The notes under the pieces are model-generated. The model ran no database searches, was not told the origin of the DNA, and was given only the letters and a program-made list of their open reading frames with translations. Below, in pieces: positions 1 to 64,000 of a DNA stretch of 64,000 bases. The stretch's first letter is position 1. Each line of letters starts with the position of its first letter. This stretch comes from Phoronis australis (lineage: Eukaryota > Animalia > Phoronida), in assembly GCA_002633005.1 (NCBI GenBank), contig NMRA01000396.1:117199-181198 (forward strand), given 5' to 3'. A program made the translations under genes and the position numbers.

Positions 1-159
1 TGACAAAAAGGTTCAAGTATTATATTTTGAAGTGAGTTCATGACCCAAGACAATAACTCGTTACCTGTATTGTAATTCAGATTGCTAAACCCCCGTCTCG
101 GAGTCCCGGCGTCGTTGCACTCGTTGTGATCATCGATCTTTTTCTAAAAGTCAGGGAAT

Positions 160-366
160 CGCGCGTTTCCTTAGCAATAGGCGCTAAATCTTCATTCTTT
201 AAAAGTCGGGGATGGGCGCTTAACCGAGAGGTGGGCGCTTAACTGGAAATCTTAAAAAATTGCAGGGAGCGCTTAACTGAGCAGTGGGCGGTTAAATCGA
301 AAATCCACTTAAAGTCGGGGATGGGCGGTTAACTGAACATGGGCGTTAACCCGAACGATTACGGTA
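160..366. mobile_element. Right end of a pogo/Tc1-mariner-type non-autonomous DNA transposon with subterminal repeats
   Basis: Ends TTACGG followed by TA (359-366). About six GGGCG(C/G)TTAA repeats lie in 180-350. The left end is not identifiable in the window. Confidence 0.5.
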
Positions 367-3300
367 GTATTTTAGGTACAGAAGGCATTTTGGTCATGTC
401 TTGGTATCTCAATTGTGTCCGGTAGATGTAGCAAGGTTAATTGACATGGCTTTGTTCAAGTTCTTGTAAAAACAGTGAACTCAATCCTATGACGCATTGA
501 TTCTATATCAGAATTTATAACCGCCCAATCGTCTCAATGAACATCCTTTTTGCTGAAAACTCCTGAGCTGAGCACGCTTGGAAAAACGTCTGCTTACACT
601 GGAGTGAATTTGCAATGTCTGTAAGATCATGCATTTTATATATACACAGGAAACTACTGTACAGTAGGTCTAAGGAACGCCCTCTCGTTGTGTTTTCGAA
701 CAGCGATTAAACGTTAATGAATAAAAATATACGCACTCAGGTTCAGTTCAGGTTAGTGTCATCAATTCTGGATTGACTATTGGCTCAGATTTTTTTGCAG
801 ACGACTAAATGGTTCACTTTTAGAGAAAAGAAGGACATGCGTTCAGTGTCATATTAATACCCAGGTACAAGATCACGATTGGTCAGGCTGCATTGTGTAA
901 CATACAAAAAGTCGGTTTCATTTGATTTTTAGACGTTTAAATACCAGCCAAACTTGAGTTCAGCAACTTTAAATTTAAAATAAGGTCTCACTTCCGCACA
1001 GTTATTTCACCAACTGTAATAACGCCTACTATAAAACGAATTACTACAACGTAAACGAACATGTGCTAAATACCTAAGGCATGGGTACCACATAAATCAA
1101 GATCTTCCTGTCTTATTTCAGACCGCCATTGAGATAACTTAGACCAATGTATCTTAGCCAAGTTTCATAACATTTCCTGTGTCCAAACTAGGACTGAAAT
1201 CGACCAACAGGTCAGCATAAAACATTACCAAATAGGATGTCAACTATATTCTCTATTGCATATTTGTAGAATTGTGAGCACATTGTTGGTTTTGTAATGC
1301 TGTCGTTAGTTTCAACACTATGTTAGTCAATTTTTGGCATAGATAAAAACCGAGATTGGCCTCCGAGGTCAATTCTCAATATCATCGAGCATTTATATGC
1401 AAGGATGGTTTTACGCAACGTATTTGATTTGAGGACCGATTCCTGTTTATTCTAATTAAACTCGGGTACAGTTTTAAATTCATTACTAAAAATGCAATTA
1501 GTCAAGGAAGGCCTTCTGATGAAGATGAAATGATAAAAAATACAATGGTGAGTAAAGAACGACATTAATTATCTTAAAGAGATAGGAATTTAGTCGATTC
1601 CCTATTTAGGACTGATTCCAGAAACCCAACTTTGGTCTCAATGATCAACATATACGACTACCATCACTATAAAATATTGAGAATATTAACTGAGCCGGAA
1701 CCTTTGGTATCAAGTCTTACCTCAACTTTCATGAAACTGGCCTTGTGTTTTACAGCACCCTATTTCCAAAGGTGTACTTATAAGTACTAATTCACTGTTC
1801 TGAATAAACATATGTTAATTCCATGTGTACATAATGTACTTGTACCTCATCAGTCACGTGACCTATTATACAATAAACGGATATGTTATATTACAATTCT
1901 GTTGGTGACATACCTGTCGCACCAAACAAAATTGAATTAGCTAATGAAAATTGGGATCCTATATCTACATTCTCAACCAACAAGGATGACAAGTGTTCCA
2001 CATAACCGTTAACACAACAACTTGACACTCAGCACAGTGAATGAGGAATAACTCTGATATCGCATGAAACCTGCATACTGGTTTTACAATTATAAACACG
2101 TAGCTCATTCTCGCTTTGACACATTTCAATGAAAAGTGTCATCTGGGATGATTCGCACTCAAATAACTTACGTCGGATGTTAAAAGTCAGGGCAAGACTT
2201 TCTCTGTCGATAGATTACTCCTTCTGTTCAGCCTGTATTGGAGTAATTCATTAATTATCGATAAGAAGAACTTGAGACTGAATCAGAAACGTTAGCAGAA
2301 AAAGATGCATAATTATTTCCATTCATCATATAAGTTAAAATAGCTAAAAATACATTCTAAATATATATAATTAATTCAACTAGCACCGAAATCGAGGCGT
2401 TCATGTCAATAAGACATCGGGTGAAAAACGCATTTTGCGATTATTGTGGACTAAGAAGGACTCAATCTTCAGTTTATTGGCTTTGGCCATAGCAATTAAG
2501 CATCAGATCCCGTTGCGTCATGAGATTCTCCTACAAATTGTCAATTCTCGTCATTTCTGTTGGATATTCAATAAAATGGAGGCCTATGTCTTCATCGGGT
2601 TAAACAGGCTTAAAACGCTCTGTCACTTATTGAATTGAATTGAGTTCTGCCGGTAAAGCGATTTCGTGCTGAGGCTGATCTCAGAAAATCTTTTTCTCAT
2701 AAATAATATTCCTTAACACTCTCACCATGACAGGATCCATCAGCATTTCAGCATACACTTATATGTATAACGTGTGAAACACTCGTGAATTTTGTTTTTG
2801 AAGAATAAATTGTGTAAAAAGACAAATAGAGACAATAATTAAGCTAAGAACTTTATCAGCCAATGGTAGAAAAAATGCCGAAGAGTGGAAGTGGAATAAA
2901 ACATAAATATTTTGGTCGTTTTTCTTCCTTCAATAATATCTGACGGAATGTTCTAATGTGTTCACCTTATTTTCGTCCTCCATTCGGTATTATACTTACC
3001 TTTTCAAACCCTTCTTACGTTGTGGTAGATAAACAATGTGTATGTAAACGACACATTGTCTTGTTTCCGTTAGTTTTGTACGTTGTTTGTGCACCAAGTA
3101 GAGCGTATTGTTCCGGTTTAAATCGAAGTTTCCTTCCAATTGAAGGATAAGTTTCCACACATTTGCCACCCTATCCTTAAGCGCTTTCCACTACACATGG
3201 CAGATTAAGTTCTTTCTCTTGATGCATTTTTGACAAATTGGTTATCTGTCACCGAAAATTTTAAAATGATAGGTAAGCACATGTATTTATAAACCCAGAT

Positions 3301-5052
3301 TGTATAAGACAGTTTGGTGTAAACCAAAAGCTTGGTTTACTGGCTGTGACCTTTCTAACATTCTAAACTGATTTGCTATTTTAACTACCTACATTTTCAA
3401 TATAGAATACCTGTTTCAATATTTTAGGAAAAGATTGGTGGCCTTCGCTATTCATGTATACTAATTGTTCCGCAATAATATTCCAAAATTCTTTTTGAAT
3501 TCAAAACATACTTACTTGCCATTCTACAGATCGTGTACCAACGGCTTCTGAGGATCGTAATAGTCCAACTGAATTGGAAGAGTTAATGTATAGCAGTCTT
3601 TTGATTGTTCTCGAACCGAAAGTTGATTTGTTCAATTATTCAGCAGATACATCCATCATTTGCTGATCCATTGCTTTATTTTTTCACAAATAACCGTTTT
3701 TTTTATAACCCGCAGTAATTTCAGTCGCTCATCCTTTCATAGAAATTATTATTGAAGACAAAGGACGCAGCACGACAGCCATTTCATTAACTTTTGCACA
3801 TGGAGGCAAGTTGGCAATGTGGAGGTCACGAAATAGAGGGTACTAAGAAACCACAGTAAATATCAATGTACCGGGTGGTTATGGCAGAACGGAAACGCTG
3901 GTTACCAGAGAGTACCAGGCGGGTACAGTGTCAGAATAAATGTTGATTAACTAATTGGTACAGGTAGTTCGATTTAAGTAGCCCAAAATTTCTGCATATG
4001 TACTTTTAAAACCATGCGGTCAAACTTGTTTACATGTATATGTATTTTTGACATCAGCATCTATTCTGAATGAGGTTTATCATTTTGGTTCTGGAGTCAA
4101 AGCAGTCTAAAGATTCTAGAAATTTCAGATATTAGATCGTATCAGCTAATAATATGATTAGACTAGATCATGTGGTTTTTATTAGCCAATGGTTAAGTAA
4201 GTACCGTGTTATAATTTGAGTAGAAGTCTAGAAAATATTCAGATGGGATTTGATGGTTGAATCTAGAAGACTTGCTACAGTGTATAGAAAAAAATGTGCA
4301 ACAGAGCCATCTCGTGGAAAGTAGAGAGAGAATCTTGGCAAGTGCCACATTTAACGAACAGGATAATAACTAAGAGCTACGAAAGGTTACACTGTCGATC
4401 GCTGCTTAATATGGTCTCTCATTTAGTTATTCCAATTTATTGAAATCTGACAAAGTCTCTTTCAGTTTATTGAGCACCTTTGACTTGAGTAGAAGCAATT
4501 CATTAAAACTTGCAGTGATCGAAGTATACAAAATCAAAAGAACCACGACCCAGTGGCTTTATCCCCAACAAGTACAATGCATGAAAGTGTGTGCAAGGGT
4601 AACGATGTGACTAGTGTACTTCCGACCAAGGCATGCGCATACAGTAGATGCTCACAGACGGAATTCTGTGTGTCGTTCATCATGTCTTCACACGGCAACT
4701 TTTCAGCTTAGGAGGCATTGTGTCAGAAAGTACGAGACTGTCAATTGTATCGTGGGTGGTAAGATACTGCCTGCAAGTGTTGCCTCACGAGGAACAGTGA
4801 CCAGCAAAAGGAATCGTGGGTAGAAGATACTGCCTCCATGTGTTGTGTCACGAGCAAGACTAATGTACACTCGTAGTTGCTTTACGTCAATGTTGCTGCA
4901 CTCAATTAAGAATATGTTTCACTTGTTTTGGCTAGAGTTTTTTACCTAAACATCATTCAACAAAGAATGGACTCACCGGAGACAGCTCAAGAGTTGTTAT
5001 CTCTGCGGCGAAGGATGTTAAAGTTGAGTATCCGATGAGTTGCCATCAGTCA

Positions 5053-5135
5053 CTGGTACGGTGCGCGGCTTTAGACGCTCTGCTGCTGGGTTAAACATCT
5101 TCTATAGGCCTAACTATCGCCAATTCCCGTACCAG
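5053..5135 (-). ncRNA. Twister ribozyme-like motif, type P5 permutation (degenerate)
   Basis: Minus-strand RNA: CUGGUACGG-GAAU-UGGC-GA-UAG-(20 nt)-UAA-CCCA-GC-AGCAGA-GCG-UCUAAAGC-CGC-GCA-CCGUACCAG. P5 is a perfect 9 bp, T1 is CUA/UAG and T2 is GC/GC. P2 has one mismatch and P1 is poor. Confidence 0.55.
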
Positions 5136-5234
5136 GATGAATTTCGAAAATAATTGACTTGGCTGCGTCAGATGTGATATGCGAGGTTGATGTTGAAATT
5201 GCGCCATATTTTTATGTTGATTTCCTTTGTTGGT

Positions 5235-6163
5235 TTATACTTCATATATTGCAATGTAGGCATCCAGGGGAGGCTTAGATGTACTTGTGACTGTAGAGTC
5301 GTCAAAATTTATCCATTCCCATGCTGACGATTTAACACAGCATGTGTAATGACCACCCGTCGTGTTTCTTCCATGGTGTTCAATGACTGCTTTTATTTTA
5401 CAGCCGGAGAGGTCATACGAGGAAATCTTTGTGTTGATTTTTTCACCATTAGTTGCGGTTCGTAAGATATGAATACATAGGTATTTTGGCGGTTTTACTA
5501 ATGACCATGCGAGCTGGCCACTGAGACTATTACAGTGCGGGCAACTAAAGTCCTCGATGTAAAACGACGTCCACAAGCTATGCCACAACTCCTGCATAGT
5601 TATTTCTTTCCTTAGCGTTGGGAGTTAGACGGTCAACTCCCAGTCTATCTGTGTTTTTCGTTTGCTGTTGAGCAGTTATTACAACTCCTAGTTTGCTTCT
5701 TTACGTGTTGTAAGGTACTAGTAACCTTAGACGTTACATTATCAGCGTTGTGAGCAAGTGTGTCTACGTGCCATTGGTTCAGTAACCATAGTAAAAATTC
5801 ATGGGCATCCTGTTGACTTCCGTTGCCAAGAGAGTTGTTCTGTAATCTTAGTTTATTCAAAATTTCAGACGGAGTTGATGTATACCTTTTAGTTGCTTCA
5901 TATGTGTTCACAAGGATGGTTTTCATATTGTTTTTCTTGTTGATATTGTATTTGTGCCAGTTGAGGTTGCATGAAAAGATAGCTTGAAGTGTAGAGTTCA
6001 CAAAACACGTGTTTCCAACATTGCATAGACCAAATCTCTTATCTTTTGTTGATTTTTCGTTTGTCTTCCTTGATATCGGGGATGACGAAGTAGTTAATTG
6101 TATAGTGTTCTCTGTTGAGTCATGATTGTGAATAGTTTCAACTCCACTTTGCGCTTCAATCAC
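5235..6163 (-). pseudogene. Ubiquitin-specific protease (peptidase C19) catalytic domain, with one frameshift and one stop near 5610-5660
   Basis: Cys box GLCNVGNTCFVNSTLQAI, QQDAHEFL box, zinc-ribbon CNNC/CPHC, PPKYLCIHILR, His box AVIEHHG..GGHYTCCV, WINFDDSTV and a terminal AYIAIY. Confidence 0.92.
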
Positions 6164-6660
6164 GGGCTTAGAAATGTTGCAGAGTTGCCGTTCCGTAAAT
6201 TGCTTGTTGTTTCTTGATAAATATATCGTATAGCTACATCTGAGAGCTTTCTGAGAGGCCGTTTGATCTGTTTGTTTTTTTTATTTCTTTGGGGACCTCG
6301 ACGAAATTCATTACCTTCTTTAATGATTTGTAGATGAAGCCTCTACTGCCAAATTCAACAGGAAACAGGACTGTTTGCATCCTGCGTTTTTACATTCTTC
6401 GACGAGATTTGTATATTTCATTCTTTTCCTCAGGTGTGCTGATTCCATATTGTCTTCTGCTGGTATTGTAAGTTCTATTAAAACTGCTGTTTCTGCCTGA
6501 ATTGACCATAACACAATGTCAGGTCTTAATGCCGAATCTGCCGAATTTCAGATGGGAATATAAGAGGCGTTTCTGTACAATCTTTAATTAGTTTCCAGTC
6601 GTTGGTCTTGGCCAGGAAGTGGGCCTGTTCTTTGAATTTCGGCTCTGTTCTGTTATTGTC
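6164..6660 (-). pseudogene. Restriction-like endonuclease domain (frameshifted)
   Basis: RPDIVLWS, IELTIPAE, RKxxKY and PVEFGSRG motifs. ORF 6320..6514 plus adjacent frames. Confidence 0.9.
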
Positions 6661-7949
6661 GACGTACAAACAATAAATTAATTACGGTATTTAATCATTC
6701 TCTCTCCATCTACGAACAATTTTAAGGCATAGATACATTTAAACTTGCCCACAGTCAACATCTAACATACACGACACCACATGGGCTTGAGAAAATCGAC
6801 AAGTATACTGCGAAGATCTAGCTGGTACAAAGGCTGGCAAATGGGCTAAAGTATAATATACAGTACGTTGCCCTGTAAATGGGCTGGTGACAGTGAAAGA
6901 ACTATATGCTTTCGGCCTAAATTCTTTTGTGGAAATTAAACCCTGGCTGGTGATCAAGTAAATATTTGACTGCAACGGCAGGTGCACGCAAAGATAATTC
7001 TGTCTATCCTAACATTCAAAACAACAATGTCACTAACACGCCAGAAGATCAAGTATTTATACAACACTAGATAATTGACAAAAACCTGTAATAACCAGTC
7101 CGTGGTCCCAGGGAACCTACATAACAATGACACATAGTAATAAAGATCCCATTTCTTACTCAGTGGTTTAATGGTGCAGTGCACTGCAAACAATAGCCCA
7201 ATGGTTACAAAAATACTCAGTTTGTCCTCAAATGTGTAACAGAATTATTTTTTTCTAGGTGGATATAAAGAACTGGACCCAAATGGAAATAAGGTTTTAT
7301 TCAAAATAGTTACAAGATTTCTTTATTATTTAGTATTAAATCTCTTTGTGTGAGTCGATAAAATGGTATACATGGAAAATAACCTAATGTGTTTGAAAAT
7401 GATTTATTTATATTCGTAATCATGTCATTGTAATCTCTACATTAGTTTGATAATTTATGTATTTGTGTATACTGCAACTGTACATTTTCTTTTCATTTGT
7501 TTAGCCCAGATACAATGCCCCTTGGAGCTTTCTGTGTCTGTATATTCATTGTACTGAACATTTCATAATGAACATTAAAAAAATGTGCTTCGAGAAAAGA
7601 AACAACAAATAAGTGTCAGGGATAGAAGCTCAATCACCCCACTCCAAACACGTTTGCACGTCTTCGTGTTAATACATTTTCGAATACAATAAAACATTTT
7701 CTATCACATAATCCCTTCTAGCTGCCATGTCGTTTGTCACTTTCCAAATGGGAGTTACAATCTTAAAAACAAACATTGGTGTAAAAGTACCTTTGTCAAG
7801 TAATATTTCAAGCACCGTTAATGTCTGTGACTACTCTGAACATCCACTTTCAGCATACTGAGATATCACGAAATCTCCCCGAGACATCACAACGGATTGT
7901 TCCTCATTCGAGTTGATCGGCGTAACTTATAAGATACTCGTGTCTGTGC

Positions 7950-9480
7950 TACATGAACCTCTTCTCAGACATCAGTGGTGAAAGCCTCTAGGTCAACTTC
8001 CGTAACTTCATTATCAGGATCAGAATACTCACTTTAATCGTCGACAATAGACTTTAGTTCCTTTCACACTCTATTTTGATCATGATCGCCACCTTGAAGT
8101 GCAAAAACATCCTCAGCACTGAATTCAACATTGTCCACTAGAATGTAGAAATGGTCATGGGAACCATTTGATGCATCACAGTTCTTCAGCCAATTGGTAG
8201 ACACCCTATCAGGGCAAACATCGCCAATGTTGTTGCTCGTTTTGCATGCTATTTGTGAATTGTCCAATACAAACGATGGTCAAAATTAAACTTCGATACA
8301 CAGTCTGTTCTGGCCCAACCCATCTTCCTTAGATACTACAAACACAGGGGCATCTGCTGCTTTCGCGCCTGACGATATCTTCCACAGATGCTCAGTTTTG
8401 TGTTTACCATCAAACGCTACCATCCTTAACAATACAGTATTTACAAGGTGGCACCCGTGTACATCGTAGTTGGACTCTGTGTAATTGTCCTTATGCTTTT
8501 GATGAGCTTTTCTTGCTTTTTATAGCCAAACCTCACGCTTCCTTCAAATCGCCATTAAAGAGGTTCCATGTATTTTATACGCGTTAGCGTAGGCCTACTA
8601 AACCCCAACTCAAAGCCCAAACCTGTTAAAAGCTGAGGTTCATGCCCAAACATAAACAGAAATGGTGATCGATCTAAGAATTCGTGTCTGGTACAATTGT
8701 AGGGATGGGTCAAAGCAGGCAGATGACATTTCCAGTTTTTCTTTTTATCTGGATCCAATGCTATCAGAGCGTTCAAATACCCCTTTACCGAACGATGTTA
8801 ACTAGTTTTTGCTTTAACTATTACTGAGATTTTAAAAAATTCGGCAATTAGTTTATTTGAAACGCTTCGGGAAACCATAATTAGTCATGAAATTGTTGAA
8901 ACTATATTTGCGGTGTTTCTAATCTTTTGATTTTTTGTCGTGGTAGCTCGTGCAAATCAAATGAAGTGATGTGTTAGCACACGTACATTCTGGAAACCCC
9001 TTTCCGATGACTCTAACGTGGAAAATCACTCATACTAACGTTGAGTACTTGCAATTCTCAATAATGGTGCTTCATTAGTAAGTGGACCTGCCTTTGTCTT
9101 CACACATCTATCGCCCCCTTTCCGATGACTCTAACGTGAAAAATCACTCATACTAACGTTGAGTACTTGCAATTTTCAATAATGGTGCTTCATTAGTAAG
9201 TGGACCTGCCTTTGTCTTCACACATCTATCGCGTTGTTGAGTCCAGTTATCCAGTAAATGCAATATCTTTCTAGAGGAAACGTCTTTTGTCAACCACAAC
9301 GACCACATTAACTATGGAGATGCTGCAATGCTCTTGAAATAATCTGTTTAAGCAAAACCAGCTGCAAACTTGACTTCCCATTAACTTGTCATTTACGGCA
9401 CAATACCCCTTGTTTCAGTCTAAGACTATCAAACATACATAGTACCACGCATAAATTACTGTCTCTACTCGCTGAAAGCT
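7950..9480 (-). mobile_element. Degenerate Ty3/Gypsy integrase region (relic shared between duplicated units)
   Basis: LDPDKKKNWKCHLPALTHPYNCTRH..SPFLFMFGHEP integrase C-terminal motif. A homologous relic lies at 45530-46760. Confidence 0.75.
8997..9232. repeat. 118-bp tandem duplication (2 copies)
   Basis: TTTCCGATGACTCTAACGTG...CACATCTATCGC starts at 9001 and again at 9119, near-identical. Confidence 0.9.
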
Positions 9481-10113
9481 GATAAAGCTTACCTATTTCC
9501 TAAAACCAATTCAATGAGCGATTCGGTGAGCGACGTGAGACGGACCGGCACAACTAGTGTACGGTGCCCGTGGCGTCTAGATCAACCACATCACAGAGAA
9601 GGCGCTGAGCCGGGGGAAGCATATCAGTCGACCCGCAGTGGCCACCACAGGCATTTGAAATATTGGATTGCCAAACTCAGTCGAGCTGAGGACACGGTGT
9701 GCAAAAAGTGAGGTCTGGATGGCTCACTGATCTGCTCATTGCATGACGAACTGTCCTCTTCGCTTGGTGTCAAACTGGGCCTGTGTTCACTCCCACTAGT
9801 CAACATCACAGCAGAGCTGCTTGCAGGCTTTGGGCTATAATATGTACAACCCGGTACGCAGCATCAGTGTGGCATGTTGTCTGACTCGTAAACATAAGCA
9901 AACAAGGACCGAACTTATCACAATCGAGGGAGCTCTCACAGTCAGACTAAAAAAAGAAATCGGAGCACAATTCTTGCCTCCCAAAACGTCAATTCCGGAG
10001 AAGATAACGAATAATTAACTAAATTGCTAAGACCTGTAATTATGTGGAAAATATGTCTGAGATAATCAACAAACCTTATTTTTGCTAAAATGGCATAAAA
10101 AAGGTTGCCTTCG

Positions 10114-12756
10114 CCTATAAAGATTCATCCGGTCCACTGGTTTGATAACACGGTGAGAACGTCGTAGTTCTTGAGTAGGAGTTCAGTTAACCTCTGGTTG
10201 AGCTGGTACAGGGGCTGAAGGTGGTGGTGTTGGGTTGTCTCGGTGGTTGTTTTTAATTCCGGGGTAGCGATTCTCATATTTCCAGAATGGTTCAGGGATG
10301 ATCTAATACGTCAAATTGTGGAACCGGAATCGGAGACGACGAGGTAAGACCTCGGGTTTGCTGAACTCTCTTTCACCTCTCCAAATTTCTCTTGGTCGCG
10401 TATTCAGACCTCGTCTCCAACATTCAATTGTGGAGGGGATGCTGTTCGGTGTCTGGGATCAAAATTTGCTTTGTTCCTTTGGTTGAGTTGAGCTTCTTTT
10501 GCTCGTATGTACTGATCATCAAAGGACTTTGGAGGAGGGCTTTAGGCAATATGGGCAAAGTCGTTCGGATACGTCTGAAAATGAGCAGTTTAGTTGGCGA
10601 TTTTCCGTTGTGAGTGGGTGTTGTTTCGTATGCAAGGAACCCTAGATGGGGCTCTGTATTCTTCCGCATCGTGTTCTTTGCAGTTTGGACAGTGTCTCCG
10701 TTTGACTGCAGGTTGAGAGGCGACGACGTTACATGAACGAAACCATAATCTTTAGAGAATCTCACGAAACTTGCACAGGCAAACTGTGGATCATTGTCAG
10801 ACAATACTATGTCAGGAATCTAAGGAATGCTAAATATCGACTTCAAGGCTCCAATAGAATATCGGGCTATTGTCTGAGTAAGTCTTCTGACTTCGATTCA
10901 TCGTGAGTAGTAGTCTACTACAAGGGTGTAGATTTGTTTGTTCAGTTCAAACAAGTCAGTTCCAAAGCTCTCCCATTGAAGACAACAGTGGTTCCTTCAC
11001 CTCATGTCTGTGAAGAGCACAGGGTAAGCACGGTTTGCACATTGTCTCAATCTGTCGATGAGTGACAACTAGACCAATTCTTGGGCTCTTGCTCGGCATT
11101 TTGTTATACCTACATGTAAATGACCTTGGTGGAATTGGTTGAGCATTTCCAGCTGCATCGACTGGGGAATATCGATAAGGTCATCGTATATGAGTAAACC
11201 CTCTGTAAGGGTCAAGTGCTGTAGATTTTCAAAGCATAGTTTATGCGTACGTTGATCGGGAAGGATGAAAGGCCACCCATGTCGGCAGACATTGATCATT
11301 TCACTGCAAACGGTTTCTTTGGCCTGTGCCTCCATATTCTGAAGTAGTCTGGCCTGTTTTGCCGGGAGATTGCATATTGCCAAATGTACCTGGCCCTCAA
11401 CTTCGTTGAAGAAGACTTCGTCTTCCCTTATTGGTATCCCCAGAGGTGCTCGAGACAAGGCATCTGCAACCAGGTGGTTCTTTCCCGGGACGAGGTAGCT
11501 CTTTGGGTTATCTTTCATGAGACGGGCCGAAACGTAGTACTTGCGATGGCATCTACGACAAGTCTGTGAATGACAACAGAGGTACTAGGGGTTAGTTATC
11601 GGTTTCCAGGGTCAATTTTAGCCCGAGGATGAAAGGTACGCTTCCTTTTCTATCACTACCTAACGTTTCTCAGTGTCGCTGAGCGATCTGGATGCACAGC
11701 AGACTGATATTCTGTTGCCGGCAGAATCAAGTTGGAGAAATACAGCACCGTTGCCATACTGACTCGCATCACCTGCTACTATTTTTAATGATTACGGTCA
11801 CAGTGCACCAGAATGCATCCTTAACGTCTTGAGAGGGCTTCTGAGGTTCATCACAAAGGAAGGCTTGGTTCTTCCTCAAGTTCGTTGATCTTTGCCAAAT
11901 TTGTTATGAATTTGGCAAGCTGATTCACCATCCCATTGAATGTTTGTAACTCAGTCACGTTTGTCACGTTTGTGTGCACTGAAAAATCTCGAATTGCTTG
12001 TGTCTTCTCAGTATCAGAGCTGATAATTTGGTCATTAAAAAGTCGCACTCGTCGTTCAAGGTCAGGCCTGCCTTCTAAAGAAAAGCTAAGACTTTGCAAA
12101 CTCTAGAATCGTCGACCCCTAGGTTAGGGCCGTGATTCAAGATGTTGTCAATATGGCATATGGCTCCATCTAAGCCGTCGAGAATGTGGGACATCGTCCG
12201 ATGGAAAACTTCTGGAGGCGAACGTATTCTTAAGGGCAGATAATTAAAACAGAATGCACCATATGGCGTGACAAATGTAGTCAGCAGTCGTGACTTGGCA
12301 CATACAGGTATTTGCCAGAACCCAGAGTTGGAGTCAAGATTAGAGAATATCTTGCTTCCTTGAATCTTTGCCAAGTTCTCATTAACCATAGCCATCGGAT
12401 GGACCTCACGCTTAACATCTTTGTTGAGGGGAGTGAAATTGACACATATTCTCAGATGACACTTAATTTATGCATCTTGTCTAGCTGTGCCTTCAATCTA
12501 GTAAGTAAGGGATGTGCTATTCGACGTGCTTTGTATAAACAGAGTGGTTTAGCGTCGTCCCGCAAAGGGATACCGTAGGGGTTCTTTAGGAGTTCCAACC
12601 CAGTAAACAGTCCTGGGTGTTTTTGTTTGAAGTTTTCTGAAGAGGTTGACTGCTCTACTTCAAACTCCACTGGATCTGGTACCTACAAGTTCAGGGATCG
12701 ATAGCAGCAATGGACAGAAAGTTCTTTGACTGGCCTTTCATGACGTACACAGTTTC

Positions 12757-12796
<40 letters not shown>

Positions 12797-13620
12797 GCAG
12801 TTGACGTTGATAATCGCATCCTTGACTACACCTAGTATCAAGTGAGACAGCTCAACACCACCAGTACTTCTAAAATTGCCTCCGTCAGGATACATCTGGA
12901 GCAGATCCTTATCGAGCCAGGGTGTTATTCGTCAGCCACTATCAAGCTTGAATTTTGCGCCATGTCCGTTGAATGTAGCATTCACTGACCAGAAGTCACC
13001 TATCCCGTCGACTTCTCCAAGAAAGTTAGCAATGTCATATGCTAAAGCTTGACCTGTGTTTTTATCTCAGCAGTAACCTTGGACTTAGCCTGGCAGGCAA
13101 TAGATCGATGGCTTGTTTTGCCGCAACTGTGACACTTGCTGTCTTTGGCTTCACAGTCTTTTCTTGTATGTAGTTTTAGACTGGCAGACCACTTGCCGGC
13201 CTTCTGTTGTGTATGAGTTTTCTGTGGAGTCGATTTTTGTTTGAAGCTTTAGATTTCTTCTGGTGAAACTTGGGTTTGTTGTGTCGTTTAACAAACTCAA
13301 CCACTGTTTCCGCTTTAAAAGACATCGTCTACTTTTGAGTGAGTGAAGTTTCCACTGTCCGTAGATTCTCAATTGCTTTGTCGAGGCTTGGTACAGACCG
13401 TTCTCTTAGGAGTCCCTCACGTCCTGCATCGTCAGTCATCCCAACGACTATTCTGTCTCTGACCATTGAGTCTTTCAGTTCCCCAAGTTCACAGGAGTCG
13501 GCCAACTTCCGTAATCTTAGGACAACACATCGATTTTATCTCCAGTTTTTGGACTCCGATCATCCTAACCCAAACGTACTTACACGTCCCCTTTTGAATG
13601 TGTTTCCAACACAATAAAAC
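10114..13620 (-). mobile_element. Degenerate Ty3/Gypsy gag-pol (Gag, protease, RT, RNase H, integrase)
   Basis: Gag RDRIVVG; RT IFSNLDSNSGFWQIP..LTTFVTPYG..PEVFHRTM..HIDNIL; VPGKNHLVADALSRAP; HQGHL.GITKCRARA; integrase SDNDPQF..HVTSSP..QSNG; C-terminal RRSHRVIKPVDRMNL*. Many frameshifts. LTRs not identified. Confidence 0.92.
12759..12795. repeat. (TG)n microsatellite
   Basis: Direct reading. Confidence 0.95.
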
Positions 13621-13931
13621 CATTTCCACCACAGTCGCACAAACCAGCCAAATGGGCAACAACAATACTAAGAACACACGTTCCTGCCGAGATGAAATAG
13701 TTGTTCGCCCAGTTGCGGGCAGCCTGACTGCAAAGCTTTCGTTATGTGGGTAGATAAACCAGGTAGGTATGAAAAATTTCGTGTTGTGGCTTGCTTATTG
13801 TCTCAATAGAGGGTTGTTCGTGGACGAGCAGCCTTGCCGATCGCATCAATCCACATCAGTGGTTGTGGGGACCCAACTACGGTTTAAAAATGAGTGGGGT
13901 TAGAGTAAGAACAAGCACAACTAGACAGATA

Positions 13932-14026
13932 TGGAGGGAGCGACGGAGGGAGGGAGGGAAGGACGAAGGGAGGGCGGGAAGAAGGACGGGCAGGGTGGAT
14001 AAGAAGAGGGGAGGAAGAGGGAGGAG
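13932..14026 (+). repeat. Purine-rich (GGA/GGGA) low-complexity tract
   Basis: About 95 bp almost entirely G/A. Confidence 0.85.
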
Positions 14027-14689
14027 CATTGATGGAAATATCGTAAACTGTGGATATCAATGTCACAGCTCATTAATTAGGCATCCATTTGGAGTCGTTA
14101 TTTTCTTCACTTTTACTTTCTTTCGAGTTAATCATACATGTAATTTTGTTATTCTTTCTAGAAGTTGGGAATATCTTACATGTACTTCGTCGATATCCAA
14201 TGTATGTTCTTTAAAAATATATTTGTCAGGCACGTGATACATAGATGTTATCAAAGAAATTGAAAAATTACGTTACCTCATTATTGTCAAGGATTTCAGC
14301 TGGCAAAGGATTTTGTGAGAATAAACAAACTTTCTCTCTTAGGTTTAAGATAGGAAATCATTCCTTTACAGTATATGATAACAAAATTAAGAGCGATTGA
14401 GCTCTAAAGCACCTGCAAATTGAAGTAACCGATTTTGAAAAGGTGGAAGTCCTCTTTGTTGTTGACGGAGAGATACTGGGACGCAAATGTAAAAACGTCG
14501 GGGACTGTCAATGGTGGCATGTGTTCCCAATAATTTCGTTCGAACTGTCATGTGAAAAACCATGGTGGCAACTGGTGGGTATTTAATGGTGCAGTTTCAC
14601 ACAACGATGGAGTTACAACGGTGCTATGTATTGTATTTGACTTCTTGCTTTCCTGCTGTCTGTGCTAATTTTATAGGTTATAGGCAGTA

Positions 14690-17600
14690 CACTTCGGACC
14701 AGGCAAAAATCCATACATGGGTGATACACCCTATTTGACAGATTTGGAACATATTATGCATTTTTGTTTACTTTCTTATAGTAATTAGTAAAACGCACTT
14801 TCAGCAAATTCTAGGTAGCTTAACAGTCGGGTATCTCAGTTTTCACAGAAAACTACTATCAGAAGTTATCACAATAATCACAGTTTTTGTGACATTGTAA
14901 GTAGTTACAAAAGCTACTAGAAAATAAAATAGCTACAGTTTTGTATAAAGTAATCCATTAAAAATGAAGTGTCAAGTTGCACCTTAAATTCCACATTTTG
15001 GGTTTGAAAGGTCATGGGGTCATACAATCAAAAAACATGGATAACTCACCCATGTTTGAATAAGTCAATATCACCTGAAGCCAAATATTCCACTTTGAAA
15101 CTTAATTGTGAGTTTGATCTAGTTTAGTAGAATAAATATTTGGCATCAAAACCTCGGCAAACACATGTCTTCATATAGTAATGAGCAATTGTTCGCAGCC
15201 ACCTCAGCCAAAGTGAGCACTTGTGACAATAGCTACAGGTCATCGAAAATGTTGAGTTTTGAGATTTAAAAGTGTTCAAAGGGTTGTTAAATTATTGGAC
15301 CTAATTCTTAGCAAATAAAATTCAACAAAATTAATATTTTTTTGTTTTTTTGACTGTGAATTACCATTTTGATGAAAAGCCTTGGTATGGAGAATGTTGG
15401 ATCTTGTCTTAACTTTATGGCATTTTGAAGCTGTGGCAATGCTATATATTAAAAATTAATGGTTTTCCAGGTTTTAGTAGTGAATTATTTTGATTAATTG
15501 ACTACACCTTTTGTTTTGAGTGCTGCTTGCACACAATGAGGGTTGCATGCATATGTGAGTGGCCATCTTTCCAAGCTATTTTAAATGGTGGAAATATATT
15601 CTTTGGGGAAAGGCTATTTATGGAAAATATGATTCTTGTGTTTACGGATTAAGTAGCATATAATTGTAATATTTATAAGCAAAGTTTTCAAGTGGAAACC
15701 AGGGGGACCAATCATCATTCTGGCTGCCCACGCCTTTGCCAAAAGTCCATAAGTTGAATTAGTTTCTCACTGCTGCATCTGATGGAAGAGTGCCTGTTTG
15801 GACTCGGCTTTTAACTGGCATCGATGAATTTGCAGAAAAGGTCCTAGCAATATTACAAACAAAAAGCCAGCAAAGCATTATTTGTAACCCATGAATGTAT
15901 TGCTCCTGGTCATAGTAATGTTCTGAAGAATGTCTCCCACCTCAGCAGATTAAATTTTCCCGTTTAGCAGCGCCCAATCGTTCTGGGAAACTCGCACAGT
16001 TTGATGCCTTTGGGATGAAAAGAATCGCCGAGGAAGACCGTCGATTTGAACTGTGACAAAAACTGTTGATTCAATGGAATTGCCTCAGTAGCGCATTTCA
16101 TATATACCAGACTCAGAAACATTTGAAATACAGTATGTCACAAGTAATCAGACAAAATTCTATTTCCATTTCGTGACGTGTCATCTGTGCTGACTAAAGA
16201 TGTCTTATTGTACACCTAATTTGCTCGCATTTTGTAAATGTGACCACATTTGTTCTTTTCTATTTAATTGATTTATGGCGTGTAATTTGCCTGTGTCCTA
16301 TATCAGCCTCAAAATAGTATAATTACTATTCTCCACTTTGGTGCTTGTTAAATGTTTATCGTTTTGCTACATAAGTACGCTATAACCTGCTCTGCTGGGT
16401 CTCTATGTCTATAATAATAAACAATAATTTAAATCAGGACAGTTTTTAAATATTGCCCAACTTTGTTCTAAAATTTCTTTGCAGGATTACCCAAGTTCAC
16501 CTATATGCAGTCTGAATGTCTGTGTATTTTATTTTCGTTTTGCTGCACATGCTTTGCATGCATTAGTCTCGAGACTTCTGAGTTTTTGAAGTCTGACTGA
16601 TGGTAAGCACCAAACACCATTGCGTACCCATACTTAACTTGGGCGGATCCAGGATTTGATTTGGGGGGGCAGGCCATAGAATTTCGCCACATCCGCGCAC
16701 CCACCCTAAAATTTAGGGATGCAGGGGTCTCGAATTTTTGGGTTTGTGGACCTGATTACTAAAAAAATCCGGTAAAAGGGTTTGTTCAAGGCCAATGCAT
16801 CGTGCATTCGCCCCTGGAGCCCCCTGGGTGCGCGCATATGCTAGTCAGCAATTCGCACCCCGAACTGACAAATGGCATATGGGAAAATTTTAGGGGGAGG
16901 GGCTTGGCCCACTCCCGAAATCCGCCATTGAAACTGTGATAGATGCAAAAACATCTGAATTTGATTTTTCTGCTACCTGGAATACTCGATTTCCTGTGTT
17001 TTTAGATGAAAATGTCTACGAACCTTCCGCAAATACATCTATGTGTTGTGTGTAAAAACAAAAAAATATTGGTATCCCTAATGCGAGAATATTCAGACAT
17101 TCATATGCATATCTGGGCGTGTGCTGATAATGTACTTTCCCGAATGACAAGCATAAGAAAAATTATTCAACAACGCAAATTTCACCGGTAGTCAGTTGTC
17201 CTTATAAGATCATTTTTTCTAACCTCATTTCCCAGTATCTATCCCATACCATTTCAATATATCTCTTTTTATGACTAACTACTTTGCTGTCTGGTTTGTT
17301 CGGGTTTGGTGATATACACTGTATGGAGATGCAGTTGTCTCCTTCTGGCCCAATACACCTATTAGTGTTTTTTTAATAAAATTCGTTCAATTGAGATGCG
17401 TCTTGACACAATAAACCGACTTTGAGAAAATTAGAAAAATAAATTTTAATCAGACCCACAGATTAAAATTTCAGAATTCGAGTTTGCAGTTATGTTTAAC
17501 TGAAGACTTACTTTATAGATTTTTTACTCAACCATAATGCAATTTAATACGGTGAGTATATGCACATGCTTTTTGTAGTGTCATCGTCAAGGTCAAAGAA

Positions 17601-18298
17601 AACCAACGTGCCTTGTTGTGCTTCACATTCTTTTCTGTAAAGTAACAAAATTAAAGCTTTCTTAATGAGTTCGATCGCCTATTTTAAGATTGCAAAACTG
17701 TATTTTGAATCCTCGCATAGGTTTGTTACTATGCATACATTGGCCAGTTGTACTTTTTTGGTGAGGTACCCTACTTCTAGAGCCCGATGAGGTATGAAGA
17801 AGGGTGCTTGCCTAGGGTTTTCATGGTTTTATTTTGTAGAGCTAAGATCAATCTAAACACTGGTTGTAGTTTTCTTGTTTTAAATTTGCCTTCAGCTGAT
17901 AAATGAGGCAGAAAGTAGGGCAATTTTCAACATTTCGGAATCACCACATACTCGCTAAGCTTGTAGCCTTCAAAAACAGCTGAGATGTAACTGAAATCGT
18001 GATATTTTCTATGACTGGCAAGCTGAAAGACACATTAATTCAATGATAAACTTGAAGTGTTTCATTTTTCACTACTATTCTCAAGGAAAGTTCGCAAAAA
18101 ATGCCAAAATGAAGCTGTAACGAGGCTTGGAATTGGCAGAAAAACAACACGTTCCCATAGCAACCACAAGGTGGCGCACGCAAAAAAAATAATTGTGGGT
18201 CTAAATGTTGGGGCATCAACCCCTATCGTCATGCAAACAATCAATGAAATCCGTGCCATAACCTTTATCACTTTTCGCCTTGTCCATTCTTGGACGTG
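14690..18298. mobile_element. About 3.6-kb decayed DNA transposon with CAC termini (Chapaev/Transib-like, tentative)
   Basis: Absent from the paralogous unit at about 48800, where the flanks join. Ends CAC..GGACCAGGCAAAAA and, as reverse complement, CAC..GGACAAGGCGAAAA. Weak Cys-rich remnants (FVCNIAR, HPKGI.LC) lie on the minus strand at 15700-16200. Confidence 0.4.
16640..16930. mobile_element. Non-autonomous hAT-type MITE (GGCGGATCCAG family)
   Basis: GGGCGGATCCAGG...AATCCGCCATTG termini. Internal sequence is shared with 60160-60425. Confidence 0.7.
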
Positions 18299-19541
18299 CT
18301 CTTAATACGTTGCTGTGTGAGTGAGTAGAGACATTCGACGACTCGTTAAACATGAAAGCGAAAGTGAGGTTGGCATTCACAATGTTCACCTACATTTTGG
18401 CGTTCAGTCTGTCACACGGATGCTAATGACGTGGAGACAGTTGATCTCGCAAAGTGTACAGCGAGAATTTTGATTACCGATTTAACTTAAAAGAGTGTGA
18501 AATTAAATGTATGTATTACGGTTTAGAATATTTAGCCGTCCAGGAGATGTTGTAGTTTAATGCATGTGAGGCCCACGTCGCAATACTGAATTTTCTCAGA
18601 ATAACAACAGATAAAGTATACCATGTTTGGAGCAAAAAACATACCAATTTCCGTATTGTTTCATAAAAACGAATGTGAGAAATGGTTAAATTAGAAGTAT
18701 CAGCAAACAGGAATAACTGATGGTTTGTGACTGAAAAACAAACACGTTTTCGTCATTTTGCCCAAAATCGCATTTGGTATCACAAACATGACAGTTTAGA
18801 AATTTTGTAACTGGGATATTGTTTTCACCGAGTGCAGAACATAATATTGTCATCCCAGTCGTAGTTTTGAGCACCCCCTCCGGTCGCCATCTTTGTTTTG
18901 GACAACTGTTTCCCTCCGTTTGGTCACTTTGTTGAATTCTTTCGATTACTACAGTGCCGTAAGAGTCAAACTGTTCAACAATTCTGAATAACGGAATTTA
19001 CTTTATAATTTTCAATTACACTGAAACTAAAAAGCGCAATGCTCGGGCTTTTCATCTACGAAACACATTCATGGATAACAAGGTACATAAAGGAAGATTT
19101 AACCTTAAGGATATGAAACAATGACTTGCTTGTTTCTCGTAGACGAAAATGATATGCGAATCTAATGGTTGAATGTTTTCGAGGACTCTCACCATATCTA
19201 CATAAAATATGATCCCCCACTATATATAAGTCGAAGTCATCTTCCATGACACCAAATCCAACAGATTTGTCATATTCTTGTTGGACACAGCACCACACCT
19301 TACAAGCAACTTGGCCTACGTGTGGTAACCGAAACAAAAATAAAGCACAACGCATATGTCCGTATTCAACGTGTAGCTAAAGCTCTCTAGCAATACATGT
19401 AAAAGCAAGGACATTGTGACGGCGGGAAGCAACGCACATCTAACTATCAATTAAAAACCGCCTGCTTATGCGGCGTACGCAAACAATCACGCTCCCCAGT
19501 TATATCTAACCAATGACTTGTATATTGCATACATCCTTTGA

Positions 19542-21703
19542 TTACATCTTGGTTGTTTCTGAAGCATTTAACCCAATGTAGTTGGTGGAAACACCACCCA
19601 TGGTCCTAGCGCTTTCTCGGCCGTCGGTGGAGAATGAAGAAAGATTAGAATTTGTTTTCCTCGTAAATAACTTCCGATATTTCACAATTATATGTTTTCT
19701 GCAGATGTAAGAAAGAAATATGAAAAGCCCTTGCAAGGAGTTGAAGATGATGAATAGATACCATAACACGTGACTTCCGGTAAAAGCCCCTAAGTAACCA
19801 AAGATCCACGTGCTTCCCATAACAGTGGAAAGTTTAACGGTTATCAGAAACACGCGATTATTTTCACACTTGTTCTCGATAGTCCTTCTGACTTGACGTT
19901 TAGTTTTTACGAACTGAATAATCGTGAACACAATGAAGATCACATTAATAAGCATGATAATCGCTACGGGAAGCGCAAAGCCATAAAGAATTGCTTCGTG
20001 CCCGGAAATCCAGCACCTTTGTTCATCTCCGTATCGGAAAGATACATCGGTGGCAAACTCCAAAATAATGCACGTGACAACTATCATTAAAGGACCCAGT
20101 ACTGAATAGAGGACATACTTATAAATTGCATAGGGAGATGGTTTCTGTATCTCCATGATTTTGTAAAACGTTTTGAAAACAGAAAAACACATACTATTCA
20201 TCCAAAAGAAGGCACACAGCCACAAAAAATGTTCAGTTACAGCCACTGTCTTACAAAATGCTGGAATTTCTGTACGATCGATTGCAGCTAACATGATGAG
20301 TTGCGCCATAAAAAGTGTTGTGGCGAGGTTCATCATGATTTGACCAGGCAATGTTTGTAGTTCCTTGAAAAGTGCGTACGTCAGCACAAATATCGCAAGA
20401 CCACACAGACTTATCAAGTTTCCAGCTATCGTAAGTTTGTACTGAGTTTTGTTATATTCAAAAAAGAGAATACCAGTTCCATTCGAGAACGGATTGCACA
20501 CATACAGCAAGTTGCCTTGAATAAAGTAGTCTCCAAGTTGAAACGACAATCCAGAATTTACATACGCTATGCCGTCTTTCACTTCATACTCATCCTGCAT
20601 GTATGTGGTCATTCGACACTTAAGATCCAAAGGATCGCTGACGTTATCATTTTCATTCAAAGACGTTTTATTCAAATTAGTAGTCACAGTGTCATAACCA
20701 CACGACAGATTTGGCATAAGATGTTTTCCAGCTGGGCAAACTAATGACCGACATTTCATAGCTAGCTCGTCATAGATTCTATTTTCGGGACATTTCACAG
20801 TTGGCCAACCTATCTTGGTACGAATTTCGTCGCTCAGCCCCGTGAAATCTAGCAGGTGAGAAAAACTCGTGTGTCCGTTCGTAGGCAATGGACGAGGATC
20901 GAAACAAAACAGCATCGGCCAGCCCCCATCTGGACAACTACCGAATTTTAAGTTAACGAAATCATCACCAGCACCACGGAAGTATTCTGAGAAGTACATG
21001 TATGAAAAGCATTCTGCCGTGGAACTTGGACAAAATTCCGTGCAAACTGTTTCCATGGGTTCCACGAGTACATTGCAATGGTGTGCTAGCGACGGTGCCT
21101 TTAGTACCATATTGAAATCGGTCGAATTGTATAGTGCTTGTATCAGTGCCGTGCCGGTAAGGTTTCGGACAGTGCGATCAAAGAGCAACTTTTCGGCTTC
21201 GTAATTCATCGGAAAAGGGCTACCTTTGGGTGCGAAAATAGTACTCCAAAATCTTCCATTTTGGAGAATCTGTGACACGTTTACACGATGACAAAGGGCG
21301 CAATAAATGTTTCGGAAGCAATATTGTCTGCCATCTTCCAAGAATCCGTTCACAGGCAAAACCTGGAATATTTCGTCACTGTTTATAGAGTGGCACTTGC
21401 TAGTAATATTACGGTTTTTAAAATCATCAGGACATCGCGAAATAATCATACTGCCGAGAGGCTTAATGGAATCATCTAACTCCAGACACTCTGTGTAAGG
21501 TTTGATTGACGTGAAGTTCGTTGCACTTGGTTTGAAATCATGACAACAATCGCCGAAGTCGGTACAGATCGGATCACAATAACAAACCTGTCTCTTAAAC
21601 AAGACATGTTGCACTGAAGGCGAAGAGCACGAAATTCCACAAGCTTGATACAGCGACGGCTTAGATGGTTGAGAATCACAAGAAACTCCACACCTCTGGA
21701 ACA
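19542..21703 (-). CDS. GPCR gene A, large terminal coding exon: SMB-like domain, Cys-rich ectodomain and class-B 7TM (Methuselah-like/adhesion-type GPCR)
   Basis: Intact ORF with CYCDPICTDFGDCC, FRNIYCALC, seven hydrophobic segments, HFLWLCAFFWM, YG..RCWI, VMGSTWIFG and FIIFNSLQGLFIF. Polypyrimidine-AG acceptor at 21704-21705, phase 1. Confidence 0.93.
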
Positions 21704-21789
21704 CTGAAAACAGCACAAGTTATTCGACATCTACATGTAATACCTTCCTGCAAATAGTAGATGCTCATCAAGAAACGTCGAATTGTGTC

Positions 21790-22268
21790 GAGCTAATTTC
21801 GGGGTAGGACTTTGATCCAGTAAAGGGTCTCGATGTTTTGAATTGCATAATTTCAGTCCTGGATCGAAGTTAACAGCGCCAGTTCAACTTCGCACTAAAC
21901 GTGGATTAAAGAGCGGAGCGCCGACGCTGCGGTGCAGTATGGACGGTCAACTTTGGTCCTATCGAAGTTATCGCCAGGTGCCACTGTTATCGTCAACTAT
22001 TACAGGGTAGTGCCGTCACTAATAGTTATATATATTTCGCTCTAATAATCATATATCAATAAGCACGTGTAAATGTACCCAAATTGTCACACTGAAAAAA
22101 TCTTAACGTGCAGCCCTACCTTGCGATAACTTCAATGACGACGGCGTCACTTACCGTTTACTTCGATGTTACTTAACTGCCGAGCCAGTATGAACGGCCC
22201 AGTTAACTTCGCCTTTTACGCCGACGCACCGCTCACACAGGATTTAAGTCAATATGAAAGGACACCTT
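21790..22268. mobile_element. Intronic PIF/Harbinger-like MITE relic (duplicated at about 24230-24710)
   Basis: Repeated GTATG(G/A)ACGG motifs, internal inverted pair GAAGTTATCGCCAGGT/ACCTTGCGATAACTTC, and the end ATATGAAAGGACACCTTA. Confidence 0.35.
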
Positions 22269-22364
22269 AGAAAAACTGCTGTGAAACTGATGTTAATTGC
22301 AGTCCCATAAACACACATGTAAGGCTATCGAATGCTTCCGTGCGGAGGCAATGGTAGCTCAACA

Positions 22365-22522
22365 CAGTGGCGGATCCAAGATTTTGAGTTAGGTTGAGCC
22401 AGGGCAGAGTATTACCCAGGATTTTGCCTGTCAGACATTCGTATCCCTGAACTGCCAAATGGAATATCTGAGTATTTTTGGGGTGGCCATGACTCCCGTG
22501 GTCCCCTCTACATCTGCCACTG
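22365..22522. mobile_element. hAT5-type MITE
   Basis: CAGTGGCGGAT...ATCTGCCACTG TIRs with flanks CAACA/CATCA (4 of 5 match). Orthologous copy at 24807-24964. Confidence 0.75.
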
Positions 22523-22944
22523 CATCAGCACCAGTGGTGCGCTCGGGAGCGCAAGACACTGGTGGAAAGAATGACGCGAGATTACGCTACTTAAAGGCGA
22601 AAAACTCAAGAGCTTACCTGTACCTGCATACGAGAGAAAATTACGTTAAATTTAGTTCGCAAGTGCCTTATTGTATTTGGAGATGGTTACATGGTTTTCA
22701 TAGGACTGACATGTTAATCATTATTAGTCGTGTATTGCCACGACTAGAGAAGTAACCCATCTGTAAATAAGTATTTAAAGAAACACTTGACAAGATTGTT
22801 AAGCCTTGGAACACAAATTTGCCCAAAAATGGCCTTACGTAGTATTCTCCTGGAGTGTAAAAGTCCAGAAATTTCCACTAAAACGATCTAATCTAGAATA
22901 ACGCTACATTAAATTGGTCAAGCAAGTCTTTTGCGTTGGTACAC

Positions 22945-23202
22945 AATACCTGTAATACCTGTAATACCTGTCACGGACAGGATCATTGGGGATATGCTGG
23001 TGCATTAATCCCCTCCCCAGACCATCCCCGTGACAGCAGAAGGCGCAGAACTCCAGGGCTGACGTTGCCTGTAAGCATTTGATTAGACAGCACTCGGGCA
23101 CGGCCCTTCTTGTGACTCTTCGCAGCATGGCCATAAATAATACCGGCTTCGAGCAGGCGGCTGCCATCATTGAACTCAGCCAGCTGGGATGCAGTCTGCT
23201 CG
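22945..23202 (-). mobile_element. 3' end of an RTE-like LINE with an (ACAGGTATT)3 tail, running into the assembly gap
   Basis: Three 9-bp repeats at 22945-22971 lie exactly where this copy diverges from the duplicate at 25386. Peptide SRLLEAGIIYG....KKGRAR resembles the RTE C-terminus. Confidence 0.55.
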
Positions 23203-23313
23203 NNNNNNNNNNNNNNNNNNNNNNNNNNNNNNNNNNNNNNNNNNNNNNNNNNNNNNNNNNNNNNNNNNNNNNNNNNNNNNNNNNNNNNNNNNNNNNNNNN
23301 NNNNNNNNNNNNN
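23203..23313. other. Assembly gap (111 N)
   Basis: Run of N. Confidence 0.99.
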
Positions 23314-24142
23314 CCGTTCGTAGGCAATGGACGAGGATCGAAACAAAACAGAATCGGCCAGCCCCCATCTGGACAACTACCGAATTTTAAGTTAACGAAA
23401 TCATCACCAGCACCAGGGAAGTATTCTGAGAAGTACATGTATGAAAAGCATTCTGCCGTGGAACTTGGACAAAATTCCGTGCAAACTGTTTCCATGGGTT
23501 CCACGAGTACATTGCAATGGTGTGCTAGCGATGGTGCCTTTAGTACCATAATGAAATCGGTCGAATTGTACAGCGCTTGTATCAGTGCCATGCCGGTAAG
23601 ATTTCGGACAGTGCGCTCAAAGAGCAACTTTTCGGCTTCGTAATTCATCGGATAAGGGCTACCTTTAGGTGCGAAAGTAGTACTCCAAAATGTTCCATTT
23701 TGGAGAATCTGTGACACGTTTACACGATGACAAATGGCGCAATAAATGTTTCGGAAGCAATATTGTCTGCCATCTTCCAAGAATCCGTTCACAGGCAAAA
23801 CCTGGAATATTTCGTCACTGTTTATAGAGTGGCACTTGCTAGTAATATTACGGTTTTTAAAATCATCAGGACATCGCGAGATAATCATACTGCCGAGAGG
23901 TTTAATGGAATCATCTAACTCCAGACACTTTGTGTAAGGTTTGATTGACGTGAAGTTCGTTGCACTTGGTTTGAAATCATGACAACAATCTTCGAAGTCG
24001 GTACAGATCGGATCACAATAACAAACCTGTCTCTTAAACAAGACATGTTGCACTGAAGGCGAAGAGCACGAAATTCCACAAGCTTGATACAGCGACGGCT
24101 TAGATGGCTGAGAATCACAAGAAACTCCACACGTCTGGAACA
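23314..24142 (-). CDS. GPCR copy B, 5' part of the large exon (ectodomain), truncated by the gap
   Basis: Open frame nearly identical to gene A (e.g. CYCDPICTDFEDCC), with the same acceptor at 24143-24144. Confidence 0.8.
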
Positions 24143-24806
24143 CTGAAAACAGCACAAGTTATTCGACATCTAATACTTTCCGGCAAATAGTAGATGCTCA
24201 TCAAGAAACATCGAATCGTATGGAAATAATTTCGGGGTAGGACTTTGATCCAGTAAAGGGTCGCGATGTTTTGAATTGCGTAACTTCACTCCTGGATCGA
24301 AGTTGAGAGCGTCAGTTCAATTTCGCACTAAACAGGTGGATTAAAAAGCGGTGTTCTATGAAAGGTCAACTTTGGCCCTATTGAAGTTATCGCCAGGTGC
24401 CACTGTTATCGTTAAAAATTACAGGGTAGTGACGTCACTAATAGTTATATAATAGTCACTCTAATAATCGTCAATCGATTTAAACCTAAGTTTTATGTCA
24501 GTTAGCACGTGTAAATGTTCCCAAATTGTCACATTGAAAAAATGTTAGCGTGCAGCCCTACCTTGCGATAACTTCAATGACGACTGCGTCTCATACCGTT
24601 TACTTCGATGTTACTTAACTACCGAGCCAGTATGAACGGCCCAGTCAACTTCACCGTATACTCGACGCACCACTCGGACAGGATTTAAGTCAATATGATA
24701 GGACCCTTTAGAAAAAACTGCTGTGAAACTGATGATAATTGCAATCCCGTAAACACACATGTAAGCCTATCGAATGCTTCCGTGCGGAGACAATGGTAGC
24801 CCAACA

Positions 24807-24964
24807 CAGGGGCGGATCCAAGATTTTCAGTTAGGTTGAGCCAGGGCAGAGTATTACCCAGGATTTTGCTTATCAGACATTCGTCACCCTGAACTGCCAA
24901 ATGGAGTATCTGAGAATTTCAGAGGTGGCCATAGCCCCCGTAGTCCCCTCTACATCTGCCACTG
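24807..24964. mobile_element. hAT5-type MITE (duplicate of 22365-22522)
   Basis: CAGGGGCGGATCC...CTGCCACTG at the same intronic position. Confidence 0.75.
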
Positions 24965-25924
24965 CATCAGCACCAGCGGTGCGCTCAGAAGCGCAAGACA
25001 CTGGTGGATAAAAAAATGACGCAAGATTACGCTACTTAAAGGAGGAAAATTCAGGAGTTTACGTGCATACGAGAGAAAATTACGTTACATTTAGTTCGCA
25101 AGTGCCTTATTGTATTTGGAGATGGTTACATGGTTTTCATATGACTTCCATGTTAATAATTATGAGTTGTGCATTGTCACTACTAGAGAAGTAATCTATT
25201 TGTAAATAAGTATTTAAAGACACACCAGACAAGATTGTTAAACCTTGGAACACAAATTTGCCCAAATATCGCCTTACGTACTATTCTCCTGGAGTGTAAA
25301 AATCAAGAAATTTCCACTAAAACGATCTAATCTAGAATAACGCTCCATTAAACTGGTCAAGCAAGTCTTTTGCGTTGGTACACAATAGTGTGGTTAAGCT
25401 GGTGAGAGCTTATAGTCACACAAATGATTCAACAGGTGAAAGTTAAGTCTCTAATTTCTCAGAAGGTAAAGCATTTTTCTCCTTTCAAACTTTTTGGTGA
25501 CAGTGTTTCATACAAAACACATCTGCTTCACGGCATTTGTTGAAAGTCGTTTGTAGAACACAATTTACGTATCGGTTAGCGTCAGGCGCACTGTTTGCAA
25601 CATAACTGCTTGATTGCGTGATGTTATCGGATAGAAGCAGACAATAACAGAGTTGAACTGTGTAAACATTGGTTTATTACTGACAAACTGATAACGACAC
25701 GGCTGTGTCCCGACTGGACGATCGGGTAAGTCGGGATAAACATTCCACAGCGCAGGTGCGTAACGGTTCTGTACCTGTGGTAGTTGTGAAGCCTGAACGA
25801 AGCAAAATACAGTTCCAGTTCTTAACCAAACACAAAAAGTCACTTAATGAAGGAAGACAGTGGCATATGTAGAAATTTCAACATTTCTGCATATGTTCTC
25901 GACGCCAGTTTATTGCTGGCGTTG

Positions 25925-25977
25925 GGGTTAAGGTTAAGGTTAAGGCTAGGTTTAAGGTTAGGGTTAGCGTTAGAGTT
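25925..25977 (+). repeat. Interstitial telomere-like (GGTTAA/GGTTAG) repeats
   Basis: GGTTAAGGTTAAGGTTAAGGCTAGGTTTAAGGTTAGGGTTAGCGTTAG. Confidence 0.7.
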
Positions 25978-26307
25978 GGTTTTGTGACTGGCCACGGTGT
26001 GTAATTTTAAGCAATGAACACGATCTTAACTAATAACGAACTTAAAATCCACTCATAATTTGAGCAAGTAACAATTTCAAAACAATTTTATAGGCGAAAC
26101 GTGTTCCCATAGGCGCTTTAATTGAACGTAGCCTAACACCCGGCGAATACTAAGCCATATGGAACATCTAGAAGTTTCGAATTACGCCTAGGTGTTTCAT
26201 ATGATGCGCATGTGCGTACTTCAATCATGTACAGTACACCAAGAAAATGTCAAAACGTGAAACGGTTAAATGTCCCGGGATAAACGTAAACCGTTTAAAT
26301 ACGATAC

Positions 26308-26394
26308 CCTCACACGCCTGGTCTTCAGAGTTATTACATCTCGTGGGCCTGCCATCTGTGGTTGTCAGTGTGGTTCCGGAAAGTGCTCGTGCAC
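26308..26394 (-). CDS. GPCR gene A/B coding exon 2 (87 nt, phase 1-1)
   Basis: TTTTCAG|...|GTATCG splice sites. Encodes ARALSGTTLTTTDGRPTRCNNSEDQACE, conserved with 55151-55237, and joins the large exon in frame (G|TG TTC CAG). Confidence 0.85.
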
Positions 26395-27034
26395 CTGAAA
26401 AAAATGAGCGAAGCTTGAACTCTCCTCATGTGTGCAGTCCACACTGCGTAATTTGTATTAAAAACGATACAAAAATGTTATGTCGTTACTCCATTATTTT
26501 TATTTGTACAGTTTTCTGATGAGAATTGTCCACATACCTGAGGGATATCACTGATAGTACTTACAGCAATGACTAACGTGTATCAGTAAAATGGCCGTTC
26601 ATTTACGTACATGTATTGGGACAGCAACAGATGTAACGTTTACTGATTGGTGGTTTTAATAGCCTACATCATGAGAAGAGTTTCTAGAAGGCTAGCATGA
26701 AATGGCCGTGCGCGCTTCCGAGAACCGTGATTTGGTCGTGAAATTGCTTAGACGTATTGGATGTGAACGATTTTTGAGCTTGGAAGGAACAGATGGCATA
26801 AATTGAAAGGTATACAGAACACAGAAATCAACAACTTCTTCGTGCGTGAACGGTGACGAGGCCCCTTTAACTCTTCATAGGTTTCACACCGATGTATTTT
26901 TCTACTGCAATTTTTACTTTGGACTAGATGGTTAGGGCTAAACTTATCGGGAATGTTATGTGGTTTAGCCTGCTATTGTGTTGTTTCTACAATTTAACGT
27001 TATCATCGATCCTAAAAAGCAACAGGAGACTTAC

Positions 27035-27101
27035 CGAGAACACAGAGTGCACTGATTGTCAACACCGTTGAAACCAACACATTTCTCATTGCACTAGGCA
27101 T
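27035..27101 (-). CDS. GPCR gene A/B coding exon 1 (signal peptide)
   Basis: ATG..MPSAMRNVLVSTVLTISALCVLG|GTAAGT, phase 1. Paralog at 55993-56047. The start could instead be the second ATG at 27089. Confidence 0.8.
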
Positions 27102-27238
27102 GCCGGAGGCAATAACTCGATGGCGTTTGCTCATACCCTGAAAATTCCAATGTAGTTTAGTTTCTGCTTTGGCATATTCACTCCTTGGAGCTTCGTATGA
27201 TATATAAACTCCAACTCCAAACTAATGTCTAGGCTTAA

Positions 27239-27306
27239 CATGGGCGGTGCAGCGCTGAAAAAAGTGGGAGCTACCGCCCCCAGCCCCCTCAGGTGCGCCG
27301 CCCATG
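27239..27306. mobile_element. Tiny (68 bp) hAT-like TIR element
   Basis: CATGGGCGGTGCA...TGCGCCGCCCATG inverted termini. Absent from the paralog at about 56190. Confidence 0.55.
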
Positions 27307-29270
27307 TGCTAGAATAGTACAAACTCAAGAACAGTGTTTGTGGTTGTGTGTATGAGTGCGTTGTGATTTTCTAGAAGTTTTCAATGAAAGACTAATCCTT
27401 AATTCCTCAGTAGATAACCAGTTCAATCAAGAAACGCAAAATCTCCAGTTTGTGACTCGAATCTACAGTCCAGAAAGTGTAAGCTAGGATTAAACTATAC
27501 ACACTAATGCAAGTATACAATCAAAAACACGTGTGTCTGTCGAATTTCACACGAAATAAATAGCGGAAGTAGTTTGTTTGTATACTTTCAACGACTATGG
27601 CAGGCAAGCTAAATAATGGGACCATGATCTGTAAATCTACCTTAATTAACTGTTGGCAAAGAGTGCCTCCTCACCTGAGGTAACTCCCTAGAATGAAAAC
27701 CATACAAACCAATTACTAAACCCTCCTAACAATAAATAGGCACATGTACGGGAAAATACAGTAAAACGGTATTACAAAACAATTAATAAAATATCCTAAC
27801 AATCTATGTACATGTACTTGTGTGGAAAAATGCAGTAACAAAGTGGTATTTACAGTTTTATATTGTCAGACTTTATTTCTACAGAAGAGGCATATTTCCT
27901 GCACATATATAAACTAGCTAAAAACTACTTCAAAAATAATATTGAACTTCGTCAAAATATAAAAAAACATTACTTTACACCAGCAACTGCAATAAATATT
28001 GAGACAAAATTGTAGCAACGCTTAATTTCAGTTCCTAGCAAACGTACATTGTCTTAAAAGGTTCATATTCAGTTCATTTACCGCTCCCACAAACCTTGGA
28101 AATTTTGCTCAATTGAAATCAAGTTTTTAGACCAAATTTTCCAACAATGGCTTCTGGGCATTCCATCTTTCGATTATCACCTTGACAATGTCCTCTTTTG
28201 GTCTTTGATGACTGTCAGTGGTCACCTTCAAGTTATTGCTGACACAAATTATTGAATTCGGCTAGCTTGGCCACAAGAGGGGTAGGCCGCACGACCTTAG
28301 CTTTAACTTTTCGAGTGCGCCTAGTTTAAGGCCACTGTTCAGGTATTTGTACTGAACTCCAAAAATGAAAGAAATGAGGTGTTTTAGGTTTGACAGCAGT
28401 TTTGTGGACTAACTGGAAAGTGGTTGCCACAGGTGGTATTCAAAAGTTTCGTGAAGTTGTTTTGTGTTAATTGAGTCCAGAAAGTTGGCCTTTGCTCTCG
28501 TATCCTTGGATATGGAGATTGTACCATTTTGAACGCAGTTCTTTGTTCAGCGCTGAATTCTTGGCGTGAATATAGGTGCTCTTCAGACAAGTGGAGACTG
28601 ACAAAAATCTGATTGATAACAACATATTTTAACCTGAATGTCTCAAATCTAAAGTGAAAGAGCAATCAGATAGTGGTCTCTTCTCTTGCACAGTGACAGT
28701 AGTTATTTTAGGTACAAAATGCATGTTTGGAAATTTTTGGTATCTTCGGGGGACGTAACATGGTAAAGAAACACGACTTTTTTGAAAATCTTCATTTTTG
28801 GAAAACCCCATAGAGTGTGATCTTATCCCTGTAAAAATTGTGAAATCAGTCCCCTGACTCATTGATTCACTAAAATGTCACTGTCCAATCATCTCAATGA
28901 TCAATCCCTTTTTTTAAAGATCCTGAGCAAAGCATGCCTGCGAAAAACCTCGCTTTTCAATGAAGTGACTTTGTGATGCGTAGTTACACACAAGACAGTA
29001 GGTCAACAGAACGCAATCATTTTGTATTTTTCGAAAGGCAAATAAACAGAAATGAACAGATATACGCAGGCAAGTTCAAGTTGGGGTTATCAGTTTTGGA
29101 TTGACTATTTCAAATTTTTGTAGGCAACGATTAAATGGCTCGGCAGTTATTTTAGGGAAAACAAGGGCACGCAATCTTGGAATCTTCATACCCGGATAGA
29201 AGATCGTGATTCCTCTAGAGGTACGTATAACATACAAAACCTCGGTTTCATTTGAATTTCAGACGTCTTG

Positions 29271-29904
29271 CATTAACGGATTTATGGGACCAGGGAGGGC
29301 GCCCCCCTTGGCTACGCAATAATTAAAACAGCAAGAGCGTGAGGAAATGTTGAGTTATTAAGTAAAAGAGTCCAGTAATTGATATTTTACGACTGAAGCA
29401 AGATTTTGCAAGGAGTAGAATTTGAGTTTGTGTTAGCCTTAGTGGATCACTCAGAAATTTAAGACCGCTATAAACAGAACAATTTTTTTCTACGGATTGG
29501 CACACACAATATAAAGCCAGGCTGCCTGCATTAACCATTACGGAAAAAAGCAGGTTTGAGCGCAAACGCAGTGGACCATAAACAAGTACGTGCGTGTCTC
29601 TTGGTATGGCACCGTAAGTGGAAGCCTGACAACGCAGTGGAAGAGCATGCGCACTCTGGCAGACAGAATGTGAGTTCAAATACGTGGCACATTTTACACT
29701 TTTACACACGTTTCCAGTGTACATTGTATTTGTTTTTTCTTCGATACACTGTACTTCAGAAATCAAGAAAAATGCTTGTTTTTAGAGGCAACAACCCCTC
29801 TCCCGACCTTCCCCCAGTCGGCGCTATGCCCTTCTACAATCCTGCTTTGCGCGATTGTTTACATAGTGTTGTGCCACACTTATGATATCCTAAATCCGTC
29901 ACTG
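29271..29904 (+). mobile_element. Older copy of the long hAT5-type MITE family
   Basis: Homologous to 39603-40580 at both ends (CCCCCCTTGGCT..AAACAG(C/T)AAGAGCGT; AATCAAG(A/G)AAATGCTTG..ATCCG(T/C)CACTG). Confidence 0.7.
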
Positions 29905-30675
29905 CACTGATACCAGCCAAGCTCGAATCCAGCAACTATAAATTAAAAAACGGACTTTCACACTGCAATTTCACCGACTGCAATGCGCCATCTATAAAAA
30001 AATTACTACCGCGTATAGAATTGTGTGCTAATTTAACTAACACGTTTAATGAAAATTAACACATGGAGACCACTTCACAAACATTTTTGTGTCTTATTTC
30101 AGAGCGACATTAAGATAACTGAGACCAAAATGTCTTAACCTAGATTCATATAGATTCTTCTGTCCAAACTAAGACCGAAATCGGCCTTAGTCTGTAAAGG
30201 CCGAAAGACAGCTTCCTACAGAGTAAGGTTAAAACTGAACTTCTGTGCTCTTTTACGTGAAACAGTCCCAAAGAGGGGGTCAACTGCGTATTTAGGGACT
30301 TGTGAAAACACTTGGATATTCCACACAACACGACAATTTGATTTGGGGCCAAAAACTCTGATATCACATGAAACCTGTATACAGGCTTTACAAACACTTC
30401 AATGAAATGTCAAAGTCATCTGCGATGATTCCCACTAGGATACTTAACGTCGTTTGTTAAATGTCAGGACAAGACTCTGTCGAAGGACCACTTTCTCTGT
30501 TGTGTCGGTATTAGAGTTATTATATGTGATTTTCTCACTATCTTCAATGAAAGAGTTGAGCAATCGAAATTGAGCTTGAAAGAGGACCGTTAAAACAAAA
30601 AGAAAGATTTATTATTTTCATTCATAATTTAACATAAAAATGAACAAACTTCATGTGCGCAGAAAAAATAGTTTA

Positions 30676-30676
<1 letters not shown>

Positions 30677-30718
<42 letters not shown>

Positions 30719-30722
30719 AGCA

Positions 30723-30787
<65 letters not shown>
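30677..30787. repeat. Compound (CA)n-(TA)n microsatellite
   Basis: Direct reading. Confidence 0.95.
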
Positions 30788-30797
<10 letters not shown>

Positions 30798-31233
30798 GCA
30801 CCAAAATAAAGGCGTTCCTGTCAATAACACTACAATATTGTCGACAGGAGAACAAGCGTTATATCTACATGTAAATGGCGTTATCCGGCATACGACGGTT
30901 GAAGAACACATGGTTGGTCGGGAAAGACTTAATCTTCAAGTTATTGGCTTTGAGCATAAACAACAAATCCCTATGTGTACTCATATTCTCTTGCAAATCG
31001 CGGTTTCTCGTCGTTTATGTCACACATTGACCAAAATCAAGGCCTTTGTCTTCACCGGTAAAACAGGCTTAAAATGCTCTGTCGTTTGTCGAATAGTAGC
31101 TAGAGCTTTCTTCTCTGATAGCTTGTGTTGCGGGTTCGATTCCGTGATGAGGATGATCTCAGAAAGTGTTTTTCACACCCATAATGTTCTTTAACACTGT
31201 CCCCATGACTGAATGCATCAGGTTAAAATTCAA

Positions 31234-32371
31234 GGTCTTCCAATGAGACAAGGACAGGTATCACAAAGACTCATGTTCCTTCAAAACTGCTAACCAGCCC
31301 GAAAAACACGAGTCCCGAGCTTTAAAACAGGTATGCCTATGATCGGACTGGAAACCCCGCCATTTTTTCCAATTTTCTGTCAGTAGCCTGATGTTAAAGC
31401 ATCTTTAAGTACATTCCACTTTTTGCCATTTGTTTATTAAAACATGTCACAGTAAAACGCAACATTGACTTGGTTATTTGATTTTGTCGGTAAAACACGT
31501 TGTTATCTCAGTGTTTTCAGCTTATTTCAAAATATTTAATAGTTTCTCCATCCATATGTTCAACAATGATACGCCTTTTGATTCTCAATGTTGATTACGG
31601 TTGATTACAGGTAAGTCCTTTAAATATCTTTGCAATTTCGCAATATTTTAGTGTTCGTCGATTTTCTTGTCAAGCGTACATTAGATTAGTTTACTGATTT
31701 TCAAATGGACCGCGAGAATTATTTCTTCAAAAGTCCTGCACCGTCACCAACTTCACCGTTCTTTGCCCTCGAAAAAGTGCATTTACTCCGCATCGAACAT
31801 TAAAACGAAAAGTGGAAGCGGAATTTCTAAACTCAACGCATTCAGATTATTTTTGCTGCAAAATTTGTTCTGAAATGCGGTTTGCTGGTCTTGTAAGAAA
31901 TGAAACAAGTTCCGATAATTTTATTGGGAAATATACGCAACCTGGCCGGGGGAGAAGAAATTTTGGTAGAAGATGGGGAAAAAACTGGCCAAAAGGTGAC
32001 GCAATACCTCACTTTGCCGCAAGTTGACGTAAAATATCGCCCCGCAACTTAAGTAGCAGTGTAACCGGTGGACAACTCTATTCAGTCATAATTTGTCTAA
32101 AATTCTCATATAGTAAAACAGCATATCACAACAAATGTTTGAAATATGAAGATTCTTTTTCATTAAAATGTGAAATTGATACATGTAGTACTTACCGAAA
32201 GTGCGGAAGTGGGGTTCCAGTCCCTTGGTGTCCTGCCTGATCCCCCGGATACCAATTTTAAAGTTCGGGGTTCGTATTTTCCGGGCTGGTACCTGTTTTG
32301 AAAATGTGGTAGTCTGTTTTCGATTTCGGGAAGTTTGTTTAACACAGGGGTTTCTGTTTCGATGGAACACC
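31234..32371. mobile_element. Kolobok-type non-autonomous DNA transposon
   Basis: T(C/T)AA flanks, GGT(C/G)TTCC termini and long imperfect TIRs (ACCAGCCCG.AAA.ACGA..CCCGA.CTTTAAAA..GGTAT in both orientations). Confidence 0.7.
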
Positions 32372-35300
32372 TTAAAATTACAACGTGGGAATTAATTTCT
32401 TTTAGATGAATAAACTGTATGAACAGACAAATAGAAACGATAAACATATTCTATGAACTTAATATGTCAACAATGGAAGATTAATATTCGCTAAATTGTG
32501 GAAGTAAAATAAAGAATAAATATATCAATACACGTATTGGTCATTTTTTTCTTCAGTTTATACCTGACGAAGTGTTTACTGCACGCAACTTGCTAACGCA
32601 TTCAATATAGTCTTCTTTCACTGCGTTTACTTGATAATGTTATTATTCAGCTATATGCACAAGTACTAACCTTTTCAAACCTTTCTTTTTGCTTACGTTA
32701 TGGTGCAAAGGCAATTTGTGTGTAACCGTAACCTTATCTTCCCTCGATGAATACTTTTGCACGTTGTTTGTGCTCATAGTAGAAAACTAGAAGTACACGC
32801 GTACTGTTCTGTTTTTTATTAAATGTCCATCAAAATTTCCTTCTAATTTAACATTAAATTTCCACGGGCTTATCACCCTGTACTTTTGTACTTAATCACT
32901 TGCCCACTACTCATGACATTTAATTCTTGTTCTTGATGCATTTTTGACAAATTGATTTATTTCTAAGCAAAAAAATAATAATAATACAAAAATGTTTTAT
33001 CAAATTAAATTGAATACAACAACGATGGTTTGGTGTAAGCCGGAACCTTGCATTAGTGGTTTTGACCGTTATTCCAGAACCTATCGTTCTAAACGTAATT
33101 AATATGTTGTCAACACATATTTCTAATATTAAATTCCTGTTTCGACATTATATGGACAATATAAGCTTCGCTATTCGTGCTATTGTCCTGCAATAATAAA
33201 CCTAAACGTCTGTTTGAATTAAATCCATACTTACTCGCTGTTCTGCAGACAGGTGCCAATGGCTTCCGAGGTTCGTAAAGATCCAGTTGAATACGAACAG
33301 ATGCTTTTAAGGTGATGAAAAATAATCGGTAAATTGTGTGTCGAGGCGAAAGTTGATTCATTCAATCATTCAGCAGATGCATCCATCATTCGCTGATTAA
33401 TTGCTTTTATTTTTTTCCACACAGGACCTGTTGGTTCATTACCCGCAGTAATCCGGTGGGTTATTTTTCAGTCGAAATTATTACCAACACGACAATCGTT
33501 TCACTGGCGTTTATTTATGGAAGTAAGTGGGCAATGAGTGTGTCAAGGGATACAGTGTAGCAAGAAACCACACTAAAGATGTAGTGAATGGTTACGACAG
33601 AACGAACGCGCTCGTTGCCAGTGAGTACAGGATGGCTACGTGAAACCAGGTGGTCTTGAGCAAATCGACAAATGTACCGCGAAGAAATCCATGTGGCTGG
33701 TTACACAAACTGACAAATGAGTTAAAGTGTAATATATAGCTCATGGTGCGGTAGAATAGTTGTTGACAGTGAAACAATTGTGTAGTCTCTGCATACATGT
33801 TTTTGTGGAAATTAAAATCCGATTCACAGCAAACTTGAGTTATAATCAAGTGAATACATGTATTTGACTGCTATGGCAGGTGCACAGAAATATGATTTTA
33901 CCTACCCTAACACTCAAAACATCAATGTCACCGTAATGCACCACAATGTCAACTATTTATGAAACACTGGTTAAATGGGACTTACAATTTCAAACAAAAC
34001 CTTTGATGTATAAGTACCCTTGTCATGCAATATTTCAAGAACCCTTAAATTCTGTGACTACTCTGAACATCCACTGTTCCCATACTGATACATGTTTTTT
34101 TCACAAAATGTCTTCGAGACATCCCTGGAGTAAATGGGGTAGCTCCATTCAGCAATACAGTTCTGTTATCTGAACTCTGACAGCAGACAGTGGTGTGGAA
34201 ATCAACCAATGGCGTCCCAGGTTCGAACGCAGTCTGTCCAGCAGTTCACAGCACGCTTACTGGTCTTAGCTTATCGCTTGAATTCATCGTTTTACACCAA
34301 TAAGTTATAAAATTCGATGTAAAACACCTGTAAATACATCGAGTTCTTGAAAAAACGTGTTGTTTTATTTTGCTGTTAGGGATTTTCAAGTATTTTAACG
34401 TACCGTAGCCCATAAAGTTCGGTAGGCCAATTTACGAAGGTCGGTGGCGGGAGTTTAGGGTCTGTTCGGTGACAAGTTGGAACTATTCTTCCATGAAATA
34501 CAAACAGGATATCATAGCTGTGTGTTGTAATTTTAGATATGCGATTTTTTAGTACTAAGCCCACAAAACGCTTCCCTTGTTATCCTGGCCAGAGGCTCGG
34601 AACCCGATCAGGCCCCTCGCGGCTGGACTGAAGACATCTCGAACATAAACCAGCCAGTCACGAAAAGACTACATTAGTGAGCCAAAGAAATAACGTGCAC
34701 GTAATTAGTTTGGTGAATTAGCCGCGAAACTGAAAATCTACTCATTCGTCGGGGGACGTAAAATCAGATTCCCCTTCCACAGAACCGTCAGGCTAAAAGC
34801 TGTACAGTAACAGTGTATATGTACAATGTACATGTATATCTAACTAAAGATTCCCCTTTCGTCTGACCATAGGCTATAAAACCGAGTTATTGTTTCACAA
34901 CAACTTTCTGTCGGTAAACTGTAGCATGCGCTCACACCGTGTCGGTACCCGGTAAATTATAGCTTTAATTGCACTGATCTAAAGCCGGTAACGCAGTGAT
35001 TTATTCGTTGCTGGGTTCTCAAAACATTTACACTCACGAACACTCCAAAGGCATTTCAAATTGTATCGAATGAGACAAATTTTGTTTGAGTTTATGTAAG
35101 CATTGGTTAGGGTGAAAATGATTTATTTTGAAACAGACGCACAATAATAAACGCCACCATGTCAACTCGCATTCCTGACTTACACGAGTGCTCATCCGAC
35201 GAAGACTTCCCAGGTCGATCGATAGGTTTCATAGGCTATGAGTTCGAACCGGAATGCAGTGATCAAGAATGACTAGATAGGCGCCACGGACGTGCACAGA

Positions 35301-37167
35301 CAACCGAACACGGATAGTTCCGAAAACCGTTGTCATGGTGTCAGTGCGCTAACTGCACGATAACGGAAACGACTGACGCTTGCGTTTGCTGCCACGAAAT
35401 TCCACAACTGAAACGCCTTCTTGGAGACTGAGCGCAGATGTGTCATACGGACCATCCTTATTTTGCACCGCATCTAAACAGAGATGTGCTTACGACTCTT
35501 TTAGGGCTGGGAAAATGAGCTGGCGAATATATCTTAAACGCAGAGGACCAAACAGAAGCCTGACGATCGTGTACATGTAAGTCAGCAAACAGGTTACATA
35601 AAAAGTTATGTTCTCGTTCCTTGAATTAATTGCAATTGTTTATGTTTCATGGCCAACTACAATTCTCCATAATCAAAAACTGATCACAAACTGGTCCGCG
35701 TTTCTTTGTTTCTCTGCACAGCATCTGACTTCAGCCTCAGTCTCTCTCTGCCCGAGCACTAGTTTTTGGTAAGCCGGTATTCGACAGTGGAATCAACGTC
35801 GACAAAATGTCGGCCACAGACACGGAGGTGTTTTACGGCCTCATACTTGGTATTAACGGCGTACTCTTCATTCTTCACTGCCGCGAGTCACTTCTGAAGC
35901 ATTATGAGTTCTCAAAGAAATCGAAAAAAAAATTATACCCGCTTTCCTCTCAACTTCATTGTTGGCACAAGTGGGAACGTTATGTAGGCTACTTGTGCTT
36001 GCCTTACCTACTAGCTGGGCTCCAGATTTCAGTTAAAACAGTCCCTGGAGGCACTAGAGCCGCTTCGATGTTAAAGTTAATGCGGTTTTAAACCCGTCGT
36101 CTGTCAGAGAAAAGTACTTTTGATTTAGCTCACAGCTCGATATGCTCACAAATGCCTCATTGAAATTGGAGATGACACATTATTGCTTGAAATCTGTCTA
36201 TTCCATGACTAGACACGTAACCCGTCTACAAATGAAATAAGTATTTACAAACACACTCGGCAAGAGAGTTTAATCTTGGAATACAAATTTGTCCAAATGT
36301 TGGAACTTAAAATCGTACCTGTGCTACTTGCAAGACCTAAATGAAGCAAAATACAGTACTTGTGCCTAACCAAAACACAAAAAGTCATTTAATGAAAGAA
36401 GACGACAGCATATGCAGAAAGAAACCTTTTCCACACAAATGATTTTTTTTATTGCTGAGTAAAACTGTTGTAAGTTGTGATTTGTGCAAAGGTCTCAAGA
36501 GATAACCAAGTGATCTAGTTTTTTTCTTGAATGTCGTTGTATGATTTAAAGCTCTCTGGATCTTGTTCTGGTCGAACCGGGAACAGGCTTCCAAATTTTC
36601 ATTTTGGAGGTGGATTTTCTTATCGAAAAAGTTCGTTAAGCTTGGATTGCTAATTCGTCTGTTACAAATGTGAACAGAACAAAAAATGATTATTTCATAT
36701 TTCGGGAATCTTTTTTAAACTATTGTGAAGCTCGCACATTCTGCACTTCGTCAAATTTCGTTGAAAATCCCAGTTCCAAAACCGAAAGAAGAGCCAGCAC
36801 ATGTGCCTAGCATTGGTTTGTGACTGGCAACGGCATATACATTTATTTTTATGCGCCGAACAAATTTTCAAGGAAAAAGGAACTGAGGAATCTTTTCGCA
36901 TCTTAGTAAAAACAAGTTGCACCCAATTTTATAGAAAAAACGTGTTCCCATAGCAGCTTTAACTGAACGAAGCACGACACACGATGTCTACAATGCCATA
37001 GGGACAACACCTAGAAGTCTCAAATTGTGCCGAAGTTTTATGTATCATGCGTATGTGCGTACTTCAACCATCTACATCACGCACTGAGAATTTCACAGCA
37101 TAGAACGGGTTTTATATCGACATTGTGCAGTGGTAGAACAGTGGAATTTGTTGTGAACCGTTTGAAT

Positions 37168-37200
37168 ATGATACCTTCACATCACTCTTCTTGTGTGCAG
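37168..37200 (-). pseudogene. Internally deleted relic of GPCR exon 2 (unit lacking the large exon)
   Basis: Flanks 36380-37640 match 25840-26870. The donor-side GATACCTTCAC is retained but most of the exon is missing. Confidence 0.5.
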
Positions 37201-39602
37201 TCCACATTGCCTAATTTGTGGACGAGAACGATAAGATAATGTTGTGTGGTTGGTACAGTACGTTAGTTTTATTTGAATAAAATTCGTTATTAGGAACTGT
37301 CCATATAGCTGAGGAATTTCATTGGTCATGTAATGAACATAAGTGTATCAGAAAAATGGCTGAGCATTTACGTATTTGGACAGCAACATGATTAATGTTT
37401 GCTGATGGGTAATTTTTAAAGCCTACGTCATGGCAAAAGATTTGGCATCCATTCACCGTGCTCGCACGGTAAAATGTAGTATTTCATATCCAAGAACCAT
37501 GGTTCGGTCGTGAAATTGCTGAAACTTCGTGAATATGAAAGGAAATTGCGATCCGTGAAACTGGAAAAATTAATTGGTGTCCAGAACCGAGAAATCAATA
37601 ACTTCTCAGTGCGTGAACCGTGACTTGGCCCTTTTGACGTTTCACTGGTACCTCGCTTTCCTTGCCTGCAAAACCCGCCACTGTTTTAAAGTTTTATCCG
37701 GGACATTAATTACAACGAGGCTCACTGCGTCAAAATGCATTAATCTGAACTTATTAAAACAAGGTTTAGACCCAGTTCTCGGTGATGTATCAATATAAAT
37801 ATAATGATGGGAATTAGTGTATATAGTATTGAAGATTTCACTTAGATTGCCAAAGAAGCAAACTAAGAATTGGTACATATATTGCTCAGTGTGTAAGTTA
37901 AAAACTTTACTTAAGAAATGATGTAAAGAATTCCAGAAACGTTTAACACAGAAGCAGCTGTAAAGCACATGCTGAAAAGTCTGGACTTCGCCACAGTAGG
38001 GACATTCGTCTGTTTGTGAAACACCAAATACTTTTAACAATTTTTGTATAAATTCTTTTGTTGATGAAAAATCATTTATTAATAAACATTGTGAAATGAG
38101 GGCTTATAGGTAGATTGAAAGGAGATTATGTATTTCTTTAATTTCAATCTGTGTAATAGTTGAATAAAGTCGCACAATTATCTGGTTTTACAGAAAACAT
38201 GTGAATGAATATGTGTTTAATCCATGAATTGGAACTATTGAACAATAAAAATCTAATGTTATTGCAACTACATGTAACAATCCTTCTATCCGTCACACTC
38301 AGAACTTTCTTCAAGGTCGTTGTAGTGGAAGTATATGGTATTATAGATTGATCCTTCAAGATATATTTTTTGTAAATGCTGTCCCATAATAAGAAGTTTG
38401 TTCTGAGTATCTAAAAATCGTCACAAAATATGAGGCCTGCATTGTACAGCTCTTGGTAAAATAATGATTTACATTTAACAATTAGGTTACAATTGTTCCA
38501 TATCACTTGCTGGCTATTGTTACTTCATTAAATATTTCAGGATTAAGAATATCCAAGGTTGTGAGAACATCTTTGTAAAAAAGGCTGATAATTTCGCATT
38601 TTAGGGTATTCAGTTAAAATTGGATGAAAAAATGAGGACACCACCAATACGACTGAAAAGATGCCTCCGGCATACAATGTATCTTCCAATTTGCCTCATC
38701 CTCTACAGATGTATATTAAAACGCTTGACTCAGTTAAACAATAAGTTTAACTTGATGAGTTCTATGTTAGGATATTTCAAACCACCCTCTTGATATGGCG
38801 AAATTGTCACAGTTTTTTTAATTTTTGGTGGTTTTATTTAACCAAATAAATTATGTGATAAGTTATTTACTTCGTGAATTCTTTTTGGTGATACCCAGAG
38901 TTGACACTACATGAATGAGTGAGACAAACCAAAAGTTTTCGTAATAAGGATTCTGCCTTTTATGGACACATTTCGTGTTTTCAAAATATTAAACTGGTCT
39001 TTAAGCTTTTGATTTTTTCATTAAAATTGAATTTTCCCCTTTTCCGCCAAAGAATATTTCTAGACTTTTAATGGGCTTTTGGGGGCAGCTGATTCCATAA
39101 AGTGAGTTACGATTTCGGTGCAGTGTTGAGGCAAACATCCCTTGGCATTTTTCATAATTCAAGTCGAGTCCAGATAATGTTTCAAAATAATCTAAAAATC
39201 TAAAACAGTTATCCCCAGATTCTATGCCTTTAATGAAAAGAACTGTATCATATGCATACCGTGCAATTTTAATTACGTGATTGGTTATTGTGGGGCCTCT
39301 AATTAATTCATTTTCTCTTATATGAAGTGACAAAATTTCTGCACACAAGACGAACAACGGATCTGTAAGTGGGTCTCTTTGTCGGAGTCTTATCTCTATG
39401 TTAAAATACTGTGATGTAAATCCGTTGATCAACACAGATGACAAAATTACAGAACGCAATGTACGGATTCTGTTGATTAAAACGTCACCAAAATTAAAAG
39501 CTTTTAAGGAGTGAAATAAAAACTCTCACTTTATAGTATCGTAAGCTTTCTTGAAATTGAGGAATACAATGTGACCGGGAGTGTTGTTTTCTTTATAAAA
39601 TC

Positions 39603-40580
39603 CATAGGCGGATTTAGGGGGGGCAGGGGGCCCGCCCCCCCCCCCTTGGCTGCCGCAAAAAAATAAAACAGTAAGAGCGTAGGGAAATGGTGAAATTATT
39701 AATTAACCCCGGTAATTAAAATTATACGGATGAAAAAAGATTTAAATGTGTGCAGTTTTAGTGTTGGGGGGGGGGGCTCAAATCCAATTTCAAGTGTCAA
39801 ATTCGGAACACGGCGCGTTCGTAACGGAACTACAGTATGGCTAAGTATAGAATTTCCCGCGATATCCTAGACGACCGGCAGCGGCGCTGTGCACTACGAT
39901 TCCGTTTCCGTCGTCTGCTCCACTGTGCAATGAAGAAAATTTACTTCATTTTTTAAAGAAAATGGAGCCTGAGTGATGATGAAAAAACAGAAGCTGCTGG
40001 TAAGATGTGAATTTTAATCGAAGCCTTAGTGAATCACTCAGAAACTCGCAACACTCTCTTTGTCAAACCTTATCTTAAGACGGTTTCCAAAGCAATCCCG
40101 TCATTATTGCCAACACGAATTTGGTCTTTTGGGCATTTGAAGACTATTTCAAATACGACAAATTTGTTAAGAATTGATGGCACAAAATATAAAACGTGTA
40201 ATAAGCATTACAAAAAGAAGTAGGTTTCGCGCGCAATCGCTGTGGCCCATACGTCATGTAAATAAGTAAGTCTTTTAGTATGACAATTGTAGTTAAATCG
40301 TGGTGGTGTAGTGGTAACGCACGTGTGCTCTAAGCGCCAGGTCGTGATTTCGAGTCTTTTTTCCTGTTTGACACGTTCTCCGTGTTTTTTTTTTTTTGCC
40401 TTGTTTTCTTGGATAATACTTCAGGAATCAAGGAAAATGCTTGATTTTTAGAGGTAAAAACAGAAAAATTTCCCCCCATTCGTTGCTATGCGCATCTACA
40501 ATCGTGGTTCAGTTTGCGCAAATGCTTCCAGCCGGACAAAATGTTGGGCCCCCCCTTGTGATATCCTAGATCCGCCACTG
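39603..40580 (+). mobile_element. hAT5-type MITE inserted in the L1 RT, with a 5-bp TSD
   Basis: CATAGGCGGATTTAGG...CTAGATCCGCCACTG with TSD AAATC at 39598-39602 and 40581-40585. Removing it restores the RT frame. Confidence 0.85.
40300..40362 (+). promoter_or_regulatory. tRNA-derived Pol III A/B-box module inside the MITE
   Basis: A-box TGGTGTAGTGG at 40304-40314, B-box-like GATTTCGAGTC at 40346-40356, then a T-run. Confidence 0.5.
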
Positions 40581-43500
40581 AAATCTAATGATATCGTCAA
40601 TTACACGTATATTCTGGCCTATTTAGCGTTTTGGCCGGATGTTTGATCTGGGTAAATTAAATTGTTTATATATTTGCATATTTTGTTTGGGATTGTTTTA
40701 GTTACTAATTTATAGTCACAGTTCGAAAGAAAGTTAGGTCTCCAATTGTCTAAAGATAGAATTCCTCGGACTGTTTACTTTTTGGAATTAACGTGATTAC
40801 TTCTTGCTTTTGAGAATTGGACATGTGACCCTTTCCAAAGCTATATGGGACGCTCTCCAATAAATCTTCCTTAATTTTCTTCCAAAAGGTTTTATAGAAT
40901 TCATTAGGTAATCATTAACAGGCGTCTTGTTAGGTTTTGTCTCTAACAGAGATTCGTACAAATCCTCTTCTGATAGATTTTTTGTAAATCGTTTTATGTA
41001 TTGGTAAATTAAAAAGGTCGATTGGATATGTTCTTTCTCCATTGCATTCCTAAATGTAGGAATTAAGCTTCCTGTATTAGTTCACTTGCATATTCCGTAT
41101 GCTTGCTGCATCATCTATAATTTTAGCACCATCTTTAAGGGCGTTAGTATGTTATTTTGCTTGTTGTGGCGTAACTCTGTGCTTTTAAAATACTTCCCAT
41201 TCTCGCCTTGTTCTACCCATTGTGCTTTACTATGCAGAATCTAGCCCTTAATTTTTTGGGTTTGGATAATTTGCAAATCAATTTTGGCATTTTGTAGATC
41301 TTTTTTTAAATCCTGAAAGGGTCACTCTTTACGTTGGGTGTCAAAGCGTCCATTTTTTCTATTAAAACAATTTCCATTTTAATTAATTCCCACACTAAAT
41401 CTGTCTTCAATATGTCAGTATGGAGTACTATAGTTATTTTGTTTATATAATTGGTATAGTTTAAATAACAAGTGTTAAATTTCCAAAGATCACGACCTCT
41501 CTTCGCATTTTCGGATATTTCAAAATGTAAATTGATGGCAGAGTGGTCTGAAAACACTAAGTCGTCAATAATGGCAACGTCTTTGACTGCTACTTCTTTG
41601 GAAATTAGCCACTTGTCACGTCTACTTTGGCAGGACATATTCTTATCAATCCAAGTGTACTTCCTCACACCTGGGTTATTTTTACGCCATACGTCGTACA
41701 ACTTGAAATTAGATTAAAAAATGACGTTCTGTATTAAAGGACTTTTTGTGAAATACACTAATTTCCTTTCTTAACTAAGTCTGTTTGGGAGCGCAGTTAA
41801 AATCACCAGCACATGTATACGTTGGTTGCTTACAATTTTATGAAGTTCTAAATTAATGAAATCCAGAAATTTGAGTTCTTTCCTGGATTCATTTGGAAAG
41901 CGCAGATTGAGTAAACTGAAATCTTGTTCTGCAATTTTGCAGTTGAGAAAATTGTATCTTGCGCAAGTATCGTTCTGGACTAAAGAAGATTCAACATCCA
42001 AACGTGAATGAATTATAATGTCAGTGCCTTTACTATGGTTATTGCCATGACTCGAAAATACCGGAACACCCCACTGACGTTCCCATTTACCAATGGAGAT
42101 AGGAACGTTGTATGTTTCTTGTAAGTAAACTATACCATAATTCTTTTGTTTCAATCATTTAAATAGTTGAGCTCGTTTATTTTCTGAATTAATGTCTCTG
42201 TCATTTATAGACACGCACTTAATGTTAACAATTTGGGGTTTTACAAGGGTTTCGGACGCATCCCTTAACTAGGGTCATGCTTAACAAGATTAACATAAGA
42301 CTCTTAAAATAGATCCAAGATTTAAAAATCTCTACTCACAGAAAGGCACACAGACGGTAAGGGGGGCGAAGGGATACGGACGAAAAACCTAATCGTACTC
42401 GAAAAGCGATATCACTGGCTATTTCTTGAAATGGAGATACAAAACGTCCAAGTGTCACGAAGAACAACGGATTTAGTATTGAACTTCGTCAAAACATGAA
42501 AATTATTACTTTACAGCAGCAAAAGCAATAGCATATTGCTATTATTCTGCAGTAACACTTAACTTAAATTCCTGCATTAGCAAACAGAAAATACTTAAAA
42601 TAAATTGGAATAATAAAAATGTGAATTTATGTACATTCACGTCACCTCTCCCTAGAGTTAGTAGAACTGAGCCATTGGTAGTCGTGACAACCACAGCGCT
42701 CTCACAAAGCGCAACTTCAGGTCACGTTCTAACGCCAATTTCTGCTTTTAATCACCAGACTTGAGCCAGACCAGATTCGCGTGCGTAGGTATGTCTTATG
42801 GGTAACACACTCAGCTAGGTAATAAGATTATGAAATATATAAAAAGCGTAAATATACCTCCATTGCCACAAGTCGTGAACAAATGCACGCACGGGAGCCC
42901 AAGTAGGGTCATCAGCTCTGTAATGACTATTTTTTCTCATTTTTACAGTCAGCGAATAAAAGGGCAATACTGTTGCGTTTAGGGAAAAGAAGGACACGCG
43001 TTCTGGGGGAAATTTATATCCGGTACAAGATAGCAATTCGTCTCGATGTATTGTACGTCATGCAATTTTACGCATTAGTATACCAGTTGAGCAACTTTAA
43101 ATTGAAAATAAGATCTCACTTCCACTCTGTAATTTCAGCAAATGTGTTTGCGCCTACCATAAAACAAATTACTACCACGTAAAACATTGTGTAAATTAAC
43201 CAAGACGTGAAACTCATATCACGCAAAATTCCCTGCCTTATTTCAGACCGATAATGGGATAATTTACACCTAAATTTCTTAACATAGCTTCATGAAGTTT
43301 CATCTGTCCAAACTAAAAGTAAAATTGGCTTAAGTCTGTAAAGACCGAAAGTCAGCCTCCTACAGGATAGGCTTCAGGCTGAACTTCAGTGGCCGTTTGC
43401 ATGGAACAGTCCCAAATAGGAACTCAACTAAGGTTTCCGAGTCCACTGCGTACATGTATCTCTGGCCTTGTGAAAACATTTTGGTCTTTTCTTGTGCTGC

Positions 43501-45529
43501 TTGAGTCTCATTACTAAGTCATTTTTTTGGTTTTGATATACATGTACACCAAGAATGAACTCTACTCTCAATATTATTGAAAATCATCAGGCATCATTTC
43601 ATGCCTATTGGGATTCGGGCTCTGTTTTTATTTATCTTATTAGAAAATTAGTCAATGAAGACCTTCTAATAAAGATGAAAGAGTAAATCACGACACAATT
43701 CTAGTGATCTTAGTCGAGTCCCTATTTGGGACTGTTTCTTCCAAAGTTGTACTGATCTCAATATCCAAGTTAAACATGCATGCATGTATCATCACTGCAA
43801 AGTGTTGTGAGCCCGAAGTTTTGGTCACAAGTCTGAAGTCACTTATCACGATCGCTCTACCTTATTTCCCAAAATGTAATCATAATAACTTTTCCGGGGT
43901 TCTGTTAAAAGACATCTCACAGTCAAACTTAGAGTACATTCACGTAACCTTTTTACAAGTAGATGAATATGTCACATTGCATTTATGTATTGTGACATGC
44001 CTGTCCTACAAAGCAGAATGAAAACAGCCAGGGAAACTAGGGATCATATACCTATATTCTCAACCAACAAGGATGGCAGGTATACTATATAACCGTTAAT
44101 ACGTCCAGTTGATCTTCGACTATTCGATTATTTTACGGTCAAATGAGTGAGGAAAAACTCCGATATCAGATGAAACCTGTATACAGATTTTACATTCGAA
44201 CACATGTAGCTCGTAATTACCTGCAATGAAAAGTAGTGTTATCTTTGACGATTCACGCTCTTACTACGGACGTTAAAAGTCAGGACAAGACAGACTTTCC
44301 CTGTCGATAGATAACTCTCTCTGTTCAGTCTGTGTTAGAGGTATTACATGCGTTACTCGAATGATTGTTGTGTAATAATAATTTAAACTTCTATTTGAAT
44401 TCAAACCATACTTACTCAATATTCTGCAGACCGGGCAGCAATGGCCTAAGAGGTTGGTAATGGTCCAGTTGAATCGGAACAGTTGATTTTAACTTAGTGT
44501 AAATGATTCTTCAGATTGAATGTCGAGTCAAAGATTGATTCGTTTAATAGTTCAGCAGATGCTTCAGTCATTTGCAGAATAATTGTTTTTATTTCTTTCA
44601 TACTGAACCCGTTTGTTCATAACCCGCAGCGAATCCAGGCGATTATATATCCAGAGAAACTATTATGAACAGGGCAATCATTTCATTAACTTTTACATGT
44701 ATTTATAGAAGTAAATTGACAATGTATGGGTATAGAATACAGCGTACCAAAAAACACAGTAGAGATCAACGCACAGGATGGTTATGACAGAACGAGTACG
44801 TTAGTTGCCAGTGAGTACCAGATGGGTATACTATACCAGATGAGCTTGAGCAAATTGACAAATAAACCGTGAAGAACTATCTAGTGACAGAAACTGACAA
44901 ATGGGCTAACGCATAATATAAAATACATGTACATGGTCCTGTAACAGTCCTGGTGACAGTGAAGGTACTATGTCATTTCGGCATAAAAGGATTTGGGGAA
45001 ATTAAAACCCGATTCAAAGCAAACCAATCAGATAATTAAGTAAATATTTGACTGCTTTATCAGGTGCGCACAAAGATGATCCAATATATCCTAACTCTCA
45101 AACTACCAATGTCACTAACACGCCTGAAGGTCAACAACTTATGCAACACTGGATAACCAACAATAACTTGCAATGACACGTACAGTAAATATATAGACCC
45201 TGTCCCCAACTCACTGGTTTTGTGGTAGAATGCGCTGCTAGAATTGAAACACCAAATGAATATCAGAAGTCGAAGCACAATCACCCCATACCAAACATGC
45301 TTACACGTCTTCTTTTTAATATATTTTCGAACAGAATAAACTGTTTTCTACCCCATAACCCCTTCTAAAAGCATTGTCATTTGTCAGGCGTCTAAATGTA
45401 AGTTTGAATCTCAAATAAAACCATTGGTATAAAAGTACCTTTGTCATGCAATAATTGAAAAACTGTTAATTTCTGTGACTTATTAAAACCATGTCTGTAA
45501 TACCTTTTGTCCATCATGAATGGTGACTG

Positions 45530-46760
45530 CCTCTAAGTTTCGTAACTTCATTTTCGAGAACAGAATCCTCACTTGTTTCATAGACAACATACTCTAGTTC
45601 CTTTCACACTGTATTGGGGTCGTGATCGCCACCTTGATTGAATTTCAAAAGCATCCTCAGCACGGAATTCAACCTCATCCACTAGAATAAGGAAATGATC
45701 ATTGTAACCATCTGACGCATCACAGTTCTTTACTCTTCACGCCATCTGGGCAAACATCGCCACTATCGTCCGTTGTAGAAATACCACTCGTTGTACATGC
45801 TATTTGTGAATTCCTCAATGAAAGCGATCGTCAAAAGTAAATATCGATGCAGTCTGCTCTGGTCCAGTTCAACTGTCCTTAGATATGGCATTGGCATGGA
45901 CAGCTGAATTAGGCTGCTTTTTCGCAACTCATAATTACCAACATCTTCCCACATATCATCAACTTTGTGTTTACCATCAAACGCAACTTTATTAAACAAC
46001 ACACGGTCACCTGGTGCCACGGTTCCACATTTAGTTGGACCTCAAAATTGTCTTTCTGATTTTGACGCGCTTTGCTTTCTTTTTTGATAGCCAAATCGTA
46101 CGCTTCCTGCAAGGTTCTATTCAAGAGCTCCCACGTATTGCGTATGCGTTTGCATCTGCTGGCTGAACTCCAGCTCAAATCCCAAGATGAGGTTCAGGTC
46201 CAAAAATAAAGAGAAATGGTGACCGACTTCTGCGTTCATGTCTGGTACAATTGTAGGCATGGACAAAACCTGCATGAATTTCCAGTCTTTTTTTGATCCG
46301 GATCCAATGTTCCTAGCATCATGAGTACATACATGTACTGTATCTATTAAAACTCTCCCACACCCCTTTGCCCAATGGGTGATAACTGCATGTAGTTCTC
46401 GAAATGGCTACTCATGAGATTTTACATTGCTCGGCGATGAGTTTACTTGGAATCTTAGCCCTTTAATCTCAGTGAAACGTTTTGCAAAACCAAAATCAGG
46501 CACGTTATTTTTAAATCTGTCTTCTCTAGTGATTCTAACAGTGTGATTTTTTGGAATAACTCGTGCCTATCGAATAAAGTGATCTGTTGGCACGAGTACT
46601 TTCCGGAAACCACTTTTCGGTGACTCTAATCCCAAAAAGGACATAAATACTCCAAGGGTTGATTGTTTGCACTACTCACTAATGGTCCTTTATTCGTAAG
46701 TGGTGCCTTCCTCTTCAAACATTGATCGCATCGCTGAATCCAGTTTTCCTTACTATCTTA
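45530..46760 (-). mobile_element. Degenerate Gypsy integrase relic, paralog of 7950-9480
   Basis: LQEAYDLA, PGDRVL..VAFDGKHKVDDMWED and YNCTRHE..SPFLFIFG motifs. Collinear with the first copy. Confidence 0.75.
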
Positions 46761-47009
46761 CCTGGAAAGTAGACAGAGACCACCGTCTCTTTTGGCACCT
46801 CTAGTAGAGAAGGTGGAGTTTCATACGCCAGAAGCTTTTCGGCAAATTATGCCCAGCACTGACTAAACATCAAAGTCACGTTGTTATAAATACCTTTTGC
46901 GCATACAGGGGCACCCTAGGAGGCCGTCGACAAATACTCCCATTACCAAACATTTTCTTTGAGCAGTCCCTCGTTCAATTTACAAAATCAGTAACTCACT
47001 ATTTTTTAC

Positions 47010-47050
47010 TCTGCGCACGCCACGGGACATGATGTCATACATCTGAAAAG
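47010..47050 (-). pseudogene. Second deleted relic of GPCR exon 2
   Basis: 46840-47440 matches 54940-55650. The acceptor ATCTGAAAAGATATT is retained and the exon body is largely deleted. Confidence 0.45.
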
Positions 47051-50000
47051 ATATTCCTGACCAAGCGTTACTTCAATCTCGTATCTGCAGTCCGAACCGC
47101 CTAATTTTTAGACGAAAGCGACGGTAAATGCTGGTGGTACTGATATTTTAATTATACTAATTTTATTCGCAAAATATCCGTCATTCGGAACTCCTGCTTA
47201 GCTGAAATTTTTTACTGATGTTACTTACAACAATGTCCTTCACGTGTTGAGTAAAACTCATTTACTGGTTGAACCTATCGTATTTTCACAGCAGCATGTG
47301 CTCAAAGACATCGCTTACAGAAGATATCATGTTTGCAAGCTGTTGATTTCTAATGCGATATTTTGTCAGTATCCAGCAAACGACCGTGCGCACAGGTGAA
47401 ACTGGTGTATTTGGTATCCGAGCACCGTCATCCAATGGTCAACTTCATCAGTCTCGGAAACACTTTCTGGAGTACTTGCAGATGCTATTGGTAAGAATTG
47501 CTGAACACTTTCAGGTGATCTGATTAATTTACATAGATTATAAGGTCACTATCTCCACAACCATTTTCCGTAAGCCTTTGACAGAAAATTATTTTACCCC
47601 ATCGGTAATGTAATTACCCCAAACACTCACAGAAGACGAGAGGAATAACTGTGCCCTCATGAATTAAAGCGTCCCAAAATAGATGTTTTCAGTTATGGGG
47701 GTCTTAAAGGGTGAACAGTAATGATTGTTTGGATTGCTGCCAAGTAACTTTATCAGTAGATGTTGATCAGTTGGCAGCATTTAGATGTATTTACTGGCGG
47801 GTAGTGATTTCGCAAGTTACAAAGAATTAGACAGCCAGCGTGACAGGTATTTAGATAACGCCTAGACCACAAATGAAACAGATAATAAGTTACGCCTTAC
47901 ATTATCGGCAGGTTTTGGGTGTTTGAGGCCGTACAAATTTCATCCTTCCATATCGGCTTCTTCCTCGGCGAGTGAGGGCTATGGACAGAGGTGAGTTTTC
48001 TAAGCGGTAATTGTATTAGTTTATTCAATCACAATTAAATTTTCAAACCACTTTGGAGTTGAGTATTATATATATTTGTATATATTACCCTAAAAGTCAA
48101 AGACCAGTCGCGAATGACTACCATAATGATGTCTTTAATTGTCGAGTGGTTTGGCAAGAAGGGTCATATCTAATAACTGAAGTTGTAACTGGATTTTTTA
48201 TTTCCGGTAAATGATATTTGAGTCTGTCATGGCTATTTCAAAACTATGAGCTCTTTGTAAAGGCGTGATTCGTCTAGTTTTTGTCCAGTGCCCAACTTGA
48301 GCCTTTGTACCGCCTGGGGGTGTGACCTCAAACTATTGTCCGGGCATCTACATTCCATTTTATACAAATGGTCATTGACGTATATGTGGATAACTTGCCG
48401 GTGATAACGGGATCTGATGAGTGCATGGAAAGAGTAAAGTAAGTTAATAGATGAATTAAACCTAATTCGAAAACTGAACTTTATGAATAGCAAATTGTAA
48501 TTGTTAACTTCAAAGCCATACATAAAATTGTACCATACGTTAACGAAGTCAATCCTGTTGCAAAGATCCAGTGTTTCGAAAATCAATTAATCAATTTTAA
48601 CTAGTTTTGGACCTTCCGCGCATTTAGCAAGTTCCCATTTCCAATGACAGGTTTGATTTTTACGTCTAATGTTCTGAAAATACACAAAGTTAATGTAAAA
48701 AACCTGTCTCCCACTCAATGGCTTTCAAATTTGAAGGACGCTGTACATTGTATTTGATTGCTTGTCTAGCTGCGGTCTGTGCTAATCTTATAATGTATAG
48801 GCCCTTATTGGTTCCTGTCTGAGTGAATGGAGAATTCTATGAGACGTTAAACTCGAAACAGAACGTGAGGATGGCATTCTTTGCTTACTACATATTTCCG
48901 CGTTCCTTGTGTCACACGGATGGCAAAATCGTGGAGACAGCTGACCTCGCAGAAGTGCAGAGATTTAATTAAAAGTTTACCATGGACGGTCGTTAATTTA
49001 TCAGTGAAGCTTTGTAACGGTTTTAGAAAATTTAGCCGTCCAGGAAGTGAGGTAGATTTTTATTGGTGTAAAGAACCTAAATACAAAGACATGAAAGACA
49101 AAAAATGTAAACCTTTCTAACTCTTAACAAACACAAAAACTCACACACACCCACAACCCCCATCATATCCACCCACTTTTAGTAGGATGTTATCAGGAAA
49201 ACGATATGATGAAACAGCGATGGTGTAGTTTAATTCATTACTGACTATTTTCAGAATACCCACAGTAATCAAGTGGTATTAGGTGACGCACACAGAATTT
49301 ACTCATGTTTCGAGTGGAAATTTTTAATATTTCACAAAAAAATGCAAGGAATGGTTTGATTAAAAATCTTAGCAAACAGGAATAACTCACTGTTTGTGGC
49401 TGACACACGAATGTTTGTCCTGAATTAGTTTGCCCAAAATCAAATGGTATCAGGAAAAGGACAGCTTTTATTTTTTTAACGGGGACATAGATTTCTTTCA
49501 AAGACCAATGTCATCCCCGTCGGAGCTTTGAACCCCTCAACGGTAAGTTATTCAGTTTTTATCACTATTTCCTCCCAGTCGTCACATACACCAAATACTT
49601 CGCCTCCTTCCATTTTGCAAACTGGAGCCAGTTTTCCCCCTCTTTGACGACTATTTAACTCCGTTTTGGTCAACTTGTTGACTTCTTCCGGTTACGACAG
49701 TGTCGTACGTAACAAACTATTCAACAAATCGGAATCACAAAATTATCCTGCAATTAACAAAGCACTTTAGATGTGCTTTTCATCTATGATAAACATGGAT
49801 GGATAACAATGTACATAACAGGCAGATATTACCATAACAAAGAAAAACACTGACATGTTCGTATCTCATGGACGTAAAATGCATGCAAACCTCGTGTCTC
49901 AATGTTTATCCTCATCCAATAAGAGCACGTCCACTAACTCGAAGTCAACTTCCAAAAGCCCCAAATCCAACAGATTTATGGTAATAGTGTTGGATACTGC

Positions 50001-50219
50001 GCCACCACCACTTAAAAAGTGCAGCATATCAAACAAGTTCGTGTCCAACGTGTAGCCAAAGCTCTCTAGCAATATAAGAACGGACACTGTAACTTCGGCA
50101 GGCATTTTTGCAGGAAAAATTCATTAATTAAAATCCGCAGGCTTATACAACGCACGCAAAAGTACTTGCTCCATAGTGGAAACTAGCCATGGACTTGTTT
50201 ACTCAATTACATCCTTTGA

Positions 50220-50777
50220 TTACATCTTGGTTGATTCAAAATAAACTCATTGCAGTTGGTAGAAACACTACTCTTAGTCATAGCGCTTTTGCGGCCGTCG
50301 ATGGAGAATGAAGAACGATTAGAATTCCTTTTCCTCGTAAATAACTTCAGATATTTAAAAATATAGCTTCCCTGCACATATAAGCAACGAAAGGGAAAAA
50401 TCCTAGCGCGGAGTTGAAAATGATGAACAGATACCATAACACGTGACCTCCGGTAAGTGCTGCGAGTATCCAAAATCAGTTATCAGAAACATGCGATTAT
50501 TTTCACGGTGGATCTTGATGCTCCTTCTGACTTGGCGCTTGGATCTAATAAGCTGGAGAACAGCGAACATAATGAATGTTACATTAAATGCATATGATAG
50601 TCGCTAACGGCAATGCAAAACCACACACAGTAGCTTCGTGACCGGAAAATCAACACTTTCTCTCATATGCGTATTGGAAAGGTACACCGGAGGAAAACTC
50701 CAAAATAATGCGCGTGACAACTATAAATAAGGGACCCAGTACTGAATACATCACACACCTATAGACAGCGTGTGGAG
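50220..50777 (-). pseudogene. Degenerate GPCR 3' fragment (TM4 to C-terminus)
   Basis: VMYSVLGPLFIVVTRIILEFSSGVPFQYAYERKC* and LFTRKRNSNRSSFSIDGRKSA, with frameshifts, a deletion and its own 3' UTR. Confidence 0.85.
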
Positions 50778-50922
50778 GAGGCGACTGCGCGGCGAGCAAA
50801 CTACATGTAGTAGCAAGAAAAATATCATTAATTAAAATCCGCTTGTTTATGCGGCGCACGCAAAAGTACATGCTCCCTAGTGGAATATAATCATGAACTC
50901 ATATTTTCAAAGAAACCTTGGA

Positions 50923-53090
50923 TTACATCTTGGTTGTTTCAGAATCATTTAACTCAATGGAGTTGGTGGAAATATTACTCAAGACCACTGTGCTTTCCCG
51001 ACTGTCGGTGGAGAATGAAGAACTATTCAAATTCATACTCCTCATAAATAACTTCCGATACTTCATTAATATCTTTTCTCGGCAGATATAAGCAAGGAAT
51101 ATGAAAAGCCCTTGCAGGGAGTTGAAGATGATAAATAGATACCATAAGACGTGGCTTCCGGTAAGAGCACCTAAGTAGCCAAAGATCCAGGTGCTTCCCA
51201 TAACAGTGGAAAGTTTAACAGTTATCAGAAACACGCGATTATTCTCCCGCTTGTTCTTGATATTTCTTCTGACTTGACGCTTTGCTCTTATGAATTGGAT
51301 AATAGTGAACACAATGAATAGTACATTAGTAAATATGATAATCGCTAATGGCAGTGCAAAACCATAAAGAATTCCTTCGTGTCCGGAAATCCAGCACCTT
51401 TCCTCATCTGCGTATTGGAAAGGTACATCAGTAGCAAACTCCAAAATAATGCACGTGAGAACTATCAATAAAGGACCCAGTAGTGAATACATCACATACT
51501 TATAAATTGCATAAGGAGATGGCTTCTTTATCTCCATGATTTTGTAAAACGTTTTAAAAACAGAAAAACACATACTGTTCATCCAAAAGAAAGCGCACAA
51601 CCACAAGAAATGTTCAACAATTGCGACTGTCTTACATAACATTTGAATTTCTGTGCGATCCATTATAAGTTGCGCCATAAAAAGTGTTATAGCGAGGTTC
51701 ATCATAATTTGACCAGGCAGCGTTCGAAGATCCCTGAATAGTGTATACGTCAGCACAAATATCGCAAGGCAGCACAAACTGATCACGTTTCCGGCAATCG
51801 TCAGATTGTTTTGAGTTTTGTTATATTTAAAAAACCGAAGACCAGTTCCATTCGAGAACGGATTGCACACATACAGTAAGTTACCTTGAATAAAGTAGTC
51901 TCCTGGCGGAAACGACAATCCATAATTTACATATGCAATGTCGTCTTCCACTTTATACTCATCCTGTGTGTATGTGACCATTAGACAATTAATATCAAAA
52001 GGATAGCTGATGTTCTTAGTTTCATTCCAAAACGTTTTGTCACTATTAGTAATCAAAGTGTCATAACCACACGAACCATTAAGCATTAGATATTTTCCTG
52101 TTGGGCAAACAAATGGCCGACATTTCTTTGCTTGCTTGTCATAGATTCTGTTTTCTGTACATTTCACTAATGGCATTAGTGGCAGTAATTTTTTAGGAGT
52201 ATCTTCGCCGCTCAGTCCTGTGAAGTCTAACAGATCAGCAAAACTAGAGTACGCATTCGTCAAGGAGGAGGGTGGACGAGGATCGAAACAAAATAACATC
52301 GGCCAGCCCCCAGCTGGACATCCGCCGAATTGTAACTTAACGTTATCAACACTAGTGTGGGAAAAGTAGTCTGAGAAGTACATATATGATAAGCATTCAG
52401 CCCCGTTAGCCGGACAGAACTCCGTACAATCTGCCCTCATGGGTTCAACGTGTGCATTGCAGTGGTGTGCGAGTGGTGGCGCCCTTAATAACATGTCAAA
52501 ATCCCTCGATATGTACAACGCTTGTAGTTTTGCCATGCCGGTAAGATTTTGGACAGTGCGATCAAAGAGCGACTTTTGCTCATCGGACGTCATAGGAAGA
52601 AGTTCGCTTTTTGGCTTGAACGTTGCATTCCAAAATGTTCCCTTTTGTAAAATCTGCAATATGTTCACACTATGGCAAAGTGCGCAATAAATGTTTCGGA
52701 AGCTGTAGTATCTTCCATCTCTCAAGAATCCGTTCACAGGCAAACCCTGGAGTATGTCGTCGCTGGTTTCGGAGTGGCAATTGCTAGTAATGTTACGGTT
52801 GGTAAAATCACTAGGACAACGCGAAATGACGATACTACCGAGAGGTGTAATGGAATAATCCAACTCCAGGCACTCTGAGTAAGGTTTGATTGATGTGAAG
52901 TTCGTTACACTTGGTTTGTAATCATGACAACAATCACCGAAATCGCTACAAATCTGATCACAATAACACACCTGTCTCTGAATGGATGCGTTATGTTGCA
53001 CTGAAGGTGAAGAGCACGAAATTCCACAAGCTTGATGCAGTGATGGCTTAGACGTATGAGAATCACAAGAAAATCCACATCTCTGGAACA
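50923..53090 (-). CDS. GPCR gene C, large terminal coding exon (SMB-like domain, ectodomain, class-B 7TM)
   Basis: Intact ORF paralogous to gene A, with the acceptor at 53091-53092, phase 1. Confidence 0.93.
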
Positions 53091-55150
53091 CTGAAAACAG
53101 CTCAAGTTATTCGATATCTAGTAACTTCATGTAAAATACACATGTTGATTCTCACCTCGAAATATATGGGGTTAAATTGGTGGCTAGCTTTTGAACCAAT
53201 GAGAATAATGCAGAAAAAAGTTGATGCTCACATGCACGTAAGTCTATCGAACGCGCATTTGCGCATGCACGAGTGCTAATCTACACCAGGATTGCGTTCC
53301 CAATCTATGCAAGACACTCATGAGTAAATAAGATCCAGCAAGACTTTGTTAGTTAAAAGTATGTATCCTCGGGATGTTATTTACGTACACCATCAATATG
53401 GCCGTCACTGTAGTGGTAAAATGGCAGGGATGAAATGTTGAAGCATGAGAAAGATTTTCCGCTTACGTTCCATTAACATTAGATTCTCGTTCCAAAGTGT
53501 CTCGCAAGTGTCTTGCGTTTACGGTTTCACCTGGTTTGCATGCGCACAAGGCCCGTCCGAGCTTATCGAGGTTCAAGTCCCGAAACAATTAGGTCGTCCT
53601 GCACATGGTTATAATAAGTCGTCTACAGCAATCTACGCTGCGAGTCTAGCAGCCTTATATCCAGCAGCCTCAATAAGGCCATAGGGACACTGAACAGGAT
53701 ATCAAATTGTGAGGAGGTTTATTTACGGTTAAATGTTCGTAAGACTTCATCCTCGTGATATCTTTACATTTAGCTATTAAAATTGTACAAAACAATTTCG
53801 CAAAATATTATGTTTTTGAAAAATCATTAAAAAAACCAACGGACTTTGATTTTTAACTTCATATCAGTTTGCCGTTAATTATGTCACGTGGAAATGGTTT
53901 AGTAAACTTATCTCAACAAAATAGCTGTATGGATAACATGCCGATTTTCATTGGATATGAACACTGTCTATAAAATGTTATGCAAGTTTTCTAAAATATT
54001 GTTTTGGTGTCGTTTTAAGCAGCTTATAGATTTTTTTCATGAAAAAATGGAAGTTCTCATACAAAATTGAAAAAATTTAAAACCTTTTCAGAGAACGTTT
54101 TGGAAAACTTTAAACTACGAAGCATAGTATGTGAAATTTACATATACAAACCGTGAGCCACCTCTGAGATATGACGCTCAGAAGGTAGCCAAATCGCCAT
54201 TTTCGAATAGATCACAAATTGACACAGTGTAAGTGAACCCTGATTTTGTGAATTCAACCAATCATCGTTCTGTCCCGTACTAATGCAATATTGACGTCTC
54301 ACTTGAGTGAAAAACATGTTCTCACCATCTCATAAGGTCAATCCCGTAGTTCTATTTGATTTGGCGTGACACTCGTCAAAACATTTAGACAAGTTTGTCG
54401 GATTAGCAGACATTATGAGGAGTATCCAATTTGTTTCAAATTTTGAGGCTAACAGGGTGTCATTGAGTTTAGAGAGCTAGATGAGTAAGTCGTTTTCTGT
54501 ATATTTACGTGTAACTAGGCCAAAAGCCTGAACACCAATTACCATGGAATCTACGTTAAATGGAATTATATATAATCACATATCTGCACCTGCTGCACAC
54601 TGTAATTATGTGCAAGTTGGATTCCAGATTTTTGCCAAAAGGAGCCCCTAGAGGAATTACTCAACGTAAATGCTAAGACTCTTAATCGTTTCCTATCACA
54701 AAAAAGTTTTGACTTGGCTCACATGTTGATCATGGAGACGATTACAACCTTTTGGCAGAGCTGACAGGCTCATTATTGACATATATCAATCCTTAGTCGT
54801 GGCGTGTCATTTTATACGCCGAGCATGATATCAACCAATAATGAATTGTTAGTTCTTAGCAAGCTTATAATTAAATTATCATCTGAGCAAGGAACATGTT
54901 AAATCCAATGTATAACAGCAAATGGTCTAAGTGAAAAGTCGAAAACAGTGACTACGATGTCTTAGGAACATCTAGCAGTCTCAATTTATCCCTTGGAGGT
55001 GTTTCATAACCGCGCAAACATGTGCATACTTCAATAATCAGCAGAACGTCAAGAGTCTCTCCAAAATTGAGACTGTGTTGAATGAACCGAAATACCCATT
55101 GTAGCCATTGCACAGTGGTAGAACAGTACAGTGGAGTTGAGATACGATAC

Positions 55151-55237
55151 CTTCGCACGCTTGCTCTTCAGAGCTATTACATCTCGTGGGCCTGCCATCT
55201 GTGGTTGGTGACGTTGATCCGGTAAATGTTTGTGCAT
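55151..55237 (-). CDS. GPCR gene C coding exon 2 (87 nt)
   Basis: TTTTCAG|...|GTATCG. Encodes AQTFTGSTSPTTDGRPTRCNSSEEQACE. Confidence 0.85.
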
Positions 55238-55992
55238 CTGAAAAGATATTTATGAACAAGCGTGACCTCTTCTCGTAACTGCAGTCCAAACCGCCTATTT
55301 TTTAGACGAAACAACAGTAAAAGCTGAAGTTGCTGATATTTTAATAATGTTTATTTGCAAAAAAATATCCGTCATTCGGAACTCCTGCTTACCTGTAAAA
55401 TTTCACTGATGAGACTTACAAGTATGACTTTCCCACGTTTTGAGTAGAACTAATTTCGCTGTGTGAATCTTTGGTATTTTTTCAGCAGCATGGGCTCAAA
55501 GAAATCGCGTACAGAATATATCATGTTGTCTAGCTGGTGATTTCTTATGGCTTACATTATGTGAATGATGTAGCTGTTCAATTCCGTGGGACATGAAACG
55601 ACCGTGCACAAACGTGAAATTGGTGTATTTGGTATTCAAGAACCGTCATTCAATCGTAAAATTAACCCAACATCGTGAAAAAGAAAAAGATATTAGCCTT
55701 GATGGAGGGGGCAACAAACACTTATTGTGATCCGTGGCACTCGAATACATGACGTTGAGAATAGTATAAGTCGATGATTTTACGTGACGTGACCTTGCAC
55801 ACTCGTCGTTGGTATATCAATTATTATACCAGTGTGTACTTGATTATGTCATTGATTGATGTAATAAAGTTTAATGTTGATCTGACGATTAGGGACAATA
55901 TTTTCAGCTGTGATAATTGCTTTAGCATGCTATTTGGTTGTTTCTACAATGTTCTGTCACTATCGGTCCTAAACATGCTACAAGAAACTTAC

Positions 55993-56047
55993 CAATAACA
56001 CCGAATACGCAGATTGACAACACTGTTGAAAACAGCACATTTTCCAT
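55993..56047 (-). CDS. GPCR gene C coding exon 1 (signal peptide)
   Basis: GCCATGG Kozak context. MENVLFSTVLSICVFGVIG|GTAAGT, phase 1. The spliced total is 769 aa. Confidence 0.82.
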
Positions 56048-59000
56048 GGCACTTGGCATACCGAAGGCAATGCTTTAGCTAGACGCTCGGCGTGTGTTCT
56101 TACCTAAAAAGTACACAGTGTTTTAATTTCTGTTTGACTTTATCAACTCGTTGGTCCTTGGTCTAATATACGGACTCTAACTCCAGGCTACATTTACTTC
56201 TCAGTGCTACATGCACCCTGTACATTAGTACGAACGCAATAACAATGTGTGTGATTGTGTGTTCGAGTACGTAATGATTTTGGTAAACATCCAGGGAACG
56301 CAAAAACACGTAAAATGCATTTCAAACGAATCATGGCGAATTTACTACTTGGAGATACTCACTGTTGAACGAACTTCTAGAAATAACCATCATATTTACT
56401 ATTTTGAAATACAGACAAAATAAAAACTCTTTTATCTCAATCCAGTTTTCAAATTCTCCGCCCCTAATAATATGCGTATGCGCCTAAAGAAGTCGGAATG
56501 GCTGCGGCTTGAAGTCACTATTGTTTTGTTTGCATCAAAGTTGAGAGGTTACATTTTCATATGGGGAAAAGTTCTACGTTACGCCTTTATATAACAAATG
56601 GTACGGAGGCGTGCTTGAAAGCGTTGGCCAAAAACAAAGAATTGGCGAGCAGGCGGCGAATCGTTTTTTATAACTTTGAAACTAAAGGAAAATGTTTTGA
56701 CATCAACGGAAAAACGTAGTGAGCAGTTTAAATTGTGTGTGTGTCACAGATTTTAACTTTGAATAATGCAATTTGGTGCGTTTTCACGTCCTGTGCCACT
56801 TTAACAAGCACACAACCAAATACAGTTGTACCTGTTGCGTCTGTCGAATCTCTCACAAAGAAAACATCAGGGATTAAATTTACTCGTTTGTTTTCCATAA
56901 CAATTGCAGGTAAGATGAAAAATGAAACTGTGTATTAACCTTAATTACTGGCAAACTTTGCTTATTCATTTGATGTAACTTCTTAATCAGCTTATGAATG
57001 GAATCTACAGTATTTTGGATAAAATGTCCTAACAAAAGATAAATACAATGCTGCACTGAAAAATACATTTATTTAACAAAATTATATTTACAATTTATAT
57101 GCCCTGGGCTTACAATAAGAGAGAACATGTAGTACATTATCAAAATGGTCACTAAGCAAAGTTTTAAACTTCGTCAGAACGTGATACGCTACTCTTCAAA
57201 TTCACGTACAGCACAGTCGGGAGCTACGACAGCAAGCGCACTGCGATCCTCGTATTCAGTATACTAGTACGACAATTCTGCAGGAACACTTAACTTCAAA
57301 TCAAAGGAAATCGAACATGTTGAAAATAATTTTAAGTTCAAGTTCAGTTTCTTAACCAGCCCCTAAACCTTGGCAACCTGGATCAATTGTTTGTTCCTTT
57401 TACGACCAGTTTCTCCCGTGATGCCAGTAGAACACTCCATCATCAATTCGTGCAACTTCCTTACTATCTTCCTGTCTACGTTGAACCCGTGACTGCTCCT
57501 TCGCCTTTGTAGCGATACAGATTGCCCAACATCGCTAACTAGATCACAAGCAAGGTAGACCGCTTGCACTCTAAGCGCATAGCACGAAACAGTGATATCA
57601 ATCCCACAATTCATTAATTTTATATCTGTGATAGATGTATATTTTCTGTATGCTCTGTTATCGTCTTGTGTTCTACACAATCTTTACTGAATTTTTTGTC
57701 TTCAGTATTAGCTTATCCCGAATTTTGATCTCAGGTTTAAGTCACCGTTTATCACTATTATACATGTAAACAAGTCTTATTATACAATGATCTGCATTCT
57801 GATATATTCATTTTCTTTACTAGACTGAATCTTTTGACTGACAAGCACGCCTTTCACAATTCAGCTGACCATAATCCACTACATTCAACCATAACCTCAC
57901 ATCCATCTGTACATTAAAACGCTAATTTCAGACCCCGAAGTTGTGAGCAACTGCCGTTCAACTCCGTCGGACGAAAACTTCTCGAGAACGACCGCGAGGA
58001 CATCTGCCGCTGCCCGACCCCTCCTTTGCAATTGTTCCCGCGGCGGAGAAGCGCCGGGTTCTGTGGCCGCAAATCCGCGACCCGTTTATTTTTGCTGTGT
58101 CTAATCAGTCGATCAGGCGCACTCGCTACTTTCTCAAAGCCATGGACACAAACAAATCGGGGGTAATCTCCGCGGCCAGCGTTTATCGTTTACGCCGCGT
58201 GCTCAATATTCGGCGAGAGAATTCAAAGAAACTACTGCCAATGTTGAATAATTTCTTGAAATCCAAGTAAAGCGAAGGGGCGGCCTCGGTACGCGCACTC
58301 GTTCACCGCCTTGTAGGCGTCATCTGTCGTCTATCGCGTGCTGAGACCTACTAAGAAATCATGATGGCGGTTGAAAGTTCCTGGGATATTCGTGCCGTTA
58401 AAAGTACTTTTACATTAGCGGTAATTGGCCACCATTTCAATCTTTTTTCCAGTCTTTAGTGCAGTGCCAAAGATACATGTACATCAACTTTTTATCCATG
58501 TTTTGTGAAAAGCAAACGAAGGCCCAAGAAGTCAACGTTTTCCTTTGCCTCGGGTGTAGGCTTACAACTACAAGCCCACAGTTTTGCGCATAACGTTTTA
58601 ATCATTCATTTTTGCGTTAAGTGCTGATGTGGAATCAGTCCTGTTGTGGACTAATAAGGTCTTATATATTAGGCAATCACCACATCTTGGGTTCAAACTG
58701 AATTTTAAACAAATAAAGTTTCAAGTGTTCTAGGTTTCCCGCATCAGGCCAGGTGTTAATGTTTATATTGGTTAACATTTTGCCATATTGGACTGGTACC
58801 GAATGACATAATTCTGCTGAATACTTTCTTTTAATGGTTAAAGTTTTCAATATATCACATAAGATTGATCACGCCTCGAATCGTCTTCCTATCTTCATGT
58901 GTGACATTTTCTAGTATTAATGTTAAAGATCCATGACGAAACGGTATAAAATATGATGGGGTGTTAATATAAATGCAAAGTTAATGTCGGACAGGCCACT

Positions 59001-59689
59001 ATACAGGACTGTGTCACGTACTAGGCAGTTTGAACTCCAGGCCTTGATGCCAGGCAGAATTTTTTTGCGAATAGCTAGTAAAACGACAAATTGTTTCGTC
59101 CAATTTCCGATTTCAAGTGCAAGCAGGTAGTGCCAGCTGACTCAAGGGACGTCTTTAAAATAGCCTCAATGTTAGAAGTATTATCTTTCCACCAGCCAAG
59201 GGAAATCACCCACATGCATTTATCCATGGCTCTGAGTTAAGCTATATTGCAAACAAACATACGTTCCCATTCACGTAACCTTCTTACAAATATGTGAATA
59301 CTTCACGTCGCAATAATTGATTGTAATATACACGTACTGGTCGTCCAAACAGAACGGAAACAAACAATAAAAACAGATATTCTATACTTACATTGTCAAC
59401 CAACAAGGATGACCGATATTCTAAACACTACAAACCGTCATGAAATCAATTTGAACGTCGCCAAGCAAAATTGCACGGGTCAAGTAGATTAATTACCGAT
59501 AGCACATGACACCTGCATTCAATAATTGCGCAAATTCGCCATTATATTTGAAAACGAGGTGTTGTGTCCAAACCACAATAGTCCTGCATGTTAGGAACAC
59601 GCAAGCTTCACGTTTGCATCGTTAAAATTTATGCTAAAACGAGGCACACTAAAGTTTGCAAGTAGTGAATACGGGTCTTACAATTCAAA

Positions 59690-60490
59690 ACCAATGAGTT
59701 CTAGCCCTGAAGTGCCAACTTCTGTAACTTCTTTGGCTTATACCCTTTTGCCTTTGGAGAGGTCCAATACGTAGTATATTGTTCTGTAATGATGTGACCA
59801 CTCCCAGTGTCCTACAATTTGAGAACCAGATTTCTTCACTGAACAACAGGCATCAAATTTGTTGCATCCCATTCCCAACCATGGTTTTGTATGATCTTAT
59901 TATTCTAGCAACAAGCTTCAGCCTACCGGCACTTCCCAAGTTTGCTTGCATTCAATCCGAGGACTCATCGCTGATCCACTGGATTGTGTTCAAGTGGACT
60001 AGCTAGCTGACTAGTCAGTGGTGGATTTAGAGGGGGCTATGGCCTCCCTAAAATTCTCACAGCTCCCATTTGGCAGTTCGGGGGTGCAAATGTTTGGTAA
60101 ACTAAATCCTGGCCAATACTCTGCCCTGTTCCCCCAACTCAAAATCCTGGATCTGCCCCAGGGGCGGATCCAGTATTTTGAGTTAGGGGGGCCAGGGCAC
60201 AGGAATAACCAGAATTTTGCTATATGCGCGAGCCCAGCTTGATGTAGGAATGCGGGGGTGTCGAATTTTTGGGTTTATGGAACTTATTTCCAAATAAAAC
60301 CCGTAAACGGTAAACAGGGTTTGTTCAAGGGGCATGTGCTAGTCAGCACCCCGAACTGCCAAATGGTATCTGGGAGAATTTTAGGGGGGGCATGGCCCTC
60401 TTCCCCCCCTTAAATCCTCCAATGTGCCCCTGCTAGTATAATATACAAGTAGAGTATAGAGTCCCAGGTGATAGACGATGCTTTTCTTAT
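59690..60490 (-). mobile_element. Highly decayed CR1/L2-like LINE RT fragment interrupted by a MITE
   Basis: Fragmentary LG..LYLYI, LNASK, YKTMV and YTTYWTSP...KKLQKLA motifs in the expected order. Confidence 0.35.
60016..60432. mobile_element. Composite hAT5-type MITE with a 5-bp TSD
   Basis: CAGTGGTGGATTTAG...CCCCTG with TSD CTAGT at 60011-60015 and 60433-60437. Two head-to-head modules join at GGATCTGCCCCAGGGGCGGATCC. Confidence 0.8.
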
Positions 60491-61860
60491 GGCAATGAAA
60501 TACCACGAATCAGCAAGCCGATTCATTCGAAGGTGGCTTGGACTACCCGTGTCATTCAGCAACGCCGGACTATACTGTAAGTCGTCAAAACTTGTCCTGC
60601 CAGTCTCATCTCTGGTAGAAGAATACCAAGTTACAAAAGTCCGAGCCAGCATAACACTGCAGAATACATCTGACCAGGCCATCAGGGGGTGCAGTATCCA
60701 GTCACGCACCGGAAGGAAGTGGTCCGCCACCTTGGTGATCAGCGAAGCAGAGTCTACTGAGGCACAGACAGTTAGTAGTAGTACCTTGCCAGGGTAGGCA
60801 TGGGCTGGGCTACAAGACCGGTAAGCCGGCAAGGGAAAGATCTAAAGACCACGGCAGAGATAGAACAATCAGGGAGGTTAGATCACCAGAGAACGAAGAA
60901 AGGTGCGCCCGAGAAATCCAGATGGGCCAACAGGGAGCATGGACCAAGTGGGACAAAGTCTTTCAAATGGAATTCAAGTAGGCTGATTTGTGGAAGATGT
61001 CTCCTCTGAAAGCCAAATTCCTCATTAGATCGGTTTACGACTTACAGCCTACTCCCAGCAACCTTGCAACTTGGGGCCTTGCTGAGAAGCCGAGCTGTAG
61101 TCAGCGTGGACGCAGTTGTACTTTAGAGCAAATCCTATCATCTTGCAGCGCGTCCTTGGCATCAGGAAGGTACACCTATCGACACAAACAGGTACTGAAC
61201 GTTTTTGCAAGGGAGTTAGTTGACGAGGTCAAGAGCAAACCGAAGCCGAGAAGGCGCCGTATCGAATTCATCAATTTCATAAGAAGTGGTGATGAGGCGA
61301 GCAAAAGGAAGACCCCTGCACACAACCAACGACTGGAGAGTGTGGGCAGACCTCGCCAGTCACCAGTCATTCTTCCCTCAACACATTGTCCAGTCGTCCC
61401 AGCACCCTGACTTGGTTATTTACTCGGATAGTACCCACCAGGTCATCTTTATTGAGCTCGTTATTCCGTGGGAGAGTAGGGTGGAAGAGGCACACAAGCT
61501 AATTAAAGAAATTGATGTACGCAGACGTGAGGAATGACTCGTGTTAACGGCTGGAGATGTTGGAGTTTTTCTGACAGTGGAGGTTGGCTGCCGGGATTTT
61601 TCGGCTAGTTCGGTCATTACCATGGCGAGATCTCTTGGCGGCTCCGTGTTAGAAAAGAAGGCTCTTCTACGCGACGTATCCACTGAAGCTGAACAGGCAC
61701 AGTGTTGGATTCGGATGAAATACCAACAGCAACACCACCAACAACCGTCAGACATAGCCTGATCAACTCTGTTGCCCCGCCTATTAGAGATGGTCTTGGT
61801 TCAGGGACGAAACCATTAAGGACAGTAGGAGACCAACTGAACATGACGGTTGAGCACAGT
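60490..61860 (+). mobile_element. 5'-truncated HERO-clade RLE non-LTR retrotransposon (degenerate)
   Basis: RFIRRWLGLP..LYCKSSKLVLPVSSLVEEYQVTK..RTGRKW; KFLIRSVYD.PTPSNL.WG..C....TLEQILSSC..GRYTYRHKQVL; PDLVIYS..IELVIPWE; VEVGCR..EAE...WI. Confidence 0.92.
61774..61846 (+). ncRNA. Non-circularly permuted hammerhead-ribozyme-like motif in the HERO 3' UTR
   Basis: Stem III is AUGGU(C) at 61790-95 with GAAACCAU at 61809-16. Stem I is UUGGU at 61796-800 with ACCAA at 61832-36, followed by CUGA. Stem II is GGGAC at 61804-08 with GCCCC at 61774-78 (one mismatch). An extra helix forms from CCUAUU/AGUAGG. Confidence 0.6.
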
Positions 61861-62080
61861 TCCATCAAGTGTTTAAAGTATGTTCTGTAGACTACTATAC
61901 TTAGTCTTCCATGATCTGAGCTTAATTTCATTGATTGTTTTTAGGTTGAACTTCTACTTGTCCACTTGTCAACCAACTGTCATTCATGCAATAAACGATG
62001 GTTTATACTTTGAAGTTCAAGTCTGAAGTTATAACTAACATGCAACTCCAGTACAGGCAATTTCCCATTACTCAACTACG

Positions 62081-62176
62081 GGTTATATCTCGAATCATGA
62101 TATGCAAAAGTATTTGAACCTGGGCTTCTTCCTCGTTCCGATACTTTTGCATATCACCAATCTCGATATAATAACC
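62081..62176. repeat. About 96-bp fold-back palindrome
   Basis: GGTTATATCTCGA..TGATATGCAAAAGTAT pairs with ATACTTTTGCATATCA..TCGATATAATAACC. Confidence 0.8.
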
Positions 62177-64000
62177 ACTGGTACAAACAGGTACGTTGTA
62201 CAATCTATATATAAACGAGGGAACACATTTTTACAAATGACATGGTACAAACGAAAGTGGACAACGTAGTTTTGAACACCTGTTGCATACCTGTAGTTGT
62301 TGCAGTCAACATTAAAGAACCAAGAAACGGAAGAACTGGACTGAAAATAGGGACTTCAGGAAAAAAGCGGGACATTTGGTTCTAAGCCAAAACATAAGGG
62401 CGCTTTAATGTTCGCTGGAACAAACAAAGACGTAGTGACGGCGTTTTTTTGTCGAACGGGAGATGTACATGTAACACCCAAAAATACCCTATATCGTTTT
62501 TGATGTTTTATCTGAAGTTGAATGGGTGACACCAAAGCCCATGAAACATCCCTTTTTCCTGTTAGTGGAACGGCAAAATAAGGGTCTTTCGCGTGGGAAA
62601 TAACAGTAATATACATGTATGATAATATGTCAATATGACAAAAACAGTGACATTTGGTGAGATAGTGGAAACAATCAAATACGTGGGACAAATGACCACG
62701 AGCGAGGCAATTGTTAATTACATTGTACGCAATCAGCAGCACGAAGCACAAAAAAGGGGTTCTTTGATTGGGTAAACTCTCATTTCTTAAATTTTAGTTT
62801 ACGGGTGTAGGTAAGTACTAAGGATAACTATAGGCATACTCCTCAGAAATCGATTTAATAAAAACGGCATCTGGGCTACAGGTACATGTAAACATTGCAC
62901 AAACGAATTATTTCATTTTTGATGATTCATACTCAGATGATTTACTGCAGATGTTACAGGTCAGCCTTTTAAGTTTGTTTTGGTTATTATCCCATACATG
63001 TACATGTGAAAATAAAGAGATCGCATACTTCACGTAATCAACTGTGATACACAAGAAAGTAGAGTCAATCCGTGTATCACGGTAGAGGCTGTAGTCAACG
63101 GTAGAAGCCATATTTCACAGTAGGTGTACAGTATGCTCCTGGAGTAAATTTGCCAAAATTTCATTGGGCTCAATCATTTCTGTTACCCACATCATTAATC
63201 CAAGGCGTCGTTCCTGAAAAACGTAGTTTTCCTGCTCTAAAAATAGAAAAGATATTTCGGCAACAAGGAATCCCACGCAATTGCAAATAAGTCCAAATAA
63301 ATGGGATATCCCATATGCATACATGTAGGAATATTACTGCGATACCCTATCTCGAATTCATTTCATCTGGGAATGTCCCAAATTGACATTCGGTCTCGTT
63401 GAGTAGTAGTATTCGTATGTACATGTACATGTATGTGCGATAACCTAAACTATATAGGACCTTGACAAAGAGAACCTGAGCATGAAACTAAAAGGTTACA
63501 TTTGATACCAGAATAATACAGGCTACAATAAATAACATAATTTGTTTTAATCGTGTACCCCATCTCGGAAACATAAATTAAAAAAAACAATGTAGGTAAT
63601 TTGAGGTGCACCAGACGTGCACAGGCCTCATGGTTAGGCCCATTGCACAAAAATACATTTCGGCAAACACCAAATGCACAGCAAAGTCAGATTCAATGTA
63701 CATTTACTCGCTGATTTTCGAAAGAGCCGGGTGATATTGAAATTCGCGATGGTGCACAGGGTTTTAGCACCACCTACGGATCCCATGTAATGCGGCCAAA
63801 GATAAAACTTACAGCGTTTAAACACCTTTCAGGCGATCATAATATCAGCATTTTTTCAGTACAGTGCAGTGAGGTGTACTAATGCTTTACGGAAAGGGGT
63901 AAACTCCTTGGATTATCATTTGATGACCAAAGACATCATGTTCCATACATTTCACACAGCAAAGAAGATTTCGCTCCAAAGCCAGTGTCTGCTGGAGTAT

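Follow-up and report, generated by a model that had tools for sequence, protein, structure and literature searches.

A truncated RLE retrotransposon copy from Phoronis australis, probably of a lineage that ends in a predicted deubiquitinase

Here, we describe a stretch of the Phoronis australis genome that is, with good confidence, a dead copy, truncated at its 5' end, of a multi-copy RLE non-LTR retrotransposon whose protein ends with the endonuclease (RLE), a linker and a deubiquitinase domain (USP, family C19); in intact relatives the predicted USP likely removes host ubiquitin near the element's own protein. The window, that is, the whole stretch of DNA that was analysed, has 64,000 nucleotides. 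A sequence-only reading had proposed a retrotransposon lineage with its own C-terminal USP, and this proposal is upheld by a junction present in multiple copies and by intact RT-RLE-USP open reading frames (ORFs) in nine divergent families.

Organization of the copy in the window

The element and the repeat that encloses it comprise the following segments.
6283..6671, minus strand: truncated 5' end and RLE core, in four frames with three frameshifts, from translation
6197..6282, minus strand: last RLE helix ASQKALRCSYTIYLSRNNKQF, in the open frame 6280-5645
6041..6196, minus strand: Ser/Thr-rich linker of about 52 aa, starting TERQLCNISKPVIEAQSG, in frame with the RLE and the USP
5657..6040, minus strand: N-terminal half of the USP, with the Cys box GLCNVGNTC, QQDAHE and the first CxxC; Pfam UCH
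5235..5656, minus strand: C-terminal half of the USP, with the second CxxC, the His box GGHY and NFDD; Pfam UCH; terminal stop at 5237-5235
4941..5234, minus strand: 3' untranslated region with a short A run at its end; depth 112-338x the flank median
3926..6767, no strand assigned: host repeat (about 4060-4929 and 6672-6767) enclosing the nested RLE-USP piece, from paralogs and contigs

Translation of the pieces in 6671-6283 gives the RLE core motifs W..L.D, LRPDIVLWS, IELT, K..KY (RKRMKY) and PVEFGSRG, and the P, D, E and K of the PD-(D/E)xK endonuclease are retained. This core is 50% identical over 139 aa to the RLE protein P0002, in which the counterpart of the last helix, ALRGSYTIYLSRKRKQF, is found at the same position. 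The copy begins 3' of the position of the CCHC finger, and no trace of the reverse transcriptase (RT) is left in the translation of the truncated element; the analysis yielded no RT for its family. The stop-free minus-strand frame 6280-5645 has 211 aa and comprises the RLE helix ASQKALRCSYTIYLSRNNKQF, the linker TERQLCNISKPVIEAQSG and the first half of the USP, with a Pfam UCH match of E 2.9e-17 and 63.6 bits (curated cut-off 23.9). The passage from helix through linker into the USP without a stop was therefore read correctly at the outset. The frame 5624-5235 matches the same family with E 6.2e-13 and 49.4 bits (cut-off 23.9). The best PDB sequence match of the N-terminal half is USP46/USP12 (E 6e-13), and a single-sequence structure model of the window ORF has a pLDDT of 35.

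The Cys, His and Asp catalytic motifs and both CxxC pairs, claimed to be retained, are all present, but they are divided between two frames. The claim of a continuous USP frame did not survive, since in this copy the phase is broken near 5655 and the codon at 5627-5625 is a stop. The two halves join across a one-base phase shift that leaves no space for an intron, which agrees with the earlier description of the USP as intronless. Furthermore, the RLE has frameshifts near 6543, 6377 and 6283. With no RT, three RLE shifts, a phase break and a stop in the USP, the window copy is dead and no working enzyme can be encoded by it.

Several of these defects are private to this copy or absent from most others. 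The stop at 5625 is missing in 29 of 29 RNA reads and in all of the DNA contig depth listed, the frameshift at 6377 in 16 of 16 RNA reads, and that at 6543 in six of seven. A contig of run X5 with a single gap over 6193-6348 fits a private origin of the third RLE shift (near 6283) as well. Near 5655, among 12 of the 48 rows of indel states, the end of one contig of the DNA run X1 has a form that puts the USP halves in phase. A 780-base X5 contig is gapless over 5455-6101 and thus seems to carry the break, so that the break is possibly common to many copies in the Phoronis genome; this may imply that the family has recently spread without a whole USP.

The surrounding DNA is of animal type, rich in repeats and in AT, and contains remnants of retroelements and intronless receptor ORFs of the secretin family. 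The other features of the window are listed here.
60400-61720, plus strand: second RLE element, decayed, of another family (38-41% identity), ending soon after its RLE
19542-21719, 22983-24158 and 50923-53106, minus strand: intronless secretin/adhesion-type receptor ORFs, tandem paralogs; 7tm_2 in both of those scanned
10424-12467, minus strand: LTR-type element remnant with integrase- and RT-like frames, recognized by eye and by weak RVT_1
37642-41713, minus strand: APE-type LINE remnant, recognized by eye and by weak RVT_1
8997-9232: 118-base tandem duplication, 98% identical

One of the receptor ORFs has a weak somatomedin B match, and the middle one (22983-24158) is interrupted by an assembly gap at 23203-23313.

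The RLE-USP junction is repeated in the genome

Four public sequencing runs were aligned to the segment 4000-8000 of the window at 80% likeness; the best-matching public run shares 0.39 of the sampled words. The baseline in X1 was taken from six unique-looking flank bins with a median depth of 10.9, and the summed depth is a rough guide that should not be read as a copy number. By this measure, the RLE, the linker and the N-terminal half of the USP have 9.8-20.8x the flank median, and beyond this half the depth climbs through 32, 69, 112 and 163x to 338x towards 4938. One X1 contig, over 5753-6047, has a depth of 200.8 with 2 differences. A steady rise of depth to one end is the pattern of a 5'-truncating LINE, and the USP therefore belongs inside the repeated unit. 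The 3' untranslated region (4941..5234) is the most repeated part of the element by read depth; contigs begin at 4941-4945, and loose ends of low agreement are found at 4976-4977.

In the coding part, first-mate-minus RNA reads predominate (26-77 versus 0.15-8), an orientation that is antisense by the usual library convention, here uncalibrated. The last 130 bases (4938-5071), at 338x the flank depth, have the opposite RNA strand bias to the coding part, and a SINE sharing this 3' end of the element is possible.

The junction is bridged in other copies. The 780-base X5 contig, which covers 6253-5455, bridges the RLE helix to the USP in another copy, and so do 11 RNA reads of run X7 over a skip in the linker, with 71 letters or fewer on the shorter side. 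The skip, at 6101-6155/6157, is seen in these 11 X7 reads and in one X5 contig and makes a linker variant that is shorter by 51 bases (17 codons). Moreover, X1 contigs connect 4929 to 6672 and 4853 to 6675/6691, which corresponds to the host repeat free of the element; in these empty-site contigs the RLE, the USP and the 3' end are excised together. The block 3926-6767 is in turn absent from two paralogous segments of the window (33628/33642 and 44828/44827). At this one insertion site no target-site duplication was found, the longest direct repeat of the flanks having 7 bases and lying off the ends.

The ends of the host repeat 3926-6767 have a loose inverted likeness, GTGTC...ATGTTGA, and the repeat may be a non-autonomous DNA transposon. 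The segment 5793-5990, in the N-terminal half of the USP, is present with 0-1 differences in run X6, whose label names another organism; this nearly unchanged segment would be explained by a close relative, a mislabel or a transfer.

A processed USP pseudogene that landed by chance beside a LINE fragment at one place would leave a fragmentary copy such as that of the window, and the other RLE element of the window (about 60400-61720) does stop after its RLE. That element, however, is of a different family (38-41% identity). The junction studied here is repeated and is bridged in copies other than this one, the RLE, the USP and the 3' end are removed as one from the empty sites, and the same layout recurs across dozens of relatives. 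Chance adjacency is refuted by the multi-copy junction and by the recurrence, and we give it a vanishingly small probability. The initial concern about a single-copy retrocopy is thereby settled with respect to copy number, although many relatives do end at the RLE.

Relatives with the same architecture

Of the 1061 matches to the RLE-to-USP reading in a HMMER search, the best 150 were examined and used to build profiles. Among these best 150, 134 proteins have an RLE and 16 have the USP only. The 134 RLE proteins can be divided into 37 that run on to a USP, 20 with another tail of more than 60 aa and 77 that end within 60 aa. A scan of metagenome contigs with an alignment confirmed 288 stretches, and 80 loci were kept; the RLE and the USP are in one ORF in 28 of them, the USP is in a neighbouring ORF in 3, and there is no USP in 49. 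As the searches were seeded with RLE plus USP, these fractions do not tell how frequent the USP is among RLE elements as a whole, and some of the proteins and loci that lack the USP (97/134 and 49/80) are cut by contig ends.

Pfam scans of 56 of the best 150 found UCH in the fused proteins, with up to 175 bits in relatives, and RVT_1 and zf-RVT upstream in the long ones. The combination of RVT_1 and UCH, suggested earlier as a signature to look for, is thus present in long relatives, and full-length ORFs were found as well: 12 are open through the RT, the RLE and a complete USP. They belong to 9 families that are 27-56% identical, and they reach 1909 aa. Cluster-member ORFs of 1470-1738 aa sit on contigs of 5-7 kb. 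The order of domains is an N-terminal region (with zinc fingers in P0157), the RT, a CCHC finger, the RLE, a low-complexity linker and the USP, which is the last domain, with 0-33 residues beyond it in 48 rows. The CCHC pattern is found in 10 of the 12 full ORFs. The P, D, E and K of the endonuclease are retained in 61 of 61 USP-bearing RLEs, the E being partly fixed by the search pattern, and the RT of P0157 matches the R2 chains 9nl3 (E 4e-15) and 9dou (E 1e-14). The linker between the RLE and the USP is 30-273 aa long and rich in S, K, P and T. Very long linkers, up to about 270 aa and without a Pfam match, are found in L021 11-5737, L022 274-5574 and P0025, that of P0025 being repetitive.

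Pfam scans of P0111, P0157, P0170, P0174, P0177, L021 and L022 found none of the C48, APE and Josephin families. In prokaryote genomes the search gave a single match, of 37 residues, located where a MAG contig ends; it is likely stray eukaryotic DNA. Viral contigs contained no relative of the window protein; the alignment query found stand-alone USPs only, and 80 of 80 viral USP loci are without RT or RLE. Word-index protein searches had very little sensitivity here: one with the junction ORF found 0 matches among longer proteins, another found 1 RLE-only match, and one with the alignment as query found 7 unrelated large USP proteins in a length window of 2595-5000 aa.

Conservation, selection and structure of the USP

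The catalytic apparatus is well conserved among 43 complete element USPs. The Cys is found in all 43, the oxyanion Asn in 42, the His and the Asp in 41 each, and the Zn cysteines in 39-43. For the analysis of selection, 231 locus pairs were made and the 30 with the highest USP identity were viewed. In the 28 of these that are divergent, the USP has a pS of 0.67-0.87 versus a pN of 0.18-0.28, with synonymous sites saturated or nearly so. The dN/dS of the USP, which had been named as a check, is 0.10-0.19 in the 9 pairs of relatives with a finite dS, and that of the RLE is 0.06-0.14 where finite; two near-identical pairs have USP values of 0.34 and 0.53, on few changes. The element USPs are under purifying selection. 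The RLE of the window lies outside the main clade with USP, and the figures therefore describe the relatives, not the family of the window.

An alignment-based AlphaFold model of P0047 has a mean pLDDT of 81 and consists of two folded domains connected by a low-confidence (disordered) linker. Its USP part aligned to USP2 with Z 32.4 and an rmsd of 1.8 over 279 residues, and its N-terminal part aligned to the C-terminal region of R2Tg with Z 14.6 and to R2Bm with Z 12.5. The fold of the USP also matches USP18 (Z 28.2) and USPL1 (Z 20.1); USP2, USP12 and USP35 outrank USPL1. From these residues and this model, the USP of intact relatives is predicted to be an active deubiquitinase.

Phylogeny of the elements and of their USPs

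In a tree of the region from the RT to the RLE (40 rows, quick search), one clade of 22 rows (SH-aLRT 100) takes 17 of the 18 USP-bearing rows. Of the other five rows of this clade, L013 is cut by the contig, L006 has its USP after a stop, and L031, L035 and L036 are without USP. A tree of the RLE, with 192 rows and only 148 columns, has a main clade of 77 rows, 58 with USP, and P0008 and P0177 are outside it. Also outside is the window RLE, which groups with P0002, P0005, P0043, P0014, P0032 and P0059 (97); only P0005 has a USP among these six, the five others being short-tailed. By likeness of motifs, the USP elements are candidate members of the HERO clade, the rows of the trees being unnamed.

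The window USP is nearest to P0026 (36%), an orphan compact USP with no RLE in its record, and the path from it to any of the tree's cellular USPs is 2.1 or more. The element USPs are split in unconstrained trees, but a single clade is not rejected by the AU test (p 0.64); either a single ancient capture followed by many losses or more than one capture would fit. An origin from giant viruses was also considered and is unsupported; the element USPs are not nested among giant-virus USPs. Since the protein stops at the RLE in many relatives, and some branches have lost the USP, this domain can be described as accessory rather than core.

Alternatively, the element could have acquired a host USP mRNA behind its RLE and simply transport it as cargo, with no benefit from it. 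Repeated loss of the USP among relatives would fit this, and so would the break near 5655 that is possibly common to Phoronis copies, the resemblance of the N-terminal half to USP46/USP12, and P0026, a protein without RLE in its record, as nearest neighbour. Yet the catalytic residues and the frame are kept across families 27-56% identical while synonymous sites are saturated, and the identities of RLE and USP correlate over the 231 pairs (Spearman 0.70, the pairs not being independent). Moreover, linker lengths differ by whole codons, and the window USP is distant from all cellular USPs. Unused cargo is very unlikely on balance.

A DarT-like module in the same position

Besides the USP, which has persisted for long but was lost from certain branches, a DarT-like module can occupy the position behind the RLE. 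Pfam (PF14487 in the first four proteins) places it as follows.
P0024 314-392: DarT-like domain behind the RLE
P0076 216-362: DarT-like domain behind the RLE
P0085 162-308: DarT-like domain behind the RLE
P0190 275-421: DarT-like domain behind the RLE
P0027 301-449: DarT-like domain between the RLE and the USP
P0177 1221-1369: DarT-like domain between the RLE and the USP

The matches in P0024, P0076, P0085 and P0190 have E values from 7e-10 to 3e-26. P0177, a cluster member of P0027, has 1738 aa and the order RT-RLE-DarT-USP. P0085 matches DarT1 (8baq, E 4e-5). The QAE motif is retained in the DarT-like domains; P0085 reads QAE, and the deposited DarT chains read QAA or MAA, which we take to be inactive Glu mutants. 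In P0106, DarT was flagged only by a profile built in this analysis, with no Pfam match. By its likeness to DarT, the domain is a putative ssDNA ADP-ribosyltransferase. Our search of the open literature found no publication on DarT together with a retrotransposon.

These elements may form, as we tentatively suggest, a widespread and undescribed group of RLE retrotransposons in which the position behind the endonuclease is a swappable effector slot for a USP, a DarT-like domain or both; these enzymes would edit the host's marks of damage and silencing at the nick, namely ubiquitin on protein and ADP-ribose on ssDNA. If this is true, the slot would be a virus-like counter-defence arm for eukaryotic retrotransposons.

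Proposed mechanism

R2-type elements insert by target-primed reverse transcription, carried out by the RT-RLE protein on its own RNA. The polyprotein of the elements described here would likewise bind its own RNA, its RLE would nick the target DNA, and reverse transcription would be primed there. A USP beside the RLE, on a flexible tether of 30-270 aa, would act locally; it would be carried on the RNP before insertion and would be present at the nick while insertion takes place. We give a little less than an even chance to a substrate on the element itself, namely ubiquitin chains attached to its protein or RNP, whose removal would counter degradation. Chromatin or repair factors that carry ubiquitin at the nick are a plausible though more doubtful target, so that action on the element's own protein is slightly more likely. 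Other host targets, or a ubiquitin-like modifier, are unlikely.

A different function would be that of a processing protease, or of one acting on a ubiquitin-like modifier (SUMO, NEDD8 or ISG15-like) instead of on host ubiquitin marks. Ulp1-type proteases are found in NeSL and Utopia-1_TSP, according to Kojima and Jurka 2015 (PMC4640811); P0008 has a weak Peptidase_C98 match (E 7e-4), and USP18 and USPL1 have the same fold (Z 28.2 and 20.1). On the other hand, only 3 of 66 linkers contain GG, which makes self-cleavage unlikely, and only 1 of 66 contains [LR]xGG. Pfam scans of the full-length RT-RLE-USP proteins found no ubiquitin-like domain, and USPL1 ranks below USP2, USP12 and USP35 structurally. 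Processing or modifier cleavage has a small chance in our judgement, and the removal of host ubiquitin remains the preferred function.

Comparison with known systems

Ubiquitin- and SUMO-type proteases recur among mobile elements. The present elements are compact, of single-ORF R2 type and assayable in vitro and in cells, and their USP belongs to a class for which standard probes and inhibitors exist. With natural sisters that have or lack the domain, the question of why transposons carry deubiquitinases becomes directly testable. The C-terminus of the RLE tolerates big fused enzymes, which is relevant to R2-based gene-insertion tools. Furthermore, RLE-USP ORFs, for example P0042, get named 'ubiquitin carboxyl-terminal hydrolase' like host genes, and this is a warning for annotation.

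Kojima and Jurka 2015 (PMC4640811) list CRE, R2, R4, NeSL and HERO, and describe an RLE at the C-terminus of Utopia and an Ulp1-like protease at the N-terminus of NeSL and Utopia-1_TSP; the word 'ubiquitin' is absent from its main text. In Craig et al. 2021 (PMC8557442), Josephin-like domains are described in Dualen and in the C-terminal extension of Chlamys-1_cBra, and a disruption of protein degradation is proposed for such domains in retroelements. A deubiquitinase-type domain in a retroelement is therefore not new as such, and the sequence-only reading, which named only Ulp1 and OTU proteases, had overlooked the Josephin-like domains of Dualen and of the Chlamys-1_cBra C-terminus (PMC8557442). 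Our search of the open literature found no publication on a USP or DarT domain in RLE elements; it is conceivable, if somewhat unlikely, that the RLE-USP layout is already catalogued, for instance in Repbase or Dfam.

The elements resemble R2-type elements in their single ORF with RT, CCHC finger and PD-(D/E)xK RLE and in their 3'-biased copy profile, but they add a linker and a whole USP after the RLE, the domain that closes the protein in Utopia as described in PMC4640811. Like NeSL and Utopia-1_TSP in that description, they are RLE elements whose polyprotein includes a cysteine protease from the ubiquitin/SUMO system; theirs is an Ulp1 (C48), N-terminal and in nematodes, whereas here it is a USP (C19), C-terminal to the RLE. 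With Dualen and Chlamys-1_cBra, as presented in PMC8557442, they share a deubiquitinase-type protease in a retroelement, C-terminal in Chlamys-1_cBra; there, however, it is of the Josephin family, and Dualen has APE plus RLE while Chlamys is Penelope-like. Compared with the cellular USPs USP2, USP12, USP46 and USP8, the element USPs have the same fold, Zn finger and Cys and His boxes, but they are only about 20-25% identical to them in structural alignments, form a minimal domain of about 255-290 aa, and are insert-free, intronless and fused to a retrotransposon. The stand-alone USPs of giant viruses are similarly compact domains and are the top look-alikes in the ESM Atlas; RT or RLE is found in 0 of their 80 loci, and the element USPs are not nested among them. 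What sets these elements apart is the protease family (USP/C19), its position C-terminal to the RLE, its presence in many families with evidence of selection, and the DarT-like alternative.
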